64,000 nt of DNA from the NCBI GenBank assembly GCA_964427455.1, contig CAYRUY010000001.1, forward strand, positions 87,726 to 151,725. The letters are read 5' to 3'. This document shows, piece by piece, positions 1 to 64,000 of the stretch. The translations under genes and the position numbers were made by a program. Positions within the stretch are counted from its first letter, which is position 1. Each line of letters starts with the position of its first letter. This DNA comes from an uncultured Candidatus Bathyarchaeia archaeon. Lineage in GTDB: Archaea; Thermoproteota; CALKCG01; B24; JAWCPE01. The notes below the pieces were generated by a model. It was not told where the DNA came from. It made no database searches and saw nothing but the letters and a program-made list of their open reading frames with translations.

Positions 1-74
1 TCTCCGTCGACGGGCTTCGTCGAGACCTTCTTGATACGTTCGTTGCACGAGGGGACCTTCCGAACATCGCGAAG

Positions 75-1973
75 ATGACGGAGCAGGGCAGCACAGGCGT
101 TCTGGTTGGCGTCTACCCTACGAATGCTTATGCCTCCCAAGCCTCTATGGCGACAGGCGTCTATCCGAAAACACATGGCATACTCGGCAGTGAGTACCAC
201 GCGACGGGCACGCCGTTGGGCTCTCGTACACCGAGTGTCAACTCGACGAGCATCCTGGCGCCCGCTGAACCCTTCTGGGCAATAGCTGAGAAGGCTGGCT
301 TGAACGCGACCATAGCCAACTTCCCATTTTCCTGGCCCCCGCAGGGAAATGAAACAGTGGTCAACGTCGCCGACACTTCTTTGGCGCCTTCTGCCCTCTA
401 CACCACGCGTCAGTTGCTCGCAGGCGAGACAGGGATCAGCCTGACGGACGCGGATCGGACGCTTTGGGGCTACGAGCTGAGGGACCCCCGGGAGCTAGTG
501 CCAAGGGAGGCGCAGGTAACCGTCGAGGGAAGCAACGAGACATTCTTCGTCCTGGTCGTCGACTCGAAGCTCCAGGGCGCATATGACGCAGTGTACGTCT
601 CAAGGTCGAGGAACATCAGCGATGCCCTGGCCTTGCTGACGAAGAACGCAGCTTGGACCCCGCCTGTCCAAGTCACCGTCCGGGGCCATGAAGGAGTCTT
701 CAGGCTAAGGTTGCTAGAAGTCTCAGCAGACGGACAGAACCTGACAGCTTACACGACTGAGATAGCGGCCGCGAAGGGTTTCACTCAGCCGAACGAGATC
801 TCGTCCGCCTTGGTGAACCAAACTGTCTTCCCGCTCGCATCACCTGACTGGAAGGCTCTCTCCCAAGGCTGGTTTGGAGAAGATGTCTACATGGAGACGT
901 TGGAGATGGCAGGCGACTGGTATGCCAACTCGACGGTTTTCTGCTCGACAAAGACTCAATGGCAGGTCTTCGCTGCGTATTTCCCACTGGTCGGGGAAGT
1001 CCAGAAGGCTTTCCTAGGCTACGTCACTGAAGGCCATCCTCGCTACGAAGCGGGCAGGAAAGAGGCATACCTCGACCGTGTAGAGAGAGCCTATATTCGA
1101 CTCGATGCGGTTGTCGGCTCGCTTCTCCCACAGATCGATGAGAACACGATTCTGATACTGGCTTCTCCAAGCGGTTCAACGCCTGTAGACAGAGTCTTCT
1201 ACGTTAACCGATGGCTGCGAGACCACGGATGGCTCTCCCTGACAGCTGACGGACAGGTCGATTGGAACTCAACGAAGATGTACTACTCGGGCGACGGCCA
1301 GATGTTCGTCAACCTCAAGGGCCGGGAGGCCAACGGGATCGTAGAGAGATCAGACTACACATCACTGGTCGCAGCTGTGTCAGGCGCCCTGGTTACCGCT
1401 AGCGACCAGGGCAGGGTTCCTCTTGCCCTCGTAGCGTCCCCAGCCTCAATGAGGATCCTAGGCCTTGGAACCGAGAGGGCAGGCGACATCGCCTTGATCC
1501 CCACGTCAGGCTACACGTTCAGCGAGGCACTGGGAGGAAACGAGACTAGCCCCTTCGAGAGTACCCCAGCGTACTTGACCGGCGAGCTGAGCCTATACCC
1601 GGTCCACGACGGAGCCGAAGGCTTCCTCGCTATAGCGGGGGCATACGTGGCAAAGGGCCGTTTGAGCCAAGCTAGCGTGGTCGATGTGGCCCCGACGTTG
1701 GTCGCAGTCCTGAACATGGGACCAACGAACAGATACGACGGCACGCCTCTCTCCTCAGTGTTCACCGTCAAGGTCGGGGAGGCCACGGTCCTAGAGCAGG
1801 GCAGGATAGTCGCAGCGAATATCCAGCGAGTTGAGGAGCAACTTGCAGACCTCCAACGCACCGTCTCAGCGGTCAAGGCAGACGCGATCGTCTATCCGTT
1901 CGTTGTCGGGCTCCTAGGCGTAGTCATCGGGCTTGCAGTTGGGTCGGCGATCGGCAAGAGACGCCCCCAGTAG
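75..1973 (+). CDS. alkaline-phosphatase-superfamily type I phosphodiesterase / nucleotide pyrophosphatase-like protein, C-terminal coiled coil plus TM anchor
   Basis: N-terminal GVYPTNAYASQASMATGVYPKTHGI resembles the metal-ligand motif of the PF01663 phosphodiesterase/AlkP core. The C-terminus has a coiled coil then a hydrophobic anchor (IVYPFVVGLLGVVIGLAVG-KRR). The ORF may start upstream of the window edge. Confidence 0.55.
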   Translation: MTEQGSTGVLVGVYPTNAYASQASMATGVYPKTHGILGSEYHATGTPLGSRTPSVNSTSILAPAEPFWAIAEKAGLNATIANFPFSWPPQGNETVVNVADTSLAPSALYTTRQLLAGETGISLTDADRTLWGYELRDPRELVPREAQVTVEGSNETFFVLVVDSKLQGAYDAVYVSRSRNISDALALLTKNAAWTPPVQVTVRGHEGVFRLRLLEVSADGQNLTAYTTEIAAAKGFTQPNEISSALVNQTVFPLASPDWKALSQGWFGEDVYMETLEMAGDWYANSTVFCSTKTQWQVFAAYFPLVGEVQKAFLGYVTEGHPRYEAGRKEAYLDRVERAYIRLDAVVGSLLPQIDENTILILASPSGSTPVDRVFYVNRWLRDHGWLSLTADGQVDWNSTKMYYSGDGQMFVNLKGREANGIVERSDYTSLVAAVSGALVTASDQGRVPLALVASPASMRILGLGTERAGDIALIPTSGYTFSEALGGNETSPFESTPAYLTGELSLYPVHDGAEGFLAIAGAYVAKGRLSQASVVDVAPTLVAVLNMGPTNRYDGTPLSSVFTVKVGEATVLEQGRIVAANIQRVEEQLADLQRTVSAVKADAIVYPFVVGLLGVVIGLAVGSAIGKRRPQ

Positions 1974-2149
1974 AGCACTGAAGCCCGTATCCATCAAACC
2001 CATGTCCGAAGGTCAGTGACGTTCGGTTTCGTTCCTCGTAGCGGGCTGGTTGCCGAGCCGAATGCCCCAAGTAGACTCCTTCCGCCGTCTGAGTTAAGCT
2101 ATATATCCGACGTTCGGAAATCTCATGGAACCGCTATTTCGTCCCCTGG

Positions 2150-2776
2150 GTGGCGCTCGTGGTCAGGCTCTTTCGTCGAAAGAAGGAGGAGGGAGCAGCG
2201 CCCACGGGGGATCAACTGAAGGCTGACGAGGCCCAGGCGTCGAAGCTACAGGTAACCGTGACGCAGGCCGCAGCTGACCGCGCTCGGAGAGAGCTAAGAC
2301 TCCTAGAAGTGGAGAGGGATGTCGCTCAATACGCGTTGACCAAGATCTTCGAAGCTGAAGCAGGCGGCCAGATAACTGGAGAGGAACGCGACAGCCTAGC
2401 GGAGAGATACAAGAGCCAGATGAAGACGCTGGAGGAGCGAATCGGCAGAGAACAGATGCTCGTAGAACTGCGAGAGCTAGAGGTCGGCCAGGCCGAGCTT
2501 GTTAGGCTATTCAACGAGAAGTTCGGCGAGCTTGACAAGAGAATCCAGGGGATGAGGGTTAAGCTCGGACAGACCATCGCGGCCCAGGAGGCCAAGCCTC
2601 AAGCCGCTTTGACTCCGGAACCCGAGCCGCAACCGCCGCCAGCAAGGAAACCCAGGGCGCCGAGGCCTGCCAGAGAGGAGCCTCCGAAGACCAAGGCCGA
2701 GTTCGAGATCGAGAGACTCCAAGAAGAGGTGAGAAAAGCCTTGGAGAAGCTCGAACAGATCGAGTTAGAAGGCTGA
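2150..2776 (+). CDS. coiled-coil protein with Pro/Arg-rich linker, hypothetical
   Basis: Heptad-rich, Glu/Lys/Arg/Leu composition. It ends 4 nt before rpiA, so it is probably co-transcribed. Confidence 0.35.
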   Translation: MALVVRLFRRKKEEGAAPTGDQLKADEAQASKLQVTVTQAAADRARRELRLLEVERDVAQYALTKIFEAEAGGQITGEERDSLAERYKSQMKTLEERIGREQMLVELRELEVGQAELVRLFNEKFGELDKRIQGMRVKLGQTIAAQEAKPQAALTPEPEPQPPPARKPRAPRPAREEPPKTKAEFEIERLQEEVRKALEKLEQIELEG

Positions 2777-2780
2777 AGCC

Positions 2781-3482
2781 TTGAAGACACCGAGCTGGAC
2801 AGAAGAGGCAAAGAGGAACGCGGCTGTCGAGGCTGCAAAGCTCGTAAGTGATAATTCGGTCATAGGCCTCGGAAGTGGTTCCACCGCCGCGTTGGTGATT
2901 GAACAGATCGGGCGAAGGGCCTCGTCGGAAGGGCTAAGGGTCCTAGCGGTGCCTACCTCCTATCAGGCAGCTCTTGCAGCGGTGAAGGCAGGCATCCCGC
3001 TCACATCTTTGGACGAGCACCCCGACCTCGACTTCGCCATAGACGGCGCGGACCAGGTTGACAAGGCTTGGAACGCAATAAAGGGAGGCGGCGGCTGCCT
3101 TGCTCGAGAGAAGATCGTCGCATCCTCTGCCCGCGAGTTCATTGCCGTCATCGATGAGGGAAAGATGGTTGACATTCTCGGAGTCAACAAACCCGTCCCC
3201 GTCGAGGTTCTGCCCTTCGCCGCGACGCCTGTCTTGAAAAGACTGAGGCAGGCGGGGGCCTCGCCGGTTCTCAGAGCCTCGAGTGGGAAAGCCGGCCCAA
3301 CCGTGACGGACAATGGCAACTTCGTCATAGACGCAGACTTCGGCCCGATACGTGACGTTCAGGCTCTCGAGGTGAAGCTGAAGATGATCCCCGGCGTCGT
3401 CGAAGTCGGCCTATTCCCCGGCATGATCACTAGGTTGATCATCGGAACGCGGGAGGGCGTGCGGAGCACCGGCAAGACGTGA
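2781..3482 (+). CDS. rpiA: ribose-5-phosphate isomerase A
   Basis: Motifs GLGSGST, DGADQVD and KGGGGCLAREKIVA match the RpiA family over its full length (233 aa). Confidence 0.85.
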   Translation: MKTPSWTEEAKRNAAVEAAKLVSDNSVIGLGSGSTAALVIEQIGRRASSEGLRVLAVPTSYQAALAAVKAGIPLTSLDEHPDLDFAIDGADQVDKAWNAIKGGGGCLAREKIVASSAREFIAVIDEGKMVDILGVNKPVPVEVLPFAATPVLKRLRQAGASPVLRASSGKAGPTVTDNGNFVIDADFGPIRDVQALEVKLKMIPGVVEVGLFPGMITRLIIGTREGVRSTGKT

Positions 3483-3593
3483 CCCTCGCGAGGATTGCAC
3501 GCGTCAATGCGATGAGACTCATGCACGCCTTAGCGTCTGTGTTGCAGGCATCGCGGTATGGTTTGTTCTCCCACAAGCGACCCCGAAGCCGGG

Positions 3594-3962
3594 TCATAAA
3601 AGATATCTTCGGACCATGTCAACAGCCTTGCCAAGGCTGCCAGCGCGGTAGGCGATCAAGCGCGCCCTCAATGCAGCTCTCTTCCTTAGCCCCACGGTTC
3701 TCGGCCTCACGCTCGCAAGGTCCAGCAACAGGTAGCATTTGAGGATGTCAAGCGACCTCCGGCTCGCGGGGTCTAAGTCGTGCACGTATCGGTCATACGC
3801 GGCGAAAAGCGCCTCGGCAGCCTCCTCCTCTTCTATCTCCTCGTCAGGCCCGATCGAGCTGAGCGACTGGTAGACTAGGAGGCCCGTGTAGTCATAGCTG
3901 AGCCTTCGACGCGCCAGTCTCGCCAAGTCGCGCGCGATCTCTTGAAGCTCAGCTTTCTTCAA
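3594..3962 (-). CDS. hypothetical protein
   Basis: 122-aa ORF with an acidic EEIEEEEAAE stretch. No recognisable family. Confidence 0.3.
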   Translation of the reverse strand: MKKAELQEIARDLARLARRRLSYDYTGLLVYQSLSSIGPDEEIEEEEAAEALFAAYDRYVHDLDPASRRSLDILKCYLLLDLASVRPRTVGLRKRAALRARLIAYRAGSLGKAVDMVRRYLL

Positions 3963-4026
3963 GTCGCCGGGCCGCCCTCACAACCTTGCAGGGTGCGAAT
4001 ATAAGCTTGCAAGCATAGACGCAGGC

Positions 4027-5085
4027 CTAGCGGCGCCGAGCGAACGCGTTGAACCTTGCCAAGGCCTTGGCCTCGGTCATCGGCTTGGGGGGACTCTTGA
4101 ACCCATAAGCTGAGACCTCGATCAGAGGCCCGCCGAGGCCACGATCTAGGCCCAGCTTCACCGCTCTGATCGCGTCCAGCAGAAGGTTGACGGCGTTCGG
4201 GGCGTCTGCGCAGGTCATCTTCACGTCGATCACGACCGGGGTCCCGGCTAGGAAGCGGCCTTCGATCCAGAGGTAGCTCGTCCTCTCATTCCGCAGGAAC
4301 TCCACGTAGTCGGTCGTTCCCGCTGTCACCGGTACACTGTACGGGAGGCTTGACGTGATCGAGGCGGCCTTTATTCGACGCTTGAGAACGTTTCTGTCAC
4401 GGTCGAGAGCGTTCAGGTTCTCTGCGCCACCTCCGACATCCAACGCATAGCTCTTGTCCACGTGTACGCCTCGCCGGTCGAGCGTCTCGAAGATAGCTCG
4501 ATGAAGTATGGTGGAGCCGATCTGATCCATCAGGTCGTCCCCTGCGATCGGCAACTTGGCCTCCCTGAAGCGTTTGCCCCAAGCCCTTCTGCTAGCCACC
4601 CTGTTCGGCGTCGCGTTCACGAAGCCGCATGCAGCTTGAAGCGCGTCGCTCGCATAGAACTCTGTGGCCTTGACGGCGCCGCTCGGCGTTAGGTTGACCA
4701 CAACCTGAGCACGGCTTCGTCTCAGCTCCTCCGCCACATCGACCGCTGGCAAGGCATCGATCTCGAGGGCATCCTTGGAGAAGGCCCCGACCCCATCTAG
4801 AACAGGGCCTTTGACTACCTTGACGCCTAGGGCCTGGACCTGACATATCCGCGGCGCGTCGTTAGGTGGCGAAAGGATCGCGTCGCTCAGGTCTTTCCCA
4901 ATCTTCCTTGAGGCGATGTCGAACGCCGCCACGAACCGAATGTCAGACGGCTTGTAGCCGCCGACTTCTGGGTGGATGAGACCCGGCGATTGGCCTCCGC
5001 CTGATCTGCCGTAGAGGGCGACTGCCTGAACCAGCGCTGAGCAGCAGTTACCTACGCCAAAGAGACCGACTCTGATCTCTGCCAT
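4027..5085 (-). CDS. myo-inositol-1-phosphate synthase (archaeal-type)
   Basis: N-terminal Rossmann segment RVGLFGVGNCCSALVQAV, a conserved NxTP-like block (FVNATPN) and a length of about 350 aa fit the archaeal IPS/MIPS family. Confidence 0.7.
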   Translation of the reverse strand: MAEIRVGLFGVGNCCSALVQAVALYGRSGGGQSPGLIHPEVGGYKPSDIRFVAAFDIASRKIGKDLSDAILSPPNDAPRICQVQALGVKVVKGPVLDGVGAFSKDALEIDALPAVDVAEELRRSRAQVVVNLTPSGAVKATEFYASDALQAACGFVNATPNRVASRRAWGKRFREAKLPIAGDDLMDQIGSTILHRAIFETLDRRGVHVDKSYALDVGGGAENLNALDRDRNVLKRRIKAASITSSLPYSVPVTAGTTDYVEFLRNERTSYLWIEGRFLAGTPVVIDVKMTCADAPNAVNLLLDAIRAVKLGLDRGLGGPLIEVSAYGFKSPPKPMTEAKALARFNAFARRR

Positions 5086-5233
5086 CGCAGCACCGCTCGG
5101 TAGGCCTCCTACACCAGAGATAAGGTTTGCTCGCCCAAGGCTGGTCCGCGGGCGGGCAAGGGTTTTAGTTGGTCTTCGAGAAGACTTTGCGCCCGCTGTT
5201 CCGCTCGCGCCGCCAGCCTCTGGGGTTGACAGC

Positions 5234-5947
5234 TTGGCTGAGAAGCCGACGAGGTCTAGCGACCACGTAAGTGTCGAGTACGCTCAAGCGCATTGGTCGC
5301 TTCTAGCCGACCTGAGGGGCGTAGCTCTGGGCATGATGAAAGCGTTAAGCCTAGCGTCCATGCCTTCCATCGTTCACGGAAGCGTCGCAAGGGGGGACGT
5401 AGACGCTGGCAGCGATGTGGATGTCGTCATTCCTTTCGTCGTCTCCAGCCACAGAGTTGAGCTTGCCTTAGCCAATGCAGGTTTCAGGCCCTATTCGAAA
5501 CGAATCGTTCAAGCCACGCCCGGTCTCTCGCCTAAAGCTCAGCTATCCCTAGACTTCGAGGAGAAGCGTACGGTTACCTTCCCCCTCTTGGCGTTCAAGC
5601 CCCGGGAGCTTGAGTTCTACAGATTCGGCGGCATGCTCAGCCTCGAGGATACCGCGAACAACCTGAGGGTACCAGGCTGCACGAAGAGACTGACGATGAT
5701 CGAGCCGACGTCTAAGGGCCACGTTGAGTCGCCTGTTGAGGGAAGAGAGGCAGAGGTCGCCGCGGCTGTCGGCGTGTCGTTAGAGACCGTGCAGGAGAGG
5801 GTGAGGGTTCTGAAGCGGCGAGACGAAATAGGCCGCACGGGGGCATACCTCGACGTGACTCTTGACGAGGAGGAGACCTTTGAGGGGGCTCTGAAGCGGC
5901 TGGCTGATGCAAACCCTGTTCTCAGACGCCGCTATGTCCTAGGATAG
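5234..5947 (+). CDS. nucleotidyltransferase-domain protein
   Basis: GSVARGDVDAGSDVDVV is the minimal NTase-fold GS...D.D signature. Confidence 0.5.
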   Translation: MAEKPTRSSDHVSVEYAQAHWSLLADLRGVALGMMKALSLASMPSIVHGSVARGDVDAGSDVDVVIPFVVSSHRVELALANAGFRPYSKRIVQATPGLSPKAQLSLDFEEKRTVTFPLLAFKPRELEFYRFGGMLSLEDTANNLRVPGCTKRLTMIEPTSKGHVESPVEGREAEVAAAVGVSLETVQERVRVLKRRDEIGRTGAYLDVTLDEEETFEGALKRLADANPVLRRRYVLG

Positions 5948-6096
5948 CTGCCACCTTCCCTGAAGCCTACCCCGGCCTAGTCGCCTCCGCAACCTTCATA
6001 AGAGGTCATAGGGTTCCCTTACTGATCTCCCCGCCTGGACCGGGCAATCCTGATTCGGAGGCTGCGTGCACGGCGATCGCTCTGCCGAGACAGGTT

Positions 6097-7299
6097 GTGT
6101 TTCTCATCGCCGCGGCAGTCGTATGGGTGGCTCTCTACGCGGCTTCGAGGCGGCTGCCTTTCAAGAAGTACGGGTTGGAGATGAATCCGCTCGTTCTGAT
6201 GTTCAGGACACGGAGGTTCAATGAATGGCTAGACAGGGCTGCGAACAAGCATCCGAGGTTCTGGAGAGCCTACTCGAACGTGGCGATACCTGTGGCAGGT
6301 CTACACATGGCCTTGGCGCTCTACCTGCTGGTCTCAAACTTGGGGTACTTTCTTGAGGAGCCCCGCGGCGGAGGAGCCGTGGTGCCCTTCATACCAGGCA
6401 TCACGGTCGACCTCGAACTCGTCGTATACTGGCTGATCCCGCTTGGAATCCTGCTTGTCTGCCACGAGCTCGCCCACGGCATCATCGCCAGACGTGAAGG
6501 CATAGCCGTCAAGTCTGCGGGCGTCCTCTTTGCCTTCGTCCTGTGGGGAGCGTTTGTCGAGCCCGACGAGGAGGAGTTGAAGAAGGCACCTGCGAAGTCC
6601 AAGCTCAGGGTCCTCGCGGGAGGTGTCCAAGCCAACATAATCGTCGCTTTGCTGGCGCTCCTGTTGCTCGTCGCCGTTTTCCGAGGCGCCCAGGAGGTTA
6701 TCCCCTACACGGCAGGCATCTACTTCGGCCGAGGACTGAAGCCTATCCCACCTAGGGGAGGCGAGGGGATCGTTATCTACGGTGTCAACACAAGCGGCCC
6801 AGCCTTCGACGCTGGCCTTCGGCGCTGGGACATCGTGTATTCCGTCAATGGCACGCCGACGCATTCCGTCCTCGACCTAGACGTGTTCTTGAAAGACTTG
6901 AAGGCGGATGAAACGTTTCTGATGAAGACAAGCAGCGGCGACCTGTCGGTTCAGACAACGAGAGGACAGGAGAATGGCATCGGCGCCTCATTCTTCGTCC
7001 AACCCTATTTCCCGGTAAGGTTCTGGCCTTACGATGACGCCGAGCTCTCTTTCAGCCTCTTCGCGGTGATCGGCGGGACGCAGGCCTTGAACCTCGCTGT
7101 TGGAATCTTCAATATGCTGCCTCTGTATCCTCTTGACGGCGAGGCCTATCTGGCAACGCTGATCCGCGAACTACACAAGAGCCCTAACAAGGAGAAATAC
7201 GCGAGGATAGCTGTGAACCTGGCCGTAGCCTCGATCTTCTTCGCCAACATAGGCTTCTCGTTACTCAACTGGGGCTTCTTCCTGACTCTTCGAAGGTGA
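6097..7299 (+). CDS. site-2 protease (M50 family) with PDZ domain
   Basis: HELAHG zinc motif in a TM helix, NMLPLYPLDGEAYL (LDG motif), multi-TM, central PDZ-like segment. Confidence 0.8.
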   Translation: MFLIAAAVVWVALYAASRRLPFKKYGLEMNPLVLMFRTRRFNEWLDRAANKHPRFWRAYSNVAIPVAGLHMALALYLLVSNLGYFLEEPRGGGAVVPFIPGITVDLELVVYWLIPLGILLVCHELAHGIIARREGIAVKSAGVLFAFVLWGAFVEPDEEELKKAPAKSKLRVLAGGVQANIIVALLALLLLVAVFRGAQEVIPYTAGIYFGRGLKPIPPRGGEGIVIYGVNTSGPAFDAGLRRWDIVYSVNGTPTHSVLDLDVFLKDLKADETFLMKTSSGDLSVQTTRGQENGIGASFFVQPYFPVRFWPYDDAELSFSLFAVIGGTQALNLAVGIFNMLPLYPLDGEAYLATLIRELHKSPNKEKYARIAVNLAVASIFFANIGFSLLNWGFFLTLRR

Positions 7300-8309
7300 C
7301 TCGGTCAGACTGGAGAAGCGGTACCGTAAGGGCTGTGTACCACCGGGATGAAAAGGACTGTGTAGGAGTTCGGTCGCGCCTGAGATGCGGGAAATGCGGC
7401 TTGGAAGCGGTCTTTCGAAGGGTCTACTCAGGGGAGAGCCTGTGCAGAGGCCATTTCCTCAGCTCTGTAGAGAGGCGTGTCTACGCGACGATGAAGAGGT
7501 ACCGTATGTTGGCGCCGACCGATTCCGTGGCCTTAGCCGTCTCAGGCGGGAAGGACAGCACCTCTCTGTTACACATACTCGCTAAGATCGAGAAGAGGTT
7601 CCCAAAGGCGAGGCTCATAGCGATAACCGTCGATGAAGGGATAAAGGGTTACCGGGATGAAGCCGTCAGGATCGCAGGTGAGAACTGTGACAAGCTAGGC
7701 GTTGAGCATAGGCTCGTGTCTTTCGTTGACCTATACGGCTTTCCGCTAGACAGCATCGTCGAGAAGGCAGAAGCGGCCAGCTCGAAGCTAACCCCGTGCT
7801 CCTACTGTGGAGTGCTGAGGAGGAAGGCGTTGAACCGTGGGGCTGTTGCACTTGGGGCGACGAAGCTCGCTACGGCGCATAACTTAGACGACATCGTGCA
7901 GACGGTAATCTTGAACCTCTTTCACGGCGACCTCTGGCGGCTCTCGCGAATAGAGCCGTCCACTAGAAGCCCTGAGCAAGGCTTCGTTCCGAGGATGAAG
8001 CCGCTATACGACACTCCTGAGAATGAGATCGCGCTTTACGCGTACCTACGAGGGATCGAGTTCCAGGCAGCGCCTTGTCCCTACGCTGGTTCATCGCTGA
8101 GAACAGAGATGAGAGCGATGGTCAACCGGATGGAGGCCGAGCATCCCGGGATAAGGTTTACGATGTTGAGGGCCTTCGAGAAGGTTAGGCCCGCTCTCTC
8201 GGAGGCTCAGAGAAGCTCCCAGCTTAACCCGTGCAAGAGCTGTGACGAACCCGCTGTCGGCGAGTTCTGCAAATCCTGCCAGATGCTCAAGGATATAGGC
8301 CTCCGCTAA
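7296..8309 (+). CDS. tRNA 2-thiolation PP-loop ATPase (TtuA/NcsA/Ctu1 family)
   Basis: SGGKDS PP-loop. N-terminal CxxC...CxxH and C-terminal CxxC...CxxC zinc/Fe-S knuckles are typical of TtuA/Ncs6. Confidence 0.75.
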   Translation: MTRSDWRSGTVRAVYHRDEKDCVGVRSRLRCGKCGLEAVFRRVYSGESLCRGHFLSSVERRVYATMKRYRMLAPTDSVALAVSGGKDSTSLLHILAKIEKRFPKARLIAITVDEGIKGYRDEAVRIAGENCDKLGVEHRLVSFVDLYGFPLDSIVEKAEAASSKLTPCSYCGVLRRKALNRGAVALGATKLATAHNLDDIVQTVILNLFHGDLWRLSRIEPSTRSPEQGFVPRMKPLYDTPENEIALYAYLRGIEFQAAPCPYAGSSLRTEMRAMVNRMEAEHPGIRFTMLRAFEKVRPALSEAQRSSQLNPCKSCDEPAVGEFCKSCQMLKDIGLR

Positions 8310-8477
8310 AGGGGCATCACGACAACGCTGCTGACCCAACTGGAGGTTTTTCCGATCATGGATTTATCGGTCGTCTCGGTCGCCGTATTAGCATTCACGT
8401 CATCCTACAGCTAGGATGTATAGTCACGGTCAGCGAATAAGTCTTATAGGAAGACTCAGTGCTCTTGGCTGCTGGAT

Positions 8478-9206
8478 ATGGGACTGTCTCTAGCAGATAT
8501 CGACAAGGTGTCGGCTGTAACATTCGACTTTGGAGGCACCCTCGCACGCTATGGACGTGAAGCTATTCTCAAGAGGCTTCTTGAGGAGCAAGGGTTCAGT
8601 CCGTCGACTGAAGCCATAAGCGAGGCCTACGAGGTAGTCGACCTCTGGTGGGATGAGAACTATGCCGGTAGGGTGCCAGAGGAGCGCTGGAACCAACGAG
8701 TGATACACGAGCTTGACTTGGTGCTCCTTACAGAGTTAGGGATAAGGGAGCGTGCTGAAGGATTAGCTCGATGGATCAGTAACAAGTGGTCTGAAGCCGA
8801 GCCTGATCAGCCCTTTGAGGTATTCCCGGACACCCTTCCAGCCCTCAGTTTCCTAAAGTCGAGAGGATACTCAATGGCGGTCATCTCCAATACACCTTCA
8901 TTGGAGAGGCTCAAAAGAGTAGTAGATGGTCTATCGGTATCTCAGTTCTTTAGGTCTCTAATAGCCTCCGGCACGGTCGGCTTCTCCAAACCTGATGAAA
9001 GGATCTTTAGGCTTGCCGCGGACGCTTTAGCTAAGCCACCGCGCGAGATTCTGCATATAGGTGACAGCTACGAAGGAGACGTATTGGGAGCCACTAGGGC
9101 TGGATTCAAAGCCATCCTCCTAGATAGGGCTAACAAGTCTAGGAAGGTGAATGTGCAGTTTCCGGTGATAGACTCCCTCGCAAAACTGGAAGAGATGCTG
9201 AGATAA
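8478..9206 (+). CDS. HAD-superfamily hydrolase
   Basis: FDFGGTL (motif I), SNTPS (motif II), GDSYEGDVLGA (motif IV). Confidence 0.7.
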   Translation: MGLSLADIDKVSAVTFDFGGTLARYGREAILKRLLEEQGFSPSTEAISEAYEVVDLWWDENYAGRVPEERWNQRVIHELDLVLLTELGIRERAEGLARWISNKWSEAEPDQPFEVFPDTLPALSFLKSRGYSMAVISNTPSLERLKRVVDGLSVSQFFRSLIASGTVGFSKPDERIFRLAADALAKPPREILHIGDSYEGDVLGATRAGFKAILLDRANKSRKVNVQFPVIDSLAKLEEMLR

Positions 9207-9355
9207 ATCCGACGTGAGCGTCAAAGCGCCGCAAGCCCTCTTATACGACCGGCGCTCTGGGGGAAAATCTGATATAGTTTTGGCCCAGTGGAGCCCACGG
9301 TGGGCTTCTTCTGGATCACCGTGAGAGGTTCCTTAAGACCTTCCGTTTCGAGGAT

Positions 9356-10399
9356 GTGGACAGGGTCCCGGACTATGAGTTCGGCTATTGGACGGAGACG
9401 ATTGACAGGTGGCATACGGAAGACCTTCCCTTGGACCGGCGTGACATCCGAGACTTGGAGCTCTACTTCGATCTCGAGGGGTTTGACATCCTTGAGCAGC
9501 TGCCCGTCAGGATGGGGCTCTGGCCTACGCTGCCGGGCAGGATCATCGAGCAGACCGCTGATAGGCTGATTGTCGACGACGGAATGGGCGGAATCTACGA
9601 GCAGAGGAGCAGCCACTCAACGGTGCCGCACTACCTCAGGTATCCTCTGAGGAGCCCGGATGACTGGGAGAAGTTGAGGCCCTTCTTCGACCCTGAGACG
9701 CCGGGCAGGTTCCCGCTGAACTGGGACGAGGTCGTCGAGGCATGCAAGGAGCGCGACTACCCGTTAGGGATCAGCATCGGGAGCCTCTACGGCTGGCTTC
9801 GCAACTGGATGGGAACAGCCGCCATCTCCATTGCCCTCTACAGGAACCCGGAGTGGGTAGACGAGATGATGCAGACCTTGACCGACCTGTGGCTTAACGT
9901 CGCCGAGAAGGCGCTGCGCGACGTGAAGGTCGACTTCGCCACCTGGTGGGAGGACATGTGCTACAACCGGGGCCCGTTGATCTCCGTACGACACTTCGAG
10001 GAGTTCATGGTCCCGAAGTATAAGCAGGTCACGGACTTTCTGAAGGAGCACGGCGTCAGGGTAAACGTCCTCGACTGTGATGGGCGGATTAACGAGCTCG
10101 TCCCAGGATGGCTCAGGGGAGGGATCAACTGCATGTTCCCGCTTGAGGCCGCTCACACAGACGCCTACGCGCTGAGGGAACGCTTCGGAAAGGATGTCCT
10201 CCTCCTAGGGGCTGTCAACAAGCGCCAGTTGATGAAGGGCCCCGACGCGATCGACGCTGAGCTCAAGCGGCTGACACCGCTCCTCGAGGAAGGAGGCTAC
10301 ATACCGACCGTAGACCACAGGGTCCCACCAGAGGTTTCCCTAGAGATCTACCGGTATTATCTGAAGAGAAAGAGGGAGTGGATCGGCAGAGCATCCTAA
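9356..10399 (+). CDS. uroporphyrinogen-decarboxylase (URO-D) superfamily protein, MtaA/CmuA-like
   Basis: The in-frame sequence upstream of the called GTG (ERFLKTFRFEDVDRVPDYEF) matches the URO-D family N-terminus. The C-terminal GGYIPTVDHRVPPEVSLE also fits. There is no ATG/GTG/TTG in frame between the upstream stop (9275) and 9356, so the start is unresolved. Confidence 0.5.
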   Translation: MDRVPDYEFGYWTETIDRWHTEDLPLDRRDIRDLELYFDLEGFDILEQLPVRMGLWPTLPGRIIEQTADRLIVDDGMGGIYEQRSSHSTVPHYLRYPLRSPDDWEKLRPFFDPETPGRFPLNWDEVVEACKERDYPLGISIGSLYGWLRNWMGTAAISIALYRNPEWVDEMMQTLTDLWLNVAEKALRDVKVDFATWWEDMCYNRGPLISVRHFEEFMVPKYKQVTDFLKEHGVRVNVLDCDGRINELVPGWLRGGINCMFPLEAAHTDAYALRERFGKDVLLLGAVNKRQLMKGPDAIDAELKRLTPLLEEGGYIPTVDHRVPPEVSLEIYRYYLKRKREWIGRAS

Positions 10400-10921
10400 T
10401 CCGCCTTCTCCCTCCGGCTTGGCGCGGTCGCCAGCCCTCGGCCTCGCCGCCGCCCTAGCTTTTCCCAGCGCCGACAAGGTTTTTCTCACGCCCTACGGTG
10501 CGTTCATAGCGCCTTTCTCCATGCTTTAGGGTGGTTTCATGCCACCAAAGGAGCGCGAGATGGGCCCTGATTCAGCCGAAACCTAGCGCGGAAGGGCTCT
10601 GATTGAAGGCTCTTCTCTCAGTTGGGCATGCGTCCATTCAGCCCCCGGCCCAGAGGGTTCAAACCCTATGCTTCAGCCTCAGAGCCTTCGTCGCAGAGCT
10701 ATACCTGACCGCCAATTGTTCGATAGACCATGTCCACGAGACGCTACGGAGGGCTGCCGATCCACAGGATCTAGTCTACCTCTCGCGAGGCTCGGGCTCG
10801 GCCCGGACACTATCAGAGGGATGTCGGAAACCCATCACGCGCCGCTCAGGTCTAGGGGCCTTGAACGGACCTGTCTCCGAGCGCCTTCCGAAAAAGGATG
10901 TCAGACTGGCCGTTCCAAGAG

Positions 10922-11074
10922 CGGGCCCGGCGGGACTTTCCGCTGAAGCAGCTCAAGCCTGAGCTTTTGAACCCGCGACCCCCGGCTCTCCTCGTCCGGG
11001 CGCCTAGAGGGCCGATGCGCTCCACGTGACCCCCCGGGCTTTCGCAGGGGCTGTCCGTGCTGCGCCACGAGCCC
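10922..11074 (-). tRNA. candidate intron-containing tRNA (isotype unresolved)
   Basis: Minus-strand 5' GGGCUCGUGGCGCAGC (acceptor + D-stem) and 3' GGUC-GCGGG-UUCAAA[30-nt hairpin]U-CCCGC-CGGGCCC-G (variable, T-stem, T-loop, T-stem, acceptor, discriminator). The acceptor pairs 7/7 with one G.U. D-stem GCGC/GCGC appears once a 34-nt insert (11025-11058) is skipped. The anticodon arm UCGGC/GCCGG carries a 17-nt insert. No clean U33 could be derived by hand. Confidence 0.4.
10936..10965 (-). other. putative non-canonical tRNA intron in the T-loop (position 59/60)
   Basis: 30 nt (AGCUCAGGCUUGAGCUGCUUCAGCGGAAAG) splits an otherwise canonical GCGGG-UUCAAAU-CCCGC T-arm. It contains two internal hairpins. 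Confidence 0.4.
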
Positions 11075-11240
11075 ACTTGAGTATGTCCGTGTCTTCCTCG
11101 AGGGCTCTCGCCTTCGGGCCCGCGACACTCTGACGACGTTGGAGTACTTAAGCCTGCCCTCTGTTAGACTCGTTAGTCCATAAGCCGACCCATGCCTAGG
11201 CATCGTCTGCTCGTCAAACGAGGTAAGAATACCAGAGTAC
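11068..11240. repeat. conserved intergenic element, copy R1 (paralogous to 18995-19165)
   Basis: Blocks cttcgggcccgcgac, tacttaagcctg and catgcctaggcatcgtctgctcgt are shared with copy R2 in the same order and orientation. The minus-strand end runs into the tRNA 5' end. Confidence 0.55.
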
Positions 11241-11378
11241 GTCTCCCTCAGAACCTCATAGGGCCTATTTGAGGGAGGGAATGGACCGGGCGGGATTCCT
11301 CCCCGAACAGGTTTGAGTCGCAGGGCAATCCTGCCCTGATAGACCTATCACGTTGGACCACAGCATCTGACCGAAGGC

Positions 11379-11388
11379 CTTAAAAAAC
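11379..11388 (+). promoter_or_regulatory. putative TATA/BRE box for the BMP transporter operon
   Basis: ttaaaaaa lies about 33-40 nt upstream of the ATG at 11420. Inverted repeats occur further upstream (11244-11276, 11321-11338). Confidence 0.3.
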
Positions 11389-11419
11389 AGGGAGGATGAG
11401 ATGAGAGGCGGTTGATTCC

Positions 11420-12580
11420 ATGGCGAGGACAACATCGGCAATGGTTGCGTTCTTGCTCATAGGTGTGCTAGTGGGCGTCGCTGTAGGGTGGGTTGCCAAA
11501 CCGATTCCGCCTCCTGGCCCAGACTATATTCAGAGGACTGAGTACGACAAGGTGAGATCCGACTACGACAAGCTGAGGGCCGATTACGACCATACCTTAG
11601 CCCAGCTCGCGAAGCTGAAGAAGCCGGTGAAGATCGGTCTCGTAATGGCCACGGGCGGCCTAGGAGACAAGTCGTTCAACGACATCTCGTACGCGGGGGT
11701 CGTGCAGGCGAAGGAAGAGCTTGGCATAGAGTTCAGCTACGTGGAGCCCAAGGCCATAGCCGAGTACGAGGGCTTCCAGAGAGACTTCGCTAAGACCGGC
11801 GAGTACGCGCTGATCATCTGCATTGGCTTCGACCAAGCGGATGCTCTTACGAAAGTCGCCGGGGAGTACCCTAACCAGAGATTCGCAATCGTCGACATGG
11901 TCGTTGACAAGCCTAACGTGGCTTCCCTGCTCTTCAAAGCGAATGAGGGCTCCTTCCTTGTCGGCGTCATCAGCGCTATGACGACGAAGACGGGAAAGGT
12001 CGGCTTCGTAGGAGGCATGGACATTCCGCTCATCAGGGACTTCTTCATGGGATATGAAGCCGGCGCGAAGTGGGCGAGGAGCGATGTGACTGTGCTCTCA
12101 CCCGTCTTTGTAGGCGAATGGGCGAATCCAACGAAGGGGAAGGAGCTCGCTGTCTCACTAGTAGAGCTTGGAGCAGACGCCATCTACGTCGCGGCGGGAA
12201 AGAGCGGCCTAGGTGCGCTGGAGGCCGCCAATGAGAGGAACATCACGGCTTTCGGCGTTGACGCATGTCAAGACTACCTGAACCCGGCGATTCTAGCGAG
12301 CATGACGAAAAGGGTTGACCGCGCCGTCTTCGAGATGATCGTGGCCGCAACGTTTGATGAGGTCTATGGCATCTGGCATGCCTTCTTCAAGGGCGGATTC
12401 ATCGAGGGAGGCGTCAAAGAGGGATGGACAGGCTGCTGCAGGCTACCACAGGAGCAAGCTTTCTGGGAGGCCAAGTTCAACTTCACGCATACGGCGCTTC
12501 CAGCAAACGTCGTCACGAAGCTCAATGAGGCAAGAGCCGGAATCATTTCAGGAGAGATACAGGTACCACGACCATACTGA
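11420..12580 (+). CDS. BMP-family (PnrA/TmpC-like) ABC transporter substrate-binding protein, membrane-anchored
   Basis: GLVMATGGLGDKSFNDISYAGV and FVGGMDIPLIRDFFMGYEAG match PF02608. N-terminal TM anchor. Confidence 0.85.
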   Translation: MARTTSAMVAFLLIGVLVGVAVGWVAKPIPPPGPDYIQRTEYDKVRSDYDKLRADYDHTLAQLAKLKKPVKIGLVMATGGLGDKSFNDISYAGVVQAKEELGIEFSYVEPKAIAEYEGFQRDFAKTGEYALIICIGFDQADALTKVAGEYPNQRFAIVDMVVDKPNVASLLFKANEGSFLVGVISAMTTKTGKVGFVGGMDIPLIRDFFMGYEAGAKWARSDVTVLSPVFVGEWANPTKGKELAVSLVELGADAIYVAAGKSGLGALEAANERNITAFGVDACQDYLNPAILASMTKRVDRAVFEMIVAATFDEVYGIWHAFFKGGFIEGGVKEGWTGCCRLPQEQAFWEAKFNFTHTALPANVVTKLNEARAGIISGEIQVPRPY

Positions 12581-12589
12581 TGGGCCTAG

Positions 12590-14146
12590 GTGAGCTTTAA
12601 ATCCAATATCACCCCCCCTTTTTCCACCATGCCTCTGGCAGTGGAAATGAGGCAGATCACCAAGAGCTTCCCCGGCGTACTCGCAAACGACAGCATAGAT
12701 ATCGCCGTTGAAAAGGGAGAGATACACAGCCTACTCGGCGAGAACGGCGCCGGGAAAACGGTTCTGATGAGCATTCTCTACGGGCTCTACAGGCCCGACA
12801 GTGGCCAGATCCTCGTAAACGGGGAAGAAGCCGATGTAGACAGCCCAGCTAAAGCGATAAGGCTGGGCATAGGCATGGTTCACCAGCATTTCATGCTCAT
12901 ACCCAGCTTCACCGTCGCAGAGAACATAGTCTTAGGCAGAGAACTCACAAAGAACAAGATCCTCCTAGACAAGAAGAAGACACTAGGATACGCAGGGAAG
13001 TTCTGTGACCAGTACAAGATGAAAGTCGACTTGAGCGCGCCGGTCCACACCCTTCCCGTTGGCGTACAACAAAGGGTGGAGATTCTGAAGGCTCTGTACA
13101 GAGGAGCCAACATACTCATCCTCGACGAGCCGACATCCGTTCTCACACCCCAGGAAGTAGACGAACTCTTCAAAGCCATCAGAGCCCTCAAAGAACAGGG
13201 AAAGACGGTCATATTCATCTCGCACAAGCTGAAAGAGGTCATGGAGATCAGCGACAGAGTCACCGTCCTGAGAAGAGGAAGGGTAGTCGGCACAGTCAGG
13301 AAAGAGGAAAGCGATGCAGCCGAACTTGCCGAAATGATGGTAGGAAGACAGGTCTCCCTCACAACCGACAAGAAGAACGCTCAACTGGGGGACATTGTAC
13401 TCAGAGTGGAAGACGTAAAGGCCATGAATGACAGGAAGCTGCCTGCACTCAAAGGAGTAACCTTCGACATCCATGCACATGAGATACTCGGCGTAGCCGG
13501 AGTTGAAGGAAACGGACAGACCGAGCTTGTCGAGGTCCTAACAGGACTAAGGAAGGCCGTAGAAGGGAAGATCCTGCTGGAAGGACAGGAGATAACAGGC
13601 GAGCCTCCTAGCAAGAGGATCGAACTCGGGATCTCCCATGTTCCAGAGGACAGGCAGAGAACCGGTCTAATCCTAGACTTCTCGTTGAAGGAGAACCTGA
13701 TCCTCGGGGACCACAGGAACGAACCCTTCGCAAAGAACGGGATCGTCCTCGACCTCGAGGAGATCTCAAGCCATGCGGAGAAGTTGGTCGACGACTACTC
13801 GATAAGGACGCCAAGCACGGATGCTCTCACCAGACACCTGTCTGGGGGAACACAGCAGAGAGTCATCCTCGCAAGAGAGTTCAACAGAAGACCGAAACTC
13901 GTGGTTGCATCGCAGCCGACCAGAGGCCTAGACATCGGAGCCACGGAATACGTGCGGAATAAACTCGTGGAGATGAGAGACAGCGGCTGCGCAGTCCTTC
14001 TCATCTCAGCCGACCTCGACGAGGTAAGGGCATTAAGCGACAGAATCGCAGTCATCTACGAAGGCAGGATCACCATCATAGATAACTCAAAGACCGTAAG
14101 CGAGCGCGAACTCGGCCTCCTGATGGCTGGTGGTAAGACTGGGTGA
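12590..14146 (+). CDS. ABC transporter ATP-binding protein, duplicated ATPase domains (nucleoside/sugar type)
   Basis: Two Walker A/signature/Walker B sets (GENGAGKT...LSGGTQQR). The true start is probably at MPLAVEM (about 12629). Confidence 0.85.
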   Translation: MSFKSNITPPFSTMPLAVEMRQITKSFPGVLANDSIDIAVEKGEIHSLLGENGAGKTVLMSILYGLYRPDSGQILVNGEEADVDSPAKAIRLGIGMVHQHFMLIPSFTVAENIVLGRELTKNKILLDKKKTLGYAGKFCDQYKMKVDLSAPVHTLPVGVQQRVEILKALYRGANILILDEPTSVLTPQEVDELFKAIRALKEQGKTVIFISHKLKEVMEISDRVTVLRRGRVVGTVRKEESDAAELAEMMVGRQVSLTTDKKNAQLGDIVLRVEDVKAMNDRKLPALKGVTFDIHAHEILGVAGVEGNGQTELVEVLTGLRKAVEGKILLEGQEITGEPPSKRIELGISHVPEDRQRTGLILDFSLKENLILGDHRNEPFAKNGIVLDLEEISSHAEKLVDDYSIRTPSTDALTRHLSGGTQQRVILAREFNRRPKLVVASQPTRGLDIGATEYVRNKLVEMRDSGCAVLLISADLDEVRALSDRIAVIYEGRITIIDNSKTVSERELGLLMAGGKTG

Positions 14147-15215
14147 GAAGGCTCATGAGTTAGACCTAAGAGCAGGGAAACAGGTTCTGCAAGGTTTGCT
14201 CGTAGGGATACTGCCCGAGCTAGTAGCCATCATGGTTGCGTTCGTTGTTGGGGCTGTACTGCTTTACGTGACAGGATACCACCCAGTAAGCGCCTACGCG
14301 GCGATGGTCCAAGGCGCCTTCGGCGACATCTTCGGGATCGGCCAAACCCTCACGCAAGCAACACCGATCATCTTCACCGGTCTCTCCTTCCTACTTGCTT
14401 CCAGAGGCGGGCTCTTCAACATAGGGGCTGAAGGCCAACTCCTGGTCGGGGGTTTCTCAGCTGCACTCGTCGGGATATCCTTTCCGGGACTACCATCCGT
14501 AATCCATCTGCCCATAGCCATACTCGCTGCAGCTGCTGCAGGAGGTCTGTGGGGGTTCATCCCGGCGGCCCTCAAGGCGAAGCTCGGAGCTCACGAAGTC
14601 ATAACAACCATGATGCTAAGCTACGTGGCCTCGTATCTCACGAGCTACATGGCAAACTACCCGTACAAGGCGCCGGGATGGGTGGCGCAGACAGTTCCGG
14701 TCGCTCTCTCGGCACAGTTGCCCAGCATCCTTCCTCCAACGCAGCTATCAGCCTCACTCTTCCTCGCACTGCTTATGGCCGGTCTGACCTACTACATGTT
14801 CGACAAGACCACGCTGGGCTACGAGATTAGGGCTGTGGGCCTCAACCCGCGGGCGGCAGAAAGCGGCGGAATAAGCGTAACAAGAAACATCCTTCTAGCG
14901 TTAGTCCTAAGCGGCGCCCTAGCAGGCATCGGCGGAGCAGGGGAGGTCCTCGGCGTCCACAAACGCTACATAGATGGCTTCTCCCCAGGATACGGGTGGG
15001 ACGGAATCGCAGTAGCCCTCGTCGGCAGGCTTAACCCGGTAGGTGTCATCTTCGCCGCCGTCCTGTTCGGAGCCCTCAGAAGCGGAGGCATGGTGATGAC
15101 AAGAGTCGTCGGGGTTCCCCTGGACATAGTGATGATGCTCCAAGCCCTCGTGATCCTCTTCGTCGCAGCACCCATGCTCATTCAAGGCCTTCTCAGGAGG
15201 CGTCAGCATGGTTGA
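14130..15215 (+). CDS. ABC transporter permease (BMP-family system)
   Basis: Multi-TM, follows the ATPase with a 17-nt overlap. Confidence 0.8.
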   Translation: MVRLGEKAHELDLRAGKQVLQGLLVGILPELVAIMVAFVVGAVLLYVTGYHPVSAYAAMVQGAFGDIFGIGQTLTQATPIIFTGLSFLLASRGGLFNIGAEGQLLVGGFSAALVGISFPGLPSVIHLPIAILAAAAAGGLWGFIPAALKAKLGAHEVITTMMLSYVASYLTSYMANYPYKAPGWVAQTVPVALSAQLPSILPPTQLSASLFLALLMAGLTYYMFDKTTLGYEIRAVGLNPRAAESGGISVTRNILLALVLSGALAGIGGAGEVLGVHKRYIDGFSPGYGWDGIAVALVGRLNPVGVIFAAVLFGALRSGGMVMTRVVGVPLDIVMMLQALVILFVAAPMLIQGLLRRRQHG

Positions 15216-16431
15216 ACTCATTGACGTGATCAATATAGGACTCTTCGCAGCAGCGCTTCGAATGGCGACCCCGATAGCGCTAGCATCACTTGGAGGAATC
15301 TTCTCAGAGAGAGCAGGCATAACGAATATCGGCCTCGAAGGCATGATGCTGATGGGAGCTTTCTCCGGCGTAGCCATCAGCTTCTTCACGGGAGACCCCT
15401 GGCTCGGCGTCATAGCAGCAGTGCTTGTCGGGGCCCTGCTCGGCCTCCTCCACGCCGTACTCGTGGTCAGATTCGTCGGAAACCAGATCGTGAGTGGGGT
15501 CGGCATCAACATCCTCGCCATGGGCTTTACTGCATTCATGTCGCAGGTCTTCTGGGGCTCCAGAGGGGCCTCCGAGAGCGTCCAAGGCCTAAGGGAAGTA
15601 TCTATCCCACTCCTCAGAGACATCCCGCTGATCGGACCGGTAATCGGAACGCACACGCCCTTCGTCTACCTGATGCTGATCATAACCATCCTGTCACACG
15701 TCTTGCTCTTCAGGACACCCTTTGGGCTCAGGATAAGAGCTGTAGGCGAGCACCCTGCAGCAGCCGACTCAGCCGGCGTAAACGTCTTCAGGACCAAGTA
15801 CCTCTGCGTAGTGCTGAGCGGCATGCTCGCAGGCCTGGGCGGGGCATTCCTCTCCCTAGGCCACCTGAACCTGTTCGCTTGGGGGATGACGGGCGGCCGC
15901 GGTTTCATAGCCATGGCAGCCATGATCTTCGGCAAGTGGATGCCCTTCGGAGCCTTCTGGGCCAGCCTCCTCTTCGGCTTCTCAGACGCGCTGCAGATGA
16001 GGCTCCAGTCCCTAGGGCTCATGCCACCCCAGATCATACTGGCAATCCCCTACGTGCTCACAATAGCAGTGCTAGCTGGCGCCGTTGGTAGGGCGAATCC
16101 ACCGAGCGACTACAAACCCTACGTCAAGGAACGCCCGCGTCGTGCTAGACCTCGGCTAGTGCGGTTACCGCGGAGACTGCTGTCCTCTGTTAAGCGACTG
16201 CGGAGTACGACGCATATGGCTCCAGCTTTGGCGCCGCCTACCATTGCCAGCCTAAGGAGGCAACTCGCTTCTATCTCCTCTTCTCCAGCATCTCCTTCAC
16301 TACTCTCACACCCTCCTCCGACAACTCCCTTGCCTTCTCCGGGGAAGGCGAATCCACGTACACCCGCACTACAGGCTCAGTTCCCGAGAGCCGAATCAGC
16401 AACCACGAACCATCATCATAAACGTACTTAA
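15208..16431 (+). CDS. ABC transporter permease (BMP-family system), C-terminal tail questionable
   Basis: The permease core ends near VGRANPPSDYKPYVKE (about 16130). The ORF continues another 100 low-complexity Pro/Arg/Ser-rich codons into the convergent PGM gene. Confidence 0.7.
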   Translation: MVELIDVINIGLFAAALRMATPIALASLGGIFSERAGITNIGLEGMMLMGAFSGVAISFFTGDPWLGVIAAVLVGALLGLLHAVLVVRFVGNQIVSGVGINILAMGFTAFMSQVFWGSRGASESVQGLREVSIPLLRDIPLIGPVIGTHTPFVYLMLIITILSHVLLFRTPFGLRIRAVGEHPAAADSAGVNVFRTKYLCVVLSGMLAGLGGAFLSLGHLNLFAWGMTGGRGFIAMAAMIFGKWMPFGAFWASLLFGFSDALQMRLQSLGLMPPQIILAIPYVLTIAVLAGAVGRANPPSDYKPYVKERPRRARPRLVRLPRRLLSSVKRLRSTTHMAPALAPPTIASLRRQLASISSSPASPSLLSHPPPTTPLPSPGKANPRTPALQAQFPRAESATTNHHHKRT

Positions 16432-17626
16432 GACCATCAATCTCCACCAACCTTGTGTTCGGAGGCCTGAAACCTCCCTTCACCTTCTCCACGAGCGATG
16501 CCACCTTCTTAGGTTGGCCTCTCAGATTCCTTTTGACCTGGACATGCCTTGGAAACCCGGAGGCTATATCTGAAAGAACGCGTCGGGCCCTTGCTAGTAT
16601 GACGGCCATGAAGGCCGTCGCAATTATCCCGTCAGCCCAAGGCACTTTCGGGGGAAAGAAGTACTTGCCGGTCTCCTCGTAACCGAACCTCGCGTTATGG
16701 CGCTTTATCGCAAGCGAGATCTCCGGAGGCCCAATCCTACACTCCTCCACCCTACCCTTCCACACAGTCCTCATCAAGCCGGACGAGTTGACCGGCATCA
16801 CGCAGACGCCCGGGCCTGAATCGTACAGGTACCTTGCGAATATGGCCGCCGCGAGATCCTCAGAAAGCGGGGTACCCGTCTCGTCTACGAAGAGCACCCT
16901 ATCGCAATCAGCGTCATAGGCTGCGCCGAAATTAACCTTCCTCCACCGCACTAGCGCCCTCAGATCCTCAACGTTGTCTGCTCTGGGCTCCATAAGCCTC
17001 GGTGCGACGCCCGTTCGTTCGTCGTTTATGGCCACAGCGTCACACCCTAGGTCCATCAGCAGTCTTGAGATGACGCCAGCGCCAGTTCCGCCCGCAGGGT
17101 CCAAGGCTACGGACACGCCTTTGTCTAGAAGGCTGTCACCAACCATGATTCCTCGGACGAATCTTGTGTATGACGGCATCCAGGTTGGGTCTAATTCGGC
17201 CAGAGCGCCTCCCACATCAGTTCCAGGCGGCTCGATCTGGCCAGCTAGTTCCTCTATCTCCGCGGTCTTTTCACGTGACAGTATAGTGCCATCAGAATCT
17301 ACTGGGATGAGTCCGATGCGGTCGTAGGATAGGTGAGAGCCAGTGGCCATCAGCCCGCCTCGGAGCCCCCGCTCCGCGATCTGCTGAGAGAGTATCGGTG
17401 ATGGTATCACACCGAAGTTCTGAACCTGTACGTCTTCGGAGATCATCGCTGAGGCGCAGACGCCTGCCAGTTCCTCCGCCCCTGGCCTAGTATCATAACC
17501 AAGAGCCAACCTAGAGCCTTTACCGAAGAACCGTGCTAGGGCCTCCGAAGCCACATGGCAGAGCTGCGGCGTAACCTCTAGGTAGGTTAACCCCCTGATG
17601 CCTGCCGTGCCGAAACGCACGTTCAT
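16271..17626 (-). CDS. phosphoglucomutase/phosphomannomutase-family protein, likely phosphopentomutase
   Basis: MNVRFGTAGIRG start, GYDTRPG, active-site region ATGSHLSYD (Ser-His), four-domain length of 451 aa. It sits between the nucleoside ABC transporter and deoC, as archaeal phosphopentomutases do. Confidence 0.7.
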   Translation of the reverse strand: MNVRFGTAGIRGLTYLEVTPQLCHVASEALARFFGKGSRLALGYDTRPGAEELAGVCASAMISEDVQVQNFGVIPSPILSQQIAERGLRGGLMATGSHLSYDRIGLIPVDSDGTILSREKTAEIEELAGQIEPPGTDVGGALAELDPTWMPSYTRFVRGIMVGDSLLDKGVSVALDPAGGTGAGVISRLLMDLGCDAVAINDERTGVAPRLMEPRADNVEDLRALVRWRKVNFGAAYDADCDRVLFVDETGTPLSEDLAAAIFARYLYDSGPGVCVMPVNSSGLMRTVWKGRVEECRIGPPEISLAIKRHNARFGYEETGKYFFPPKVPWADGIIATAFMAVILARARRVLSDIASGFPRHVQVKRNLRGQPKKVASLVEKVKGGFRPPNTRLVEIDGLKYVYDDGSWLLIRLSGTEPVVRVYVDSPSPEKARELSEEGVRVVKEMLEKRR

Positions 17627-17638
17627 TCTTTCTTTATC

Positions 17639-18304
17639 CTATCCTAGGCGTGCGCCCTCAACTATCTGGATGCTCGCACTCGCGCCTATTCGGTTGGCGC
17701 CCGCCCTGATCAACTCCATGGCCGTCGCGTAATCCCTTATTCCACCAGCTGCCTTCACCCCAAGCCGTTCGCCTACCGTCTCCCGCATCAGCCTAACCGC
17801 CTGAACCGTCGCTCCCGACGGCCCGAAGCCTGTTGAGGTCTTCACAAAACCCGCGCCCGCCCTCTCCGCAACCTTGCAGGCCTCCACAATCCCGCTATCG
17901 TCAAGGTAGCATACCTCGATTATCACCTTTACAATCCTACCGTCTGCAGCCCGTACAACCCCCCTAATGTCCCTCTCAACGTAGCCTATGTCGGCATCAA
18001 GCAGCTTCCCTATGTTCATCACCATGTCTAACTCGTCCACTCCCTCTTCCACAGCAGTCTCTGTCTCCACGGCCTTCGACGCAGTACCTGTAGCCCCAAA
18101 CGGAAACCCTACCACAGAGCATGCCTTGACATCAGAACCAGAAAGCCTGGAGACACATCTTGCCACCCTTGAAGGGTTGACGCACACGGAGTAAAAGCCA
18201 TACTCCAAAGCCTCATCACAAAGCTTGTCCACTTGGCTGACTGTCGCATTCGGCTTCAGCAAGGTATGATCGATCATCTTCGCAAGGTCTTTAGGATCCA
18301 TCAA
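17639..18304 (-). CDS. deoC: deoxyribose-phosphate aldolase
   Basis: DeoC TIM-barrel over the full length. HTLLKP, SVCVNP and Schiff-base lysine context FVKTSTGF. Confidence 0.85.
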   Translation of the reverse strand: MMDPKDLAKMIDHTLLKPNATVSQVDKLCDEALEYGFYSVCVNPSRVARCVSRLSGSDVKACSVVGFPFGATGTASKAVETETAVEEGVDELDMVMNIGKLLDADIGYVERDIRGVVRAADGRIVKVIIEVCYLDDSGIVEACKVAERAGAGFVKTSTGFGPSGATVQAVRLMRETVGERLGVKAAGGIRDYATAMELIRAGANRIGASASIQIVEGARLG

Positions 18305-18518
18305 TTATCCCGCTTCTCAAGCTAAGTCGGCCTCTAGGCCATATATCAGCTTAGCGTCACAACCGAAGAGAAGCTCCCCGGCTTCTGGTAGCTTAAGGGC
18401 TTGCTAACACGCCCCCGGCATCTGGGAGCATCTGGAATGGGAGCGCCCGCTCTTCCTCGAAGTGGTCGACGGCGCCATGCTGAAGGTGGGTCAGACACGC
18501 TGGAGCTTCTAACTCTTT

Positions 18519-18968
18519 TTGCGCTGGCCTTGTCATAACCCTGGTGAGATACGGGATATGGCGTTGCAGGAAGAGGAAGCCCGGTTCAGTGGCAAATCGA
18601 TCCAGGAAAAACTGTTGGTATATACAGCCCAGTCTGTCAGGAACTTTGCCTATAGGATGCTCATATGCAAACATGTGTTGGATATGGGTTATGTCCCTTT
18701 AAATCCGTTCAATCTCTGGGGGGGGCATTACCTGTACGAGTTAGTGGATCGCGATGTTGTTAGGAATGCGAATAACAATCTCATAAGAAGGGTAGACGAA
18801 GTGTGGGTCTTCTGGGACATTTCCGACGGGGTTCTACCTGAGACAAATCTGGCAAAGGAGTCAGGTAAACCTGTTAGATACTTCAACATTGACGATCTCC
18901 CTAGATCCATTGTGGGAATCGAAGAGGACCAAGTTAGATACGAAGAGGGTGTTCATTGGCAAAGATGA
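18519..18968 (+). CDS. small protein, nucleoside 2-deoxyribosyltransferase-like fold (DUF4406/DNPH1-like?), low-GC island
   Basis: NP...VDEVWVFWDISDGVLPETNLAKESGKPVRYF follows the NDT-superfamily pattern. The region is visibly AT-richer than its flanks. Family call is tentative. Confidence 0.35.
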   Translation: MRWPCHNPGEIRDMALQEEEARFSGKSIQEKLLVYTAQSVRNFAYRMLICKHVLDMGYVPLNPFNLWGGHYLYELVDRDVVRNANNNLIRRVDEVWVFWDISDGVLPETNLAKESGKPVRYFNIDDLPRSIVGIEEDQVRYEEGVHWQR

Positions 18969-18994
18969 GCAGCCGTAAATAGTGGTGGACAACT

Positions 18995-19165
18995 GAGCCC
19001 ACCCGAGCTTGTTCGTATCTCCGCCTAGGGTTCTGTCTTCGGGCCCGCGACCATGTGAAAGTGCTCGCATACTTAAGCCTGTCCTCAACTGGCCTAGCTA
19101 GTTCATAACCTGACGCATGCCTGGGCATCGTCTGCTCGTTTGATAGTACGAACCTCTCAGGCTCC
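18995..19165. repeat. conserved intergenic element, copy R2 (paralogous to 11068-11240)
   Basis: Same conserved blocks as R1. The palindromic hairpin atgcc-tg-ggcat has a covarying loop relative to R1 (atgcc-ta-ggcat). No intact tRNA follows. Confidence 0.55.
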
Positions 19166-19259
19166 TAGGCTGCATGGTGATCCCTCACAAGGCTGTACGC
19201 GTCCAGGACCCGAGTGCTGAAGTTCCGCATCTAGAGCTTGATCTTCTGCGATTCCTACC

Positions 19260-20276
19260 TCACGATTGCTCCAGGGCCCCGTAGGCTTCTGAGAAGACCG
19301 GTATCCTCCTTCCGACCTCGGTTCCGTGTGAGTTCAGGACGGCGGGGTCACAGTACTTCCTCAGCTTCTCGAGCTCACCTTCTTCTAGGGCTCCGATCTT
19401 CCTGAGCGTCTCTATCGCTGCGATGCTCACAGCCTCGAAGTTTCCATCCTCGCACTTCACCGCCACTCCCAGTCCCTTCGAGAACAGGGCGATGGAGATG
19501 AGGCCTGCTGCGCCCGTCTTGGCTACCAGCTTTCTCCCAGAGTATCTCATCAAGTCTGTGTCGATAGCGCCGCTCGTAGGCGAGACCATCTCGGGATGAG
19601 CCCTCATCGCGTCCACGATCTTCCGTACTGCTAAGCGTCTTCTTCCATCGAGCGAGTCTTGGTCCGCGATCCTAGCGTAGATCCTGGCTATCGAGCTAAG
19701 CGGCAACCCGAAGGTGGGCACACCGCATCCGTCGACTCCAACCTTGATCCGGTCTTCTTCCATGTCTGAAAGCTCGGAGATGACCTTCAGGACACTCCTT
19801 TGAACATGATGGTCGGCTTGAAGGTAGCTTTCCACAGGCCAGCCCATCTGCTGCGAGTAGAGCAGCATCCCCGCATGTTGCCCCGAACAGCCATGCGTTA
19901 TGGCCTCTTCCCCCACAGGGCCTGTCTTGATCGCGGTCATCGGCAAGCCGATCTTGGACAGGATCCCTTTCACAGCTTCGACATGCACCCTCTCGCCTCC
20001 ATGTGAGCCTGTGATCACCGCCAACTCGGTCTCAGTCAGCTGGAACCGTTCGGTTGCCCCGCTCTCAGCAACGGGTATCGCCTGGATCGGTTTTCCAGAG
20101 GAGCGGAGATATAGGACGCGGTCCGTGTTCCCCGTAGAGCACACGAGGTTGCCGTAAGTGTCTGCGACGGCTACGGCTCCACGGTGGGTGTTCTCCACAA
20201 CCGACCCCCTCGTAACGTACACGAGTACGTCTTTGCTCAAGCGGCCGCCTCCAGGGTGTGATGCCCTTCGAGGCAC
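19260..20276 (-). CDS. L-asparaginase II family protein (Rhizobium-type, PF06089-like)
   Basis: N-terminal RGSVVENTHRGAVAV and overall length resemble the AnsA-type asparaginase II family. Tentative. Confidence 0.45.
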   Translation of the reverse strand: MPRRASHPGGGRLSKDVLVYVTRGSVVENTHRGAVAVADTYGNLVCSTGNTDRVLYLRSSGKPIQAIPVAESGATERFQLTETELAVITGSHGGERVHVEAVKGILSKIGLPMTAIKTGPVGEEAITHGCSGQHAGMLLYSQQMGWPVESYLQADHHVQRSVLKVISELSDMEEDRIKVGVDGCGVPTFGLPLSSIARIYARIADQDSLDGRRRLAVRKIVDAMRAHPEMVSPTSGAIDTDLMRYSGRKLVAKTGAAGLISIALFSKGLGVAVKCEDGNFEAVSIAAIETLRKIGALEEGELEKLRKYCDPAVLNSHGTEVGRRIPVFSEAYGALEQS

Positions 20277-20373
20277 TAGTCAGCGTCCATATAAGGCTTC
20301 GCGGGCTTGGTGGAGAAACAGGGCGCGAATGACGGGTGCGAGGTCCATATGTTAACTCTCTCTGCACAATCGG

Positions 20374-21447
20374 GTGAAGCTGCCCGGTTTGAGCCGAACA
20401 GATGAGCAGAGCCTAGGGCAGCGCTTAAATGCTCTCAGCCCGTTCCCTGTAACTGGGCTTCAGGATTTGATAGCGCCAGTGCTGAAAGACGCTCTGCTCT
20501 ACGCGAACCTCATCCTGATGTTGACGGTTGGCTTCACCTTGGCCTATCTGACGGCGAAGATACCGAACTTCTCTCACGGTACGCTTGCGGGTATAGGCGT
20601 CTACCTAGTCTTCTCCTTCACCAGGCTTTTCAAGCTGAACCCGTATCTAGCCATGCCGGTAGCCTTCCTCGTAGGCGGAGCAGTAGGCGTGTTCATCTAT
20701 CGCTTCGTCATCGGCACCCTGAGGAAACATGGGGCAACAGCCATCTCTCTCTCCATCGCAACGTTGGCTGTTGAGCTCATCGTTCTCGCAGTCCTGAACA
20801 TCTATGCAGACTATATCACGATTCTTTACGGTCATCTACCGATGATGTTTGCACGGATCTTCCTGCTTTCGGGGGTGGACTTTAAGTTCATGGACCTCCC
20901 CGGGGTCCTCATCGTATCAACGGCGATCATCGTGTTCCTAGTTGTGGGCCTACACCTGATGCTGACTAGGACAAGATTTGGCATCTCGATGAGGGCGACA
21001 GTCGAGGACCCGTCCCTTGCCTCCATTCTTGGCACGAATGTAGAGCTGGTCTCTACCATCTCGTGGCTCCTTACCGGTGGCTTGGCAGGCCTAGCGGGCG
21101 CTATGCTTCCGCTCTGGTTCCAAGGTGACCCCTACACGGGCGGCAGGATGATGACCAGTGTCTTCGCCGCCAGCGTACTAGGAGGCTTATCGAGCATCTA
21201 CGGCGCTATGCTAGGAGGCTATCTCATAGGCCTGATCGAGATCCTCGGAACTGCAGGCTTGGTCAGTGTCTTTGGCCTGTGGATCGCTTCCTACAGGATG
21301 CTGATACCGCTTGTGATCCTCTCTCTGGTCCTGCTTAAGGCCCCAGGAGGTATAGTTGGGCTCATCCAATCACTTCGGACTTGGATCTCGAGCAAAAGGG
21401 CAGCATCATCCCCCCAGCAAGGGAGGTCAGAGGCACGATTCCCCTAG
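20374..21447 (+). CDS. branched-chain amino acid ABC transporter permease (LivH-like)
   Basis: Multi-TM. VGFTLAYLTAKIPNFSHG fits the LivH N-terminal pattern. Confidence 0.7.
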   Translation: MKLPGLSRTDEQSLGQRLNALSPFPVTGLQDLIAPVLKDALLYANLILMLTVGFTLAYLTAKIPNFSHGTLAGIGVYLVFSFTRLFKLNPYLAMPVAFLVGGAVGVFIYRFVIGTLRKHGATAISLSIATLAVELIVLAVLNIYADYITILYGHLPMMFARIFLLSGVDFKFMDLPGVLIVSTAIIVFLVVGLHLMLTRTRFGISMRATVEDPSLASILGTNVELVSTISWLLTGGLAGLAGAMLPLWFQGDPYTGGRMMTSVFAASVLGGLSSIYGAMLGGYLIGLIEILGTAGLVSVFGLWIASYRMLIPLVILSLVLLKAPGGIVGLIQSLRTWISSKRAASSPQQGRSEARFP

Positions 21448-22601
21448 ATCTCTTAACGGGCTGGATCATAGACCTCTCAACCTTCTTCGCCCTTTACCTG
21501 ATAGTGGTCGTCGCCCTTAACCTGCAGTATGGATACGCGGGTATCCCCAATTTCGGGCTGGCCCTCTCGGTTGCAGGCGGGGCCTACGTAACGGGCGCTC
21601 TGACCGGGAGGATAGCCATGATGGTCTATGGTGTAGGAAAAGGATTGGATTTCATGCTTGACAACAACCAGATAACGGCCTCGCTCAACGCGATTTTAGT
21701 AAAAGACCCATGGGGTGGAGTAGCTATCTTCCTTCTCATCGTTCTGATAGCTGGTACGCTTAACGCTGGGCTAGGCTTCGTAGCATCCTATCCGGCCATC
21801 AGGCTGAAAGCCGAATACCTCATCATGGTGCTGATAGCCATGGCAGAAGGCATAAGGGTCATCGGAATAAACTACTACCCGCTCGTAGGCGGAACCTTCT
21901 GGGTTTCCGTGCCCGATCTCTTCGCCTGGATGGGCAGCATGAGGACCATCGGTTTAACGCTCATCATCTTCGCTTTCGCCATCGTCATGTTCCTTGTAGC
22001 CCAAGGCATGGCCACGTCGCCCTTCGGGAGGGTCATTAAGGCGATGCGAGACAACGAGGTTGCAGCAGAATGCGTAGGGAAGGATGTTGTGGGGCTGAAG
22101 ATCAGGATGATGGTTCTCGGCGCGGTGATAGCATCCATTGCCGGGGTGCTTAACGCCTTCCAGACCCAGGCTGTTCTCTCCTCCGCTTACACGAGGACGG
22201 ACTGGACTTTCTGGCCCTGGCTCATGCTCATGGTAGGAGGGAGAGCTAACAATATAGGCTCCGCCGTGGGCGCATCCACGGTCATCACGGCCAGAAGACT
22301 GATAGTATTCTTCAAACACGACCTCCAGCCATTCATTCCGTTCTCTGTCGTCTGGCTTGAGCAGATACTGCTCGGAACCTTCCTGATCATCGTGATGATG
22401 GTAAGGCCTCAAGGCCTGATACCGGAGAAGCCTACACGTATGAGAGGCTTCAAACCCACGAAGACTGCAGGGAGACTCGACAAGCTCCGCAAGCTCGCCA
22501 CGGGACTCCAGAGAGAACGTGGAAAGCAGGCTCCTGAAGCGCCGGCCGATACTGGCAGACCAACAGCCCCAGTGGCTTCACAGGAGAAGCTTTCTCGCTG
22601 A
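21381..22601 (+). CDS. branched-chain amino acid ABC transporter permease (LivM-like)
   Basis: LNLQYGYAGIPNFGLALSVAGGAYVTG fits LivM. The start is probably downstream of the called one. Confidence 0.7.
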   Translation: MDLEQKGSIIPPAREVRGTIPLDLLTGWIIDLSTFFALYLIVVVALNLQYGYAGIPNFGLALSVAGGAYVTGALTGRIAMMVYGVGKGLDFMLDNNQITASLNAILVKDPWGGVAIFLLIVLIAGTLNAGLGFVASYPAIRLKAEYLIMVLIAMAEGIRVIGINYYPLVGGTFWVSVPDLFAWMGSMRTIGLTLIIFAFAIVMFLVAQGMATSPFGRVIKAMRDNEVAAECVGKDVVGLKIRMMVLGAVIASIAGVLNAFQTQAVLSSAYTRTDWTFWPWLMLMVGGRANNIGSAVGASTVITARRLIVFFKHDLQPFIPFSVVWLEQILLGTFLIIVMMVRPQGLIPEKPTRMRGFKPTKTAGRLDKLRKLATGLQRERGKQAPEAPADTGRPTAPVASQEKLSR

Positions 22602-22713
22602 CTTCACAGAGACAGCCGCGCAAGGGTAGCCGGTGCCCTAGGTTTGGTTCAAGATGAAAAAGGGGGTTCGCCGCAGGGAGCCCCTTAATAGCCTAGTGGG
22701 GCTTCGCGGCTGC

Positions 22714-24027
22714 TTAGACCACTTTTATGTACCAGGTAACCTTCTCTGTGGTTGAGTCCCACATCCCTGATCTTCGCCAGACCACGGTGCCGTTCTCAAC
22801 CACCGTCGACCATAGTTCGAAGCTGCCGCCTGCCTTGTCACCGATATCGTTCAGCTTAGACCATCCAGCGGGCCCAAAGTACTGGTCAGCAACTGTCGGG
22901 ATAGCATTCTTTATCGCCTCGCCGTCGTACGTGCCTGCTTCGAGTACAGCCTTTGCTATCAGCCAGACGCCGTCGTAGATGAAGGCGGTGTAGGAGATCG
23001 GGATAAGTCCACCCGTCTGGTTCATGTAGTTCTGCGCGAAGGAGAACCACTTGCTTGACTCAGTCACACCTAGGACCATGGTGACGTACGTCATGTTCCC
23101 TGCGACATCTGGCAGCTCCTGTATGAGCCTTGTAGAGCGTCCGTAGCCGTCAGAGCCGAACCAGATGGCCTTCATCAGAATGGGGTAATCGGCGACCGCG
23201 CGGAAGATGACGACGTGCTCATCGAACATCCAAGCCGCCACGGCAACATGGCCTTCACCGTACTGCTGTGTAGCACTGGTCACCGCGTCTGCTAGAGCCC
23301 TTACCTCAGCTGAGAACTCTGTTTTCTCGCCGTCATACCTGATCCGATCAACCACCACGCCACCTCGTGCCTCAAAGTGCTTCTTGATGTACTCGTAGTT
23401 GCCGTCTCCCCACGCGTCTGCCCTCTGGACGACGACTATCGCCTTGATGCCGATCGCTGACATCACGCCGGACAATGCGATGTTCTGTGTGTCATCCGTC
23501 ACGGGCAACCTGAAGAGGTAACCCCTGTCCGGATAGGCCAGCAGAGGAGATGTAGAGCCGTCGCTGACAACCACGATCTTGTGCTCGTTGGCGTAGGGTA
23601 GGATGGCCTTGCACATGCCGCTCCAGTTAGGCCCGACGATGGCTTTGATGCCCCTTGCTGCCATGCCTTGGAACTTCTCAAGGGCGGTTGTGGGCGAAGT
23701 CTGGGCTTCCTCAGGGTACAGCTTAAACGTCACATTGAGCCCTATCTGCTTAGTGTAGCTGTTGACCTCCTCGATGGCTATCTCGGCGGGAACCATGGCA
23801 TCTCTTGTCGCTGAGCCCGCCAGGATGTAACCGATGGGTATCTCGCCGCTCAAGGCGGGCACAGGTACCTCAACGCGCTTTTCAACAGGCACTTCGACGC
23901 GTTTCTCGACCTCCTTGATCTTCTCCGGTGCCATCATGTAGCCTAGGCCATAGCCGACTGCAGATCCGACTATTAGGAGTGCTATCGCTAGCGCAATGGC
24001 TTTTGTTCCAATCTGTGACATCTGCAC
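22714..24027 (-). CDS. Liv-type periplasmic-binding-protein family substrate-binding protein, N-terminal TM anchor
   Basis: Type I PBP fold pattern (PF13458-like), anchored N-terminus. Lies within the Liv transporter locus. Confidence 0.65.
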   Translation of the reverse strand: MQMSQIGTKAIALAIALLIVGSAVGYGLGYMMAPEKIKEVEKRVEVPVEKRVEVPVPALSGEIPIGYILAGSATRDAMVPAEIAIEEVNSYTKQIGLNVTFKLYPEEAQTSPTTALEKFQGMAARGIKAIVGPNWSGMCKAILPYANEHKIVVVSDGSTSPLLAYPDRGYLFRLPVTDDTQNIALSGVMSAIGIKAIVVVQRADAWGDGNYEYIKKHFEARGGVVVDRIRYDGEKTEFSAEVRALADAVTSATQQYGEGHVAVAAWMFDEHVVIFRAVADYPILMKAIWFGSDGYGRSTRLIQELPDVAGNMTYVTMVLGVTESSKWFSFAQNYMNQTGGLIPISYTAFIYDGVWLIAKAVLEAGTYDGEAIKNAIPTVADQYFGPAGWSKLNDIGDKAGGSFELWSTVVENGTVVWRRSGMWDSTTEKVTWYIKVV

Positions 24028-24126
24028 ACCTTTAAAACAATGGCTCAGCTGTCTGAAAATAAAAGCCTTTCGCTTTCTTGTCTAAAACGTCCGTGTACAC
24101 GTGCACAATAGAAAAGTTTATGCGTT

Positions 24127-24918
24127 ATGACATTGACCTCAGAGGCGGAGAGGGTGGCGCTGGAGACAGTCCTCACTGTCAAGGAGCTCACGAAGAGCTT
24201 CGGAAGCCTGAAGGCTGTGGACAACGTGTCTTTGGAGTTGCCGAAGGGTAAGATCGCGTTGTTGATGGGGCCGAACGGGAGCGGAAAGACAACGTTGCTC
24301 AACTGCATCTCGGGCGTCTACAAGCCCGATGGTGGCCAGGTGATCTATAAGGGAACAGACATAACGGGAAAGCCTCCTCACGAGATCGCAGACATGGGCT
24401 GCGTGAGGACGTTCCAGATCCCACTGCCATTCCTGTCGTTGACAGTCTTGGAGAACCTGCTTGTCAGCCACAGGGGGAACCCAGGCGAAGGTATCGCTCG
24501 TTGCCTACTCAAAGGAACGTGGTTTGACGAAGAGAAGGACGCCGTTGAGAACGCGTCCAGGGTCCTCAAACTGCTCGTGCTCGAACACCTTGGCGATTCC
24601 CCGGCTAGCTCCCTGAGCGGCGGGCAGCTGAAGCTGTTGGAGGTTGGGAGGGCCTTGATGACAGAGGCTGAGACGATCCTCATGGACGAGCCTGCAGGCA
24701 GTGTGAACCCCATGCTTGCTCACGAGATCTTCAGCCATATCAAAGGGCTTAGGGACAGGCTGGGCCTAAGCTTCCTCATAGTTGAGCACAGACTAGATAT
24801 CGCCACGGAATACATTGATGAGATCTGCGCCATGGCTAATGGCAGGGTCCTATGCAGGGGCCTGCCACATGAGGTCTTCAGCCATCCCGAAGTGATCGAG
24901 TCCTACCTTGGTGAGTAA
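24127..24918 (+). CDS. ABC transporter ATP-binding protein (LivG-like)
   Basis: GPNGSGKTTLLNCISG, LSGGQLKLLEVGRAL, ILMDEPAG. Confidence 0.8.
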   Translation: MTLTSEAERVALETVLTVKELTKSFGSLKAVDNVSLELPKGKIALLMGPNGSGKTTLLNCISGVYKPDGGQVIYKGTDITGKPPHEIADMGCVRTFQIPLPFLSLTVLENLLVSHRGNPGEGIARCLLKGTWFDEEKDAVENASRVLKLLVLEHLGDSPASSLSGGQLKLLEVGRALMTEAETILMDEPAGSVNPMLAHEIFSHIKGLRDRLGLSFLIVEHRLDIATEYIDEICAMANGRVLCRGLPHEVFSHPEVIESYLGE

Positions 24919-25627
24919 TTTGATCGAGGTCGTCAAGCTAAACGCGGGCTATGGAAAGATCCCCGTGCTGTACGACGTCTCCTTCTCAGCTGGAGACAAG
25001 GAGATCACGGTTGTGGTGGGACCCAACGGGAGCGGCAAGTCAACGCTCCTGAAGTCCGTAATGGGCTTGACGACCACGTACTCCGGAACGGTGAAGCTAG
25101 ACGGTGAGGATATCACGAAGCTGCGCCCGGACCAAAGGGCGAAGCGAGGAGTAGCCTATCTTCCGCAGCTCGGCAGCGTATTCACCGCTCTCTCCGTGTC
25201 GGAAAACTTGACCATGGCAGGCCTGACGCTTGGCAAGAAGGAAGCAGGCGAGAGAGCAACCGCCGCTTTAGAGACCTTCCCTATCCTGAAGGGGTACACA
25301 AACAGGAAGGCTATTACGCTCAGCGGCGGCGAGAGACAGATGCTCGCCATGGCAATGGCTCTCATAATGAGGCCTAAGGTGATTCTGTTCGATGAGCCGA
25401 CTGGGAACCTCTCACCTAAGCTGGCGACTGAGATATTCAGCAAGATCGTGGAGCTTCGTGATTCCCTCGGCTTAGGGATAATCCTCGTTGAGCAGAGCGC
25501 TAAGAAGGCCCTAGAGATAGGGGATAGAGCATATCTACTTGTGACGGGAAAGACGGCGTTTGAGGGAAAGGCCGCAGACCTACTCAGCCACCCGGAGCTT
25601 GGCAAGATCTACTTGGGAGTTAGGTAG
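24908..25627 (+). CDS. ABC transporter ATP-binding protein (LivF-like)
   Basis: GPNGSGKSTLLKSVMG, LSGGERQMLAMAMAL, ILFDEPTGNLSP. Confidence 0.8.
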   Translation: MVSNLIEVVKLNAGYGKIPVLYDVSFSAGDKEITVVVGPNGSGKSTLLKSVMGLTTTYSGTVKLDGEDITKLRPDQRAKRGVAYLPQLGSVFTALSVSENLTMAGLTLGKKEAGERATAALETFPILKGYTNRKAITLSGGERQMLAMAMALIMRPKVILFDEPTGNLSPKLATEIFSKIVELRDSLGLGIILVEQSAKKALEIGDRAYLLVTGKTAFEGKAADLLSHPELGKIYLGVR

Positions 25628-25749
25628 ACCCCACTCAAGAGGTCGAGAAGCCTTCATTCGTAATCAGGACACCGGGTCCACGGTTCTCCATCACTGCCTT
25701 GCCCCGAATGCATATGTACTAGTGAGCATCCCATCTGCTGCCACAGCGG

Positions 25750-26697
25750 GTGTGCATCTTGAAGGCTTCCATCATGGCCACATGGCCCTTCGGGGAGAAA
25801 GCCGCCTCGGTCGGCATGGCAGTGCTGAAAAGGGGCGGGTCTGCCCTAGATGCTATTGAGGAATCCATCAAAGCCATAGAGGATGATCCAACCATCCTAG
25901 GGGTTGGACTCGGCGGTCTGCCAAACCTCGACGGCGTGTCTGAACTGGACGCCTCGATCATGGATGGCGGAACCCTTAGGGCGGGGGCCGTCGGCGGCCT
26001 AAGGAGCATCAGACATCCCATCTCGGTAGCCAGGAAGGTTATGGAGTTGACACCTCACATCCTCCTGATAGGGGAGGGAGCCCTCTCCTTCGCCAAGACC
26101 TGCGGCTTCAAGGAAGAGCAGGTCTGGAAACCGGATGCTCTGGAGCAATGGAAGCAGATCCGAGGGGTACTCGAGAAAGGCGACCTTACAGAGCTTGAGG
26201 AGATGGAGGAATATGCTAGGAGCATTTCCGCGCTCCTTCGCTCCAGGCCGAAGCTTGCGGGCACCGTCAGCGTCGTGGCCTTGGACAGGGAGGGAAGCAT
26301 GGTGGCGGGGAACTCCACGACGGGCCTAGCCCTGAAGCTGCCCGGGCGCGTAGGCGACTCAGCCATCGTGGGCGCCGGGATCTACGCCGACAACAGGGTA
26401 GGCGGCGCATCCACAACAGGGGTAGGTGAGATCGCGATCTCTCATCTTCTCTCGAAGAGAGTCTGTGACCTCATGAGGGAAGGCTCCAGCCCTGAGAAGG
26501 CGGCGTGGAAGGGGGTTGCTGAGACAATCTGGCCCGGAGGCTACCAGGGCTCCATATGCGTTATGGCGCTCGACAGGAATGGCAACTACGGCGCGGCCAC
26601 CTCGAGCAAGAGAGGTTTCCCATACGCCTACTTCAGCGAGGATATGGAAGAGCCACAGATGCTGGAGGCGCCTATCGTCGCAGGGAAGACGCCTTAG
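25750..26697 (+). CDS. isoaspartyl peptidase / L-asparaginase (Ntn-hydrolase, plant-type)
   Basis: GTVSVVALD...GNSTTGLALKLPGRVGDSAIVGAGIYAD contains the autoproteolytic Thr and the GRVGDS motif. Confidence 0.8.
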   Translation: MCILKASIMATWPFGEKAASVGMAVLKRGGSALDAIEESIKAIEDDPTILGVGLGGLPNLDGVSELDASIMDGGTLRAGAVGGLRSIRHPISVARKVMELTPHILLIGEGALSFAKTCGFKEEQVWKPDALEQWKQIRGVLEKGDLTELEEMEEYARSISALLRSRPKLAGTVSVVALDREGSMVAGNSTTGLALKLPGRVGDSAIVGAGIYADNRVGGASTTGVGEIAISHLLSKRVCDLMREGSSPEKAAWKGVAETIWPGGYQGSICVMALDRNGNYGAATSSKRGFPYAYFSEDMEEPQMLEAPIVAGKTP

Positions 26698-26716
26698 ACA
26701 GACGTCGTCGCATGCC

Positions 26717-28324
26717 TCATCTCACTAGCATAAGGCATCGATGCGGCGGATTGGAGTAAGCCCCTGAGGGCTTCGCACGAGGTGAAGCAGCCTTGCTGCC
26801 TCTCTTCCATGTATAGAAGCCCAGGGCAAACGCCAGGGACACCGCGACGCCGATCAGCAGGTAGAGACTCCAATCCCCGGACTGAGGAGGGGACGGTTTC
26901 ACAACGGTCTCGGCAAGCTCGTCGGAGACAGTGTAGGCTCGGTCGAGCCAAGCGTTGACGAACTCGTTCACAACGCGTTCACCGTCCTCATACTGCTCCT
27001 TCTCGATCAGGCTTAGAGCCTGGCGCTCAACGTCAGCAGCCTTGCTCCTCTCCTCTGCGAAGAGTTTGTCCCAGCGCTCGCGGACGCGTGGCTGGCGTTC
27101 AGCGTAGTCCTCGTCAACAACGTTTTGGAGGCGCTTGAGCCGCCACCAGGCAGACTCCGATTCGTAACCTGACATGTCCTTCGCTCCGACACCGGTCAGA
27201 TAGGGCTTTGGGATCGCGGAGGTAGATGCGTACACAGGGGTGAAGAGGCTGGTGCAAGGCGTGCTCATGCCGTACCAGATCAGCTGCAGTTGCCTGGGCA
27301 GCCATGATCTGAGGTAGGCCACCATCGCTGCGACTGTCTGCTTGCAGCAGATCGTTCTATACTCGCTGTTGCTGTGCGGCGGTCGCGTGTACATATCCGT
27401 GCCTTCATAATGGTCCCTTAGCACTCCCATCATGTCGCTCAGCGTGATGTTGCCCGCCTTTGCACCCAGGATCTGCCGGGCACGCACGTAGCGTGTCTGC
27501 GAACTCCCATAGGGGTATCCGCGCATTGAGTAACACTTGGCGAAGCTGAAGTCCTGCGCCGAATTGCACCAGCCTTGTTCAATGGCGTACTCGACCAGCC
27601 CGGGGCTGGCAGCATCCCAGTGAGTCGTTATCTGGAACTGGTTCGCCCTCACCTCGGAGCCGTCTGTGACCCTGATCGCGGCCCAGTGGTGGCCGGCCCC
27701 TTCGAGTATCCAGCACTCGTGTGCGTCAGCGACCCAGTAGACCTGGCCCACGTGAGAGTGGCCGTACTGCTCCAGCAGCGCGCCGGCAAGGCTCATCCCC
27801 TCATAGGCTGTCTTCGACCGTTCGAGTATGAGCCTGCAGATGTCGTTGTCATGCAGCCCGTCGATTCCTTCAAGCAGCTCCCTCGTCGGCGCATCGTTGT
27901 CTGCCACTGCGACGCCCCATTCGTTGATGCCCATGCCTACGCCCCACTTCAACTCGTGCGACTTCGATCCAACCCATGCCCAAGTCACGTTGGCCTGCGG
28001 TATCTCGATGTACTGAAGCTGGACCTGTGAGCCGGCCGGGTGCTCCTTGCGCGGCGAGTAGTACAGCCACTGAGCCTCAAACTCTTCTAGGTCGCGGTTT
28101 TTAGCGAGGATGACGGAGCCATCAGAGGTCGCGTTTCCCGCCGCCACAAGCGTTGTGCATCCCTCGTAGGCATCCTCCACACCCGCAGACTGATCTTGGC
28201 GCGACCCCCCGAAGATGAGGACTCCACTGGCATGCAGACTACCCTCTACTGGAAGCGCCGAGACCAAGATAACGGAGAAGAACACCACCAGGAGGTTCTT
28301 CACGGGTACCGTCCTTATACTCAA
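26717..28324 (-). CDS. peptidase C69 family (dipeptidase-like Ntn hydrolase), secreted, C-terminal TM anchor
   Basis: After the signal peptide, GCTTLVAAGNATSDGSVILAKNRD matches the C69 N-terminal catalytic Cys motif. C-terminal hydrophobic anchor. Confidence 0.6.
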   Translation of the reverse strand: MSIRTVPVKNLLVVFFSVILVSALPVEGSLHASGVLIFGGSRQDQSAGVEDAYEGCTTLVAAGNATSDGSVILAKNRDLEEFEAQWLYYSPRKEHPAGSQVQLQYIEIPQANVTWAWVGSKSHELKWGVGMGINEWGVAVADNDAPTRELLEGIDGLHDNDICRLILERSKTAYEGMSLAGALLEQYGHSHVGQVYWVADAHECWILEGAGHHWAAIRVTDGSEVRANQFQITTHWDAASPGLVEYAIEQGWCNSAQDFSFAKCYSMRGYPYGSSQTRYVRARQILGAKAGNITLSDMMGVLRDHYEGTDMYTRPPHSNSEYRTICCKQTVAAMVAYLRSWLPRQLQLIWYGMSTPCTSLFTPVYASTSAIPKPYLTGVGAKDMSGYESESAWWRLKRLQNVVDEDYAERQPRVRERWDKLFAEERSKAADVERQALSLIEKEQYEDGERVVNEFVNAWLDRAYTVSDELAETVVKPSPPQSGDWSLYLLIGVAVSLAFALGFYTWKRGSKAASPRAKPSGAYSNPPHRCLMLVR

Positions 28325-28401
28325 GGGACTAGCCTCGCATAGGTACTGTCCCTGCGATGCTTTAGTGCTTACTGTAGAGCCCCTGCCTTGCCTGCTGGGG
28401 C

Positions 28402-29808
28402 CTACGGTGTAGTTGCGCGTTTTCTCCTCGAGGCAACAAAGTAGACTGTGGCCGCAACGATGACCGCAGCTCCGAAGACTACGGGCAGCCTCACGTAGAG
28501 CAGGTCTTCGGGGAACTTCGAAAGCGTGGTCGTCGCCAGCTCGGCGCCGATGGCTACGGTTGGGTCATGCCTCAAGGAGTTCCCAAATTTGGGTACGCTG
28601 ACTTGGTGGGCGAAGGCGATGCGATACCTGACAGGTCTGCCTTCGACATCCGTGATGATACCGGTCGCGTAAAGGCCTTCGGGTACGACCACGGGCGTTG
28701 ACAGCAGAAAGACAGGTTGTATGGCTGTGCTTACGGCGTTATCTACGCGCGTGCCGTCTACCATGGCCTCAGGTGTGTATGATACGAAGGCTTTGGCCGC
28801 CGTCATGGCTTTCCCGGAGACAAGGACAATGGGTTCCTTTGCCGTCAGCGTCACGTTGAAAGCCTGGAATTCCTTGCCACCGAGCCTGACTGCCACGGGC
28901 TCAGAGCTGTGGTAAAGGATGGTGGAGATCATGGCGAGGCGCAGGTTCTTTGCCTCGGACCAGCTGGAGTTGGCGAAGCTCATGTCGAGTTTGAGTTCGG
29001 GGTTCTCGGGCAGAAGCTTCACGTGGTAGCCCAACATGACATCGATCCATTCAACACTTCGGTGCACGTGTTCTCCCCCTTCGGTCCCTTGGCTGTGTCT
29101 CCATAGTATGGAAGGGACCTTGGCCGAGATGTTCCAAGAGAACTCCTGAACCAGTGTCTCGTCCACTGTGATGTTCCTGCTGGCGAGCGCTGTGACAGTC
29201 CACTGCCACTGGTCCTCGTTGTACACCATATGAAACATGGGTGCAAGTGGGAAGATGCTGTAGGGTCTGTCTCTGAGGTTATCCCAATCGATCTCGTTCT
29301 CCTCTACCTCGTCGTTATGCTCCCTGTTGCCTCTTGTCCAGAGGTCGAAGAGGCCATTGTTATCCGAGTCATTGTACTGCATCAGGAAGAGCGGCGTGTA
29401 GGTAATACTTGTCTCCAGGCTTCCGTTTCCGCTGTACCTGGCCATGTGAAGTATCGGTGACGTGTCCACGAAGAGTAGGCCTGTGAACCCCCTAAGGTGC
29501 CATGTGATCAGACGCTGCCAGATGAAAAGGAACTCGACGCGGCCGCCGTCGGTTGTGTTCACGGTGATGCTGTACTTCGAATATGTGGAGCTGTCTCTGA
29601 AGGCCCGCGCTTCCTCAATGATGGCTCTGGCTACGGCTCTCCTCGGAGTGGCACGTGCAGACGATGCTAGGGGCAACACAAGCAAGAAGACCATCGAGGC
29701 GACCGCTAGGCGATTCGGCCCCCTTGTTCTCTCAGCCTTCCGTCTAGCCCGTAGCAACAAAACATGGTGTTGCTGTTGGCTGCGGGCTCGGCTTTCCAGG
29801 ATTCTCAT
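28402..29808 (-). CDS. hypothetical secreted protein with C-terminal TM anchor
   Basis: Signal peptide (MVFLLVLPLASSARA), 468 aa, C-terminal TM plus RRKR. No family recognised. Confidence 0.35.
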   Translation of the reverse strand: MRILESRARSQQQHHVLLLRARRKAERTRGPNRLAVASMVFLLVLPLASSARATPRRAVARAIIEEARAFRDSSTYSKYSITVNTTDGGRVEFLFIWQRLITWHLRGFTGLLFVDTSPILHMARYSGNGSLETSITYTPLFLMQYNDSDNNGLFDLWTRGNREHNDEVEENEIDWDNLRDRPYSIFPLAPMFHMVYNEDQWQWTVTALASRNITVDETLVQEFSWNISAKVPSILWRHSQGTEGGEHVHRSVEWIDVMLGYHVKLLPENPELKLDMSFANSSWSEAKNLRLAMISTILYHSSEPVAVRLGGKEFQAFNVTLTAKEPIVLVSGKAMTAAKAFVSYTPEAMVDGTRVDNAVSTAIQPVFLLSTPVVVPEGLYATGIITDVEGRPVRYRIAFAHQVSVPKFGNSLRHDPTVAIGAELATTTLSKFPEDLLYVRLPVVFGAAVIVAATVYFVASRRKRATTP

Positions 29809-30556
29809 CCCTTCGGCCTGATTGCCGGGCCGAATTCCTCTCTGAAGGCCTCGATCGTTGTTCCCAGAATCCCGGTTCTCTGGATGTCTCCTTCACCTAG
29901 GTCTCTCCTCATGGCCTCTTGTATAACCGGTATGGTCCTTGGATCTGATCCGACAAGAGCTGCCTCCACGGCGACTGCATCCCTGCCGACCACCAAGATC
30001 CCTGTGTCAATGCTAGCGGACACGGGGTCTATGCCTAACGACATGCGATCACTGCGGATCGGTCCTTCGTGTGTAAGTCGTTTATGTTCCCGATTGTTTC
30101 AATGATTGTGTTGCATCTTGTCCGATTTTCACTACTGCAACTTCCGGTCTCATAACCGTTCTGCGGTCAACATGCTGGGATATAACGGTTTCCGTTTGGT
30201 CTCTCTGCTACTGAAGTGCATGGAGATGACTTGGCACGTAGTGTCCTTTATGTCGTAGTCTAGCCATGGCGCAAGCCTAGCTTGCTGTGGTTTCCGGTTC
30301 AGATGGAGTGAGAGGGCGGTCCGTTTCGGATCTATGCTCTTATCTCGTCCAGTGATCCCTGGGAGTCTTCTATGCCCTCAATCCACCACGTTGTCATGGC
30401 AACCTCTCCTTTCTACGCGCCAACTGGCACTTAACCAGGGGCGTTTGAGCCCGGGACTCTACCTAGACACTTCCTAGACCCGCATGCCCCTGTCGCTGTA
30501 GGAAGACCTTGGGATGGCTCTGATCTGGAGTTGACTGGCACTAGCACCAAGTCAGA

Positions 30557-31474
30557 GTGATGGACCCCAAACTCTATAGGAATGGAAGGCCCGAGAACAC
30601 TGAACAGGCTAGCATTAGGGGAATAAGTTTGGTTCGAGGCGTCTTCCTGACCGCTCCGTACGATGTTCAGATCACGGAGTTTGACAGACCCAAGTTTCCT
30701 CAGAAGGCTGTCTTAGCCAGGACGGTGATGTGTGGGGTTTGTGGTATTGACGTTCATATGTACAAGGGCACGGTTCCCATCGTGGACCCGATTCCTCTCG
30801 GCCATGAATGGGTTGGGAGGATCGAGGAGATAGGGCAGAAAGCTGAGGCTGAAGACCTCTGGGGTCAGGAGCTCAGAGTAGGGGACCTCATCATTCCGGG
30901 CTTCTCGTCTCAAGGCTGCGGAAGATGCATCTACTGCAAGTTCTACATGAAGCCATACCTCTGCGTCTCCTCTAAGGGAGACCCCTTCGAGAAGACTAAA
31001 GCGCGCGGGATCGTCAGGCCAACTGTGTTCGATGTTGGAGGTTACTGTGACTACAGGTACGTTTTCCCCAATGGTTGGGTCTACAAGGTTCCAGGGGATC
31101 TCCCACCTGAGGTCGCGGTGTTAACAGAGCATTTCTCCACCGCCCTGCATGTCGGAGACTACGCGGGCAAAGAGGGGCTCACTGTGGTAGTGCAGGGATC
31201 TGGGCCTATCGGGCTCCTCTCAGTGATGGCAGTGAAACTGAGTGGGGCAGCGACCACCATCGTGGTAGGCGCCCCCGAAGGGAGGCTGAGGCTCTGCAAG
31301 GAATTCGGAGCAGGCTACGCCATCAGCATCCAAGAGGTGCCCGAGGCCGAGGACCGAATCAGGAGCGTGAAAAAGCTTACCCGTGCTGGTGCAGGCGCAG
31401 ACGTGGTGGTTGAGGCTGCGGGCACCCCAGAGGCTTTCACAGAGGGGCCTGCGCCACGAGTTGTCGCAAGCTGA
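30557..31474 (+). pseudogene. zinc-dependent alcohol dehydrogenase (MDR) family, 3'-truncated
   Basis: CGVCGIDVHMY and GHEWVGRIEEIG zinc ligands plus the Rossmann GSGPIGL are present. The ORF stops after the coenzyme domain begins, with about 100-140 aa missing. No continuation in any frame before the convergent nucS. Confidence 0.45.
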
Positions 31475-31596
31475 GGCTTGTCCCAACCCGCCGTATCCGG
31501 GCCCGGGTTGTCATGCGATGTCGCTTTCTTAAAGCCTTCCGTGGCGAGGGGAACTGTGTCCCCGATCCTGTCTTCCAGTCCTCCTGTCTGAGGCAT

Positions 31597-32388
31597 TCAG
31601 AAGAGAAGGTCCAGATACCCGCTCAGTTTCTTCGCGGGCCCACTTGGCTTTCGTTGAAGTACCTCAGCGCACCTCTTCGGGCTCAGCCTCTTGAACTCCA
31701 GGTGCAGGTCTCTCAGCAAAGCCTCGGCTTCCTTCGAGATGCTTGGCGCCGCGAGGATGCCTCTAGCCTCGGGGCTGCTCACCCTCATGCTCTTCATGTA
31801 CTGGGCTAACTGCTTCACGGCCGACCTGTCGCCCCTCGTTCGCTTGATCTCCACTATCGTAAGGCGGCCCTGTTGGTCCCTTCCGACGCAGTCGACGAAG
31901 CCTGAGGGTACCTGTTTCTCAGCGGCGACGGGGCGAAACCCATCCTCTACGAGGCTAGGCTCAAGCAGGATGGCTGCCTTCATGTCCTCCTCCGAAGCGT
32001 AGAGCGCGAATGCTCCACGGTCTTCAAGCCCTAGCACGGAGACCAGTCGGAGCCCCCTGAACTCTACGGCAACCCTCTCCTTGGGCCTAGGTCTCATCGC
32101 CTCAATCGTCAACACGCCTCCGGGGCTCAGGCTCGCTTTGAAACGGCAACCGGGCGGCTGCCAGTTGACGGGTTCAACACCCCTAGGTCTGTGGAGAAGC
32201 AGCGAACCGTCGCCCTTAACGATGAGAAGCCTTTCACCTAAGCCCAGCTTCGAGGAGGCCCGTCCCGTGTACTCTACAGTGCATGGGCCAACGATCAGGA
32301 CGAGGCTTCGGCTTGATAGCCCCCATGCCACTTCTTGGAGGGCTTCTTGGGCCTCGGGGCTCGTAATGACCAGACTGCGCCGCTTCAT
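31597..32388 (-). CDS. nucS: endonuclease NucS/EndoMS
   Basis: The N-terminal domain (LLIVKGDGSLLLHRP...PVNWQPPG) and the C-terminal RecB-like nuclease motifs (D...EIK...QLAQY) match NucS. Confidence 0.65.
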   Translation of the reverse strand: MKRRSLVITSPEAQEALQEVAWGLSSRSLVLIVGPCTVEYTGRASSKLGLGERLLIVKGDGSLLLHRPRGVEPVNWQPPGCRFKASLSPGGVLTIEAMRPRPKERVAVEFRGLRLVSVLGLEDRGAFALYASEEDMKAAILLEPSLVEDGFRPVAAEKQVPSGFVDCVGRDQQGRLTIVEIKRTRGDRSAVKQLAQYMKSMRVSSPEARGILAAPSISKEAEALLRDLHLEFKRLSPKRCAEVLQRKPSGPAKKLSGYLDLLF

Positions 32389-32620
32389 CTGGCATCGAAC
32401 TCGTGAAACACCGGTTACCTCTTACCATTGCACTTGAAGTAAAACCTGTTCACCGGCAACTGAGAACCTCTGGGCTTCAAACCGGGACGCTCTCCTTGAA
32501 GCCTTAGTGGTCAATAGAAAGCCCTTCTCCTTGAACGCTCAGGGTAGCTTGAAGGAATACGGTTCTTATGAAACGTAACGCACATATTGAGGCTCGACGT
32601 ATATACATGGTGGATGCTGT

Positions 32621-33172
32621 GTGGAGAAGGAAAACGCAATAGTTGCAATGATGCTTGTGCTGCTCTCCGGAATCATACTTCTGGCAATATCTCCACCAAC
32701 GGCCAGCTCTGCTCAATCGCCTAAACCTCCGCCTCCTGCCGGGCATGAAGAGTACCTCTCAAGCCTACCTCCACGCCCTAGAGAGGCTTCCGATAAGATC
32801 GATGAGCACCATGATGAGATTCCGGGTCTCGTCCTATGGGGTGTAGACAGGACCGATATGACGCTCTTGGTAGGCGTGGAGAATGTTACCTCGCAGGTAG
32901 AGGAGATAGTCAAGCAGATCGTTGGCCCTGATGTGCCTGTAGGGGTCGTGGAAGCGCGCAACCAGCTCGACACTCTTCAGCAGCCAGAACTTCAGGAGGT
33001 AGTAAGCCCTATCGAGATAGGCATTAGGGAACCCGACCCTAGTGAGCTTCAGCCGGGGAAACTCGCTGACTATGCCCATTACGCCATGCTTCCTACAATG
33101 CTTCTAGGAGGGGACACCTTGGCTTGGTGGGTGATCCTGTGCGTCGTCGTGATGTGGAGGGTGTTCGCGTAA
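32621..33172 (+). CDS. hypothetical membrane/secreted protein
   Basis: N-terminal TM/signal and C-terminal TM. First of three contiguous same-strand ORFs of unknown function. Confidence 0.3.
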   Translation: MEKENAIVAMMLVLLSGIILLAISPPTASSAQSPKPPPPAGHEEYLSSLPPRPREASDKIDEHHDEIPGLVLWGVDRTDMTLLVGVENVTSQVEEIVKQIVGPDVPVGVVEARNQLDTLQQPELQEVVSPIEIGIREPDPSELQPGKLADYAHYAMLPTMLLGGDTLAWWVILCVVVMWRVFA

Positions 33173-33597
33173 TGGTGGATGATAGATATGGGAAGAGGAT
33201 ATTTCTGAAGCACAGGCTGGCCGTTGGCGTACTCGTGGGCCTAGCGGTTGTCCTGTTTTCAGGGCTGTTCTATGCGCTCTGCCTGTTAACTCCGAGAATA
33301 TCGTATGGCCCGTGGCCGGAGGTTCATACCATTCCTTCCGTACCTTCTGCGGTTCCCGTATCTTCTGCAGTTCGCATTCCGGAAGGGGGGTTTGTGGAGC
33401 CCCCACCTGAGCCTCCGTTCGGTCCGACAGTAACCTCTGAAGAAGCCGACGCGGCCCTTGGCCTCGCAGTGGTGTTGTTCCTCGCATTCATGGGGATAGG
33501 ATTTGCGTTGTGGTGGGCTGGGGGGTACTCTAAAGAAACGATCGTCTCCCTGAAGCCGCTCTGCGAGATCCCTGACAACGAAGACCGCGGATCATGA
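33124..33597 (+). CDS. hypothetical membrane protein
   Basis: Two predicted TM helices and a Pro-rich loop. Start uncertain. Confidence 0.3.
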   Translation: MVGDPVRRRDVEGVRVMVDDRYGKRIFLKHRLAVGVLVGLAVVLFSGLFYALCLLTPRISYGPWPEVHTIPSVPSAVPVSSAVRIPEGGFVEPPPEPPFGPTVTSEEADAALGLAVVLFLAFMGIGFALWWAGGYSKETIVSLKPLCEIPDNEDRGS

Positions 33598-34241
33598 GTT
33601 CCATGATAGCTAGGAAGATTGTTGCCGTATTCCTGGTGTTGGCTCTCGCAACTCTTGCATATCTGCAGTGGGCCTATAGCCACATCAACATTAACGTAGG
33701 CAGCTTCAGGTATGGTGGCAGGGAGGAGGGAGAGACGGGCATCGTAAGAACCTCTCCCCCTCCACACGTCTCATCCCCCGGTACTTCTTCGTTCAAGAGG
33801 TACTCGCTGGCTAAGGGAGTCGAGGAAATTGCACGGGTTTGGGGTAGGGCTCCGCCGCTGCCCAAGTGGCTTCCGGACAACATGACGTATGCCGAGGCCT
33901 ACACAGAGCCAGCAGCCATAGTATGCTACAGCGACAGGCCGGTTGAAGACTTCAGGTTCGCTAACGTAACCATCGAGATACACCTTCAGGGTCCGAGCGA
34001 GGAGGAACTCAAGCAGGAAGTCGAGAACAGTCCGTATCTGAAGCTGGTAAAGGCAGGCGATGTCTGGGTTGTGATGAACGAGAAGGCGCATTCTGGCTGG
34101 ATCGAAGAGGAGGAGGCGTTCGGCCCATCGCCCCTAGCGTGGTTCAGCAAAGATGGATTCTACTACATGGTCGGCGTTCACGCTCCACTAACACCCCAGG
34201 ACTTGGTAAAGGTCATAGAGAGCATGAAGCCTCCAAGCTGA
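33594..34241 (+). CDS. hypothetical secreted protein
   Basis: N-terminal TM/signal. Overlaps the previous ORF by 4 nt (operon-like). Confidence 0.3.
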   Translation: MSSMIARKIVAVFLVLALATLAYLQWAYSHININVGSFRYGGREEGETGIVRTSPPPHVSSPGTSSFKRYSLAKGVEEIARVWGRAPPLPKWLPDNMTYAEAYTEPAAIVCYSDRPVEDFRFANVTIEIHLQGPSEEELKQEVENSPYLKLVKAGDVWVVMNEKAHSGWIEEEEAFGPSPLAWFSKDGFYYMVGVHAPLTPQDLVKVIESMKPPS

Positions 34242-34403
34242 CATCCACCCACCCTCTTTTTCTTTCCTCAACTCCCTCTACGCGATTCTCTTCCTGAGCT
34301 TGTACCTTCCGTCCTTGAGCCGCATGACGCCCCGCCCTACTGATGCCTAGCTCCGTCTGTTGCCATCCTCCGACGGGCATACACAAGATGCCTCGGCCTG
34401 TGT

Positions 34404-34832
34404 CTATTCACCGATTATCTGGAGCACAAGCTCTCGCTTCCGGCTGTGAACGTCGAGTTCGATGAACGCGATCTGTTGCCACGTGCCGAGAGCTAACCGC
34501 TTGTCGTTGAAGGGCACCGTAAGACTCGCGCCTAGCAGCGAAGCCCTGATGTGCGAGTGCCCGTTCCCGTCATGCCACGCCTCGTCGTGCGCGTACGGGA
34601 TTGCTCGAGGAACGAGCCTATCAAGCATCGCCTTAAGGTCCTTCTTGAGCCCTCCCTCAAACTCGACCGTAGCTAGGGCGCCCGTGCTCCCAGCCACAAA
34701 GACGGTCACGATTCCGTCACTGAGGCCGGAGGCTCTAACTGCCTCAGCTACGTCGCCTGTGATGTCTCTTGTGTCCAAGGAGTCGCGTTCCCCCAGCGTA
34801 GAGAACTGCAAGCGCCTAGAGACAACCTTCAC
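34404..34832 (-). CDS. yjbQ: YjbQ-family (UPF0047) secondary thiamine-phosphate synthase-like enzyme
   Basis: Full-length match to the YjbQ pattern (ITGDV...VTVFVAGSTGALATVEFE...HDEAWHDGNGHSHIRASLLG). Confidence 0.8.
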   Translation of the reverse strand: MKVVSRRLQFSTLGERDSLDTRDITGDVAEAVRASGLSDGIVTVFVAGSTGALATVEFEGGLKKDLKAMLDRLVPRAIPYAHDEAWHDGNGHSHIRASLLGASLTVPFNDKRLALGTWQQIAFIELDVHSRKRELVLQIIGE

Positions 34833-35112
34833 TCAAGACACCCCACGTATAGAAACGCGGCGTGGCTTATCCGCTTACCCCTCAGCGTCAGAAGACAGGC
34901 AGCACCTTTGACCTTCGCTACGAGTGCGCTCGCGCACGGACCTACGGTTTCACTCCTAGCCCCTTGAGCCAACCATCATTCCCAGTGAATTCTTAAATAA
35001 CGGTTGGAGCCCATATCCGTGCAGAGGGAGCCAAGTGAGGGATCGAGAAATCCTCTCCCGGTAGTTGTCCGCCTAACGCGGTTAGGCCCAACCGTGGAAA
35101 GTTAACGAACCC

Positions 35113-38100
35113 GTGCCCTCGCCGTCGAGTTGCCGCTGGCTTCCGGACGATACGACAGAGCGCTTACCTTGGAGGCTGAGAGAGACCTTGTTTACGCCAG
35201 TAGGGTCAGAGGTTGACTTCCCAAAGCTTGAACACCGCATCCTTAGGCTCTGGGCCGAGGTCGACGCCTTCAACCGGCGAAGGGCCTTGAACGAAGCGAA
35301 GCCGCGGTGGTCCTTCATAGACGGCCCGATCACGGCCAACAACCCTATGGGCGTCCACCACGCCTGGGGCCGGACCTACAAGGACCTCTTCCAGAGGTAC
35401 CGGGCTATGAGGGGCTTCCAGCTCCGGTACCAGAACGGCTTCGACTGCCAAGGCCTCTGGATCGAGGTTGAGCTCGAGAAGGAGCTGGGCTTCAAGTCGA
35501 AGAAGGAGATAGAACAATACGGCGTCGCGGAGTTTGTGAAACGGTGTAAGCAACGCGTTCTCCAATTCGCCGCCAAGCAGGTTGAGCAATCGGTTCGACT
35601 CGGCTACTGGATGGACTGGGATGACCCCAAGCTCCTCAGGGAACTCGCCGAGAAACTTGACACACCCGAGGAAACGGTCACGGTTCGAGGACCCTCCGGC
35701 GGCCGCCTCTCAGGCACCGTCGAACAGGTTGTCGGCCAGCTGGGCACGCCTGGGTTCGGCGGCTCCTACTTCACCTTCTCCGACGAGAACAACTACAGCA
35801 TCTGGGCTGCGTTGAAGAAATGCCATGAGCGGGGATGGATCCGAAAGGGGAGGGACGTGATGCCCTGGTGCCCCCGCTGCTCCACTGCGCTCTCGGAGCA
35901 CGAGATCGCGACTGAGGGCTATCGTGAATTGACCCACCTCGGGCTGACCGTCAGGTTCCCCTTAAGAGAAAGGCCTGGCGAGTCGCTGCTCGTCTGGACA
36001 ACTACGCCCTGGACTCTGACGTCCAACGTCGCCGTGGCGGTCCACCCCGACATCGCGTACGTGAGAGTCCGTGCAAACGGTGAAGCCCTAATACTGGCTA
36101 AGGCCGGGCTCCAGCGAACGATCACCGGGGAGTACCGAGTGCTCGAAGAGGTCGACGGCATGAGCCTTCAAGGCCTGACCTACGACGGGCCTTACGACGA
36201 GCTCCCAGCGGTCAAGAACGAGAAGGCTGCTGAAGCGCATCGTGTGGTGCTCTGGGACCAAGTGAGCGAGTCTGAGGGAACGGGCATCGTACACATAGCT
36301 CCTGGGTGTGGGAAGGAGGACTTTCAGCTCGGGTTGGAGAACGGCCTTCCCGTCGTCGCACCATTGGACGACTTCGGCGTCTTCACCGACGGTTTCGCGT
36401 GGTTGACGGGCAAGCACGCGTACGATGTTGCTCAGCCGATCGTGGACGACCTCCGCGGAAGAGGCCTGCTCTTCAAGGTGGAGAGCTACACGCACCGATA
36501 CCCGGTCTGCTGGCGATGCGAGAGCGAACTCGTCTTCAGGCTTGTCGATGAATGGTTCATCCACATGGGCGAGAAGCTTGACAAACCGCTTGAAGAGTTG
36601 ACCGAGCAGGAGAAGACTAGGAATCTGCGCTATCAGATCATGGAGTCCGCTAAGCAGGTACGTTGGATTCCAGGCTTTGGCCTCCAGCAGGAGCTTGACT
36701 GGCTGCGCAACATGGGAGACTGGATGATCTCGAAGAAGCGTTACTGGGGGCTGGCCCTACCCATCTGGGAATGCTCTCAATGCGGCGGATTCGACGTTAT
36801 CGGCAGCGAGGACGAGCTTCACGCACGCGCAGTTGAAGGCTGGGAGAGCTTCGAAGGACACACGCCTCACAGGCCCTGGATCGATGCTGTTCGTATCAGA
36901 TGCTCAAGATGCGGAGCTGTCGTGTCGCGGATACCGGATGTGGGAAACCCCTGGCTCGACGCAGGGATCGTCGCCTACTCAACCCTCGACTATAGACACA
37001 ACCGGGAGCTATGGGCGAAGTGGTTCCCCGCAGACCTAATCTGCGAGTCGCTCCCGGGCCAGTTCCGCAACTGGTTCTACTCGATGCTAGCTATGAGCAC
37101 GATCCTTGAGAAACGGACGCCCTTCCTAACCTGTTTCGGCCATGGCAGTGTGCTCGCCGAGGACGGCCGTGAGATGCACAAGTCCTGGGGGAACGCGATC
37201 TGGTTTGACGACGCCGTTGAGACGATGGGCGCCGACGTGATGCGTTGCCTGTACTGTTCAAGCGAGCACGAGGAGGACCTGCTTTTCGGCTACAAGAGAG
37301 CCGACGAGGTTAAGCGTAGGTTCTTGCTTCCCCTCTGGAACGTCTACAGCTTCTTCGTCACTTACGCGAACCTTGACGACTGGAAGCCAGGCTCAGAGCC
37401 GGTGGAACTGACCCTCCTCGACCGTTGGGTACTGGCCAAACTCCAAGTGCTCATCCAACACGTAACGGAGAGCCTCGAGAGCTACGATGTACGGTCCGCG
37501 ACGATCAGCGTGGAGAGATTTGTGGAAGAGCTCTCTACCTGGTACGTGCGGCGATCACGCCGGAGATTCTGGAAGAGCGAAGCCAGCATGGACAAGAACG
37601 CGGGCTACGCCACGCTCCACCGCTGCCTCACCACGCTTGCAGCGCTGCTCGCGCCATTCACGCCCTTCCTAAGCGAGGAGATCTACCGGAACCTAGTATG
37701 CAACGTGAGACCTGAGGCCCCAGAGAGCGTGCACCTGAACGATTGGCCTCTCCCGGATAAAGGGCTGGTCGACGAGAAACTCCTAGCTGACATGGATCTC
37801 GGCATCAAGGTCAGTAGCCTAGGACGTGCCGCCCGGAACAAGGCGGGCATAAGGCTTCGCCAACCCTTGGCAAGGGCTCTGATAGCCGCCCCGCCTGAGA
37901 CAACAGCCCGCCTCCAGCGACTGGCCGAGACAGTCAGGGAGGAACTCAACGTCAAGGAGCTGGGCTTCGCGGACCCGAAGGCGATCGTGACCTACGAGGT
38001 GAGGCTGCGACCTGAGGTGTTAGGCCCGAAGCATGGTGCGCTCCTGCCAGAGATCCGAGCCGCGGTCGCAGGGGTCGACCCGGACTCATTGGCCTCCATG

Positions 38101-38529
38101 TTGCAGAAGGGCGTAGAAGTAACCCTAGAGGTGGCGGGGCGAGCAGTCACATTGCTCCCTGAGGAGGTAGAGATCAAGACACATCCCAGAGCTGGATACG
38201 CCGTAGCCGAGGAAGACGGGATCATCATCGGCGTACACGCCCAAGTCTCGGAGGAGCTCAGGATAGAAGGTTTAGCCAGGGACATAGTGCGCAGGATACA
38301 GGACCAACGGAGGGAGGCCGGGTACAACATCGCAGATACTATCCGGATCTGCTACGAGGCGGGACCGAAGCTCTCAAGGGTCTTCGCATCTTGGGGGAGC
38401 TACATAGCAGCTGAGACGTTGGCGGTCAGCATCGAGAAGTCTGAACCGCCCTCTGGCAGCCATACGGCCGCCTTCGAACTCGACGGGGAAACGCTCAAGA
38501 TCGGCCTGATCCGGCAGACTCACGCTTAG
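35113..38529 (+). CDS. ileS: isoleucyl-tRNA synthetase-like class I aaRS with non-canonical catalytic signatures
   Basis: IleRS hallmarks: EVDFPKLE N-terminus, GWD-like FDCQGLWIE, editing-domain WTTTPWTLTSN, zinc knuckles. HxGH is replaced by GVHH and KMSKS by EMHKS. The likely true start is TTG at 35188, preceded by GGAGG. Confidence 0.7.
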   Translation: MPSPSSCRWLPDDTTERLPWRLRETLFTPVGSEVDFPKLEHRILRLWAEVDAFNRRRALNEAKPRWSFIDGPITANNPMGVHHAWGRTYKDLFQRYRAMRGFQLRYQNGFDCQGLWIEVELEKELGFKSKKEIEQYGVAEFVKRCKQRVLQFAAKQVEQSVRLGYWMDWDDPKLLRELAEKLDTPEETVTVRGPSGGRLSGTVEQVVGQLGTPGFGGSYFTFSDENNYSIWAALKKCHERGWIRKGRDVMPWCPRCSTALSEHEIATEGYRELTHLGLTVRFPLRERPGESLLVWTTTPWTLTSNVAVAVHPDIAYVRVRANGEALILAKAGLQRTITGEYRVLEEVDGMSLQGLTYDGPYDELPAVKNEKAAEAHRVVLWDQVSESEGTGIVHIAPGCGKEDFQLGLENGLPVVAPLDDFGVFTDGFAWLTGKHAYDVAQPIVDDLRGRGLLFKVESYTHRYPVCWRCESELVFRLVDEWFIHMGEKLDKPLEELTEQEKTRNLRYQIMESAKQVRWIPGFGLQQELDWLRNMGDWMISKKRYWGLALPIWECSQCGGFDVIGSEDELHARAVEGWESFEGHTPHRPWIDAVRIRCSRCGAVVSRIPDVGNPWLDAGIVAYSTLDYRHNRELWAKWFPADLICESLPGQFRNWFYSMLAMSTILEKRTPFLTCFGHGSVLAEDGREMHKSWGNAIWFDDAVETMGADVMRCLYCSSEHEEDLLFGYKRADEVKRRFLLPLWNVYSFFVTYANLDDWKPGSEPVELTLLDRWVLAKLQVLIQHVTESLESYDVRSATISVERFVEELSTWYVRRSRRRFWKSEASMDKNAGYATLHRCLTTLAALLAPFTPFLSEEIYRNLVCNVRPEAPESVHLNDWPLPDKGLVDEKLLADMDLGIKVSSLGRAARNKAGIRLRQPLARALIAAPPETTARLQRLAETVREELNVKELGFADPKAIVTYEVRLRPEVLGPKHGALLPEIRAAVAGVDPDSLASMLQKGVEVTLEVAGRAVTLLPEEVEIKTHPRAGYAVAEEDGIIIGVHAQVSEELRIEGLARDIVRRIQDQRREAGYNIADTIRICYEAGPKLSRVFASWGSYIAAETLAVSIEKSEPPSGSHTAAFELDGETLKIGLIRQTHA

Positions 38530-38548
38530 GCGGGTGCGGCGAGATCGG

Positions 38549-40207
38549 TCAAGGCGGCAGGAGTTCGTCCCCATCGATTGCGACATCGATGACCGCCGAA
38601 GAGCCTCCGCGAACCGCAGCCGCAGCTCTTTCCAACGCGCCACGTATCTGGCCGGGTTTCTCGACGCGCTCCCCATAGCAGCCGTACGCTTCGGCCAGCC
38701 TCACGAAGTCTGGGTTAACAAGGTCAGTCGAGATGAATCGGCCTCCGAAATCCGTCCGCTGCTGATGCTTAATCGTTCCAAGAGCTTGGTCGTCCATGAT
38801 GCAGACTGTCAAAGCGATTCCCTCCTGAGCTGCGGTCGCTAACTCATACATGGTCATGACGAAGCCCCCGTCGCCCGTTACCGCCACAACCTCACTATCT
38901 TCCTTGGCCAGTTTGCAGGCTATGGCTGCGGGAAGCGCGTAGCCCATCGGTCCGAACGCGCCTGATTGGATCCAGGTCCTAGGCCTATAGATGTCGAGGA
39001 ATGTGGCTGCCCACATCTTGTTGTTCCCCGCATCCATCGTGAAGACTGTCTCCGGGGCGTATAAACGTCTGAGCTCAAGGCATAGCCTCTGAGGCTTGAT
39101 CGGCGCCAGTTCTAGGCTAACGAGTTCGGCACAGTGAGAGGACCATTCGGCCTTTGCTCTGCTCAGCTCGCTGAGCTGATGCGATGAGCCAAGGGTTCTA
39201 GGCGGAGTCAGGGTCTGGACTTCGGCGAGTAGGTCGCTGAGGATGCCCGCAGCATCTCCAACGATCCCGAGGGCTACAGGGCAGTTTCTCCCGATCTCCT
39301 CCGGGTCCACATCGGCCTGTATCAGGTTGACGCCGGGCCTCACTGCCCTCCAATGCCTTGTGCTCAACGATGAGAACCGGCAGCCCACGCTGAGGATCAC
39401 GTCTGCGCTCTCCAGCAGCCGGTCTGTGTAACGTCTTGCGTGGACCCCCATCCTTCCCCCTGAGAGTTCATGGTCCTCAGGAACGACACCTCGCCCGTTG
39501 AACGTTGTAACGATCGGGGCCGCCAGATGCTCAGCAAGAGCCATCACCTCCTGGATGGCTCCTCCCCCTGCATAATGCGCGCCGCCGCCTGCGATGATGA
39601 CTGGGTTCACGGCTTTGACGAGCAGTGAGGCAGCGCGGGCGGCGACGCTGGCAGCCGCCCTGCTAGGGCGGGAAGGCAGGTAGCTCTCAAGCGCGGTCTG
39701 CTCGAACTCGACCTGTTGCCGCTGGACCTCGACGGGAAGGTCCACGTGAACAGGGCCAGGCCTCCCCGTCACCGCCTTCACGAGGGCCCTCCTAACCGTA
39801 GCAGCTGCGCTACTCGCCTGAACCACTTGGATGCTCTCTTTCACGACAGGTCTGAAGAGCGCAACATGGTCGAGCTGCTGGAAGCCGCCTTTATCCCTCT
39901 CAGCTAGCGGCTGTTGGCCTGTCAGGGCGAGGACAGGGCTTCGATCCGTCCAAGCCGTTGCGACGCCTGTGAGGAGATTCGTAGCGCCAGGGCCTCCCGT
40001 GCCATCGCAGACACCAACGGAACCGGTGAACTTCGCGTAGGCATCTGCCATGTACGCGGCAGCTTGCTCATGCCTCGTCAAAACATGTCTCACGCGTGAC
40101 CCGTAGAGCGCATCATAAAACGGAGCGGTCTGTGACCCAGGCAGCCCGAAGACCAGGCGAACCCCTGAAACCTCCAGCGTCCTCACAACAGCCTCGGCAG
40201 CGTTCAT
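38549..40207 (-). CDS. thiamine-pyrophosphate enzyme, acetolactate-synthase large-subunit-like
   Basis: Three-domain TPP enzyme pattern (N-terminal Pyr domain GLPGSQTAPFYDALY, C-terminal GDGGF...TPP-binding motif). Confidence 0.75.
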   Translation of the reverse strand: MNAAEAVVRTLEVSGVRLVFGLPGSQTAPFYDALYGSRVRHVLTRHEQAAAYMADAYAKFTGSVGVCDGTGGPGATNLLTGVATAWTDRSPVLALTGQQPLAERDKGGFQQLDHVALFRPVVKESIQVVQASSAAATVRRALVKAVTGRPGPVHVDLPVEVQRQQVEFEQTALESYLPSRPSRAAASVAARAASLLVKAVNPVIIAGGGAHYAGGGAIQEVMALAEHLAAPIVTTFNGRGVVPEDHELSGGRMGVHARRYTDRLLESADVILSVGCRFSSLSTRHWRAVRPGVNLIQADVDPEEIGRNCPVALGIVGDAAGILSDLLAEVQTLTPPRTLGSSHQLSELSRAKAEWSSHCAELVSLELAPIKPQRLCLELRRLYAPETVFTMDAGNNKMWAATFLDIYRPRTWIQSGAFGPMGYALPAAIACKLAKEDSEVVAVTGDGGFVMTMYELATAAQEGIALTVCIMDDQALGTIKHQQRTDFGGRFISTDLVNPDFVRLAEAYGCYGERVEKPGQIRGALERAAAAVRGGSSAVIDVAIDGDELLPP

Positions 40208-40304
40208 CCCAATCAGCCAAGACTCACCTTACCTCAGCTCAGTTAAGGTTACGCGGCTCGCCGAAGGACGAGGAGACGCGATCGCTCGTCAGCCTACACG
40301 TTCC

Positions 40305-40706
40305 CTAGACCATTGGAACTCCTTCCAATGCAACGTAGGCCTTCTTCCTCAGGTAGGCCACGGCGATGCCTGCCTCTCTCAACCGCTTTCTCAAAGCTGA
40401 ATCATTGGTGGCAACGACGAGGCGCTCATCCGTCGCAACTTCGAGGATGATATCATCTGCAGGCTTTCCCGGCTTGGCTCTATGGCTCAGAACGGTGCAA
40501 CGGTCCGCGAGCCTAAGGGCGAGCTGGGCTTTTCTTCCCTTTTCTGCGCGTCGAGCTGCAAGTCTCTCAAGCTCTTCAAGCGTTTGGGGAAGTATGAGGC
40601 ACTCGATTCTCGTGTTGAGGGCGCTCTCTAGGCCTTGGAAGATGTCCACATGGAACTGAGCGGGTACCATGAGGAAATTCGAGTCGAGTAGAACCTTCAC
40701 TGGCAT
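40305..40706 (-). CDS. PIN-domain protein
   Basis: VLLDSNFL N-terminal PIN acidic motif. Confidence 0.55.
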   Translation of the reverse strand: MPVKVLLDSNFLMVPAQFHVDIFQGLESALNTRIECLILPQTLEELERLAARRAEKGRKAQLALRLADRCTVLSHRAKPGKPADDIILEVATDERLVVATNDSALRKRLREAGIAVAYLRKKAYVALEGVPMV

Positions 40707-40711
40707 CTAGG

Positions 40712-41944
40712 CTACCTCAAGATGCCGTAGCCTATGAGCCTCCATCGTTCTCCTATTCTTCGGCTGATCGCCACCCTTTGGCCTTCCATCGCGCAGACGG
40801 CACGCTTGAGAGGGACGACCACATGGTCCTTCTTCGAACTGCTCACGAGACCTGATGTCACCGTGGTTGCAGCGTTGAGAAGCAGGGGTTCACCGAGCTT
40901 AATCGGGTCGACCTTCACCAAGTCAGTTGTGCCCACCGCTATGTCGAATAGCGTCACGTCCAGGTCCAGCTGAGACCTTACTTCAGGCAGCGAACCTGGC
41001 TTTCCGAGGAGATTTCCGACCAACTTGTCGGCCTTCGTGATACTCGGGTCGAGTCTTGTCCCAACCCCGACGAGGCCTCCAGGCATTGCCCTCTCAACGC
41101 CCCGGTTTCCATAGTGGAGGCTCACGACAGTGGTGAAGAGTGGCTCGTACACCCCCTTTTTCTCAACCCTCATGCCCGGCCGAATCTCGATCTCATCACC
41201 TATGCCCAGAGCCCCTTCGACCATCGAACCTCCAAGGACGCCGCCGACGAGGCTAGAGGGCTTCGTGCCAGGCTTGTTTACGTCGAATGAGCGGACGACC
41301 AGCATTCTTGCAGGCTTCGCTGGGTCACGGCTTGGTGTTGGGATCTCTCTCTCCAAAGCCTCGATTAGGTACCCTATGTTCGTTCCGTGTTGAGCCGAGA
41401 CTGGAATGATCGGCGCGTCCGCAGCTATCGTGCCCTTCGTGAAGCTAATGATCTGTTGATAGTTAGCCTCGGCTGCCTGACGGTTTACGATGTCGATCTT
41501 GTTCTGGACGATGACTAGGTCCTTCAAGCCCATTATCTCTACGGCGGCCAGATGCTCCCTTGTCTGCGGCTGAGGGCACGGTTCATCGGCCGCGATCACA
41601 AGGATAGCTCCGTCCATCACGGCGGCGCCGCAGAGCATCGTAGCCATCAGTATCTCATGGCCGGGAGCATCGACGAAGCTCACGGTTCTAAGGAGTTCCG
41701 CATCACCGCCGCAACTCGGGCAGGTGGCCTTTACTGAGTAACATTCAGGAGGCGGGCAAGCAGGGCATTTGTAGAAACTCGCATCTGCGTAGCCCAGCTT
41801 GATCGTGACGCCTCTTCGAAGCTCCTCGCTGTGTCTGCTCGCCCAAACACCTGTCAGGCTCTCGACGAGCGTCGTCTTCCCATGGTCTACATGACCGACA
41901 GTGCCAATGTTCGCTTCAGGAGGCTTCGGTGGCACAACCGTCAT
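40712..41944 (-). CDS. eif2g: translation initiation factor 2 subunit gamma (aIF2-gamma)
   Basis: [13 protein letters not shown], zinc ribbon [10 protein letters not shown]...CPSCGG, full-length EF-Tu-like architecture. Confidence 0.9.
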   Translation of the reverse strand: [410 protein letters not shown]

Positions 41945-42330
41945 CTCTCCCCTTTTCCTCCAACCTCCTCGGCCACCGCCGGCTCTGCCGATACAACCTT
42001 CAGGTTGATCTGCATAACGTCCTCAGTTATCGTGTTCCCTCTGACTAGCTTCCTCCTCCTCTCGCCTCTCACACGCGGGTTGAACCCGGTCTCGCCGCTC
42101 AACAACACGCTCTTCTTAGCCCCTCCCCTAACGTTCGAGCGTAGAGGAAAACCGTCCTTGTCGCTGCCCCCGGTGATAAGCAATAGCTCGCTGCCGAGCC
42201 CGATCACAGAGCCATCCAAGGTCTCTCCTAGCTTCCTCCCTAGGAAGGGGACGGCGCTCGGTCCTTCGACCTCGACGCTCTTCGACTTCCCAGTCTCAGG
42301 ATCCGAGATTATCAGCTTGTACTTAGGCAA
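41941..42330 (-). CDS. rps6e: 30S ribosomal protein S6e
   Basis: MPKYKLIISDPETGKSKSVEV N-terminus and length are diagnostic of S6e. Confidence 0.85.
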   Translation of the reverse strand: MPKYKLIISDPETGKSKSVEVEGPSAVPFLGRKLGETLDGSVIGLGSELLLITGGSDKDGFPLRSNVRGGAKKSVLLSGETGFNPRVRGERRRKLVRGNTITEDVMQINLKVVSAEPAVAEEVGGKGER

Positions 42331-42671
42331 GCTCGGCCTCCAAATGGATGGTTAGAATAGCCGTGCCAAGGTTCATTTAAACCTTCCTCGGCTAGCGCCC
42401 GTTCAAGGCGTACCACTCAGAGGCGCCGAACGTACTTGAGAGAACTCATGTCAAAGGACAGATCGAACGACGTTGACGGCCACACCTGAGAGAAGTGCAC
42501 TGTCAGCGTCGAGGATATGGCGAAGACACGAGAGGAGACCCGGCGATCGCTATGGAAGGCCGCTGTGCTTATTCGCACTAGTAGCCGGGCAGTCGGAATC
42601 GGGCGGCTTGTTTCCGTCCACACGACGCCGACGCAGTATGATCGATATGGTAGCTGGGCCGCAGATGTGCG

Positions 42672-44508
42672 CTAGAGACCCCAGAGAGGATTAGCCTTTC
42701 TGTAGATCTCGACTGTCTCTTGGAGGACTTCTCGTTCATCTGGGCTTAGGAGGGAGGCGAACCTCTCGATAAGTGCCTTTGCGTGTCTCTCCGGGACCTG
42801 GACGTAGAGCGTCTCTCCCTCGTTTACCTGCCTTCCCACGGTCGGGCCCTCAAGCGAGATGGCGACCTCCATTCCGCTAATGGCCTCTGGGATGTTCTTT
42901 CCCTGTTCTTGGATCTGGAGGATCGTGCCAACTTCCTCTCCGTCAGCGTTCATCACGGGCCACTTGGGCTTCACCTTTCCAGCCAGAACCTCAACGCCCA
43001 CGATCGCGGGTTTGCTTCGCCTGAACACGTACCCTGGGATTACCCGGACCTTGCCTGGGATAACCAGCTCCTCAAGAGCCTCTCTGAGCCGTCTCTCTTC
43101 CTCGCTCTTCATCCACTCCGTGTAGACGTCCAAGAGCTGGTATATGATGTCATGCTTGAAGATCCTCACCTCGCCTGCAGATTCCTTCTCGGCGTCAGGC
43201 AGCACCCTCACGTTGAAGGCGAGGATCGCCCCGTAGATGGGGTTAGTGCGACCGACCACCTGCGCCTCGACCACATCTCGCTTGGAGACATCGCCTATGT
43301 CCGCCATCCTCACCGGGATGCCTCGGTTGTCAAGCTCACCCTTCAGAGCCTCCAGGGAGCCTAGCGTGTCAGCCTTGAGAACGACGCCTATGCGGTCAGT
43401 TATGATCCTGAACCTGTTGATCTCCTCAACCACCTCCACCTCGTATGCCTCAGGCGGCATCCCTGGGGGTACGCCATACAGTGGCGAGCCCGCTAGGGCC
43501 TCCTCGAGCCCGGGCGCCACTATCTTCACTCCCGCCGCCGCAGTGACCGTGTCCACGGGGGTGAAGCCTCCTGAGGGAGCCCTCATCTCTTCCAGGGGTT
43601 TCGGGGCGAGGAGAGCTCTGACTCTGACCGCAAGTGGCCCGTTCTTGCCTGCTAGGACGACGGTGTCGCCCTCCTTGAGGACCCCGTCATAGATGATGGT
43701 GTTCAACGTCGTGCCCAGGCCGGGTTCCTCCTTCACCTCTAGAACCGCGCCTCTCGCTGGGCCTTCTGTGGCCTTCAACCGGTCCTTCATGTAGTGCTGT
43801 GTCAGCCCCAGTAGGACGGCTAGCAGGTCTGGGATGCCTTCCCCGGTCTTAGCGCTGACTGGGACGATCGCCACGGTTCGCGAGAAGTCTCTGACCCTGT
43901 CGAGCCTGTCCGACCTGAAGCCTACACGTGAGAGGTCGCCTATGATCCGATACAGCCTCTCGTCTAGGCTCCTCTGGACGTCCTGCTGTTGGCGCTGAAG
44001 GGAACTCAAGACCGGCTCGGCTGGGTGAGCGCTCCAACCCGGTATCAGGTCGATCTTGTTCGCCGCCACGAGAAAAGGGGTCTTCCTTGCCTTCAGCAGT
44101 TCGATAGACTCGTAGGTCTGGGCCTCGACGCCCTTGTTGGCGTCAACGACGAGTATGGCGATGTCTGCGACTGAGCCCCCTCTCATCCTTAGGTTCAGGA
44201 AGGAGCTGTGGCCCGGCGTGTCGATGATGAGGAGCCCGGGGACAGTGATCTCCCATTTGAACTGCTCCAACATGGGTGCGCATACGGCCTTCAACGCGTC
44301 CGCTGGGAAGAAGCTCGCGCCAATATGCTGGGTTAGAGACCGTGCGAGTTCTCGCTCGCAGCGAACATCTCCCCAGGCTCCTTCAGAGCGATGGCGGTCC
44401 CGCGGATCTTGTCCAGCAGCGTTGTCTTGCCGTGGTCTACCTAGCCTAGGCCGGGATGCCCGGCTTCAAATGGCCTAGAACCACGGCAATAGGCTGTCTT
44501 AAGTACAT
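42672..44508 (-). CDS. infB: translation initiation factor aIF5B (IF-2 homologue), coding sequence interrupted by two short inserts
   Basis: The largest ORF (42672-44294) encodes residues from LTQHIGAS onward. The P-loop segment [24 protein letters not shown] is in another frame at 44369-44440. The N-terminus MYLRQPIAVVLGH is at 44470-44508 behind GGAGGAGG and a TTATTAAA box. Removing 29 nt and 32 nt restores one 591-aa frame collinear with aIF5B. Confidence 0.8.
44337..44368 (-). other. candidate BHB-type pre-mRNA mini-intron 2 in infB (32 nt)
   Basis: AUGUUCGCUGCGAGCGAGAACUCGCACGGUCU (boundary +/-1) sits between KEPGE and (I/L)TQHIGA. It holds a GCGAG/CUCGC hairpin. Length is not a multiple of 3. 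Confidence 0.5.
44441..44469 (-). other. candidate BHB-type pre-mRNA mini-intron 1 in infB (29 nt)
   Basis: UUGAAGCCGGGCAUCCCGGCCUAGGCUAG sits between codons GH and VDHGKT. It holds an internal CCGGG/CCCGG hairpin, and its GGCCUAG can pair with the exon-1 end CUAGGCC. Length is not a multiple of 3. Confidence 0.5.
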
Positions 44509-44868
44509 AGGCCTCCTCCCAGGTGCCCCGAACCCAGGTGCCTCGATAATCGGCCCCGCAGTTTAATAACTTGTCTGCAGCTGTCCCACTGGCCTGAAGG
44601 CTGTGACGTTCACCGGCCGAGAGATGACCGAGGCGGCCGAGGGTTCATTCTTTGATGGGGCGGGCACTCGCCGATGAATGTTGCCTCCCCTCAAATCGGT
44701 GTCAACCCCGAGCGTATGTTCCAGCGCCCTAGTGGGAGCGCAGTCTGCATCCACGTTTGAACGAAGACGCTGTATCACCGAGTGTTACTTGCACGTAGTA
44801 CGAAGGCTTAAAGCCGATCGATGCGAGCCTAGCGGCATCCGTAGCCCGTCGGGCGTGGATCAGGTTTC

Positions 44869-46305
44869 ATGAGCATTGAGAAGCACTTTGACTGGGACTC
44901 GTATGAGGCGCCCTCCTACAAGGCACCGGTGAGGTTCGGCGGACTCTTCATCGTGACCGAGGCCCTCGTAAGGAGGTTGCCCTACCCGATGAGAGTCTTC
45001 GGATGGAGGGGTCTGGCTAGGGATCCGGCCTATTCACCGCCCGCCTTCGAGGTCTACGATGGGGCCGAGATCTGCAGACCCGACAGAGGTGTCATCCTCG
45101 AGGAGTACGAGTATCACGAACATAGAGTCGCGGAGGTCTTCCCTAGGAGGGAACTCACGGACTCGGAGATATTCAAGTCGATAAGGACCCTCTTTAAGCA
45201 CTCATGCACTGAGTTCCTAGATGACATCCACATACCCGCTCTGCTTCACATGGGAAGCTATGGGAAGTCCATCTTCAACTACAGCCTTGGCATAGCCCGA
45301 TACTTGGATTCAACCGTCAAGGTTTCGAATGACTGGCATGCCATCCCCGGAGGATGCATCACGACCAGGATCTGCAGCCCCCGCACGCCTTGGGCGGTCT
45401 TCCTACACTCGGATGAACCCGGAAGGCGAGGAGGCATCTCGCACAAAGGGAACGTACCAAGCGAGGAGTACCCTAACGGTAGGTTCGCAGGCAACAGGTT
45501 GATCCGAGACCTAGAGATGATCGGCGTCAAGACGGCTGACCTGGTTCTCACGCCTAGTAAACTGATGGTGGACGAGATCAGGTTCTTAGCCGCAGGACAC
45601 GGCCTACCTGACCAATGCCTCAGAAAGGTCTTCGCGGTCTACCACGGGGTTGACACCAAGCTCTATCATCCGATGGATGTGAAGATGCCTGAGAAGAGGC
45701 GGATACTGTACATCGGCCGCTTAAGCCCGGTGAAAGGTGTCAATCGGCTTATTGAAAGCTATGGGATTCTAAGGGAGAGATTCCCTGACCTGGAGCTGAA
45801 GCTCATAGGAGACGGGGAGCTCCGAGGCGGAGTCATGGAATTCCAGAAGACGGTGCCAGACCTGATCTTGGACACTGAATGGCATAGCGTGCCCGAGAAA
45901 GTCGAGGAGATCAACATGGCGACCCTCTGCGTCTTTCCATCGCTGTACGAGCCTTCAGGCCAGACACATTTCGAAAGCATGGCGTGTCAGAAGCCTACCG
46001 TCATAGGGAACGGAGGGTGGCGTGAACATACGGTGCAAGACCGGACTGCCGTCTGGGTTGACCCTCGCAGCCCGGCCGACGCAGCGGAGAAGATAGGCGG
46101 ACTCCTCGTCAAGGACGAGTGGGCACAAGAGATCGCTGCGAACGCGAGAGACGCTGTGGTGAAGTACTACGATTGGGACGATGTCGCTAGGAGAGCGTAC
46201 CCGCACATATTCGGGCGCCTGCTAGACAGAGAGATCGAGCGGCTGAAAGAGCTAGAAGACGAGCTATGCCCTAGCCCTAAGGAGTTCCAGCCATTCCAGC
46301 CCTAG
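44869..46305 (+). CDS. GT4-family glycosyltransferase (GT-B fold)
   Basis: The C-terminal domain has RLSPVKG, LKLIGDGELR and the EX7E-type motif EPSGQTHFESMA. The N-terminal domain is extended and atypical. Confidence 0.65.
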   Translation: MSIEKHFDWDSYEAPSYKAPVRFGGLFIVTEALVRRLPYPMRVFGWRGLARDPAYSPPAFEVYDGAEICRPDRGVILEEYEYHEHRVAEVFPRRELTDSEIFKSIRTLFKHSCTEFLDDIHIPALLHMGSYGKSIFNYSLGIARYLDSTVKVSNDWHAIPGGCITTRICSPRTPWAVFLHSDEPGRRGGISHKGNVPSEEYPNGRFAGNRLIRDLEMIGVKTADLVLTPSKLMVDEIRFLAAGHGLPDQCLRKVFAVYHGVDTKLYHPMDVKMPEKRRILYIGRLSPVKGVNRLIESYGILRERFPDLELKLIGDGELRGGVMEFQKTVPDLILDTEWHSVPEKVEEINMATLCVFPSLYEPSGQTHFESMACQKPTVIGNGGWREHTVQDRTAVWVDPRSPADAAEKIGGLLVKDEWAQEIAANARDAVVKYYDWDDVARRAYPHIFGRLLDREIERLKELEDELCPSPKEFQPFQP

Positions 46306-46319
46306 GCAAGGGACTGCCG

Positions 46320-46679
46320 TCAACCCGCCCGGTTCTCCCTAAGACGCTCAGATGGGATGAGGCAGAGGAACTGTACGGGCTTCGACCCGGGGTTGCTGAA
46401 CTGATGCTGCTCGGCCGGTAGTATGAAGATGACATCTCCCTTCTTGAAGGCCTTCTCAGCAGAGCCACCTCGGACTAGGCCCGTCCCTTTCAGCACGAAG
46501 ACCTCGTGTTCCCATGGATGGCTGTGGAGCGGCGTCGAACCCCTAGGCGAGACCTCGAACAATCGCATGTAGAAGTTCTCCGCACCTGTTTCTGACGTGA
46601 TAAGCCATCGCACCTTCACCCCGCGCGATCCCTCTCCTGCGTCCTGAAGAGGGACTTCCTCATGACTGAAGAGCTTCAC
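46320..46679 (-). CDS. cupin-domain protein
   Basis: HSHPWEHEVFVLKG...GDVIFILPAEQHQF cupin motifs 1 and 2. Confidence 0.6.
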   Translation of the reverse strand: MKLFSHEEVPLQDAGEGSRGVKVRWLITSETGAENFYMRLFEVSPRGSTPLHSHPWEHEVFVLKGTGLVRGGSAEKAFKKGDVIFILPAEQHQFSNPGSKPVQFLCLIPSERLRENRAG

Positions 46680-46795
46680 AACCTTCCCCCTCCTGAGATG
46701 AGGAGGCGACAGGGCGATTTAACCGGTTTCCCTGACCCTCATTGGCATGGCTTGTCTGGCAAAGAGTCGTGAAGCCTCTCGAAGCAAGGGAGGGG

Positions 46796-47821
46796 CTAGA
46801 ATCTGAGGCCGCATAGGAGCGCGATGAAAAGCGACGAAGCAGTCAGGTCGGCTGAGCTGCCGGGGTTGAGCTGTCCTCCGCTTCTCTGAAGCTTCTCGTC
46901 AAGCTTTGCCAGAGCCTCCTGTCCCCGCCTGCTCGTTAAGCCTCCTTCACGGAGCACGGCTCGAGCCTCCTCTGAGACGGCGAGGGCCTCGGTCAGTCCT
47001 ATCTCAACCGCCTTTTCAACGTCGTCCGTCTTCCTGAGCCCTACCTTGCGAGCTATGAATGTGTCAGGCTCCCTCGCGAGGATCGCCAGGAAAGCGTGGA
47101 CGGTCGCAATGTTGATGTCCCCGGTGTTCTGCAGAATCTCCAAGAGAGCAGGATAGCCGACCTGAAAAGACATCTTCATCCCAGTCGACCATTCCCTCGC
47201 TACCGCATCCCATTTGCTCGCAGACCCCATCGCGGCCCACAGTGTCACAGCGCCTCGACGCAGCTTCTCCGAGGCGGATTCATCACGCACATCGGGTGCG
47301 GCGAGGCCTGAGGCCGTGCCCAGCGCTGAGACCCCTGCCTCTGCTATCGCACCGTAGACATTCACCGCGTCCTCAACAGTCGTAGCCTCCATAAGCCGGG
47401 TCGCGACTGCCCTCAAAGCGACGGGTTCAAGCTTGCCCTGAGAGGCAACCACATAGCCTGCCCCAGCGGCAAGCGGCGCAAAGAGCAGGCATGTGCCAAG
47501 ATGAGTGTTCCCTCCCCTATGCCATCGTCTGATGTCCGCGACCATCGTCCTCACGCCTCGTCCTATCTCCACCTGTGAGTCAGCGAGTTGCCCTAGGCCG
47601 CACCTCACGCCTCTGGCCGCAACCTCCCTCGTGGCAGGACCCAAGGCCACTCCGCCAGCGAGGAAATGTTCGAACCGCGTATCGGGGAAATCGAAGGCTC
47701 TGTGGACGTTTCCAGGCTTGGGCGTTCCGCTTACCTCCAGACAGGCAGCAAGCTGGGCTGCCCTCATGATGTCATCGCAGGCCTGCTGCAACTGGGGTTT
47801 CACGGTAGACGTTCCCCGCAT
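46796..47821 (-). CDS. triphosphoribosyl-dephospho-CoA synthase (CitG/COG1767)-like protein
   Basis: KPGNVHRAFDF...DTRFEHFL matches the CitG KPGLVDR...DMD..TF pattern. Archaeal COG1767 members sit with pterin-pathway genes. Confidence 0.55.
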   Translation of the reverse strand: MRGTSTVKPQLQQACDDIMRAAQLAACLEVSGTPKPGNVHRAFDFPDTRFEHFLAGGVALGPATREVAARGVRCGLGQLADSQVEIGRGVRTMVADIRRWHRGGNTHLGTCLLFAPLAAGAGYVVASQGKLEPVALRAVATRLMEATTVEDAVNVYGAIAEAGVSALGTASGLAAPDVRDESASEKLRRGAVTLWAAMGSASKWDAVAREWSTGMKMSFQVGYPALLEILQNTGDINIATVHAFLAILAREPDTFIARKVGLRKTDDVEKAVEIGLTEALAVSEEARAVLREGGLTSRRGQEALAKLDEKLQRSGGQLNPGSSADLTASSLFIALLCGLRF

Positions 47822-47824
47822 GGG

Positions 47825-49387
47825 TTACTCGAATAACGGCGCATCCTGAACGTAGCTTCTCCCGGTTCTAAGGGCGACCTCGGCTTTTCCAAGCTCCAAT
47901 CCGAGGTAGGCGGCGTGTTCCAGCGTCGATACGAGCCCTCCGTCCACTAGCGCCTTGTAGACAGTCTCCGCCCCCTTTCCTTTTAGAACCACGTCGGGCA
48001 TGCTCGATTCGCCGGGTCCGAAGTGGGCGGCTACGAGCTGGCCAGTTCCTCGATCGACCAAGACCTTAAAGCAGCCCCTCGGGTCCATCCTCAAACCTGG
48101 GCTTCTGTCTACCTCGATAGCTTTGGCTGCCCGCTCTTGGCTCACGTCGTAGGGCTCTTCCTTAGCTCGCTTCTCATGGTACAAGAGTAGGCTAAGCCCC
48201 AGGTCCTTAGGAACAGACCCGCGCGTCCTAGCCAAGGTCATCATCTTCGACGCTGTGGTCAGCTCCCTTACGCATCCTCTGGTCTTGTCGCTGTTCTCTG
48301 TCGTCAGGAGGATGCTGCCCCCGACCTCCGCAGCGATGCCTGCGAGAAGCGCGTTCACTCCGGCAGAGTCGGCGTCGAGAAGCTCGGTCACGTTACCTAC
48401 GCCGAAGAGCAGTGGCACATTTGGGTTTCTCTCAGCGAAGGCTGCGTAAGCCACAAGTGAGGGCACGATGCCCGGCGAGCACAAAGGGTCAAGGATCAGG
48501 TCTGCGATCAGGCGATGCATCCCCAGGGCTCTTGCCTTCCGGATTAGTTCCTCAAGCAAGGCGACGCGTTCCATAGGCTTCTTCGGGAATCTGCCCTCAA
48601 CGTGGTTCGCTGGTATCACGACTGCTGCCGCGTTCCCGGCCACGTTGGCCACCTGAGCGAGGTTGCCTCCATCAACGCTCAGGATGAGGTCTACGCCTTC
48701 ATCCACGGCGGCCTCGATCTCGTGAACGTTCAAAGTATCGATGCTGATGGGATGGTCGGAGACTCTCCGAACTGCCTTCACGGCGCGAGCTGCGTCATCT
48801 GGCTTGCTCTCCCCGACTTGCATGCCTAGGTCTATGATATCTGCACCAGAGTCTAGGTAATACCTGGCCTTCTGCTGGATCTGCTCGTCTGAAAGCAGCG
48901 GCACGTCTATGATCTCGGCCATAACCCGAGGAGGGACGCCCCTGCCGAGAAGGAGCTTTCCGACCTGCACTCCGCCCTCGGCGAGGGGCACGTTCGCGTA
49001 CCTGGCTTCGATCGACGCAATCTCCCGCCCGGCCTGAAGCTGAAGCTCTGCTCTCAAGATATCGCAGGCTGGAACCGTCTTCGATAGGGTGACTCGGCCT
49101 AGGGCCTCTATGACCCAGGGGAGATCAGCCGCATACCGAGGCCCCTTGAACGCCGGGATCCCCAGGGTGTCGTCCACGGTTGATACGTCTCCTGCCACGA
49201 GGCCGGGCACTAGGATCACGTGGAAGCCTTGAACCCCCCGCTCCTTCAAGTCGCGAGCGATGCGTCCAGGCGTTAGAAGCGCGGCGACTGAAGCATCGAG
49301 GGCTATGACCTCGACGTCACGGAGTTCCTTCAGGTGCCTCCTGACGGTCTCCTCTGCAAGCTTCGCTGTGACGATAAGCACCTTCAC
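47825..49387 (-). CDS. dihydropteroate-synthase-like pterin-binding protein with N-terminal extra domain
   Basis: The central segment ADIIDLGMQVGE...ISIDTLNVHEIEAAVDEGVDLILSVDGGNL...LILDPLCSPGI follows the PF00809 pterin-binding barrel. Confidence 0.6.
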   Translation of the reverse strand: MKVLIVTAKLAEETVRRHLKELRDVEVIALDASVAALLTPGRIARDLKERGVQGFHVILVPGLVAGDVSTVDDTLGIPAFKGPRYAADLPWVIEALGRVTLSKTVPACDILRAELQLQAGREIASIEARYANVPLAEGGVQVGKLLLGRGVPPRVMAEIIDVPLLSDEQIQQKARYYLDSGADIIDLGMQVGESKPDDAARAVKAVRRVSDHPISIDTLNVHEIEAAVDEGVDLILSVDGGNLAQVANVAGNAAAVVIPANHVEGRFPKKPMERVALLEELIRKARALGMHRLIADLILDPLCSPGIVPSLVAYAAFAERNPNVPLLFGVGNVTELLDADSAGVNALLAGIAAEVGGSILLTTENSDKTRGCVRELTTASKMMTLARTRGSVPKDLGLSLLLYHEKRAKEEPYDVSQERAAKAIEVDRSPGLRMDPRGCFKVLVDRGTGQLVAAHFGPGESSMPDVVLKGKGAETVYKALVDGGLVSTLEHAAYLGLELGKAEVALRTGRSYVQDAPLFE

Positions 49388-50304
49388 GCGGTGGTCTCCC
49401 CCTTTCTCGTTAGGAGAAGAGGTCTAAGCGCGTCCTCAATCTCGCTTGGATGCTCCAAGACCGTGATGCCCTCCATCGCTTGCAGTAGCTCGGCGTTTCT
49501 TGCATCAATCGGCCTCACCTTCGCTTGAACCTTCTCGCCGCGCTTGATCGCGTTGAATCGGCAGGCGGTGAGGCAGAGGCCACACCCGATGCACAGCGAC
49601 GGAACGAGCACGGGCCTCCCCTCGACCTGTTTGAAGGCGGAGTAGGGACAAGCTACTGCAGCTGGGCAGGGCTGACAGGCAACGCATTGAGCCCCATCCA
49701 AGCGGTGTGGAAGAGTTGTCTCAATGATGCCCTCCTCTAGGTCTGTCGGCACGATGAAGACCGGAACCGACCCCCGCTGAGCCTCCGCCACAGCGTTAGT
49801 CACCAACGAGTCGGAGATGCCGTGGACGATCTTCGCGACCGTGTTCGCTGTCGCTGGAGAGACTAGGAGGGCATGGTACATGCCGCGGTAGAGCCTTCCC
49901 GCCTTGAAGGCACTCGCTCCTTGATCCTCATCGGTGAACACCTCTTGATAATAGCCTCCCGGCGAGATCCTACTTAGACCGTCCCAAAGCCCGTAAGCTC
50001 TGACCACCTCTACGCCGGCCTTGGTCAAGAACGTCGTCACCAGTACGCCTTGAGACCTTGAGAGGTTATCGACCGAGGAGAAGGTCTCCTTCAGATAGTG
50101 CCCTCCCCCTGTGATCCCCCACGCGACGCGGGCTACCGTACAATGTCCTCCTTCGAAGTTGCTCAGTCCTTCTCTCTGGCTAGGCGGTAGCTTCTCGCCG
50201 CGGAGGTTACCGAGAGGCTCCGCATATAAAGCTGCCCTCCTCTGCTGGATGGAGGCCACAATGTCCCAGATGGACAGTACTCTTCGTCTGCTTCTCTGGT
50301 CCAA
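49384..50304 (-). CDS. flavoprotein (HFCD/AfpA-like) fused to 2x[4Fe-4S] ferredoxin, DmrX-like
   Basis: RVAWGITGGGHYLKETF flavoprotein core. C-terminal CVACQPCP...CPYS and CIGCGLCLTAC clusters. Confidence 0.55.
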   Translation of the reverse strand: MDQRSRRRVLSIWDIVASIQQRRAALYAEPLGNLRGEKLPPSQREGLSNFEGGHCTVARVAWGITGGGHYLKETFSSVDNLSRSQGVLVTTFLTKAGVEVVRAYGLWDGLSRISPGGYYQEVFTDEDQGASAFKAGRLYRGMYHALLVSPATANTVAKIVHGISDSLVTNAVAEAQRGSVPVFIVPTDLEEGIIETTLPHRLDGAQCVACQPCPAAVACPYSAFKQVEGRPVLVPSLCIGCGLCLTACRFNAIKRGEKVQAKVRPIDARNAELLQAMEGITVLEHPSEIEDALRPLLLTRKGETTA

Positions 50305-50476
50305 GCGGGAGGAATGGCAATCGTCGCACAGACTCGCTCGTTCGGTCTCCTGGCAGCGAGTGTGCAGGGCCTGACTCGTTTCAAGGAAAGCCCAGGCGCG
50401 AAGCTGGCTGAAAGCGTGGTGGTCTGCACGGCTTTATAGGCTGAGGCTGCGATAGGCGAAGTCCACGGCGGTAGCC

Positions 50477-51328
50477 ATGTTCCAAGCCTCAGCCGGGGGA
50501 TCGGCGTCGTGCTCTAGAACGGCTGGAAAGATAGGGATCATCGGGGCTGGGAAGATGGGGGAAGCCCTCGTCTCCGGCCTCCTTCGGTCAGGCTCCACGA
50601 GCCTGGACGATATCTTGGTCACGGACATTCTACCAGAGAGGAGGCAACACGTGGCCAAGACTTACGGCGTCACCTGCCTTGACGACAACGCCGAGCTCGT
50701 CAAGCTTTGCAGAATAGTGATCATCGCGGTCCAGCCGAGAGATGTGAAGACGGTCTTAGCGTCCATTCGCTCTGTGCTCACGAATGACCATGTTCTCGTC
50801 TCGATTGCCGCCGGGGTAGCGACCAGCTTCATTCTGAAGGAGCTTGGGAAACAGCAGCCGCTCATCAGGGCTATGCCGAACAACCCATGCGTCGTAGGCG
50901 AGGGCATGATCGCCTTAGCGCCTACACCAGCCGTAAGCCGGGAGCAGCTAGAGAGCGTAGAGGCGATCTTCGCCTCGGTGGGCAGGGTGACTCTCGCTGA
51001 AGAGAGGCACTTCGACATCATCACGGGTCTTAGCGGCAGTGGCCCGGCCTATGTCTATCTCATGATTGAGGCCCTCGCCGATGGCGGGGTCAGGATGGGA
51101 CTACCCAAGAGCCTCGCGTTGGTCCTTGCAGCCCAAACGATGCTTGGGTCAGCCAAAATGGTGCTCTCCAGGGCGGAACACCCCGCCAAGCTGAGGGACG
51201 AAGTAGCAACCCCAGGCGGGACAACCGTTGAGGGAATCTACGAGTTGGAGAAGGCCGGGGTCCGGGCTGCCTTGATGAGCGCTGTAGAGAAGGCTACCAT
51301 GCGAGCTGCGAGCCTCGCCTCCACGTAG
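50477..51328 (+). CDS. proC: pyrroline-5-carboxylate reductase
   Basis: IGIIGAGKMGEAL Rossmann start, MPNNPCVVGEGMIALAP, C-terminal dimerisation domain. Confidence 0.75.
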   Translation: MFQASAGGSASCSRTAGKIGIIGAGKMGEALVSGLLRSGSTSLDDILVTDILPERRQHVAKTYGVTCLDDNAELVKLCRIVIIAVQPRDVKTVLASIRSVLTNDHVLVSIAAGVATSFILKELGKQQPLIRAMPNNPCVVGEGMIALAPTPAVSREQLESVEAIFASVGRVTLAEERHFDIITGLSGSGPAYVYLMIEALADGGVRMGLPKSLALVLAAQTMLGSAKMVLSRAEHPAKLRDEVATPGGTTVEGIYELEKAGVRAALMSAVEKATMRAASLAST

Positions 51329-51471
51329 CTCCAGCTTGACACCCAGCTTGGCCACATCACCGTTGCAGGAGAACGTATCGTAAGACGGTTGGAAAGCCTT
51401 GTATGAAACAACGAAGCTCAGAGCCGTTCCATCGGCTCGGTCATGCCTAAGCCCTAGGCAGGGCGGTCGGC

Positions 51472-53277
51472 TTAACGCAACCCCAGCTCCCTGAGCCTGC
51501 TCTCAGTGGGTACGCCTTGCAGATCCCAGCCCCTGAGCTCGTAATACCTGCCGAGGAGTTCCTTGAATCGGACCCTATCTAGGACCGCTCCCTTGAGTGG
51601 TCCCGAGGGGATGGGGTCGTCGAAGACTCTGTCGGGCAGCCAGTCAGCTCCGGGCTTCATGCCCTGCCGCAGGTTGATCAGCCTTGTCAGATTCCATATC
51701 GCTTCAGACCGGTTCAGAAGCTCATCGAGGCTTGCGTTGACCCCTGTGGCTGCTTGGTAGAACCGCGCGTAGTATGCGGGGTCTAGCCCGAACTCGACCC
51801 ATGGGAAGCGGCATACGCCTAGGCAGTCGAAGAGAGGCCTTAGGTGTTGCAGGTAGATGACCCACTTGGCCTTGTCCTCCGTGTACGTGCTCCGGTCGCT
51901 GTTCACGTCGTACGTTATGGCCCAAGCCCTATTGTGGTGCGCCCCTATGTCCGCAGTCGCGTAGGCTAAGGCCATGCTCGGCGAAGCCCTCACATCGTAG
52001 CCGCTTATCTCGAGGCCTTTGACGTGCATCGCAAACCGCTCGGAGCCCCTCCCCAGCGTTCTGCTTGCGTGAGCCACCCCCTCACCCAGAAGGATGCCGA
52101 GCCCCTTCCCATACGCGATCATCTGCAGGAGGCTCTTCAAGGCATCGAAGTTTCCGAAAGACAACTCGAGGCCGCCTGTCGCCTTCTTGTCAAGAATACC
52201 CTTATCATAGCATTCCATGGCGAAGGCGGCGATGTTCCCCGCCGAGATCGTGTCTAAGCCGAGTTGGTCGCAGAGATGATTGGCCTCTACGACCTCCTCG
52301 ATGCTGTTCAAGGCGCAGTTGCTCCCTATCATCGCAGCAGTCTCATACTCGGGTCCTTCCACTCTCAACCCTCTCACGGAGTTGACCTGGCCGCAGGCCA
52401 TGCTGCAGGCGTAGCAGCCCCTTCGGCCGACCCGGGTACGCGTTTCCATTGCCTCGCCATCTATCTGCCCGACGTTCTCGTACTGCGCCTCGAGGAAATT
52501 CCTGGTAGGGAGGCAACTCAGCCCATTCGCCCACTCGACGATACGCATTGTGCCCTGTCTCTGCCACAGGTCGTACTCAGGCCTCTCAGTCAGGTACTTG
52601 TCAGCCTCAGCCCAGAGGTTTCTCAGCCCGTCAGCGTCCGCGACGGGGATTCCAGCGCCGCCCCCGGCAACGAGCGCCTTGATCTTCTTATGCCCTAGAA
52701 CCGCGCCTATGCCGCATCGAGCTGCTTGCCGGCCGAGAGCAGAGCCTATGCAGGCCAGCTTTACCAGGTTCTCACCTGCGGGCCCGATCACTGCGGCCTG
52801 ACAGCCCCCGCCGAGGTCTCTCTTTAACGCCTGCTCCGCATCGTAGCTGAGCATTCCCCAGTAGGGGCGAGCGTCCTTGACCTCCACTCGGCCATCGTTG
52901 ACGTGCACGTAGATGGGCTTGGGTGAAATGTCTTCGAGTATGACCGCGTCAAAGCCTGCTCTCTTAAGGGCGACGGCAAACTCGCCGCCCATGTTGCTGT
53001 CTCCGTACAGCCCCGTCGCAGGCGAGAAGGCTGAAAAACTCGTCTTGCTTGAACAGGGCACCGTAAGGCCGGAAAGGGGGCCTGCAGCCACCACGACCTT
53101 GTTGTCGGCGCTGAAAGGCTCAACTCTCGTCTCCGCGGTGTCGTAGAGGACTTTGGCTCCCCATCCTCGGCCGCCAACGTATCTAGCCGCATACTCTTCG
53201 TCAACCCGCTCTTGACGAACCGTGCCGTCGCGGAGGTCGACACGCGCGACCTTGAGCAGGTATCCGCCCCTTATCAC
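51472..53277 (-). CDS. aor: tungsten-containing aldehyde:ferredoxin oxidoreductase (AOR family)
   Basis: N-terminal MIRGGYLLKVARVDLRDGTV...YVGGRGWGAKVLYD and full AOR length (601 aa). Confidence 0.85.
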   Translation of the reverse strand: MIRGGYLLKVARVDLRDGTVRQERVDEEYAARYVGGRGWGAKVLYDTAETRVEPFSADNKVVVAAGPLSGLTVPCSSKTSFSAFSPATGLYGDSNMGGEFAVALKRAGFDAVILEDISPKPIYVHVNDGRVEVKDARPYWGMLSYDAEQALKRDLGGGCQAAVIGPAGENLVKLACIGSALGRQAARCGIGAVLGHKKIKALVAGGGAGIPVADADGLRNLWAEADKYLTERPEYDLWQRQGTMRIVEWANGLSCLPTRNFLEAQYENVGQIDGEAMETRTRVGRRGCYACSMACGQVNSVRGLRVEGPEYETAAMIGSNCALNSIEEVVEANHLCDQLGLDTISAGNIAAFAMECYDKGILDKKATGGLELSFGNFDALKSLLQMIAYGKGLGILLGEGVAHASRTLGRGSERFAMHVKGLEISGYDVRASPSMALAYATADIGAHHNRAWAITYDVNSDRSTYTEDKAKWVIYLQHLRPLFDCLGVCRFPWVEFGLDPAYYARFYQAATGVNASLDELLNRSEAIWNLTRLINLRQGMKPGADWLPDRVFDDPIPSGPLKGAVLDRVRFKELLGRYYELRGWDLQGVPTESRLRELGLR

Positions 53278-53455
53278 TGGTCTCTACTCCGGGTCATCGT
53301 AGCTCATGCCCGAGAAGAGCAGGGAGATTCCTTTCGCCGCACGTTCCAAAGTGACCGGCAGTCAGTCTTCATGGCCGCATTTAGCTTTTGTCTAGTTCAC
53401 TCGCCAAGACTGCTTCAAACATTACAGATCTCCAAGGTAACGCTAGGTTCTTGTC

Positions 53456-54292
53456 TTGTGTGGCTTCATGATGACTATAAGTCGGCGTGCTGCAACAACT
53501 CGGCCGGTGGATCTAATGGCCTCCTGGACAGCGGGCATCGAGGTGGTGCTCTTTGACTTCGTCGGAACCCTGGTGAGCGTCGTTGACCAGCCCGAGCTGG
53601 AGCTGAAGTCTCTGTACCAAAGCCTTGTCTCGGACGGTTTCAACGTCCCGCTTCAGTCCTTCCGCGACGCCTACGAGGCGGTTTATCATCGCTACCGCGA
53701 GATCAGGCTTCGAGAGCAAAGGGAGATAGGAAGCCCTGTCTGGGTTGCGGAGGCTCTGGAGGCTCTAGGCTTCAAAGCCAGGCCAGATGATGAAGCGGTA
53801 ATCCGCGGCGTTGAGGCCTTCTTCAACCCCTACCTAGAGTCGATGCAACCCTATCCCTGCGTGGTTAGTACACTCTCTGAACTCGCCAGGCGCGGGCTCA
53901 AGCTCGGGTTGGTCTCTAGCTTCTCCTACGCTCGTGTGGTTACTGGAGCCCTCGCGCGATTCGGGCTTCAGGCTTACTTCGACGCCGTGGTCATTTCTCA
54001 AGACGTAGGTTGGCGCAAGCCGAACCCGCGAATCTTCAACGAAGCCTTGCGAAGGCTTGGAGTCGACTCGTCGTCCTCAGCCCTCGTCGGCGATGAACCT
54101 ACGGACGATGTGCTAGGCGCGGCGAGCGTGGGAATGAGGACGGTGCTCGTACTCATGCCTAGAGAGGACCAGTCAAGCCTTAAGGTCTCTCAGATGCCTC
54201 GGAGACCCGACCTGATCATAGGAAGCATATGTGAACTCCCAGCTCTGCTGTTGACCCGAGAACGCGGCGCAATGCACCGCGTTAACCTCTAG
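53456..54292 (+). CDS. HAD-superfamily hydrolase
   Basis: VVLFDFVGTL motif I, GDEPTDDVLGA motif IV. Confidence 0.65.
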   Translation: MCGFMMTISRRAATTRPVDLMASWTAGIEVVLFDFVGTLVSVVDQPELELKSLYQSLVSDGFNVPLQSFRDAYEAVYHRYREIRLREQREIGSPVWVAEALEALGFKARPDDEAVIRGVEAFFNPYLESMQPYPCVVSTLSELARRGLKLGLVSSFSYARVVTGALARFGLQAYFDAVVISQDVGWRKPNPRIFNEALRRLGVDSSSSALVGDEPTDDVLGAASVGMRTVLVLMPREDQSSLKVSQMPRRPDLIIGSICELPALLLTRERGAMHRVNL

Positions 54293-54434
54293 CCCCTGGG
54301 GAGGAAAGCTTGTCCGCATGCGAAGGAGGCTCCTAGGATTGGCTACGGGTCGGGTGTGCTCGACAACCTCTTGCGCCCCATCCCGGAATAACTGCCAGTC
54401 ATAGCCGGGACCGAAAATATTAATACTTGCGCGG

Positions 54435-55994
54435 TTGGATTGGGGGCTCGTCGTGGGAGGCGGGGTGGTGGCAGAGGAGCGCGGCGCGGAGTCACTTAGG
54501 CGGTATGAGGAGATCAACCAGCGTATCAAGAGGGGCGACGCTGTCGTGATGACGGCCGAGGAGTTCGTGCAAACGGTCCGGGCGACCGGGTTGGTGAAGG
54601 CTGCGAAGGAGGTTGATGTGGTTACCACCGGGACGTTCGGCGCCATGTGCAGCAGTGGAGCGTTCCTGAACCTCGGCCACGCGGATCCACCGATCAAGAT
54701 GTGGCATTGCTGGCTGAATGATGTGCCAGCTTACAGGGGGCTGGCCGCTGTTGACGCGTACATCGGCGCGACCGCGATGAGCGAGTCGAAGGGCTTCGAG
54801 TATGGCGGGGGCCACGTGATAGAAGATCTTGTCAGCGGCTGCGAGGTCGAGCTGAGAGCGGACGGGTATGGGACAGATTGCTACCCGAGAAAGTACGTGG
54901 AGACCACCTTGAGCCTTGAGGACCTTAACCAGGCCGTTCTGTTGAACCCTAGGAACGCTTATCAGCGGTATAATGCGGCGACGAACAACACTGACAGGAC
55001 GATCTACACCTACATGGGCGTGCTGCTACCTCACTGCGGCAACGTCACGTTCAGCGGCTCAGGACAGCTCAGCCCGGTTCACAAGGACTCGGGGCTTGAG
55101 ACCATAGGGTTCGGCACGAGGATCTTTCTCGGAGGGGGCCAAGGATACATCATCGGCGAGGGCACACAGCACAGCCCGAAGACGCAGTTCGGCACGCTGA
55201 TGGTGAAGGGCGACCTTAAGCAGATGGATGGCCGATACTTGAAGGGCGCAAGCTTCCACAAGTATGGAACCTCCCTCTACGTCGGTGTAGGCATCCCTGT
55301 TCCTCTGATCAACCAGAGAGTCGCCTCGACTGCCGCCCTAGGAGACGACGAGATCTATACGAACATCCTGGACTACGGCATCCCGTCGAGGGACAGGCCG
55401 AGCCTCGCCCGGGTCTCATACGCTCAGCTGAGAGCCGGGAAGGTAGATGTGAACGGGAAGAGCACGCCCTCGTCGTCGCTGTCCAGCTACAAGGTGGCCA
55501 AGGAGATCGCAGAGACCCTGAAGAAATGGATTCAGGAGGGGCTGTTCGTGTTGTCGAGGCCTATGGAACTGCTTGCGAACGATAGGGAGTTCAGGCCTAT
55601 GAGGCTACGCAGAGTTGAGCCGCGCGTCGAAGACATCATGACGCGCCCCGTGGTCACAGCCAAACCCACCGATAGGATAGAGACGGTGGCATCAACTCTC
55701 GTGCGAAGCAGCATCGACCATCTACCGATCCTAGATGACGCCGGGAGACTCGCAGGCATCGTCACGTCATGGGACCTAGCGAAGGCCCTGGCCTTACGGA
55801 AGACCTCACTAGCTGAGATCATGACTACCAAGGTGGTGACCGCTCAGCCCAAGGACTCGTTGGATGTTGTGATTCAGAAGATGACCCGGTACAATATCTC
55901 GGGGCTGCCCGTGGTTGACGACGCGCAACACGTTGTCGGAATCGTCACCAGCGATGATGTTTCAAAGAAGGTTGTTGGGAGGCGACCCGCGTGA
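54435..55994 (+). CDS. homocysteine-biosynthesis enzyme, COG1900/DUF39 with C-terminal CBS pair (MA1821-like L-aspartate-semialdehyde sulfurtransferase)
   Basis: N-terminal DUF39 core (VVTTGTFGAMCSSGAFLNLGH) plus two CBS domains at the C-terminus. Confidence 0.7.
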   Translation: MDWGLVVGGGVVAEERGAESLRRYEEINQRIKRGDAVVMTAEEFVQTVRATGLVKAAKEVDVVTTGTFGAMCSSGAFLNLGHADPPIKMWHCWLNDVPAYRGLAAVDAYIGATAMSESKGFEYGGGHVIEDLVSGCEVELRADGYGTDCYPRKYVETTLSLEDLNQAVLLNPRNAYQRYNAATNNTDRTIYTYMGVLLPHCGNVTFSGSGQLSPVHKDSGLETIGFGTRIFLGGGQGYIIGEGTQHSPKTQFGTLMVKGDLKQMDGRYLKGASFHKYGTSLYVGVGIPVPLINQRVASTAALGDDEIYTNILDYGIPSRDRPSLARVSYAQLRAGKVDVNGKSTPSSSLSSYKVAKEIAETLKKWIQEGLFVLSRPMELLANDREFRPMRLRRVEPRVEDIMTRPVVTAKPTDRIETVASTLVRSSIDHLPILDDAGRLAGIVTSWDLAKALALRKTSLAEIMTTKVVTAQPKDSLDVVIQKMTRYNISGLPVVDDAQHVVGIVTSDDVSKKVVGRRPA

Positions 55995-56380
55995 AGCTGA
56001 GATTGACGTATCCGCACGAACATGTCAACGAACCGATCCTGTCCTTGGCGGTGAAGGAGGTAGGCGTTCTCCTCAACATACTCGAGGCGACGGTGAACTC
56101 GGAGAAGGGCGAGATAATCGTCTCCGTCGAGGCCCCTGACGAACGCCTCAACAGGCTTGTCGACTTCCTGCAACGGCGAGGCGTCCATGTTGAGAGGTTG
56201 ACGCAGGTTCTGCAAGTCGACAAGGAGAGGTGCACAAGCTGCGGTGCCTGCATATCACCTTGCCCCGTGGAGGCGATACGTTTCCAGCCTGACTGGTCGG
56301 TCGAGTTCATCGAGGAGAAATGTGTCGGCTGTGGCATCTGTGCCATCGCCTGCCCGGTGAGAGCCGTGAAGCTCCTGTAG
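55991..56380 (+). CDS. NIL-domain 4Fe-4S ferredoxin (MA1822-like partner)
   Basis: NIL-like N-terminus plus CTSCGACISPCP and CVGCGICAIACP. Overlaps the upstream gene by 4 nt. Confidence 0.7.
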   Translation: MKLRLTYPHEHVNEPILSLAVKEVGVLLNILEATVNSEKGEIIVSVEAPDERLNRLVDFLQRRGVHVERLTQVLQVDKERCTSCGACISPCPVEAIRFQPDWSVEFIEEKCVGCGICAIACPVRAVKLL

Positions 56381-56467
56381 TCGCGGAGATGGGACCGCGA
56401 GCCGGGCCGAGACGACCCGACAGGCTTAAGTAAGCTGGGGGTCCATCATCGTTAGCGGGGTCCTGCT

Positions 56468-56986
56468 ATGAGTTTGACAGGGAAACGCGTCGCGATATTG
56501 GCTGGTCCTGAGTACGAGGACCTTGAGCTTCACTACCCTCATCTGAGACTGATTGAGGAAGGGGCTGAGGTTAAGGTCATAGCCGTAAGGAAGGAGGTTG
56601 TAACGGGCAGGCATGGGTTATCGGTCACCCCAGACCTTGCCGTGAAGGAGGCAGACCCGAGTAGCTTTGATATTCTCGTGATCCCGGGTGGCTGGGCCCC
56701 AGATAGGCTGAGGAGAGACCCAGACGTGCTCAGCTTTACGAAGAGGTTCTTCGAGGAAGGGAAGCTCGTTGCGGCGATCTGCCACGGTCCACAGGTTCTC
56801 ATATCCGCCGGCGTGTTAGAGGGGAGAAGGCTGACCTGCGTCTCCGCCGTGAAGGATGACGTTATCAACGCGGGAGCCGAGTACGTGGACGCACCCGTGG
56901 TCCGGGACGGGAACCTCATAACCTCGAGGTTTCCAGCCGACCTACCCTACTTCTGTAGAGAGATCGTCGAGTCTTTTCGACGATAG
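56468..56986 (+). CDS. DJ-1/PfpI-family protein
   Basis: ILVIPGGWAP and AAICHGPQVL (nucleophile Cys elbow). Confidence 0.8.
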   Translation: MSLTGKRVAILAGPEYEDLELHYPHLRLIEEGAEVKVIAVRKEVVTGRHGLSVTPDLAVKEADPSSFDILVIPGGWAPDRLRRDPDVLSFTKRFFEEGKLVAAICHGPQVLISAGVLEGRRLTCVSAVKDDVINAGAEYVDAPVVRDGNLITSRFPADLPYFCREIVESFRR

Positions 56987-57030
56987 GAGGCAAAAACTGG
57001 GAGGGCAGCGGGGTATCCGCTGCTCTAAGG

Positions 57031-57477
57031 CTATTCCCTGAGGAGTTTTGTGAACGTGTCGTGGTGCTCTTCTTCTACCTCTAGGATGTCCTCGAAAATC
57101 AGTCGCGTGGTGTCGTCGCCCTCTCCGTCAGCCAGGCGGATAATCGCCTTGTAGAGCTTGATGGCCTCCTCCTCCGCCTTGATGTCGGCCTGGACCATCT
57201 CTTTAACGGTTCCGCCGACGATGATGAGGTCAGGCTTAGTCGTGGGCGTCCCACCGAGGTAGAAGAGCCTCTCAGCGATCTGCTCCGCATGTTTCATCTC
57301 TGTGATCGCGATCTCCCTGAAGGTCTCATCCACGGTAGCTCCACCTATGCCAACGGCCTGAACGTGCTGCCACATGTATTGGATGGCGACCTGAAGCTCC
57401 CTCGCGATGGCTTGGTTGAGCGAATCCAACATCTTCTGACTCGGTTTCAGACTCGACCTATTCACCATATATTCCAC
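57031..57477 (-). CDS. bacterioferritin-like ferritin-fold protein
   Basis: ELQVAIQYMWQH...EMKHAEQIAERLFYLGG...EEEHHDTF di-iron ligand pattern. Confidence 0.55.
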   Translation of the reverse strand: MEYMVNRSSLKPSQKMLDSLNQAIARELQVAIQYMWQHVQAVGIGGATVDETFREIAITEMKHAEQIAERLFYLGGTPTTKPDLIIVGGTVKEMVQADIKAEEEAIKLYKAIIRLADGEGDDTTRLIFEDILEVEEEHHDTFTKLLRE

Positions 57478-57560
57478 CCTGCGTATCGATACTGGTCAGA
57501 ACATGCTGCCTTATAAGAGATGCGCCTCTGAGGGCCATTATCGTTCTCACTCATCCCTCT

Positions 57561-58340
57561 TTGCGAACAGCTATCTTCGGGACGAACATGCCCCGTGTAT
57601 GGGCTTTCTTCGCCTCCCTGAACATAAGCTCTTTAACGGCGCGCCGCCTCCATCTGGCCTCGATGAAGGCGATGAAGTACGCTCGTCTGCTACCTTTCGA
57701 GCTTGAAAGGGAGCTTGCGAGAAAGCCTGTAGCCTACGTTCCCTGGGGCGCGTTGGAGTGGCATGGCGAACACATGGCGTTAGGCCAAGACGCGTTGAAG
57801 GTTGAGAAGATATGCGACATGACTGCGGCTAAGACAGGCGGCGTCGTGCTCCCCCTGCTGTTCATCGGCTATCATACGATGCAGCTACACGGCATGCCTT
57901 ACACGTTAGAGTTCAGCCGAGACCTTGTCAAAGCCACGTTCCTAGAGCTTGCCAAGCAACTGGAGCTGGCAAGCTTCAAGGTGATCGTGGTGCTCTGCGG
58001 CCACTACGGCCGGTCTCACCTCGCCGCGATCGCTGAAGCGGCGGAGGAGTACTCGAAGACGGGCAGAGCCAAGGTTCTCGCCCTGCCGGAGTACGCGCTA
58101 GTTGAGGATATGGGCTATCACGGCGACCACGCGGCTAAATGGGAGACCTCGATATTCTCGAGCCTCTACCCTGAGCTCGTGAACATGGAGCGGTTGCCTC
58201 GTGACCTCAACGTGCCCTTGAAAGGCGTCGGGGGAGAGGATCCCCGTATCCACGCCTCAACCGAGCTAGGCGTCAGGATAGTCTCAGCCATCGTTGAGAG
58301 ACTGGCTCAGAGAGTTGAGGCCTTGCTCGTGCAAGAGTAG
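57561..58340 (+). CDS. creatininase-family amidohydrolase (ArfB-like)
   Basis: PWGALEWHGEHMALGQD and CGHYG motifs of the creatininase fold. Confidence 0.7.
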   Translation: MRTAIFGTNMPRVWAFFASLNISSLTARRLHLASMKAMKYARLLPFELERELARKPVAYVPWGALEWHGEHMALGQDALKVEKICDMTAAKTGGVVLPLLFIGYHTMQLHGMPYTLEFSRDLVKATFLELAKQLELASFKVIVVLCGHYGRSHLAAIAEAAEEYSKTGRAKVLALPEYALVEDMGYHGDHAAKWETSIFSSLYPELVNMERLPRDLNVPLKGVGGEDPRIHASTELGVRIVSAIVERLAQRVEALLVQE

Positions 58341-58349
58341 GGCGAAATC

Positions 58350-59207
58350 CTACCTGAGGCCTGCGGCTGTCCAGACCTTGAGCAACGCGTCCCTCGTGAC
58401 TCTCACGGCTTCCAGAGCGGGCATCCCTCGAAGCTTCTGACTGAACGGCTCGGGGGTGACTGGCCCATCGTATCCTATGGCTTGGAGGCTTTCCAGAAAG
58501 CCTTTCAGGTCTATGACGCCCGTCTCGCCGGGCAGGCATCTCAGGTTGTCGATCTGCTCGTCCACCGGGACGCCTTTCGGGGCGTCGTTGATGTGCACGT
58601 AGACCACCTGGCTGCTTCTCAGCCTTCGCAGGTCTTCCACCGTGCCACGAGACGTGTACCAATGCCAGGAGTCGAGCAGGAGACCCACATTGCCGGTGCC
58701 GATCGCTTCGCAGAGCTCAAGCATGCCGTCCAGCGTGTAGATAAACTCATACCTGTGCCTCGCCCTAGAGGTCTTCGGCCCTATGAACTCCAGCCCCAAG
58801 CTACACCCATGCTCCGTTAGCAGACGGGCTATAGGTTCAAAGCGGTCCCTGTGCCAGTTGAAGTTCTCCTTGAACGGCCTCTCGTCTGAGAACGGGAGAA
58901 CCCAGGTCGGCACTCTTCTTGAATCGATACTCAAAGCTACCTCGGCGAGACGCGGGAGCTGAGCCAGCCCCTCACGGTATGCAGCCTCTTCTCCGCGCCA
59001 ATCCAATGGCAGGATCCAGCCTCCAGGCCGAACCCCGGCCTCTTCGAAGAGCCTCTTGACCTCTTCAAGCCCCTTCTCTTCGACATGCTTCGCAACCTCT
59101 CGGATGTCGACCTCTAGGCCCTCGAAGCCGACGCTCTTCGCGAGCTTGATCCCTTCGACAAGAGAGGCTTGGACGCCGATCGCGCCCAGGCTAAGATTTG
59201 TGAACAC
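58350..59207 (-). CDS. sugar-phosphate isomerase/epimerase (xylose-isomerase-like TIM barrel)
   Basis: Pattern of conserved Glu/His/Asp positions and length typical of PF01261. Confidence 0.6.
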   Translation of the reverse strand: MFTNLSLGAIGVQASLVEGIKLAKSVGFEGLEVDIREVAKHVEEKGLEEVKRLFEEAGVRPGGWILPLDWRGEEAAYREGLAQLPRLAEVALSIDSRRVPTWVLPFSDERPFKENFNWHRDRFEPIARLLTEHGCSLGLEFIGPKTSRARHRYEFIYTLDGMLELCEAIGTGNVGLLLDSWHWYTSRGTVEDLRRLRSSQVVYVHINDAPKGVPVDEQIDNLRCLPGETGVIDLKGFLESLQAIGYDGPVTPEPFSQKLRGMPALEAVRVTRDALLKVWTAAGLR

Positions 59208-59748
59208 CGGCCACCCTCCCCCTTGATCGTATCCCGTCTACCGGGTTCTGCGCTGATTAGTCTTTCCTACGGTTCTCGCGCTCTCAGGTCTGGCGGCTAC
59301 GATGCCTCTCTAGGTCCTCTCAGCTCAGCCGATTTCTTCGTGAAGAGGGGCTCTCTTATTGGGACCTAAAGGAAATAGCATAAATCCTTCAGCCGCGCAT
59401 AGTATAGATGCCTTGGAGCGTATCTGGGTTGGCGAGCGAGCGGCGGCTTAACCGTGCTGTCGCGGAGAGCAAGGAAACGTTTGGCCGCGACTACGTTTCA
59501 GCCTCGTATGGCACGGAGATACCGCCTGATAACCTGGAGGAGCTTCTGAAGAGCGGCGAGCCCGACGCGGAGAAGGAGCGCGGCCGCATTGTACTTGTGG
59601 CGTCCGGTACCAGCTTCAGAGCTGAGATGGAGGCGGCTGTGTCAAAGCGAGCGCAAAGGGCCGTCTCACTGGTCGGCTAGCGATCTGCGTGACTGGCAGT
59701 TGCGTCGCGCCTCAAAGCTGAGCTTCCCCGTCTGGTCTTGAGCAGGGA

Positions 59749-60642
59749 CTAGAGCAGGTAAAGCGCTGCGACGCCTAGGATCATCGAGACCGGCAGGGCA
59801 GGTAAGGGCCTCTCGTATCTTCTCAGGATAGTAAACGTTACGACCGCGCCGAGGTTGACCGCTGCCGCAACGATGAAGGCCCCAACCGGGCCCTTCATCA
59901 CCAGCCCCGCCGTAGTCATCACGGAATAGAAGACTAGGTCTCCGGCGCCGAGCCCCCTCTCTCCTATACGGAACATGAGGAGACCGAAGTCCTTGGGCTC
60001 CAGGTCCGACGCGATGGCTCCTAGGGGTCCCTTGAAGACCGTGTAGACATCGTACAGCGAGAGCGCTAAAGGCAAGATGAAGAGTGTAGGAGGCGTCAGG
60101 GCGTACCCGAGGAGCGCGCCGATCTCCGCGGACATGGTGACAGTCAGGATGCCGGAGAAAACATGCGACCTGGGGACGAGGATAGCCACGGAGAGGATGA
60201 GCGCGCCTGCCAAGACGAGCGTCAGATAGTCGGGAACCTGGACTAGGGAGACAACCAGAACCGTTATCGAGACTAGGGGTATCGCGGAGACCGCGAGGAT
60301 GACCTGTCTTAGGAACCGTCTTCCATACTTGAAGAGCAGATAGATCAGGACAGTCTCCGCGAGGACGATACCGATCAACCAGAGTGAGTTTAGAACAGCC
60401 TGGAAGGCCGAGACGTTCCCAGCGGGCATGAACACCTGACCTACAGCTTCCTGAAGCTCCGGTTCGCTTGCGAAGACCACGAGAAACGGGACTGCGAGGA
60501 ACTCCGTGGCAGCAATCCCAAGGAGCATGTAGCCGAAGACCGTTGGCTCCATATCCGCCTGGGCGCCGCGACCTCCCTCCCGAGGAGCCTGTCTGCTCTC
60601 ATCCCCCCGTCTGCTCGTGGGCGTCTCAGCCGCCATTTCCAT
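59749..60642 (-). CDS. presenilin/signal-peptide-peptidase homologue (intramembrane aspartyl protease)
   Basis: Polytopic. LSLYDVYTVF (YD), GLGAGDLVFYSV (GxGD) and PLPALPVSM (PAL) occur in the canonical order. Confidence 0.7.
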   Translation of the reverse strand: MEMAAETPTSRRGDESRQAPREGGRGAQADMEPTVFGYMLLGIAATEFLAVPFLVVFASEPELQEAVGQVFMPAGNVSAFQAVLNSLWLIGIVLAETVLIYLLFKYGRRFLRQVILAVSAIPLVSITVLVVSLVQVPDYLTLVLAGALILSVAILVPRSHVFSGILTVTMSAEIGALLGYALTPPTLFILPLALSLYDVYTVFKGPLGAIASDLEPKDFGLLMFRIGERGLGAGDLVFYSVMTTAGLVMKGPVGAFIVAAAVNLGAVVTFTILRRYERPLPALPVSMILGVAALYLL

Positions 60643-60799
60643 AGAACCCTCGTTCGAGAGTGGTCCTTCCCGGAGATCCTCTAGAGCATGAGGGTAGCCT
60701 GCGAGGCTAGTATAAGGGTTTATGAGCCGAGGCCCTGAGTAGCAGCGGCTAAAGGCAAACAGTCGCGGAGCCGCTGACCCCTCTGTTCGCTAGCCTTAA

Positions 60800-61672
60800 G
60801 TGGGCTACGCGTGGAGACGAGGCCTGCGTTGGGTCCAGACGGTGTTGAGAATGCGTGTCGCTCATGGGGACTTAAGCAAGGCTCGGGACGCGAGGGGCGC
60901 TCATGGAGGGGCGGGGATCCTCCGGTACATGTCGCTTTATGACAAGGACGCGTTTGAGACCCCCTGGCTCTTCGTTCACTGGGGAGCACTCAAGCCAAGT
61001 GGGGGCATCGGTTACCATGCACACAACGGCTGCGAAGAGATGTTTGCGATCTTCAGCAACAGGGCAAGGTTTACGCATAACAAGAACACGGCTGAGCTCT
61101 GGGGCCGCGTCTGCGTCCCCTGCCGCATGGGCGAGGCGCACGGCCTATACAATCCTACGACGGAGGACGCGTACTGGATGAACTTCTGCGTCGCCGGTCC
61201 CAGCGGCAAGTACGACTGTGAGGACTTCAAGGATGACCTCGTCAACGCGCCGCTCGGCCCAGTTGACAGGCTGCCGACCGGATGGTTCAGTAGGCCGGCG
61301 CTTACGCCGATGCCTTCCGCGTACGGCGGGAAGGGAACCATATTCTTCAGGAGGGTCTGGGGCCCGGAGGACTTCAAGACGAACTGGGGCTTCATCGGCC
61401 ACGTCGTCGTCCCGCCAGGTTGCTCGATAGGGTACCACACGCATAGGGGCATGGAGGAATGCTACGTGATCATCGACGGCCGGGGAAGGGTGACTGTAGA
61501 CGGTGAGACCCGCGAGGTCGGCCAGTGGGATGCTGTCCTCAACGCCCTAGGGGGATCACATGGCATCTGCAATCATACGGACCGCGACTTGGAGATCGTC
61601 AGCATGGCTGTCGCGGAAAAGAAAGGAAAGCTTGAGGCAGAAGACCTCGGAGACGACCTAGCAGGACGCTAG
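60800..61672 (+). CDS. bicupin protein
   Basis: Two cupin motif sets (GYHAHNGCEEMF and GYHTHRGMEECYVII). The start is probably downstream of 60800. Confidence 0.5.
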   Translation: MGYAWRRGLRWVQTVLRMRVAHGDLSKARDARGAHGGAGILRYMSLYDKDAFETPWLFVHWGALKPSGGIGYHAHNGCEEMFAIFSNRARFTHNKNTAELWGRVCVPCRMGEAHGLYNPTTEDAYWMNFCVAGPSGKYDCEDFKDDLVNAPLGPVDRLPTGWFSRPALTPMPSAYGGKGTIFFRRVWGPEDFKTNWGFIGHVVVPPGCSIGYHTHRGMEECYVIIDGRGRVTVDGETREVGQWDAVLNALGGSHGICNHTDRDLEIVSMAVAEKKGKLEAEDLGDDLAGR

Positions 61673-62163
61673 TCAGCCGTGCGGTCTAGGATGCGGACCG
61701 TGCCCAGGTGACAGGTGGGCATAGTATCCGGGAGGATGCCGGCCGCCGCTTCATCGTGCGTTCACAGCGCCTCTCACCATGCTTTACCGTGCGTTTCATG
61801 TGACCAAGGGAGCCCCCGGGAGGCCCTGATTCAACGGGAACATAGCGCGGACAGGCCCTAGTTGAGAACCCTCTTTCTCAGCCTTGAAAGCGGAGGTGTG
61901 GGCAGTCTGGCCTGCGATGCGGCTACGGCGCCCGAGGTGTTGACGATTCCCGAACCGTAGGCAACATGGGCGACGCAAGGAGCAGGGCTGCGAGCAAGAG
62001 GAGGCCCGGGCCCTTACGGCTTAACCCCAGCTCAGAAACCGTTTTCGATCACCGAATACACCGCTGCTATCCATGTTTCGGTTTTTTCGTGTCTGAGGCT
62101 GTGTGCCGTCTGAAGAAAGAATGATAAGGTGTTCAGCCTATCTCGAACGCCAGGGTTGGACAC

Positions 62164-62724
62164 ATGAAGAAGGTGGATGTCGAGCGTACACTTTGGTACC
62201 GATTGATGCACCCGATGCACACGGTCCTAGCCACTTGTGTCGACAGGGCTGGTAGGCCGAAAATAATCACTTTGGCCTGGGCGATGCCTATCTCAGCTCG
62301 TCCGCCTATGCTCGCGGTCTGCGTTGCGCCAGCCCGCTATTCTCACGCCCTCATCGCTGAGGCGAGAGAGTTCACCGTTAACGTTCCCACAGCGGAGATA
62401 GCAGACAAGGTCATGTTCTGCGGCGTCAAATCGGGACGTGACGGTGACAAGTTTCAAGCATGCGGCCTCACACCTAGGCCTGCGAAGGTGGTCAAGCCGC
62501 CGGTAATCCAAGAGTGTGTCGCACACCTAGAGTGCCGCGTGACCAAGCAGATCGACACCGGTGGCTCGCACACGCTCTTCCTAGCGGAGATAGTCGCCGG
62601 CTACGCGGATGAGGACGCGTTCACGAGCGGTGAACTCGACAACGAGAACGTCAGGACGCTATACTCGTCAGACTCGCGGCTCTTCACAACAGCGCCACAG
62701 GTCTTGTCCCAGAGGATTGACTAA
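62164..62724 (+). CDS. flavin-reductase-like FMN-binding protein
   Basis: Split-barrel flavin reductase pattern (VLATCVDRAGRPKIITLAWAMPIS). Confidence 0.65.
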   Translation: MKKVDVERTLWYRLMHPMHTVLATCVDRAGRPKIITLAWAMPISARPPMLAVCVAPARYSHALIAEAREFTVNVPTAEIADKVMFCGVKSGRDGDKFQACGLTPRPAKVVKPPVIQECVAHLECRVTKQIDTGGSHTLFLAEIVAGYADEDAFTSGELDNENVRTLYSSDSRLFTTAPQVLSQRID

Positions 62725-62881
62725 GCAGCCTGAAGAGCACTGATAAGGAAGGGCGGACGAGTGAGACGAGAATCGGAAGAACCTCGGGAATCTCTCCGCC
62801 TTCGCCGTAGCCTCACCTGAAGGGCAGCGGCCAGAGCCGTGTTCTACGCTGTTTCGAACGGCTGCGCCACCTTGCCGACTC

Positions 62882-63961
62882 TCACTCTGCCAGCGCGGCC
62901 AGAGCCACCTCCATCTCCGCAACGGCGGCTCTCTCTATCTTGCGGGCTTCCGCCAGGATTTCTCGCTCCCGTCCCTGGGCGTTAGCAGACCAGTCCTTCA
63001 CGGACCTCCCACTCCAAGGGCCGAGGAACGCATCTTTCTTGATGAACGCGGAGTCGAGGATCTCTAGCTCCTGTTGATACAGCGCCGCCGTCTGCTTGAG
63101 TGCCTCGCCGCCTCCACCCTGCAGGATCGTGCGGGCATCTTGCAGGGAGGATACGGCTGCATGTCGAGCGTCAAACAGGCAGTTGAAGTTCCACCAACTA
63201 ACGAAGAACAGCAGTTCCTGCTCCTTTCCTGTGAACTTGTCAACCTGGCCGAGATCCTCTATCCAAGATGCGAGGGCGGCGTCGCCGTACCGGTACTTGC
63301 CCTTCTCAGCAGGGACATAGCCGCGCCGCCAGTTCCGGACCGCGATGCTCAGAGCCTCGGTCAAGGCCGCATGGCGGAGCAGAGGCTCGGCGTAATCGAC
63401 GACGAAGATCAGCATGGGACCGAGTCTGGAAGCCGGGAGGCTGAGGGGCGTCTCGCCCTGGAAATAGTCGCGTAGAAGCAACGTCTTGCCGCCCTCCTCG
63501 TAGCCGTACACCACATCCATGTTCAGCCTCGGTTCGTAGGCGAGAACCGGTCTACCTGCGTCGATGGAAGCGACGATGCCCGGCGCGAAGCGCTCCATCT
63601 GCGGGTTTTCCTCCCCCAGAAGGACTTCCACCCGGAGCTGCCAACCTGTGGCCTTCTGGACCGCCGCGATCTCCTCTGGGAACTCGCCGACCGGGCTGGA
63701 CGGGCACCATCGCTGGCCGATGTCGCCTTGATACCATCGAACGCGGAAGGCTAGACCGGACAGGCCCATAATATCGGAGTACCTGTACGGATGTTCTGTT
63801 GCCGCCAGCGCTGCCTCGAGCGCTCCGGCGAAGGTGCATTCCCTGCCCTTTCCCCAGCCCAGTGTCGGTACACCGTCGATCCAGACCTTTCCGTTCTCAC
63901 GCTTCACCTTCGTGAGAGACCTTAACCGCTCGGTTTCCTTCATCGTCCTCTTCGCTCCCAT
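62882..63961 (-). CDS. hypothetical protein (possible BtrH-like N-terminal peptidase fold)
   Basis: 359 aa with a conserved Cys in GRECTFAGAL. Family call is very tentative. Confidence 0.25.
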   Translation of the reverse strand: MGAKRTMKETERLRSLTKVKRENGKVWIDGVPTLGWGKGRECTFAGALEAALAATEHPYRYSDIMGLSGLAFRVRWYQGDIGQRWCPSSPVGEFPEEIAAVQKATGWQLRVEVLLGEENPQMERFAPGIVASIDAGRPVLAYEPRLNMDVVYGYEEGGKTLLLRDYFQGETPLSLPASRLGPMLIFVVDYAEPLLRHAALTEALSIAVRNWRRGYVPAEKGKYRYGDAALASWIEDLGQVDKFTGKEQELLFFVSWWNFNCLFDARHAAVSSLQDARTILQGGGGEALKQTAALYQQELEILDSAFIKKDAFLGPWSGRSVKDWSANAQGREREILAEARKIERAAVAEMEVALAALAE

Positions 63962-64000
63962 TCAGCTCGAGTTTGATGCCGTCGTGTCGGTCTGCGGCTT

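Follow-up and report, generated by a model that had tools for sequence, protein, structure and literature searches.

A three-intron tRNA-Arg(UCU) gene in an uncultured Bathyarchaeia archaeon and its four-intron relatives

Archaeal tRNA genes carry up to three introns, according to the paper describing tRNAscan-SE 2.0 (PMC8450103), and 20/21, 37/38 and 59/60 are all published intron positions (PMC4090602, PMC8450103). Among the closest described systems is the tRNA-Pro(UGG) gene of Pyrobaculum islandicum, which is interrupted at 25/26, 37/38 and 56/57 (PMC4090602); an intron at 3/4 was also published for Thermoproteales in 2008, as relayed by PMC4090602. A eukaryotic counterpart is the nuclear tRNA-Ile(UAU) gene of Cyanidioschyzon merolae, which is interrupted in the D-arm, at 37/38 and in the T-loop, and the multi-intron precursors of this organism were seen by RT-PCR to be spliced stepwise (PMC3728597). 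Here, we analyzed a 64-kb stretch of archaeal DNA (the window), for which a reading of the letters alone, referred to below as the original prediction, had proposed a tRNA-like gene broken up by several inserts.

Inspection of the minus strand from 11074 to 10922, in a 1-kb intergenic interval flanked by protein genes, revealed a tRNA-Arg(UCU) gene of an uncultured Bathyarchaeia archaeon, composed of four exons and three introns bounded by bulge-helix-bulge (BHB) motifs (Table 1). As read on that strand, the 5' part runs GGGCUCG UG GCGC AGCACGGAC (31 nt) A GCGC A UCGGC CCUCUA, with the acceptor strand at 11074-11068 and the two D-stem halves at 11065-11062 and 11020-11017; the 3' part continues (17 nt) A GCCGG GGGUC GCGGG UUCAAA (30 nt) U CCCGC CGGGCCC G, and the sequence read at the 3' end of exon 4 encodes no CCA. 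Every element listed in the original prediction of a tRNA-like gene on the minus strand is found in this arrangement, including the 5' acceptor and D-stem, the T-stem GCGGG/CCCGC, the acceptor strand CGGGCCC and the discriminator G at 10922. The variable region has 5 nt, GGGUC, and not the GGUC that had been noted.

When the exons are joined, the resulting 75 nt form a full cloverleaf that ARAGORN calls as tRNA-Arg(tct); together with the anticodon loop CCUCUAA (C32 C33 U34 C35 U36 A37 A38), this call settles the isotype, which had been left open, as arginine (UCU). The spliced product holds the tertiary pairs and nucleotides U8-A14, G15-C48, G18 G19 and G53-C61, an archaeal T-loop (UUCAAAU), and A20, C35 and U36, in agreement with an arginine identity. 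Intron-less tRNA-Arg(UCU) genes, which measure 74-75 nt, are identical to it at up to 69 of 75 positions, and its 5' 29 nt, a part that the search pattern did not constrain, agree with an uninterrupted tRNA-Arg(UCU) at 25 of 29. The original observation is confirmed. We put the probability at roughly 0.88 that 11074-10922 is a working tRNA-Arg(UCU) gene whose four exons would be joined after protein-mediated splicing at 20a/21, 37/38 and 59/60.

Table 1. Features of the tRNA-Arg(UCU) locus and of the sequences connected with its 5' end. In the BHB strings, bulges stand in parentheses with the splice site marked by a slash.
Feature	Position	Strand	Description
Exon 1	11053..11074	-	Acceptor 5' strand GGGCUCG, U8 G9, D-stem GCGC, D-loop AGCACGGAC; positions 1-20a
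Intron 1	11022..11052	-	31 nt, D-loop, 20a/21; relaxed BHB ACGG(AC/A)...ACGU(GG/A)
Exon 2	11005..11021	-	A21, D-stem GCGC, A26, anticodon stem UCGGC, C32 C33 U34 C35 U36 A37
Intron 2	10988..11004	-	17 nt, canonical, 37/38; strict hBHBh' ucggc CCUC(UA/G)g...c GAGG(AG/A) gccgg
Exon 3	10966..10987	-	A38, anticodon stem GCCGG, variable region GGGUC, T-stem GCGGG, T-loop UUCAAA (54-59)
Intron 3	10936..10965	-	30 nt, T-loop, 59/60; BHB gcggg UUCA(AA/A)gcu...agc GGAA(AG/U) cccgc
Exon 4	10922..10935	-	U60, T-stem CCCGC, acceptor 3' strand CGGGCCC, discriminator G73
TATA-like box (predicted)	11145..11152	-	CTTAAGTA; sole promoter-like element upstream; 77 nt before G1
Presumed 5' leader	11075..11125	-	Would start near GGGCCCG at 11122-11116; ~50 nt
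T5 run, likely archaeal terminator	10891..10895	-	27 nt beyond the 3' end of the gene
Orphan 5' fragment of the same tRNA-Arg gene	31449..31534	-	TATA CTTTAAGA, leader, G1-G3 (31484-31482), intact 21-nt 3/4 intron (31481-31461), then CUCGUGGCGCAG (31460-31449)
Repeat module	11069..11214	-	~145 nt; supplies promoter, leader and G1-C6 of the gene; second copy at 19139-18993

Neither ARAGORN at its default settings nor Rfam at gathering thresholds reports a tRNA anywhere in the 64-kb window. Relaxing the Rfam thresholds over the gene region produced chance matches only, and the intron search that had been suggested for the raw DNA did not recover the gene: ARAGORN with intron options or lowered thresholds returned spurious calls only, and on unspliced or partly spliced DNA it gives no correct tRNA. 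Because the default tools overlook genes of this kind, the tRNA complements and completeness estimates of Bathyarchaeia metagenome-assembled genomes (MAGs) are likely too low.

To define the introns, each possible splice pair was scored for a 4-bp helix lying between two 3-nt bulges on opposite strands. BHB-compatible folding is present at all three junctions, that in the D-loop being of the relaxed type, and the three inserts that had been suggested are all introns with BHB-type junctions; the proposed reading of the locus as a multi-intron archaeal tRNA gene is right. The canonical motif at 37/38 is perfect, with 4/4 pairs in the central helix and 5 in the outer one, and the 24 nt that the anticodon arm UCGGC/GCCGG had been seen to enclose correspond to the 7-nt loop CCUCUAA plus the 17-nt intron, the length originally estimated for this insert being correct. 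At 59/60, the window has 3/4 central, 5 outer and 3 inner pairs (4/4 central pairs in an orthologous gene, L209), and the original coordinates of this 30-nt T-loop insert, 10936-10965, prove exact. The 20a/21 motif combines 3/4 central pairs and a conserved G-A with an outer helix of 2 and an inner helix that is weak in the window, yet covaries among orthologues.

Since the 20a/21 BHB is relaxed, the exact D-loop junction is uncertain, and by sequence alone it may fall at 20a/21, 21/22 or 22/23. All three placements give the same 10-nt loop, AGCACGGACA, which matches those of intron-less tRNA-Arg(UCU) genes with a GCGC D-stem (loops AGYYWGGAYR). The D-loop insert of the original prediction is real, but lies 3-6 nt away from the position given for it, the intron occupying 31 nt at 11052-11022 rather than 34 nt at 11058-11025. 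The latter placement would yield the 7-nt loop AGCUGGA, whereas BHB geometry, four orthologues and uninterrupted relatives favor the 10-nt form. With z = -1.34, the precursor does not fold with significantly unusual energy, and folding energy is uninformative as a test in GC-rich DNA, in which BHB-like matches are also frequent here by chance; the case for the introns accordingly rests on comparison with related genes and not on structure prediction.

As to the host, the original prediction had likened it to Thermoproteales, but the nearest relatives of three proteins encoded in the window come from Bathyarchaeia MAGs: the binding protein at 11420 is 56-66% identical to its best relatives, NucS is 75% identical to a homologue in a named Bathyarchaeia MAG, and the best relatives of a URO-D-like protein fall in the same group. 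These affinities place the host outside Thermoproteales. Exact-protein look-ups of four window proteins found no record. Genes orthologous to the tRNA gene were located in the same neighborhood, between NucS and URO-D, in L172, which was found by a pattern scan, and in L202, L203-L206 and L209, which were reached by following the NucS and URO-D homologues to their contigs; L204-L206 match L203 exactly, and this version is represented by two NCBI MAGs together with two independent SRA assemblies. Synteny is lost in the more distant URO-D relatives L210-L212. From the other side of the gene, none of 80 loci retrieved through the BMP-family binding protein (11420-12580) contains a homologue of the intergenic region, and in L213, a closer relative, shared DNA begins only at 11368. 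Separately, we noted a conserved element of ~100 nt upstream of the URO-D-like gene (window, 10513-10611; L172, 3515-3614), of which the window has a second copy at 61771-61866.

Alignment of the orthologous loci shows that exons and introns have followed different courses. The spliced products are identical at 73-75 of 75 positions, with the window, L172 and L209 agreeing at 75/75 and the L203 and L202 products having one differing position each; exon 1 is the same in L172, L202 and L209, and has a single change, C20a to U, in L203. The flanking genes of L172 are 78-83% identical to the window in nucleotide sequence, the flanking DNA of L172 and L209 is 72-83% identical, and the inserts share 45-77% identity among orthologues. 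Examination of the diverging inserts indicates that their pairing has been kept. The 59/60 intron recurs as a 29-nt insert in L203 and as a 21-nt insert with a perfect BHB in L209, and its inner helix covaries, reading GCU/AGC in the window, ACCCAG/UUGGGU in L203 and UGG/CCA in L209, where the central helix UUCA/UGAA is perfect; the inner helix at 20a/21 likewise reads GGCCCUUU/AAAGGGUC in L202 and AGCCCC/GGGGCU in L203. Near-invariant exons beside diverging but still paired introns are the mark of selection on the exons and of a constraint on the introns from the splicing motif alone.

One of these orthologues differs in its decoding. At the same locus, L202 (3913-4073) has the anticodon UCG rather than UCU; its flanks and 3/4 intron are identical to those of L172, and its D-loop and anticodon introns are strongly different despite these L172-like flanks. 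These features suggest either a switch of anticodon or a gene conversion among tRNA genes for arginine. The JGI sample that yielded L202 is also the source of L201 and L207, both of which are near-identical to the window; near-identical contigs occur in JGI samples 3300031876 and 3300031593.

Among metagenome contigs, a pattern scan detected 120 tRNA-Arg(UCU) genes, many with the same body as the window gene, against which its individual features could be set. The 59/60 intron occurs in none of the 120. D-loop introns at 20/21 are present in several, in other lineages as well; in these genes the 20/21 intron has a strict BHB that reproduces the sequence found in uninterrupted relatives, as in L106 compared with L088. 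A subset (within L082-L200) with C33 and a canonical intron of 13-17 nt, many of its members on soil-metagenome contigs, has the same UCGGC-CCUCUAA-GCCGG arm and the same T-arm as the window gene, and in these genes, as here, the 3' end of the canonical intron pairs with C32-C35; the subset differs from the window gene in having a single intron, the acceptor strand GGGCCCG and other D-arms.

U33 is near-universal in anticodon loops. The original prediction had failed to derive a U33-containing loop, and U33 is in truth absent: the window has C33 (at 11008), as do 64 of the 120 metagenomic genes, ten of which lack any intron. The missing U33 is thus a trait of the lineage, and not an error or an artefact of splicing. 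C33 would persist in the mature tRNA, and its presence in a widely distributed elongator tRNA makes a testable exception to the U33 rule. The only archaeal C33 that we found in the literature consulted is that of tRNA-Cys in Sulfolobales (PMC7668247).

We turn now to the 5' end of the gene, where the orthologues depart from the window. The bases directly before U8 in the relatives are ACAGCUCG or ACAACUCG, with which no 7-bp acceptor stem is possible. An unrestricted BHB scan revealed a strict motif kept in all of them, cgg GUUG(GG/A)caagc...gcuug CGAC(AG/C)ucg, the inner helix of which covaries (CAAGC/GCUUG, CAAGUCU/AGGCUUG, CAGGC/GCCUG). This motif defines an intron of 21-27 nt at 3/4, and on its removal the mature 5' strand becomes GGGCUCG, the sequence that is contiguous in the window at 11074. 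The window gene thus has three introns, as do L172 and L202 (at 3/4, 20a/21 and 37/38), and four BHB introns (3/4, 20a/21, 37/38 and 59/60) are found in L203 (6893-7085; identical in L204, L205 and L206) and in L209 (minus strand, about 3717-3920).

The window admits a different parsing of this region, in which GGGCCCG at 11122-11116 serves as the 5' exon, a fourth intron of 47 nt (11115-11069) interrupts the gene at 7/8, and GGGCUCG is merely the end of that intron. GGGCCCG perfectly complements the CGGGCCC of the 3' strand. Its distance from the TATA-like box is 23 nt in the window copies and 22-23 nt in all five loci, and the proposed sites allow a central helix of 4/4 pairs between two 3-nt bulges. 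This motif, however, has no flanking helices, retains just 2-3 of its 4 pairs in the relatives and degrades in L209; moreover, GGGCCC is palindromic, so that such pairings arise by default. Once the strict and covarying hBHBh' of the relatives had placed the 5' intron at 3/4, giving GGGCUCG, the 7/8 intron was dropped, and we consider it very improbable.

A second site suggests how the window gene may have come to lack the 3/4 intron. The promoter, leader, G1-G3, 3/4 intron and CUCGUGGCGCAG of the relatives are homologous not to the sequence upstream of 11074 but to 31534-31449, an orphan 5' fragment of the tRNA-Arg gene whose BHB is complete (central helix 4/4, outer 4, inner 5). The fragment is fused to a threonine-dehydrogenase-like gene (30557-31474) that is truncated at its 3' end, at ~250 of 340 profile positions, and the junction is confirmed by an independent contig, L201, at 99.9% identity. 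A 12-nt direct repeat, CTCGTGGCGCAG, at 31460-31449 and 11070-11059 bounds 20.4 kb (11059-31460) that are missing from L172, L202, L203 and L209; a partial tRNA duplication in the form of flanking direct repeats, as expected of a mobile element integrated in a tRNA gene, is therefore present. The inserted segment contains nucleoside and amino-acid transporter operons, a phosphomutase, DeoC, two asparaginases and a peptidase; searches of its larger ORFs (12.6-31.5 kb) with Pfam, NCBIfam and PHROGs detected transport and metabolic genes only, and no integrase or other mobility genes. An integrated virus or plasmid at 11-31.5 kb was considered and rejected, there being no integrase or phage-like genes and two scans of viral contigs having come back empty. 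As a separate observation, 11420-18304 resembles a gene cluster for taking up and degrading nucleosides. It encodes the BMP-family binding protein and an ABC ATPase, along with two permeases, a phosphomutase and a DeoC-type aldolase, and a nucleoside 2-deoxyribosyltransferase-like ORF (18519-18968) comes after it.

With a promoter of its own and a T-run downstream, the 5' fragment, on the same strand as the gene and 20 kb away from it, might call to mind a split tRNA, with the 31.5-kb fragment and the 11-kb body transcribed apart and joined in trans. The body at 11074, however, already has a complete 5' exon, so that the gene is complete in cis; the sequence downstream of the fragment is the antisense of the truncated dehydrogenase gene, and the energy of a duplex between fragment and body leader falls within the range of shuffled controls. 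We give this arrangement hardly any credence.

In the window, the 5' end of the tRNA gene is instead formed by the repeat module. Its two copies are 77% identical, contain the palindrome ATGCCTAGGCAT, the TATA-like GGCTTAAGTA and GGGCCCGAAG, and end in GUGGGCUC; the copy at 19139-18993 is followed by unrelated sequence, and neither the fetched loci nor viral contigs contain a match to the module. Taken together, the two sites probably derive from an ancestral four-intron gene (3/4, 20a/21, 37/38, 59/60), which would only just have shed one intron when the 20.4-kb insertion brought in the module that recreates the spliced 5' end. The old promoter, G1-G3 and the 3/4 intron, still intact, would have been displaced by it to 31.5 kb. 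Only one assembly covers the junction near 11069, since L207, which might have supplied an independent one, stops at 10823; all three introns lie downstream of this junction, and the question of the insertion thus leaves them unaffected.

The same rearrangement could be taken to mean that the gene is a decaying pseudogene, deprived of its original promoter, leader and first intron, with the cloverleaf a recent relic. Its 5' flank has indeed been replaced relative to all relatives, the orphan fragment and the 20.4-kb insertion exist, the leader is long (about 50 nt), and one assembly only shows the new junction. Against such decay, the exons are identical to those of L172 and L209 at 75/75 while the flanking DNA is just 72-83% identical, all three BHBs of the window are intact, the replacement module supplies a TATA-like box and restores G1-C6 exactly, and no second tRNA-Arg(UCU) gene was seen within the 64-kb window. 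We therefore regard a pseudogene as improbable and retain the reading of a working gene.

A counterpart of the TATA-like box, CTTTAAGA/CTTAAGA, precedes the gene in L172, L202, L203 and L209. Following archaeal tRNA processing as reviewed in PMC4090602, transcription would be driven by the TATA-like box near 11150 and stop at the T5 run near 10893, and the ends would be trimmed by RNase P, which would remove the 5' leader, and by tRNase Z. A splicing endonuclease of the broad-specificity type that accepts non-canonical sites would cut in both bulges of every BHB, after which an RtcB-type ligase would join the exons and circularize the introns; CCA would be added post-transcriptionally.

Set against the described systems, L203 and L209 go beyond the three introns recorded as the limit for a tRNA gene, and our search of the literature found no report of an archaeal tRNA gene with four; if the ancestral gene was as we propose, it likewise had one intron more than has been published for a tRNA gene of any archaeon. 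With respect to the 3/4 introns published for Thermoproteales, as far as PMC4090602 relays them, L172, L202, L203, L209 and the orphan fragment of the window have a strict BHB at exactly that position, whereas the working copy in the window is without it and L203 and L209 carry it as part of a set of four. The orthologue series, in which some members have the T-loop intron and others lack it, and in which the 3/4 intron is variously present, absent or orphaned, amounts to a compact natural experiment on how introns are gained and lost. Notable by-products of the analysis are the orthologues with four introns, the wide occurrence of C33 and the orphaned 5' fragment.

The three BHB introns of C. 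merolae tRNA-Ile(UAU) follow the same layout of D-arm, anticodon and T-arm sites, but in a eukaryotic nucleus, with a different endonuclease and with an intron in the D-stem where ours lies in the D-loop. The three-intron genes of Thermoproteales also have one canonical and two non-canonical short BHB introns and are missed by standard finders. The non-canonical sites here, 20a/21 and 59/60, differ from those of P. islandicum tRNA-Pro(UGG), the combination of 20a/21, 37/38 and 59/60 was not found for tRNA-Arg in the literature consulted, and the host belongs to another class, Bathyarchaeia. A multi-intron tRNA gene is a known kind of gene, earlier descriptions of which came mainly from Thermoproteales, and the same architecture is found here in Bathyarchaeia.

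Follow-up and report, generated by a model that had tools for sequence, protein, structure and literature searches.

A repeated intergenic element in a Bathyarchaeia contig is most probably the front end of a four-intron tRNA-Arg(UCU) gene, present again as an orphan copy

An intergenic element of about 150 bp occurs twice, in the same orientation, in the 64,000-nt stretch of DNA of an uncultured Candidatus Bathyarchaeia archaeon that we analysed as a whole (hereafter the window), which raises the question of what this element is and how it came to be present at two positions. The two copies, R1 (11068/11069-11214/11216) and R2 (18995-19139/19141), are offset by 7925 nt, differ by one 1-nt indel in their alignment and show 73-77% identity (E-value 5e-21, blastn within the window). 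Both the alignment and blastn agree with the two copies proposed by an earlier sequence-only reading of the window, although the similarity runs out at ~11216/19141 and does not reach 11240/19165 as had been claimed. The ordered blocks that it had listed, CTTCGGGCCCGCGAC, TACTTAAGCCTG and CATGCCTRGGCATCGTCTGCTCGT, are all exact in R1 and R2, where the chance expectation is none for each, and the palindromic hairpin sequence ATGCC-NN-GGCAT is likewise found in both. The idea of conserved blocks set in divergent spacers stands for the blocks themselves, but as a pattern their conservation is only weakly above random mismatch scatter (longest match run, p=0.19; top three runs, p=0.024; two copies only). 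The low-GC island said to follow R2 (18500-19000, 43-48% GC) precedes it on the plus strand.

Our analyses make it very probable that a tRNA-Arg(UCU) gene with four introns lies on the minus strand and has its promoter, its 5′ leader, the 7-nt exon 1 and its first intron in R1, that R2 is an orphan copy of this module, and that positions 31449-31536 are the original front end of the gene. The gene spans 11121 to 10922 (minus strand), with its body (10922-11067) to the left of R1, and overlaps the left half of R1. When spliced by hand it gives a 76-nt product that is identical at 76/76 positions to the spliced gene of a related Bathyarchaeia contig, L022; four introns are removed in the window and three in L022 to obtain these identical products. 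ARAGORN calls both spliced products tRNA-Arg(tct) with a full cloverleaf, and the hallmarks of a tRNA are in place (7-bp acceptor stem, U8, A14, G18G19, a TTCAAAT T loop and G73). At position 33 the mature tRNA is predicted to carry C (C33), where U33 is near-universal.

Standard searches did not reveal this gene. No tRNA was found by ARAGORN in the window, or in the unspliced locus with the intron option, and Rfam gave 0 matches for the whole window at gathering thresholds and only chance-level matches (E>1) for the two repeat regions with E up to 10. The two programs overlook the gene because its four introns, together with a first exon of 7 nt, hide it. The end of R1 had previously been taken as the 5′ flank and first nucleotides of a candidate tRNA located after 11240, but according to ARAGORN and Rfam the plus strand contains no tRNA there. 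For annotation, this means that an apparently functional tRNA-Arg(UCU) gene had been overlooked, parts of which could pass for a novel non-coding RNA.

Exon 1 (11115-11121, GGGCCCG, tRNA positions 1-7) has its complement in CGGGCCC (10929-10923), the 3′ acceptor strand. It is followed by an intron 1 of the R type (47 nt, 11068-11114, between positions 7 and 8), which is unrelated in sequence to intron 1 of L022, apart from the final GCTCG. Exon 2 (11052-11067, positions 8-21, the 5′ part of the D arm) is identical to that of L022, and the D-loop intron 2 (31 nt, 11021-11051, 21/22) is unlike the 30-nt intron of L022, with identical flanking exons. The spliced product assigns to exon 3 (11005-11020) the 3′ strand of the D stem, the 5′ strand of the anticodon stem and the loop to position 37 with the anticodon UCU, to exon 4 (10966-10987) position 38 through T-loop position 59, and to exon 5 (10922-10935) position 60 to the discriminator G73. 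Exons 3 and 4 are separated by intron 3 (17 nt, 10988-11004), which has a complete bulge-helix-bulge at the canonical position 37/38, and exons 4 and 5 by intron 4 (30 nt, 10936-10965), located in the T loop at 59/60. This last intron is missing from L022, and taking it out restores GCGGGTTCAAATCCCGC exactly as in L022. Between the two genes the exons are therefore conserved and the introns divergent: the latter differ in sequence, in number (4 vs 3) and in length (47 vs 41, 31 vs 30 and 17 vs 17 nt for the first three). An oligo-T stretch (CCTTTTTCGG, 10888-10897, minus strand), read directly from the sequence, is likely to be the terminator of the gene.

The splice motif at 37/38 is canonical, with a central helix of 4/4 and an outer helix of 5/5 pairs, and the one at 59/60 is good (central 3/4, outer 5/5, inner 4/5). 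At 7/8, within R1, the central helix is paired at 4/4 positions (GGCC with GGCU) and flanked by 3-nt bulges (CG/A and CG/U), whereas weak or relaxed pairing characterises the outer and inner helices; the CGC of the leader can pair with G10-C11-G12, making up the outer helix of this motif. The motif at 21/22 is relaxed. Relaxed bulge-helix-bulge motifs are tolerated by some archaeal endonucleases, according to PMC5829648. Several short introns outside 37/38, strict or relaxed candidate motifs, and invisibility to standard tRNA finders are features shared with the multi-intron tRNA genes of Thermoproteales and their relatives (PMC4090602, PMC4033280). The present gene differs from these in its Bathyarchaeia host, in having four versus three introns in relatives whose exons are identical, and in its predicted C33.

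Read on the minus strand, R1 consists of an upstream 24-mer, a BRE/TATA-like box, an 18-nt spacer, the leader, exon 1, intron 1 and the join to exon 2. The box, CAGGCTTAAGTA (11145-11156), is identical in R2, and the C of its CTTAAG precedes tRNA position 1 by 31 nt. The L022 tRNA gene and the original orphan have GGCTTTAAGA boxes with the same 30-31 nt spacing, and a TATA-like box stands 30-31 nt before position 1 in R1, R2, the original orphan and L022. Chan et al. 2011 (PMC3218864) reported that the tRNA promoters of Thermofilum pendens precede the mature 5′ end by 30-49 nt. The spacer from the box to the predicted transcription start (11127-11144) is conserved in length and not in sequence, whereas the leader GTCGC (11122-11126), near which transcription is predicted to start, is part of an exact 15-mer common to R2. 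By part, R1 and R2 agree at 15/15 positions in leader, exon 1 and splice site, at 13/14 in the box and at 7/18 in the spacer. [quoted passage not shown] The intervening spacers have drifted. The 24-mer, ACGAGCAGACGATGCCYAGGCATG (11191-11214), contains the palindrome, is 23/24 identical to the R2 copy and lies ~70-95 nt upstream of position 1; it is missing upstream of the tRNA promoter in L022. The same box 12-mer as in R1 also occurs 36 nt upstream of the ATG of ORF 56468-56986.

By analogy with established archaeal tRNA biology, RNA polymerase would start ~25-30 nt downstream of the box, and transcription would end at the oligo-T near 10893. RNase P would then take off the leader of the pre-tRNA-Arg, the splicing endonuclease would cut the four introns at their bulge-helix-bulge motifs, and a ligase would join the exons.

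R2 (18995-19141, minus strand), as aligned with R1, contains the same parts: the 24-mer (19139-19116), the TATA box (19081-19070), the leader (19051-19047), a copy of exon 1 (19046-19040) and intron-1-like sequence (19039-18995). Past GGGCTC, however, it runs into the antisense strand of a DUF7768 gene and not into TGGCGCAGC, and neither exon 2 nor a tRNA body follows. R2 thus has the promoter and the first exon and intron without a tRNA body, which makes it an orphan copy, situated between two inserted gene blocks. A second orphan is located at 31449-31536 (minus strand), collinear with L022 8479-8566, and consists of the TATA-like GGCTTTAAGAAAGC (31536-31523), exon 1 (31504-31498), intron 1 of the original type (31497-31457) and the first 8 nt of exon 2 (31456-31449). 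Aligning R directly with the region near 31.5 kb did not bring up this third front end, since its intron and spacer differ from those of R; only L022 made it recognisable. Exon 1 with a promoter is thus present three times (at 11121, 19046 and 31504), with the intact gene at the left end, so that within 20 kb the same tRNA gene has three alternative front ends, every one of them with a promoter. The junctions differ in nucleotide, as R2 stops after GGGCTC and the original orphan retains 9 nt more.

Comparison with L022 shows that the tRNA gene is interrupted by inserted DNA. L022 8386-8491 corresponds to window 10966-11072 and L022 8479-9438 to window 31449-32409. Because in L022 the first match continues directly into the second, 11072-31448 (20.4 kb) is an insertion in the window. 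The 12-nt sequence CTGCGCCACGAG is found at both of its ends (left copy 11060-11071, right copy 31449-31460); it consists of the last 4 nt of intron 1 and the first 8 nt of exon 2, and L022 has a single copy at 8479-8490. The insertion contains two blocks, with their cargo identified by Pfam and PHROG matches. Block A (11217-18994), not present at this locus in L022, encodes a Bmp/PnrA-type ABC transporter operon, a phosphomutase, a DeoC aldolase and a DUF7768 protein (nucleoside deoxyribosyltransferase-like). Block B (19142-31448) encodes an asparaginase II, a branched-chain-type ABC transporter, an isoaspartyl peptidase, a C69 peptidase and an unknown 468-aa protein, and also a truncated Zn-dependent dehydrogenase that adjoins the right junction, which shortens its gene. 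Block B is missing from a short allele lacking 19089-31657 (that is, 19089-19141, block B and 31449-31657), which is found in L019 and L024, two independent assemblies of co-occurring strains; its left breakpoint is inside R2, 8 nt upstream of the R2 box. Other assemblies, L029-L032, carry the long allele.

Scans of the ORFs against Pfam, NCBIfam and PHROG identified no integrase, transposase or other mobility gene in 11.2-31.5 kb; the ORFs of 11.4-31.5 kb belong to transport and metabolic families only, besides two without a match. Given this lack of mobility genes and the truncated dehydrogenase at the right junction, site-specific integration is no more probable than decay or a homologous exchange between strains. 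At ~75% identity, R1 and R2 are not fresh att duplicates. The most likely history of the locus, we infer, is serial insertion of DNA blocks that carried their own tRNA front end: each insertion would have replaced the resident front end and displaced the old one, with block B and R2 probably arriving first and block A with R1 afterwards.

A different history is possible but rather doubtful, namely that R2 arose by duplication within the genome, or that R1 and R2 came in one composite insertion; this would leave the nature of the element unchanged and alter only its past. Neither block is marked as an independent element by mobility genes, which fits such a history. Moreover, unconstrained sequence, the introns, is already highly diverged between the window and L022, so the 25% divergence of R1 and R2 could have accumulated in place. 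The order tRNA body, R1, block, R2, block, original front end, on the other hand, is the product expected of repeated insertion at one site, and the short allele demonstrates that block B can be present or absent independently of block A.

Disruption of a tRNA gene by inserted DNA that leaves orphan tRNA fragments is an event already known in archaea; the example is new. In Caldiarchaeum, the 5′ fragment of tRNA-Thr was displaced by inserted DNA that also brought a new intron (Sugahara et al. 2012, PMC3293823). The resemblance to the tRNA-Thr(GGU) of Caldiarchaeum subterraneum (PMC3293823) is close: an insert within the tRNA gene, a replacement 5′ part, a join that becomes an intron, the old 5′ fragment orphaned nearby, and coexisting strains with different arrangements. 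That insertion, however, measures 1.9 kb, has six copies in the genome and encodes a putative recombinase, whereas here 7.9 and 12.3 kb of metabolic cargo were inserted and no recombinase was found. In addition, the piece exchanged here has a promoter and an exon of only 7 nt, and there are three front ends instead of two. Insertion into a tRNA gene that restores an intact gene on one side and leaves a partial tRNA copy on the other is also typical of the archaeal tRNA-targeted integrative elements (SSV-type and pNOB8-type integrases; PMC8371274) and of tandem tRNA genomic islands, in which repeated use of one site produces arrays separated by partial tRNA copies. In contrast to these, neither an integrase gene nor its partitioned halves were found here, the repeats reach 75% and not 100% identity, it is the 5′ end with its promoter that is duplicated, and one junction truncates a cargo gene. 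The features of the locus fit the model in which tRNA introns and dispersed tRNA fragments originate from inserted DNA. At this locus, intron 1 was swapped wholesale, the T-loop intron is present in one lineage only, and two alleles exist in the same population.

One could go further and regard promoter, exon 1 and intron 1 as a portable cassette that lets blocks without an integrase capture a tRNA gene through recombination, with the stranded copies remaining active and the 24-mer driving recombination or regulation. We consider this unlikely. If it were true, R2 and the original front end would give tRNA 5′ fragments or trans-splice with the body, the locus would be a live intermediate between an intron-containing and a split tRNA gene, and the palindrome of the 24-mer would be a protein-binding site for recombination or regulation.

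It is very unlikely that R2, and perhaps also the original orphan, actively serves as the 5′ part of a split tRNA, with transcription from a promoter of its own and trans-joining to a tRNA body. Archaeal split tRNAs with promoter-bearing halves do exist (Nanoarchaeum, Caldivirga, Aeropyrum, Staphylothermus; PMC3218864), and R2 resembles them as a lone 5′ piece with its own promoter and intron-like sequence after it. Its promoter box (13/14) and its block of leader, exon 1 and 5′ splice site (15/15) are intact, with the spacing maintained; by pairing in trans with the intron 1 3′ end, they could build the same central helix. However, a complete gene for the same tRNA, with exon 1 in cis, is located only 8 kb away (10922-11121), and the window contains no separate 3′ piece or tRNA body missing its 5′ exon that could match the orphan. 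Furthermore, what lies downstream of R2 is a protein gene in antisense, and the loss of the region upstream of R2 in the short allele is not visibly compensated. R2 has the appearance of a leftover and not of a required half.

The chance that the element is a plus-strand cis-regulatory element or structured non-coding RNA standing on its own, for instance the leader of the Bmp transporter operon, appears very slim. Such a role would agree with the conserved blocks and with the position of R1 upstream of the bmp operon, but L001, the closest relative with the same operon (87% DNA identity), matches the window only from 11368 on and lacks R. As the nearest relatives, L001 and L002, keep the bmp promoter only, R is not the bmp leader. 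On the plus strand, moreover, R2 points at a convergent gene and meets it at its 3′ end, and no Rfam family emerged in the searches described above. Folding, suggested earlier as a way to detect covariation, gave no convincing covariation on either strand: the two-sequence consensus folds contain 0 compensatory pairs on the plus and 1 on the minus strand. The proposal that the element is a structured RNA, a protein-binding site or a small element survives as regards a functional RNA-gene or protein-binding sequence with tRNA involvement; it does not survive as a free-standing structured RNA or small mobile element, and the strand is minus and not plus. A duplication remnant of a tRNA upstream region, which the same reading had set against its own proposal, comes close to the actual content.

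Equally slim is the chance of a MITE-like miniature non-autonomous transposable element. Two dispersed ~150-bp copies with weak terminal complementarity (GAGC...GCTC) are reminiscent of one, but the complementarity, of 4-6 nt, does not amount to proper terminal inverted repeats, target duplications are absent, there are only two copies in 64 kb, and their content is fully explained as parts of a tRNA gene. A block-pattern scan of 185,579 reference genomes detected no related R copy, its five Acinetobacter matches to the 24-mer being taken as chance, and viral contigs, phage records and plasmid records contained none either. Of the 11 loci obtained from JGI metagenomes, only L019 is related, and this is a strain variant of R2.

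It is hardly credible that the minus strand encodes a small protein here: the ORFs 10901-11203 and 18934-19128 both start with MPRH at the same position of the repeat, share their ATG and have 16/30 first codons identical, but the mismatches fall 6/10/8 on codon positions 1/2/3, hence without a third-position excess, other frames are identical to at least the same degree, the reading frame is shifted beyond codon 31 by a 1-nt indel, and Pfam gave no matches.

With regard to ecology, the tRNA locus is a hotspot at which this Bathyarchaeia lineage gathered genes for the uptake and breakdown of nucleosides and of amino acids or peptides. A synteny search with the asparaginase retrieved only a short contig of the same population, which ends inside R2. 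Besides its own match (100%), all homologues of the asparaginase are at most 46% identical, and the named ones are bacterial.

Two copies of a conserved repeat are present on the same strand of the window, R1 at 11068-11216 and R2 at 18995-19141 (offset 7925 nt). They are 73-77% identical, depending on the ends chosen, with one 1-nt indel, and match with E = 5e-21 in a sensitive self-BLAST of the window, which did not reveal a third copy within it. The sequence-only reading, which described the pair, had placed their right-hand limits too far, as the similarity stops about 25 nt earlier. The three blocks it reported as shared are exact, and none of them is expected by chance in shuffled sequence. 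Its claim of block-wise conservation holds in that the pattern is non-random, but only weakly so: when the 40 differences were shuffled along the alignment, we obtained p=0.19 for the longest match run, p=0.024 for the top three runs and p=0.044 for the sum of squared run lengths. R1 is located in a gene-free gap of about 1 kb upstream of a Bmp/PnrA-type ABC transporter operon, and the tRNA proposed to follow it on the plus strand is absent. R2 is located between the convergent DUF7768 and asparaginase II genes; the low-GC stretch thought to follow R2 in fact precedes it, over the DUF7768 gene.

A structured RNA encoded on the plus strand, one of the earlier proposals, was not supported: consensus folding of the two copies gave a single compensatory change, on the minus strand, and none on the plus strand. 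Rfam gave no match for the whole window at curated thresholds, and only chance-level matches for either repeat region at E values up to 10. The minus-strand ORFs of R1 and R2 share a start ATG (MPRH...). They were rejected as coding sequences: codon positions 1, 2 and 3 carry 6, 10 and 8 differences, other reading frames are just as conserved, the indel shifts the frame, and there is no Pfam match. Finally, homologues of the Bmp protein placed the window in the Bathyarchaeia, and the closest relative carrying the operon (contig L001; 87% DNA identity) matches the window only from 11368 onward, i.e., from the bmp promoter CCTTAAAAAA. As R is missing upstream of the operon in this relative, a bmp leader function of R1 is ruled out.

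Among the homologues of the URO-D-like gene (9356-10399) was one on L022, a contig of 56 kb from a Bathyarchaeia relative with about 80-84% DNA identity to the window and the gene order URO-D, SelA-like, NucS, YjbQ and class I aminoacyl-tRNA synthetase (Pfam tRNA-synt_1). Positions 8386-8491 of L022 correspond to window 10966-11072, and positions 8479-9438 to window 31449-32409; the window therefore has 20.4 kb (11072-31448) inserted into a sequence that is continuous in L022. Each end of the insertion carries a copy of the 12-mer CTGCGCCACGAG (11060-11071 and 31449-31460). The SelA-like aminotransferase gene (L022 7130-8372), which lies between URO-D and the tRNA in L022, is missing from the window, where about 520 gene-free nucleotides (10400-10921) take its place.

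At the point of insertion, the minus strand of L022 carries clear marks of a tRNA gene: the 5' and 3' acceptor strands read GGGCCCG and CGGGCCC, respectively, and GCGGGTTCAAATCCCGC forms the T arm. Three segments have to be removed in L022 and four in the window, the extra one being a 30-nt insertion in the T-loop. The 76-nt spliced products are identical, even though the two genes differ in the sequence, length and number of the segments taken out; ARAGORN assigns both to tRNA-Arg(tct) with a regular cloverleaf. In the window, the predicted gene runs on the minus strand through exon 1 (11121-11115), intron 1 (11114-11068; 47 nt, position 7/8), exon 2 (11067-11052), intron 2 (11051-11021; 31 nt, position 21/22), exon 3 (11020-11005), intron 3 (11004-10988; 17 nt, position 37/38), exon 4 (10987-10966), intron 4 (10965-10936; 30 nt, position 59/60) and exon 5 (10935-10922), followed by an oligo-T stretch (10897-10888). 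The bulge-helix-bulge geometry is complete at 37/38, good at 59/60 and relaxed at 21/22; at 7/8 the central helix has its full 4 bp, and the outer and inner helices are weak. The T-loop intron (10936-10965) has no counterpart in the otherwise identical L022 gene (~8386-8395), a difference that is a recent intron gain or loss. Position 33 of a tRNA is almost universally U; the predicted mature tRNA-Arg(UCU) has C33 in an anticodon loop CCUCUAA (window 11005-11010, minus strand), which is conserved, being present also in L022.

Read on the minus strand, R1 begins with the 24-mer containing the palindrome (11214-11191), a moderately conserved stretch of about 34 nt and the box CAGGCTTAAGTA (11156-11145). 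An 18-nt spacer, GTCGC, exon 1 (GGGCCCG) and intron 1, ending in GTGGGCTCG, then lead into exon 2. The box lies 31 nt upstream of tRNA position 1, and GGCTTTAAGA boxes are present at 30-31 nt in the L022 gene and in the original front end of the window gene (see below). A 12-mer identical to CAGGCTTAAGTA precedes the ORF at 56468-56986, 36 nt before its start codon, and in Thermofilum pendens tRNA promoters have been reported 30-49 nt ahead of the mature 5' end (PMC3218864). Taken together, these data identify CAGGCTTAAGTA as the putative tRNA promoter box. The three shared blocks can be assigned accordingly: TACTTAAGCCTG is the promoter box on the minus strand; CTTCGGGCCCGCGAC comprises the leader, exon 1 and the first three intron bases (5' splice site, central-helix strand); and GAGCCCAC, at the left end of the repeat, is the 3' end of intron 1, pairing with exon 1. 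R1 and R2 are identical at 15/15 positions in the leader, exon 1 and splice site, 13/14 in the promoter box, 7/18 in the TATA-to-start spacer and 44/58 in the upstream part, a pattern to be expected if selection maintains a functional promoter and exon module. The palindromic 24-mer, absent from the short allele described below and upstream of the L022 tRNA promoter, may be the site of a regulator or an arm site for recombination. Judged from its sequence, the R element is a module of promoter, exon 1 and intron 1 belonging to a predicted, hidden four-intron tRNA-Arg(UCU) gene, with R2 as an orphan copy.

R2 has the promoter box, spacing, leader and exon 1 of R1 and an intron-1-like sequence; its GGGCTC is followed not by exon 2 but by the DUF7768 gene in antisense orientation. 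The original front end can still be made out at 31536-31449, where a box, exon 1, a 41-nt L022-type intron and the first 8 nt of exon 2 abut the truncated end of a gene for a Zn-dependent dehydrogenase. That gene (30557-31474) matches about 247/340 profile positions, and its frame continues into the tRNA fragment. From left to right on the plus strand, the locus thus consists of the tRNA body, R1, block A (11217-18994; nucleoside transporter, phosphomutase, DeoC and DUF7768), R2, block B (19142-31448; asparaginase II, amino-acid ABC transporter, peptidases and the truncated dehydrogenase), the original front end and NucS. For the asparaginase II gene (19260-20276, minus strand), a collection of 5.8 billion proteins contains its own 100% match and otherwise no homologue above 46% identity; the few best matches of this gene that carry names are bacterial (Chloroflexota, Acidobacteriota and others), which suggests acquisition from bacteria. 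A 468-aa ORF in block B (28402-29808, minus strand) has hydrophobic segments at its N- and C-terminus and no match in Pfam, NCBIfam or PHROGs.

Repeated insertion at a single tRNA gene would yield this arrangement, and we consider it the most likely history: every incoming block would carry a front end of its own and push the earlier one aside, block B with R2 arriving first and block A with R1 second. A single composite insertion, or duplication in place, is also possible. Several observations argue against simple site-specific integration at the tRNA gene: a cargo gene is cut short at one junction, the two junctions fall on different bases, R1 and R2 are too divergent for fresh att copies, and no integrase or transposase was found in block A or B, which also distinguishes the locus from a classical integrative element. 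Nor is it a split tRNA, because a complete gene exists in cis. The closest precedent is the tRNA-Thr(GGU) locus of Caldiarchaeum subterraneum, where inserted DNA provided a new 5' part and a new intron, the old 5' fragment was orphaned, and several arrangements occur within one population (PMC3293823). Thermoproteota are well known to have tRNA genes with several introns, and also partial tRNA fragments close to rearranged tRNA loci (PMC3218864, PMC4090602, PMC4033280). The locus adds a further case to a known phenomenon. It is of moderate value, both as a lesson for annotation and as a clean snapshot, in nature, of how a tRNA gene's front end is replaced in Bathyarchaeia.

Block scans of GTDB (one genome per species) and of viral contigs, phage records and plasmid records did not detect related sequence, and those of JGI metagenomes gave one true match, L019. 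Bases 1-693 of this contig correspond to window 18393-19088 (98%) and bases 779-8562 to window 31658-39441 (99.7%); L019 therefore derives from a near-identical strain lacking window 19089-31657 (the short allele). Its left breakpoint lies within R2, directly past TACTTAAGCCTGTCCTCAA, and the R2 promoter is there 36 nt from the NucS stop codon. The identical junction recurs in L024, an independent Logan assembly, and four other assemblies (L029-L032) have the long form of the window, so that both alleles are real and co-exist. In the short allele, the last ~20 NucS codons are replaced by a divergent but homologous tail (window 31597-31657 versus L019 718-778, L024 and L022 8641-8700). The co-existing tails read KKLSGYLDLLF versus KDLSDYTEATPN, and identity over the remainder of the gene is 99.7%; the motif at the end of the window form resembles a PCNA-binding tail. 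The exchanged tail and the position of the R2 promoter point to exchange between strains by homologous recombination, which could have gone in either direction, rather than to a simple deletion. Several independent metagenome contigs of this population end in or near the tRNA/R region (L020 at 10823, L021 at 10535 and L008 at 19075), and L019 starts there (18393); such contig ends fit structural variation of the locus among strains.

Another non-coding repeat, about 125 nt long and likewise conserved, is present at 10498-10621, in the gene-free stretch that replaces the SelA-like gene, and at 61756-61881. Further copies lie at L022 5719-5818 (opposite orientation) and L023 4213-4312, and its loci differ between the window's genome and that of the relative. 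The window copies are 77% identical to each other and 81% to the relative's copy. The repeat has no Rfam match; it contains a GGTGG-TTTCATG-CCACC hairpin and two CTGATT motifs, and may be a small RNA that annotation has missed or a further tRNA-related fragment.

Follow-up and report, generated by a model that had tools for sequence, protein, structure and literature searches.

The window analysed here is a stretch of 64,000 nucleotides of archaeal DNA, in which an AT-rich island carries a gene of the DUF7768 family with a predicted fold of the nucleoside 2'-deoxyribosyltransferase (NDT) superfamily. The gene (18558–18968, plus strand, 136 aa) was assigned from its open reading frame, a match to PF24963, its homologues, and an AF2 model. 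Directly adjoining it in divergent orientation is deoC (17639–18304, minus strand), which encodes deoxyribose-phosphate aldolase (TIGR00126, 257 bits against a cutoff of 117; PF01791) and for which an exact-sequence look-up of the protein found no record. The next gene on the minus strand (16271–17626), which we read as co-transcribed with deoC, encodes a PGM/PMM-family mutase with four PGM_PMM domains that scores under the GlmM cutoffs and is probably a phosphopentomutase; an archaeal phosphopentomutase of this family has been described (PMC11641776). Directly past the mutase stop codon lies a relic of a nucleoside phosphorylase gene (PNP_UDP_1; 16182–16277, minus strand), whose 32 codons correspond to residues 201–232 of the 257-aa protein at a related locus, L091 (tblastn E 4e-8, with 56% of 32 aa identical). 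A Bmp/PnrA-type ABC transporter (11420–16431, plus strand; Pfam Bmp, ABC_tran, and BPD_transp_2) converges on the mutase gene and is made up of a binding protein (11420–12580), an ATPase (12590–14146), and two permeases (14130–15215 and 15208–16431). The whole nucleoside cluster is bracketed by two directly oriented copies, ~77% identical, of a non-coding repeat, R2: copy A (11061–11224) upstream of the transporter and copy B (18986–19149) directly downstream of the DUF7768 gene. These coordinates place the gene between deoC and an R2 copy, as the original prediction had it.

That prediction had also described a 149-aa protein. The corresponding reading frame is real (18519–18968, plus strand, starting at a TTG) and carries the quoted NP, VWVFWD, and ESGKPV motifs, but its best reading is 136 aa. 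The likely start is ATG 18558, which agrees with the N-termini of the homologues and has a putative Shine-Dalgarno-like GGTGA 10 nt before it (18543–18547, plus strand). Two TTG codons on the same strand, at 18519 and 18564, are alternative starts in the open reading frame, the former being destroyed in the near-identical contig L088. Comparison with the orthologue at locus L002 gave a pN of 0.145 with pS saturated, indicating purifying selection on the gene. The island is one real, intact gene.

In 300-nt windows, GC content between 18500 and 19000 is 0.447–0.467, against 0.55–0.61 on either flank. When the 64 kb is scanned in 411-nt windows (mean GC 0.581, sd 0.029), the one holding the gene is the minimum (0.455–0.460, z −4.2); only 0.05% of them reach so low a value, and the lowest distinct one after it has a GC of 0.501. 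The DUF7768 gene is likewise the lowest-GC gene of the window (0.46 versus a 64-kb mean of 0.58), with a GC2 of 0.32 and a GC3 of 0.526 versus a gene mean of 0.688 (sd 0.059), so that the low-GC island of the original prediction was borne out. Across 76 loci, however, DUF7768 genes average 4.6 GC points under their flanks, and 8.1 points in hosts of more than 50% GC, so part of the dip reflects the amino-acid composition of the family. The GC3 deficit of the window gene (−15.6 points) is nonetheless strong even for this family (family mean −3.1, sd 7.7).

The protein matches PF24963 (DUF7768) with 28.4 bits in its 149-aa form and 28.7 bits in its 136-aa form, only just over the gathering cutoff of 26, which indicates that this cellular clade lies far from the sequences of the Pfam seed. 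Among the 73 homologues found, 67 have DUF7768 as a precomputed Pfam domain, and a rescan of alignment A2 returned the domain in all 69 members. The window protein also matches phrog_355, annotated as an NDT, with an E-value of 2.5e-9, as do four other members. PF05014 and DUF4406, two of the families that the original prediction had named for checking, gave no match at E ≤ 1; weak matches to PF05014 were seen in 19 of 69 relatives, the best with an E-value of 3e-4. No NCBIfam family was returned for the window protein, PADLOC 2.0 had no match for it or two homologues, and searches of PDB sequences with the protein and the family profile yielded chance matches only, with no NDT or DNPH1 chain among them. 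A literature search found no paper mentioning DUF7768.

The AF2 model of the window protein (pLDDT 87.7, pTM 0.81) predicts a flavodoxin-like three-layer α/β fold that has the secondary-structure order of NDTs and superposes best on NDT-family structures. In a Foldseek search against the PDB, the top 20 matches were all NDTs, with ThsB, BcmB/MilB, and DNPH1 ranking next; the TIR/ThsB NADase domains scored below the NDTs, and the window protein has no TIR match in Pfam or PADLOC. A fold search of BFVD returned phage NDTs and phage proteins named DUF7768. At the sequence level, hhalign comparisons with DNPH1 and NDTs proper were marginal overall (E 0.04–0.26 over 11–22 columns), and the family alignment matched a 16-sequence DNPH1 alignment over 22 columns with an E-value of 0.048 and a probability of 1%. 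From these results we regard DUF7768 as an uncharacterised branch of the NDT/DNPH1/MilB N-glycosidase superfamily; the proposed NDT/DNPH1-like nature thus stood as far as the superfamily fold is concerned, but not as membership of DNPH1 or PF05014.

The branch differs from its characterised neighbours in several respects. Identity to the NDTs of PF05014 (L. leichmannii 1F8X, Chroococcidiopsis 8PQQ, and Bacillus 6EVS) is 14–19%, and relative to these enzymes the window family has an additional invariant NPF, R65, and R69, apparently an Asn where an Asp is expected, and NUDIX, HAD, and FAD-like domains as fusion partners. DNPH1/Rcl is an N-hydrolase of dNMPs and 5-hydroxymethyl-dUMP, and MilB/BcmB are CMP N-glycosidases, to which the sequence link of the window protein is not significant; the protein has YTAQS in place of the DNPH1 phosphate loop GSIRGG, and D80 of DNPH1 appears to correspond to Asn in DUF7768.

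Across 69 sequences, the invariant or near-invariant positions are Y22, S26, P47-x-N49-P50, R65, R69, N72, D80, W83, G91, and E95. In the NDT superfamily the catalytic Glu nucleophile stands where the helix after the fourth strand begins, and the invariant E95 is its predicted counterpart: hhalign sets ISDGVLPE95 opposite PSLGVGYE104 of DNPH1, which ends in the DNPH1 nucleophile, in a match that is local only (E 0.26 and 0.048). The VPLNP segment falls opposite the β2 segment YVPLDN of LlNDT. The invariant N72, eight residues before the strand-initial D80, is by spacing the motif-level equivalent of LlNDT D72 and DNPH1 D80, as judged against the verified sequences of 1F8X and DNPH1, so that the Asp on helix 3 that contacts the sugar 3'-OH in NDT and DNPH1 would appear as an invariant Asn in DUF7768. 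Tyr22 and Asn72 would correspond in position to the Tyr and Asp, respectively, of NDT/DNPH1. The near-invariance of R65, R69, S26, and S89 suggests that the ligand bears a phosphate.

In four related loci of Thermoplasmatota (L089, L090, L091, and L094), an HD gene of the dGTPase family (TIGR01353, 186 bits against a cutoff of 152) is followed by genes for DeoC, the PGM mutase, and PNP_UDP_1, and in relatives the mutase gene always lies between those for DeoC and the nucleoside phosphorylase. The order of deoC and the mutase gene is the same in the window, with 57–64% identity between the mutases. In contrast, the window, L001/L088, and L002/L092/L093 have DUF7768 with DeoC and the mutase, and neither the HD gene nor the phosphorylase gene. 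DUF7768 thus occupies the HD slot in the window clade and is missing from the syntenic site in relatives, and in the window it runs divergently from deoC instead of in the same direction. No relics of the HD or phosphorylase gene were found within 18300–19300; both genes may be present in parts of the genome beyond the loci compared. The linkage to deoC is kept in a second species despite an inverted DUF7768 gene (the deoC proteins are 81% identical), and was seen in one clade only, at three loci among ~80 examined. Our literature search on an archaeal dNTPase–DeoC operon found nothing specific. The occupation of the HD slot and the linkage that survives inversion strengthen the functional tie to deoC and the salvage cluster that had been proposed.

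The distribution of the family bears on how the gene reached this site. A scan of 185,579 species genomes with an 18-sequence alignment found 267 loci, in CPR, DPANN, Chlamydiae, Proteobacteria, and a few archaea, and family members are mostly solo genes in unrelated contexts. Outside the clade, the best matches are bacterial, with 54–58% identity, and the closest relatives fall in CPR bacteria and in other, unrelated taxa. A metagenome scan added one further contig only, L088, and a scan of IMG/VR with the family alignment, limited by its search patterns, found no relatives. The foreign origin put forward in the original prediction is plausible in view of this patchy distribution, the absence of the gene from the syntenic site in relatives, and its GC3 deficit; the gene was probably acquired horizontally, a direction of transfer that we infer.

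The explanation that we favour, to which we give about an even chance, is that the DUF7768 gene, most likely gained by horizontal transfer, heads the deoC–phosphopentomutase operon and encodes an N-glycosidase that feeds DeoC. The newcomer would stand in for the dGTPase-family dNTP triphosphohydrolase of the relatives, while deletion has left only a relic of the operon's nucleoside phosphorylase. By chemistry like that of DNPH1 or MilB, the enzyme would cleave the N-glycosidic bond of a deoxynucleotide and release deoxyribose 5-phosphate (dR5P) straight to DeoC, so that one step would replace the route from dNTP through deoxynucleoside and dR1P to dR5P. Judged by its genomic setting, DUF7768 is a plausible new entry step to the deoxynucleotide breakdown pathway. 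The neighbouring Bmp/PnrA nucleoside-type transporter and the nucleotide-processing fusion partners and operonic neighbours that the family has elsewhere agree with this reading. A point counter to it is that a dR5P product would leave that branch with no need for the mutase, which is retained.

The same fold could instead serve a true nucleoside 2'-deoxyribosyltransferase or a nucleoside hydrolase that swaps or releases the bases of imported deoxynucleosides for salvage, with the adjacency of deoC and the Bmp transporter reflecting nucleoside use rather than dNMP cleavage. The best structural matches are NDTs, the phrog_355 annotation and the alignment of VPLNP with VPLDN in β2 of NDTs agree with them, a nucleoside-type ABC transporter adjoins the gene, and the family is enriched in the salvage-dependent CPR, DPANN, and Chlamydiae. 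We nevertheless consider this reading unlikely. A transferase frees no sugar for DeoC and therefore would not explain the replacement of the HD and phosphorylase genes; the putative phosphate-binding Arg and Ser residues and the apparent Asn in place of the sugar-binding Asp also argue against it, as do the fusions of DUF7768 to two nucleotide-handling domains, NUDIX (P0260 and P0313) and HAD (P0357).

Elsewhere, the genomic contexts of the family point in two directions. Operonic neighbours of DUF7768 include nucleotide-processing proteins, namely NUDIX, PNP, YfiH-type, and HAD proteins, and three of these neighbours across the 76 loci match PNP_UDP_1. Other loci contain three-gene operons in which a gene for a FAD-type oxidoreductase-like (FAD-like) protein and DUF7768 are followed by a TIR gene, as at L003 and L006/L049, or, as at L007, by the gene of an effector with a PNP domain; the C-termini of the third genes of L003, L006, and L007 match the PADLOC models for TIR/PDC-S35 and PN-superfamily effectors. 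By BLAST only, the same layout was seen at L061, where a fused FAD-like/DUF7768 reading frame precedes a PNP-like gene, and at L082, where the third gene is a weak match to a TIR query (E 1e-6). Among the best 150 cluster representatives, 31 are 539–609 aa long, and all three of those checked are FAD-like/DUF7768 fusions. These FAD-like/DUF7768/TIR-or-PNP modules and fusions may constitute a new system of defence or signalling; a literature search on NDT-like/FAD/TIR defence systems found nothing specific.

Much of the family is fused to or operonic with a FAD-type protein and TIR/PNP effectors, which points to a conflict role rather than a catabolic one. The window gene would then be a stand-alone copy of such a module, acting in nucleotide sensing or in making or destroying a signal with a FAD-type enzyme and TIR/PNP effectors, and its position at deoC would be an insertion accident at a recombination-prone spot. 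The PNP_UDP_1 neighbours fit this reading, as does the variability of the locus between strains: over 3.2 kb, all 12 differences between the window and L001 fall within 18576–19029, and a 12.6-kb strain-level indel relative to L001 begins at 19088, inside R2 copy B. So does the saturated pS against the L002 copy, unlike the pS of 0.41 for the flanking genes. However, no FAD-like or effector gene was found near the window gene, DUF7768 itself has no PADLOC match, its linkage to deoC is kept in two species, its presence coincides with the loss of exactly the two enzymes that it could replace, and the NUDIX and HAD fusions are equally compatible with metabolism. For the window gene, we consider a conflict role improbable.

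The window allele itself has two peculiarities. A G8 run with an in-frame GGG insertion (18715–18725, plus strand) gives NLWGGHY where the family has NLWGHY, in the window allele only, and codon 86 is TGG (18813–18815, plus strand), encoding Trp where more than 90% of the family has the Gly of the VWVFG motif; the 98%-identical alleles of L001 and L088 have this Gly as well. An additional Gly together with Trp at a near-invariant Gly means that the window allele may be impaired, to judge from its sequence, and the concentration in this gene of the differences from L001 could be taken as a sign that it is decaying in this strain, the AT-rich island being a leftover with no current function. Such decay is very unlikely, however, given an intact reading frame with the insertion in frame, three synonymous changes among the five point differences from L001 in the gene, an identical allele in both ENA and NCBI, and strong purifying selection in the clade.

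The route of acquisition can be narrowed further. The original prediction took the R2 copy as tRNA-flank-like and the island as inserted at, or replacing, a tRNA locus. R2 does not code for a small protein on the minus strand, as its differences are spread 6/10/8 over the codon positions and amino-acid identity would be ~44% against a nucleotide identity of 77%. Its two copies offer no usable covariation for a structured RNA, and nhmmer found no further copies in the fetched loci except a truncated one in L001 and L088. ARAGORN detected neither tRNA nor tmRNA genes across the 64 kb and no tRNA in nine related loci (L001, L002, and L088–L094), Rfam gave nothing at the gathering threshold in the whole window and nothing with an E-value of up to 1 around the two R2 copies, and the search for an integrase, for target-site repeats, and for direct or inverted repeats flanking the gene found none. 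With the syntenic slot of the relatives held by a dGTPase-family gene, a tRNA route, for which the compositional jump and the adjacent repeat alone would speak, can be dismissed as most improbable.

Returning to the N-glycosidase reading, we tentatively extend it to the family as a whole, a broader proposal that is rather less likely to hold in full: DUF7768 would be a new branch of the NDT superfamily that converts a deoxynucleotide to dR5P in one step and has displaced the two-enzyme front end, dNTP triphosphohydrolase plus nucleoside phosphorylase, of an archaeal operon for deoxynucleotide catabolism, and its bacterial forms fused or coupled to FAD-like, TIR, and PNP proteins would belong to an undescribed nucleotide-based conflict system. 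If the inference on the window gene is right, DUF7768 would gain its first assigned function, in a family of ~1,500 cluster representatives that is found above all in CPR, DPANN, and other microbes dependent on salvage. The same inference would imply a clean non-orthologous displacement within an archaeal deoxynucleotide-catabolic operon, and a case of DNPH1-like chemistry being used catabolically in prokaryotes.

The stretch from 18480 to 19000 is the compositional minimum of the window, with a GC content of 0.447–0.467 against 0.55–0.61 on either side (300-nt windows), confirming the AT-rich island of the original prediction. Among all 411-nt windows in the 64 kb, the one covering the gene is the lowest at 0.455–0.460 (z = -4.2; mean 0.581, SD 0.029), and the next lowest distinct one has a GC content of 0.501. 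The gene itself has a GC2 of 0.32 and a GC3 of 0.526, compared with 0.688 ± 0.059 for the ORFs of the window. Across 76 loci, genes of the family to which it belongs, Pfam DUF7768 (PF24963), average 4.6 GC points below their flanks and 8.1 points below them in GC-rich hosts, indicating that part of the island is intrinsic to the composition of the protein; the GC3 deficit of the window gene, -15.6 points, is at the strong end of the family. The predicted 149-aa ORF is present at 18519–18968 with a TTG start. However, the ATG at 18558, giving 136 aa, is the better start because GGTGA sits 10 nt upstream, the N-termini of homologues start at the same point, and the near-identical contig L088 has the TTG destroyed. 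Since the plus-strand product shows strong homology, the minus-strand ORFs overlapping the gene were rejected as spurious.

The protein scores above the Pfam DUF7768 cutoff (28.4 bits vs 26), and matches no NCBIfam model, PF05014 or DUF4406. Among 5.8 billion proteins searched, 73 homologues were identified; 67 of these have DUF7768 as a precomputed domain, and none bears a functional name. The family is small: an HMM scan of 1.84 billion cluster representatives yielded 1,521 proteins at E ≤ 1e-3, of which 125 reached E ≤ 1e-30, and we found no mention of it in the literature searched. Among the PHROGs profiles, phrog_355, annotated as nucleoside 2-deoxyribosyltransferase (NDT), was matched by the window protein (E 2.5e-9) and by four other DUF7768 members (E 1e-6 to 1e-11). 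An AlphaFold2 model built on an alignment of 69 homologues was confident (pLDDT 87.7, pTM 0.81). When this model was compared with the PDB by Foldseek, the first 20 places were all taken by NDTs (E about 1e-4, probability 1.0, TM 0.50–0.58), followed by ThsB, the CMP N-glycosidases BcmB/MilB, and DNPH1, while the fold matches in BFVD were phage NDTs and two phage proteins named DUF7768. These results make the assignment of the NDT-superfamily fold sound. Of the NDT/DNPH1-like protein first proposed, the fold therefore stands, whereas membership in DNPH1 or PF05014 proper is not supported; the protein adds a new member to a known superfamily and to a Pfam family that already exists but is uncharacterised. 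The ranking of NDTs in the fold search would also suit a genuine NDT or a nucleoside hydrolase, a reading that we consider rather unlikely.

The invariant or near-invariant residues of the family are Y22, A24, S26, V46-P47-x-N49-P50-F51, R65, R69, N72, D80-E81-x-W83-V-F-G86, G91-V92, and E95 (numbering of the 136-aa protein). Human DNPH1 and the NDT of L. leichmannii, their sequences checked against PDB chains, were compared with the family profile. Only short segments were paired by hhalign, each of them weak alone: ISDGVLPE95TNLAKESGKPVRYF with PSLGVGYE104LGRAVAFNKRILCL of DNPH1 (E 0.26 with the single sequence and 0.048 with a DNPH1 alignment), and VLDMGYVPLNP with DLENSYVPLDN of NDT (E 0.043). 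The order of the aligned segments is that of the predicted secondary structure and of the NDT catalytic elements. By sequence rather than by superposition, E95 is the probable nucleophile, Y22 would be equivalent to the tyrosine on β1, and S26, S89, R65, and R69 are candidate phosphate ligands. Judged by spacing, the invariant N72 would sit where the sugar-binding aspartate is located (D72 in NDT and D80 in DNPH1).

Upstream of the gene lie deoC (17639–18304, minus strand) and a PGM/PMM-family mutase gene (16271–17626, minus strand), the nearest named relatives of the latter (55–59% identity) being from Thermoplasmata and Thermoplasmatota MAGs. By this measure, an uncultured archaeon of that phylum would be the most likely source of the window. 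Four relatives (L089, L090, L091, and L094) have a mutase 57–64% identical to that of the window, encoded in a common operon with an HD protein, DeoC, and a PNP_UDP_1 nucleoside phosphorylase. The HD protein belongs to the dGTP triphosphohydrolase family (TIGR01353, 186 bits vs cutoff 152), and phosphopentomutase activity of a PGM-family enzyme has been documented in Thermococcus (PMC11641776). The four genes make a coherent route from dNTP through deoxynucleoside, dR1P, and dR5P to glyceraldehyde 3-phosphate and acetaldehyde. This operon of Thermoplasmatota MAGs looks like a dedicated dNTP/deoxynucleoside catabolic route; no description of it was found in the literature searched.

The window clade is without the HD gene, and the corresponding end of the operon is occupied by DUF7768. 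The deoC and mutase of the sister species (L002, L092, and L093) are 81% and 82% identical to those of the window; there, DUF7768, DeoC, and mutase are encoded in this order and co-directionally, with DUF7768 exactly in the HD slot. The window, like its strain-level relatives L001 and L088, has the DUF7768 gene inverted, so that it diverges from deoC. Of the phosphorylase, a relic of 32 codons (16277–16182, minus strand) is left immediately behind the stop codon of the mutase; it is 56% identical to residues 201–232 of the 257-residue phosphorylase of L091 (E 4e-8). It follows that the ancestor carried the four-gene operon, and that the window clade gained DUF7768 and lost the two enzymes of the front end. 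This replacement strengthens the predicted functional link to deoC, which is supported at the level of context. The operon adjoins a Bmp/PnrA-type ABC transporter (11420–16431); on the opposite strand, the relic overlaps the odd low-complexity C-terminal tail of a permease ORF (15208–16431).

DUF7768 is rare and patchy (267 loci among 185,579 species genomes), and the best matches outside the clade, at 54–58% identity, come from Patescibacteria, Spirochaetota, Bacteroidales, DPANN archaea, Chlamydiae, and Proteobacteria. Given this spread, the GC3 deficit, and the lack of the gene at the syntenic site of relatives, its horizontal acquisition is the most economical explanation. The suggested insertion at, or replacement of, a tRNA locus found no support, as neither the window nor any of the nine related loci contains a tRNA. 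Compared with its L002 copy, the gene has a pN of 0.145 and a saturated pS of 0.85 (pN 0.09 and pS 0.41 for deoC and mutase), with a GC3 of about 0.52 in the window and 0.68 in L002. The low pN and saturated pS indicate purifying selection, with silent sites far more diverged than those of the neighbours; this excess is compatible with the two species having acquired or replaced the gene separately, or with a strong change in its composition.

The window differs from L001 at 12 positions in 3,188 aligned bases, all inside 18576–19029, and the mutase and deoC sequences, 2.4 kb in all, show no difference. Those within the DUF7768 gene comprise two amino acid replacements (E7K and W86, the latter being Gly in the family and in L001/L088), three silent substitutions, and a GGG inserted in frame into a run of G; ENA and NCBI sources both carry the window's allele. 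Two independent assemblies, L001 (Logan) and L088 (JGI), 99.6–99.8% identical otherwise, join 19088 to about 31658 and thus lack a 12.6-kb segment (19089–31657) whose products include asparaginase II, a Liv-type ABC transporter, a second asparaginase, and a C69 peptidase. The left breakpoint falls within copy B of the repeat R2, and the right side adjoins the NucS gene, whose last roughly 20 codons, at this junction, are strongly diverged. The DUF7768 gene thus borders a recombination-active junction, and the clustered differences are probably a recombination tract beside it; alternatively, they may reflect relaxed constraint in the window strain. The two R2 copies (11061–11224 and 18986–19149), direct, non-coding, and about 77% identical, bracket the whole Bmp-transporter/mutase/deoC/DUF7768 cluster. 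R2 has no Rfam match; L001 and L088 carry it in truncated form, and no copy was found in the sister species or more distant relatives. A second repeat pair (10534–10606 and 61793–61865) is 73 nt long and 75% identical, and one of its copies shares a gene-poor stretch of roughly 1 kb (10400–11420) with R2 copy A.

Elsewhere, most DUF7768 members are solo genes in heterogeneous neighbourhoods. Operonic neighbours include NUDIX, PNP_UDP_1, YfiH-type (Cu-oxidase_4), and HAD proteins; fusions to NUDIX (P0260 and P0313) and HAD (P0357) occur, as does a tandem duplication (P0258). The association with NUDIX and HAD supports a nucleotide as the substrate. A frequent partner is a FAD/NAD(P)-Rossmann oxidoreductase-like protein of roughly 435 aa, fused or upstream in a bacterial three-gene module that ends with a large protein carrying a C-terminal effector domain. 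The first two proteins are often one fusion of about 570 aa; 31 of the 150 best cluster representatives measure 539–609 aa, and the fusion was confirmed for P0264 and P0266, with the domain order reversed in P0268. The effector domain of the third gene is of the CAP12/Pycsar TIR type (PDC-S35/PycTIR-like) in L003 (4687–7967) and L006/L049, and is a PNP domain matching CBASS-type effector models in L007 (4700–8469). Modules were also located in L063 (6567–9103) and, with the same layout by BLAST only, in L061 (6741–10155) and L082 (6679–10495). This candidate defence or signalling system is not among the systems of PADLOC 2.0, and the literature searched does not describe it.

These FAD/TIR/PNP modules point to a role in conflict systems for part of the family. 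That the window protein is itself such a module, placed near deoC by accident, is likewise rather unlikely in our view. We predict instead, with about even confidence, that it is an N-glycosidase releasing deoxyribose phosphate for DeoC, a reading that is directly testable.

Follow-up and report, generated by a model that had tools for sequence, protein, structure and literature searches.

Class I aminoacyl-tRNA synthetases are all defined by two signatures, HIGH and KMSKS. Some class I sites can do without the first Lys of the KMSKS loop, as in Escherichia coli GlnRS (VMSKR) and variants of ArgRS, in which the M-S-K core is retained; these enzymes belong to other subclasses and are not known to carry a swap in HIGH. 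A swap of this kind, in which positions 1 and 3 of HIGH are exchanged to give GxHH, has been described as occurring naturally in type-2 isoleucyl-tRNA synthetases (IleRS2, HUP-2); its discoverers termed it a major surprise, and it accounted for mupirocin hyper-resistance (Brkic et al. 2023, Nat Commun, PMC10485003). GxHH-type IleRS2 enzymes are active and have a housekeeping role: for the natural ALHH enzyme of D. radiodurans, kcat is 45 s-1 and the Ki for mupirocin is 6.6 mM. When GVHH was engineered into a canonical IleRS2, kcat fell 4- to 10-fold and Km rose, and GxHH alone raised the mupirocin Ki by about 200- to 800-fold (PMC10485003). The [A/G]XHH motif is stated to be absent from the archaeal IleRS-A enzymes (HxG[TH]-AWN, e.g., Methanothermobacter; bioRxiv 10.64898/2026.02.03.703510). 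Among class Ia enzymes, AgnB2 LeuRS of Agrobacterium radiobacter K84 is active with a substituted KMSKS loop (KQSKS) that is tied to resistance to an adenylate-mimic antibiotic, and in the ternary complex of E. coli LeuRS the first KMSKS Lys contacts tRNA C75 while the second contacts phosphate (PMC5059758).

Here, we analyze an archaeal gene, for annotation purposes simply ileS, in which both signatures are substituted (Table 1). It is the one IleRS-like gene found by searching the window, that is, the whole 64-kb stretch of DNA under analysis, and it lies within an uninterrupted plus-strand ORF, called mechanically at 35113..38529 with GTG 35113 as its upstream limit. Translation probably starts at TTG 35188, where the identical NCBI protein P0001 and the homologs begin, 25 codons past the ORF start, with a GGAGG located 13 nt upstream; the stop codon ends at 38529. 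The neighborhood contains the archaeal core genes for aIF2-gamma, aIF5B and NucS as well as a TPP enzyme, with no mobile-element or biosynthetic-cluster neighbors seen in the flanks, and the GC content of ileS is the same as that of the remainder of the window.

Table 1 Features of the ileS locus, in positions of the window.
Feature	Position	Strand	Basis
ileS gene, 1113 aa and stop	35188..38529	+	ORF; TIGR00392 score; NCBI protein P0001, 100% identical
GVHH at the HIGH (HxGH) position, N-terminus of helix alpha1	35350..35361	+	Alignment to 1ile and 8c8w
GFDCQGLW in place of GWD[CT]HGLP	35437..35460	+	Motif by group; invariant in 74/74
42-aa clade-specific insertion (LLRELAEKLD...GTPGF), junction of first Rossmann half and CP1	35632..35757	+	Break between HMMER domains
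CPRC, zinc knuckle 1, first half	35869..35880	+	C228 and C231 invariant
WTTTPWTL, threonine-rich motif of the CP1 editing site	35995..36018	+	Motif location; invariant in homologs
GTGIVHIAPGCGKED, second editing-site motif (His369, Asp378)	36277..36321	+	Alignments; H369 and D378 invariant
CWRC, zinc knuckle 1, second half	36508..36519	+	Invariant
CSQC ... CSRC, second zinc-binding pair, CP2 / second Rossmann half	36772..36912	+	C529, C532, C572 and C575 invariant
ESLPGQFRNWF in place of E-G-x-D-Q-T-R-G-W-F	37045..37077	+	Alignments
EMHKS at the KMSKS loop, Arg661 just before	37171..37185	+	Alignments, motif location
Anticodon-binding domain, PF08264	37420..37869	+	Pfam, E = 5.6e-31
Type-2 C-terminal tRNA-binding domain, DUF5915 = PF19302 (ARD2/ARD3)	37927..38508	+	Pfam, E = 1.3e-41

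The protein is an IleRS of type-2 architecture. Its whole-protein score against the NCBIfam ileS equivalog TIGR00392 is 712.1 bits, above the cut-off of 621.4, and it falls under the cut-offs of the ValRS, LeuRS and MetRS models; the MupA/MupB exception models NF000257 and NF000258 score 566 and 542 bits, short of their cut-offs of 1900. Pfam detects tRNA-synt_1, Anticodon_1 and DUF5915, and the IleRS1-type C-terminal zinc-binding domain is absent, as judged from Pfam and from a full-length structural match to P. megaterium IleRS2. The closest solved structures are P. megaterium IleRS2 and T. thermophilus IleRS (HMMER, E about 1e-194), and structures of the isolated T. thermophilus editing domain align with residues 269-464 in the numbering of the 1138-aa ORF. 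An AF2 model of the query (pLDDT 87.7, pTM 0.83) superposes over its full length on PmIleRS2 (TM 0.78/0.83) and aligns structurally with 1ile at a TM of 0.90 (normalized to the target) and 39% identity; type-1 IleRS ranks behind both as a structural match, and sequence matches in the PDB likewise favor type 2. The comparison with archaeal IleRS profiles suggested in the preliminary description gave 950 bits for IleRS-A, against 1048 and 1046 bits (about 1047) for the two IleRS2 groups, and in a rough NJ tree the GVHHAWG clade adjoins IleRS-A sequences. The query is best explained as a putative member of a large, deep-branching sub-clade of type-2 (IleRS2-like) enzymes that spans archaea and bacteria.

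Aligned with HMMER to IleRS enzymes of solved structure, both substituted motifs fall exactly where the preliminary description had put them. GVHH (residues 55-58; codons GGC GTC CAC CAC) aligns on HVGH of the T. thermophilus enzyme and P. megaterium IleRS2, with positions 1 and 3 of HxGH swapped and, in the AF2 model, helix alpha1 beginning at residue 56. EMHKS (residues 662-666; codons GAG ATG CAC AAG TCC) differs from KMSKS by Lys1 to Glu and Ser3 to His and retains Met, the second Lys and Ser; G-R-E-M-H-K-S-W-G-N aligns on G-Q-K-M-S-K-S-K-G-N column for column, without gaps. Canonical motifs elsewhere had been named as a finding that would overturn this assignment, and none exists in the catalytic domain: it contains no K[MLIF]S[KR]-type sequence and no H.GH or H.G[HTN], H.GH occurs nowhere in the protein, and its sole ..HH is GVHH.

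The substituted states are conserved across the lineage. We aligned 54 Bathyarchaeia homologs at 64-79% identity and a broader set of 74 sequences that includes Chloroflexota at 54-58%. In the broader set, H57 and H58 are invariant (74/74) and G55 is present in 72/74; M663 and H664 are likewise found in 74/74, position 665 is Lys in 71 and Arg in three, and position 662 is Glu in 52, Pro in 14, Gln in four, Ala in three and Gly in one, never Lys or Arg. Among the 120 closest database proteins, [G/A/M]xHH occurs in 119, the remaining one being incomplete, and xMH[KR] in every one that spans the region. This type of IleRS is encoded in >593 GTDB species genomes; in the best 80 of these loci, which include no assembly twice, motif states are uniform, with [G/A]xHH in all 77 loci that cover the site and xMH[KR] in 80/80. 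The same 80 loci come from Bathyarchaeia, Brockarchaeota, Thorarchaeota, Chloroflexota, Poribacteria and Eiseniibacteriota, with closed chromosomes among them. The relatives found are all MAGs, and starting the search from a Chloroflexota member brought up no cultured organism either.

There are further changes, none of which figured in the preliminary description: in the ATP site, DQTRGWF is replaced by PGQFRNWF, GWDxHGLP by GFDCQGLW, and a 42-aa insertion is present. The roles of Glu, Gly and Asp in the E-G-x-D-Q motif have been assigned from the C. albicans IleRS structure (PMC7191050). Relative to the canonical motif, ESLPGQFRNWF has one extra residue and no longer contains the Asp responsible for binding the ribose 2'-OH, but it retains Glu, Gln and Trp; E620, G624, Q625, F626, R627, W629 and F630 are invariant in 74/74 sequences. 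In GFDCQGLW, His is changed to Gln and Pro to Trp, and the Asp to which the Ile amino group binds is kept. The insertion, predicted by AF2 as helix, beta-hairpin and helix (pLDDT 80-93), is 41-43 aa long in 80/80 loci, and other IleRS groups are without it. In a co-variation set of 155 aligned sequences (150 representatives, the query and four Bathyarchaeia homologs), the first KMSKS Lys disappears together with the DQ motif: this Lys is retained in 66/67 DQ-type enzymes and 0/29 PGQ-type enzymes, and the second Lys is retained throughout. The Lys-to-Glu charge reversal in the mobile loop and the loss of the ribose 2'-OH Asp are non-trivial changes.

The earlier statement that the editing signature and zinc knuckles are intact holds. 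The query has both CP1 editing motifs (the T-rich WTTTPWT and GTG-VH-AP-G-D) and four CxxC pairs (CPRC, CWRC, CSQC and CSRC), all invariant across the 54 and 74 aligned homologs, including the editing residues T271-T273, H369 and D378 and all eight zinc cysteines; the tRNA-binding domains are also retained. In 2001, Nakama et al. reportedly defined the Ile pocket of the T. thermophilus enzyme as Pro46, Asp85, Trp518, Gln554 and Trp558. The query has the corresponding residues (P47, D86, W520, Q625 and W629), and they do not vary among homologs. This conservation pattern suggests purifying selection on the family.

Comparison with the characterized enzymes shows which parts of this remodeling have precedent. 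The [A/G]XHH IleRS2 enzymes (D. radiodurans ALHH, Streptomyces griseus, and the engineered P. megaterium 8C8W, whose motif is literally GVHH; PMC10485003) have the HIGH 1/3 swap and the type-2 C-terminal architecture in common with the query and are its best sequence and structural match. However, those characterized keep E-[AG]-x-D-Q-T-R-G-W-F, GWD[CT]HGLP and KMSKS where the query has PGQFRNWF, GFDCQGLW and EMHKS; the query additionally has the 42-aa insertion and is archaeal, whereas the published work concerns bacteria. T. thermophilus IleRS (1ILE), which is of type 2 with canonical HVGH and KMSKS, has the same editing motifs and zinc knuckles and the same residues in the Ile pocket and flanking both signatures; unlike the query, it has four canonical ATP-site motifs and no 42-aa insertion. 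IleRS-A enzymes (bioRxiv 10.64898/2026.02.03.703510) resemble the query in their archaeal hosts, their type-2 C-terminus and the AW after HIGH, and many are without the first KMSKS Lys, some from Thermoprotei and Thermoplasmata having an R-E-M-H-K-S loop identical to that of the query; in contrast to the query, they keep HIGH His1 and Gly3 and DQTRGWF. AgnB2 LeuRS, also of class Ia, differs in amino-acid specificity, in the replacement of Met alone and in being encoded on a plasmid, as an additional copy in an antibiotic producer (PMC5059758). The GVHH half of the remodeling has been reported before, with demonstrated activity; the EMHKS half and the third changed motif appear undescribed: no assayed enzyme with xMHKS or PGQ states was found, and EMHKS/MHKS gave 0 matches in the searchable literature.

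Very probably, then, the gene encodes a functional housekeeping IleRS of a Bathyarchaeia-type (Thermoproteota) archaeon. In its sub-clade, the ATP/adenylate site appears to have been remodeled in concert, in that HxGH would have become GVHH, E-G-x-D-Q-T-R-G-W-F become E-S-[LF]-P-G-Q-F-R-N-W-F, GWDxHGLP become GFDCQGLW and KMSKS become xMHKS. We propose a plausible arrangement in which isoleucine would be held by the conserved Pro47, Asp86, Trp520, Gln625 and Trp629, and ATP by the fourth His of HIGH, the relocated third-position His, Glu620 and the Met-x-Lys-Ser of the mobile loop. The second Lys of this loop would contact phosphate, as in related class Ia enzymes, and the intact CP1 editing site would clear mischarged Val-tRNAIle. 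By analogy with the GxHH enzymes, the query is predicted to be catalytically active, though its ATP step should be a little weaker or slower, and to have strong intrinsic resistance to adenylate mimics of the mupirocin kind. We infer that it is the only IleRS of its genome. Here, a natural enzyme of a very large archaeal and bacterial clade has its second signature and its ribose-binding motif altered alongside GxHH; the clade would be a natural experiment in how far a class I ATP site can be rebuilt compatibly with function, and abundant sediment archaea and Chloroflexota are predicted to be intrinsically resistant to IleRS-targeting antibiotics.

[quoted passage not shown] The invariant His residues at HIGH position 3 and KMSKS position 3 and the shifted Arg at -1 would stand in for His1, Lys1 and the ribose-binding Asp. 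If this were true, Bathyarchaeia, much of Chloroflexota and Poribacteria would be intrinsically insensitive to adenylate-mimic antibiotics, and the crossing of the gene between archaea and bacteria on more than one occasion would be explained.

It is improbable, in our assessment, that the gene is instead a horizontally spread, inhibitor-resistant IleRS, acquired or kept since its site excludes natural inhibitors (mupirocin-like compounds and other Ile-AMP mimics), possibly beside a canonical copy. This explanation is compatible with an active enzyme and differs on the reason for its existence. The rise in mupirocin Ki conferred by GxHH alone speaks for it, as do the known route to self-immunity through KMSKS-loop substitution in AgnB2 and the cross-domain distribution, with Thorarchaeota nested within a Chloroflexota/Poribacteria clade in an NJ tree and the Bathyarchaeia clade as its sister. 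Thorarchaeota, at the phylum level, also have both this type and the canonical HVGH/KMSKS type, so that rewired and canonical IleRS may coexist in some genomes. However, the Bathyarchaeia gene forms one coherent, deeply diverged clade with the pattern of a vertical housekeeping gene, shows no compositional anomaly, lies among translation factors, NucS and the TPP enzyme, and scores far under the MupA/MupB cut-offs. The authors of a 2026 preprint, moreover, argue that the HUP-1/HUP-2 split is older than mupirocin (bioRxiv 10.64898/2026.02.03.703510).

Still less credible is a catalytically impaired paralogue, a pseudo-synthetase that would survive for a role such as tRNA binding, regulation or the trans-editing of Val-tRNAIle, with charging left to a canonical IleRS encoded elsewhere. 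Contacts to ATP and the transition state (HIGH His1, KMSKS Lys1 and the ribose-binding Asp) are indeed replaced. Unlike in a dead site, however, H57, H58, M663, H664, G624 and Q625 are invariant or nearly so down to 54% identity, and the Ile pocket and second KMSKS Lys are conserved. The best 80 GTDB loci gave a single IleRS-like match per assembly, no Bathyarchaeia label was present on any of the 20 representative clusters, of IleRS-A type or canonical type, that were looked up, two-IleRS organisms are described as rare, and GxHH enzymes are proven to be active (PMC10485003). Of the two alternatives posed in the preliminary description, a divergent but active enzyme is strongly favored over an impaired paralogue by lineage-wide conservation, intact editing and tRNA parts, the ileS score and the GxHH precedent. 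Its premise that the first His and first Lys are both indispensable was overstated, because the HIGH swap is known, the phosphate-contacting second Lys is retained, and the first Lys, which contacts tRNA C75 in LeuRS, is missing in 13/20 HxGT-type (archaeal IleRS-A-like) representatives. Motif checks alone are poor ground for a pseudo-synthetase label.

The idea that the motif codons reflect a frameshift or an error of sequencing or assembly, for which the unusual motifs themselves are the whole case, is rejected as having a negligible chance of being right: reverting GVHH to HVGH needs four nucleotide changes, the ORF is intact over 1113 codons, and the same states recur in 120 protein clusters and 80 genome assemblies, each independent of the others.

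In HMMER alignments to solved structures, HVGH of Thermus thermophilus IleRS and Priestia megaterium IleRS2 pairs with GVHH of the window ileS product (the query), and G-Q-K-M-S-K-S-K-G-N of solved IleRS structures pairs gap-free with the query's G-R-E-M-H-K-S-W-G-N. The preliminary description, which had assigned GVHH to the HxGH position and EMHKS to the KMSKS position, was thus correct in every detail. The top PDB match, 8C8W, is P. megaterium IleRS2 carrying an engineered 'GVHH' motif, with which the query therefore agrees at every residue of that motif. Neither profile alignment nor a whole-sequence motif search revealed a canonical H.GH or KMSK-type motif elsewhere in the query protein; the observation stands, and a register shift concealing a canonical motif is rejected by the gap-free alignments and this search. 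Sequencing error is likewise rejected by equal motif states across the best 120 proteins and 80 GTDB loci. The protein also has both editing motifs, WTTTPWTL and GTGIVHIAPGCGKED, together with four CxxC pairs, bearing out the description of the editing signature and zinc knuckles as intact.

The query scores 712 bits with the curated ileS equivalog model, exceeding its pass level of 621, falls below the pass level of the ValRS, LeuRS and MetRS models, and contains the Pfam domains tRNA-synt_1, Anticodon_1 and DUF5915 (type-2 C-terminal); the gene annotation is ileS. MupA/MupB membership is rejected, as the query fails both models. A first AlphaFold2 model, built on 54 Bathyarchaeia sequences only, was unusable (pLDDT 66, catalytic core below 50), which was cured by adding Chloroflexota homologs: the model on the resulting 74-sequence alignment is confident (pLDDT 87.7, pTM 0.83). 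Its closest superpositions are P. megaterium IleRS2 (TM 0.78/0.83), yeast IleRS and T. thermophilus IleRS, the last with a TM of 0.90 normalised to the target; these three are stronger structural matches than type-1 IleRS and ValRS.

The best 120 matches, drawn from 5.8 billion proteins, share 64-100% identity with the query, and their named members are nearly all Bathyarchaeia/Bathyarchaeota IleRS, a few being labelled Thermoproteota or Nitrososphaeria. [G/A/M]xHH occurs in 119 of the 120, the remaining protein being a partial sequence, and xMH[KR] in every one that spans the loop. In the 54-sequence alignment (residues counted from TTG 35188), H57, H58, M663 and H664 are invariant, as are the editing residues T271-T273, H369 and D378, all eight zinc cysteines, and P47, D86, W520, Q625 and W629, which align to the T. 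thermophilus isoleucine pocket. This invariance of motif, editing, zinc and pocket residues holds after addition of 37 Chloroflexota homologs (54-58% identity). Where KMSKS has its first lysine, the 74 sequences carry E (52), P (14), Q (4), A (3) or G (1), never K or R, and the residue ahead of this position is Arg in 62.

Features of the ileS gene and its surroundings (window coordinates)
Feature	Position	Strand	Remark
ileS, extent as adopted	35188-38529	+	1113 aa
GVHH	35350-35361	+	at HIGH position
GFDCQGLW	35437-35460	+	in place of GWD[CT]HGLP; invariant in 74 homologs
Insertion, 41-43 aa	35632-35757	+	IleRS residues 149-190; first Rossmann half / CP1 junction
ESLPGQFRNWF	37045-37077	+	in place of E-G-x-D-Q-T-R-G-W-F; invariant in 74 homologs
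EMHKS	37171-37185	+	at KMSKS position
ORF, 468 aa	28402-29808	-	near ileS; no Pfam match at E <= 1e-5
Endonuclease NucS	31597-32388	-	ileS neighbour
ORF, 183 aa	32621-33172	+	near ileS; no Pfam match at E <= 1e-5
ORF, 215 aa	33594-34241	+	near ileS; no Pfam match at E <= 1e-5
UPF0047 protein	34404-34832	-	ileS neighbour
TPP-dependent enzyme, acetolactate-synthase-like	38549-40207	-	converges on ileS, 20 nt past its stop
aIF2-gamma	40712-41944	-	ileS neighbour
aIF5B	42672-44294	-	ileS neighbour

The two substitutions belong to a wider remodelling of the ATP site. An exhaustive phmmer search over 1.84 billion cluster representatives supplied the best 150 matches; aligning these together with four Bathyarchaeia homologs and the query gave a set of 155 sequences, in which five sequence groups were discerned.

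IleRS sequence groups in the 155-sequence alignment
Group	HIGH region	Ribose motif	KMSKS loop
A (query's)	MGVHHAWG	E-[SC]-[LF]-P-G-Q-F-[RK]-N-W-F	xMHKS
B	GVHHAWG	E-M-R-E-Q-V-R-L-W-F	x[FM][SH]K[ST]
C, classical non-canonical IleRS2	PG[IV]HH	DQTRGWF	KMSKS
D, canonical IleRS2	HxGH	DQTRGWF	KMSKS
IleRS-A	HxGT-AWN	DQTRGWF	KMSKS, xMSKS or xMHKS

In the structure of Candida albicans IleRS, the ribose O3' and O2' are bound by Glu, Gly and Asp of E-G-x-D-Q (PMC7191050); in the group A motif the 2'-OH-binding Asp is gone and one residue is added. Groups A and B have in common GFDCQGLW for GWD[CT]HGLP and GP[IV]TAN for GPPxAN. ESLPGQFRNWF and GFDCQGLW vary together with GVHH and xMHKS. Of the sequences that combine DQ with HxGH or xxHH, 66 of 67 have the first KMSKS lysine, compared with 3 of 25 xEQ sequences and none of 29 PGQ sequences. 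Because the ribose motif, GFDCQGLW and loss of this lysine co-vary with GVHH, the ATP site has been remodelled as a package, not by two isolated substitutions. The insertion, limited to part of group A and absent from all other IleRS groups, is conserved in length across Bathyarchaeia, Chloroflexota, Poribacteria, Thorarchaeota and one Magnetococcales protein, and is predicted to form a helix, a beta-hairpin and a helix (pLDDT 80-93, AlphaFold2 model). The ribose motif, GFDCQGLW and the insertion had been overlooked in the preliminary description.

Lysine-less loops also occur outside the query's type. Among archaeal IleRS-A-type representatives (P0175, P0190, P0208, P0215, P0219, P0230 and P0246), xMHKS accompanies otherwise canonical HxG[TN] and DQTRGWF motifs, as REMHKS in a Thermoprotei MAG and RQMHKS in Ca. 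Sysuiplasma; other enzymes of this type have PMSKS or AMSKS. Such loops indicate that archaeal IleRS can widely dispense with the first lysine of KMSKS.

Of the two readings offered earlier, a divergent but active IleRS is well supported by the invariant active-site, editing and zinc residues. An impaired paralogue, with charging left to a canonical second ileS, is unlikely. Possession of two IleRS is described as rare among organisms, which is indirect evidence against a second copy. The 64 kb window holds one IleRS-like gene only. Thorarchaeota as a phylum do have both the query's type and a canonical HVGH/KMSKS IleRS (P0204 cluster). A lookup by name of 20 representative clusters of IleRS-A or canonical type returned Thermoplasmata, Thermoprotei, Altiarchaeota, Micrarchaeota, Thorarchaeota and other archaea, none labelled Bathyarchaeia, which speaks weakly against a second gene.

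Given the invariance of the pocket and CP1 residues, the active enzyme would be expected to recognise isoleucine and to edit as usual. ATP contacts would be kept through the fourth HIGH histidine, Glu620, Gln625, Trp629, Met663, Lys665 and Ser666. In the ternary complex of E. coli LeuRS, it is the second lysine of KMSKS that touches the phosphate, the first one making contact with tRNA C75 (PMC5059758). By this precedent, loss of the first lysine need not abolish activation. GlnRS (VMSKR) likewise has no first lysine. Speculatively, compensation could come from the two newly gained invariant histidines and from the Arg often present at position -1. By analogy with GxHH IleRS2, the query enzyme should be active and strongly resistant to mupirocin-type inhibitors, and it may handle ATP more slowly or weakly.

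The GVHH half is an already known natural variant, since [A/G]XHH replaces HXGH in many bacterial IleRS2 (Brkic et al. 2023, PMC10485003) and is restricted to IleRS2 in a 2026 preprint that distinguishes a deep archaeal IleRS-A from IleRS1 and from IleRS2, the last occurring in bacteria, archaea and the eukaryotic cytoplasm (10.64898/2026.02.03.703510). [A/G]XHH IleRS2 act as housekeeping synthetases, the ALHH enzyme of Deinococcus radiodurans having a kcat of 45 s-1; with the HIGH swap, Ki values for mupirocin rise into the millimolar range, and type-1 IleRS is intolerant of this swap (PMC10485003). KMSKS variation is discussed in neither paper, a full-text literature search returned no mention of EMHKS, nor of MHKS beside tRNA synthetase, and the strings MHKS, GVHHAWG and Bathyarchaeota were not found in the accessible portion of the PMC10485003 supplements. 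The xMHKS loop, the loss of the ribose Asp and their co-variation with GVHH in a large archaeal-bacterial clade appear undescribed, and are of moderate interest for synthetase enzymologists.

The gene lies in a single unbroken ORF (35113..38529). P0001, an NCBI protein of identical sequence (1113 aa), and the other homologs start at TTG 35188, with GGAGG 13 nt upstream, and the gene was taken to begin there for these reasons. The mechanical ORF opens at GTG 35113, and its 25 additional codons (35113-35187) are probably not translated. The neighbours aIF2-gamma, aIF5B, NucS, the TPP enzyme and UPF0047 mark the window as archaeal chromosome, and the GC content of ileS equals that of the remaining window. 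No Rfam families or tRNA genes were detected in the window, and promoter-like and terminator-like sites around ileS were no more numerous than in shuffled sequence.

A GTDB scan with one genome per species found the query's type in more than 593 genomes. The best 80 of these loci are full length, with 53-67% identity and no assembly occurring twice, and include closed chromosomes. Their archaea are Bathyarchaeia, Brockarchaeota, Thorarchaeota and a few MAGs labelled Nitrososphaerota; their bacteria are many Chloroflexota (Anaerolineae, Caldilineae, Chloroflexia, Ca. Amarolinea), Poribacteria and Eiseniibacteriota. [G/A]xHH occurs in all 77 loci spanning the HIGH site, the PGQ-type motif in 80/80, and xMH[KR] in 80/80, a figure biased upward because EMHKSWGN served as search pattern. 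Magnetococcales, Gemmatimonadota, Bacillota and DPANN contribute further representatives of groups A and B. When a Caldilineae homolog served as the starting point of a search for cultured carriers, MAG proteins alone were returned. At the 80 loci no neighbouring window gene is kept beside ileS, so synteny is uninformative on vertical versus horizontal descent.

In a rough NJ tree, Bathyarchaeia form one clade, whose sister is a Chloroflexota/Poribacteria clade with Thorarchaeota (L076, L078) nested inside. This topology implies transfer of the query's type between archaea and bacteria, and suggests long vertical inheritance inside Bathyarchaeia. Profile scores for groups A and B favour IleRS2 over IleRS-A by about 100 bits, whereas in another rough NJ tree both groups adjoin IleRS-A. 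Two loci from MAGs labelled Chloroflexota (L016, L021) fall inside the Bathyarchaeia clade, reflecting either inter-domain transfer or mis-binning.
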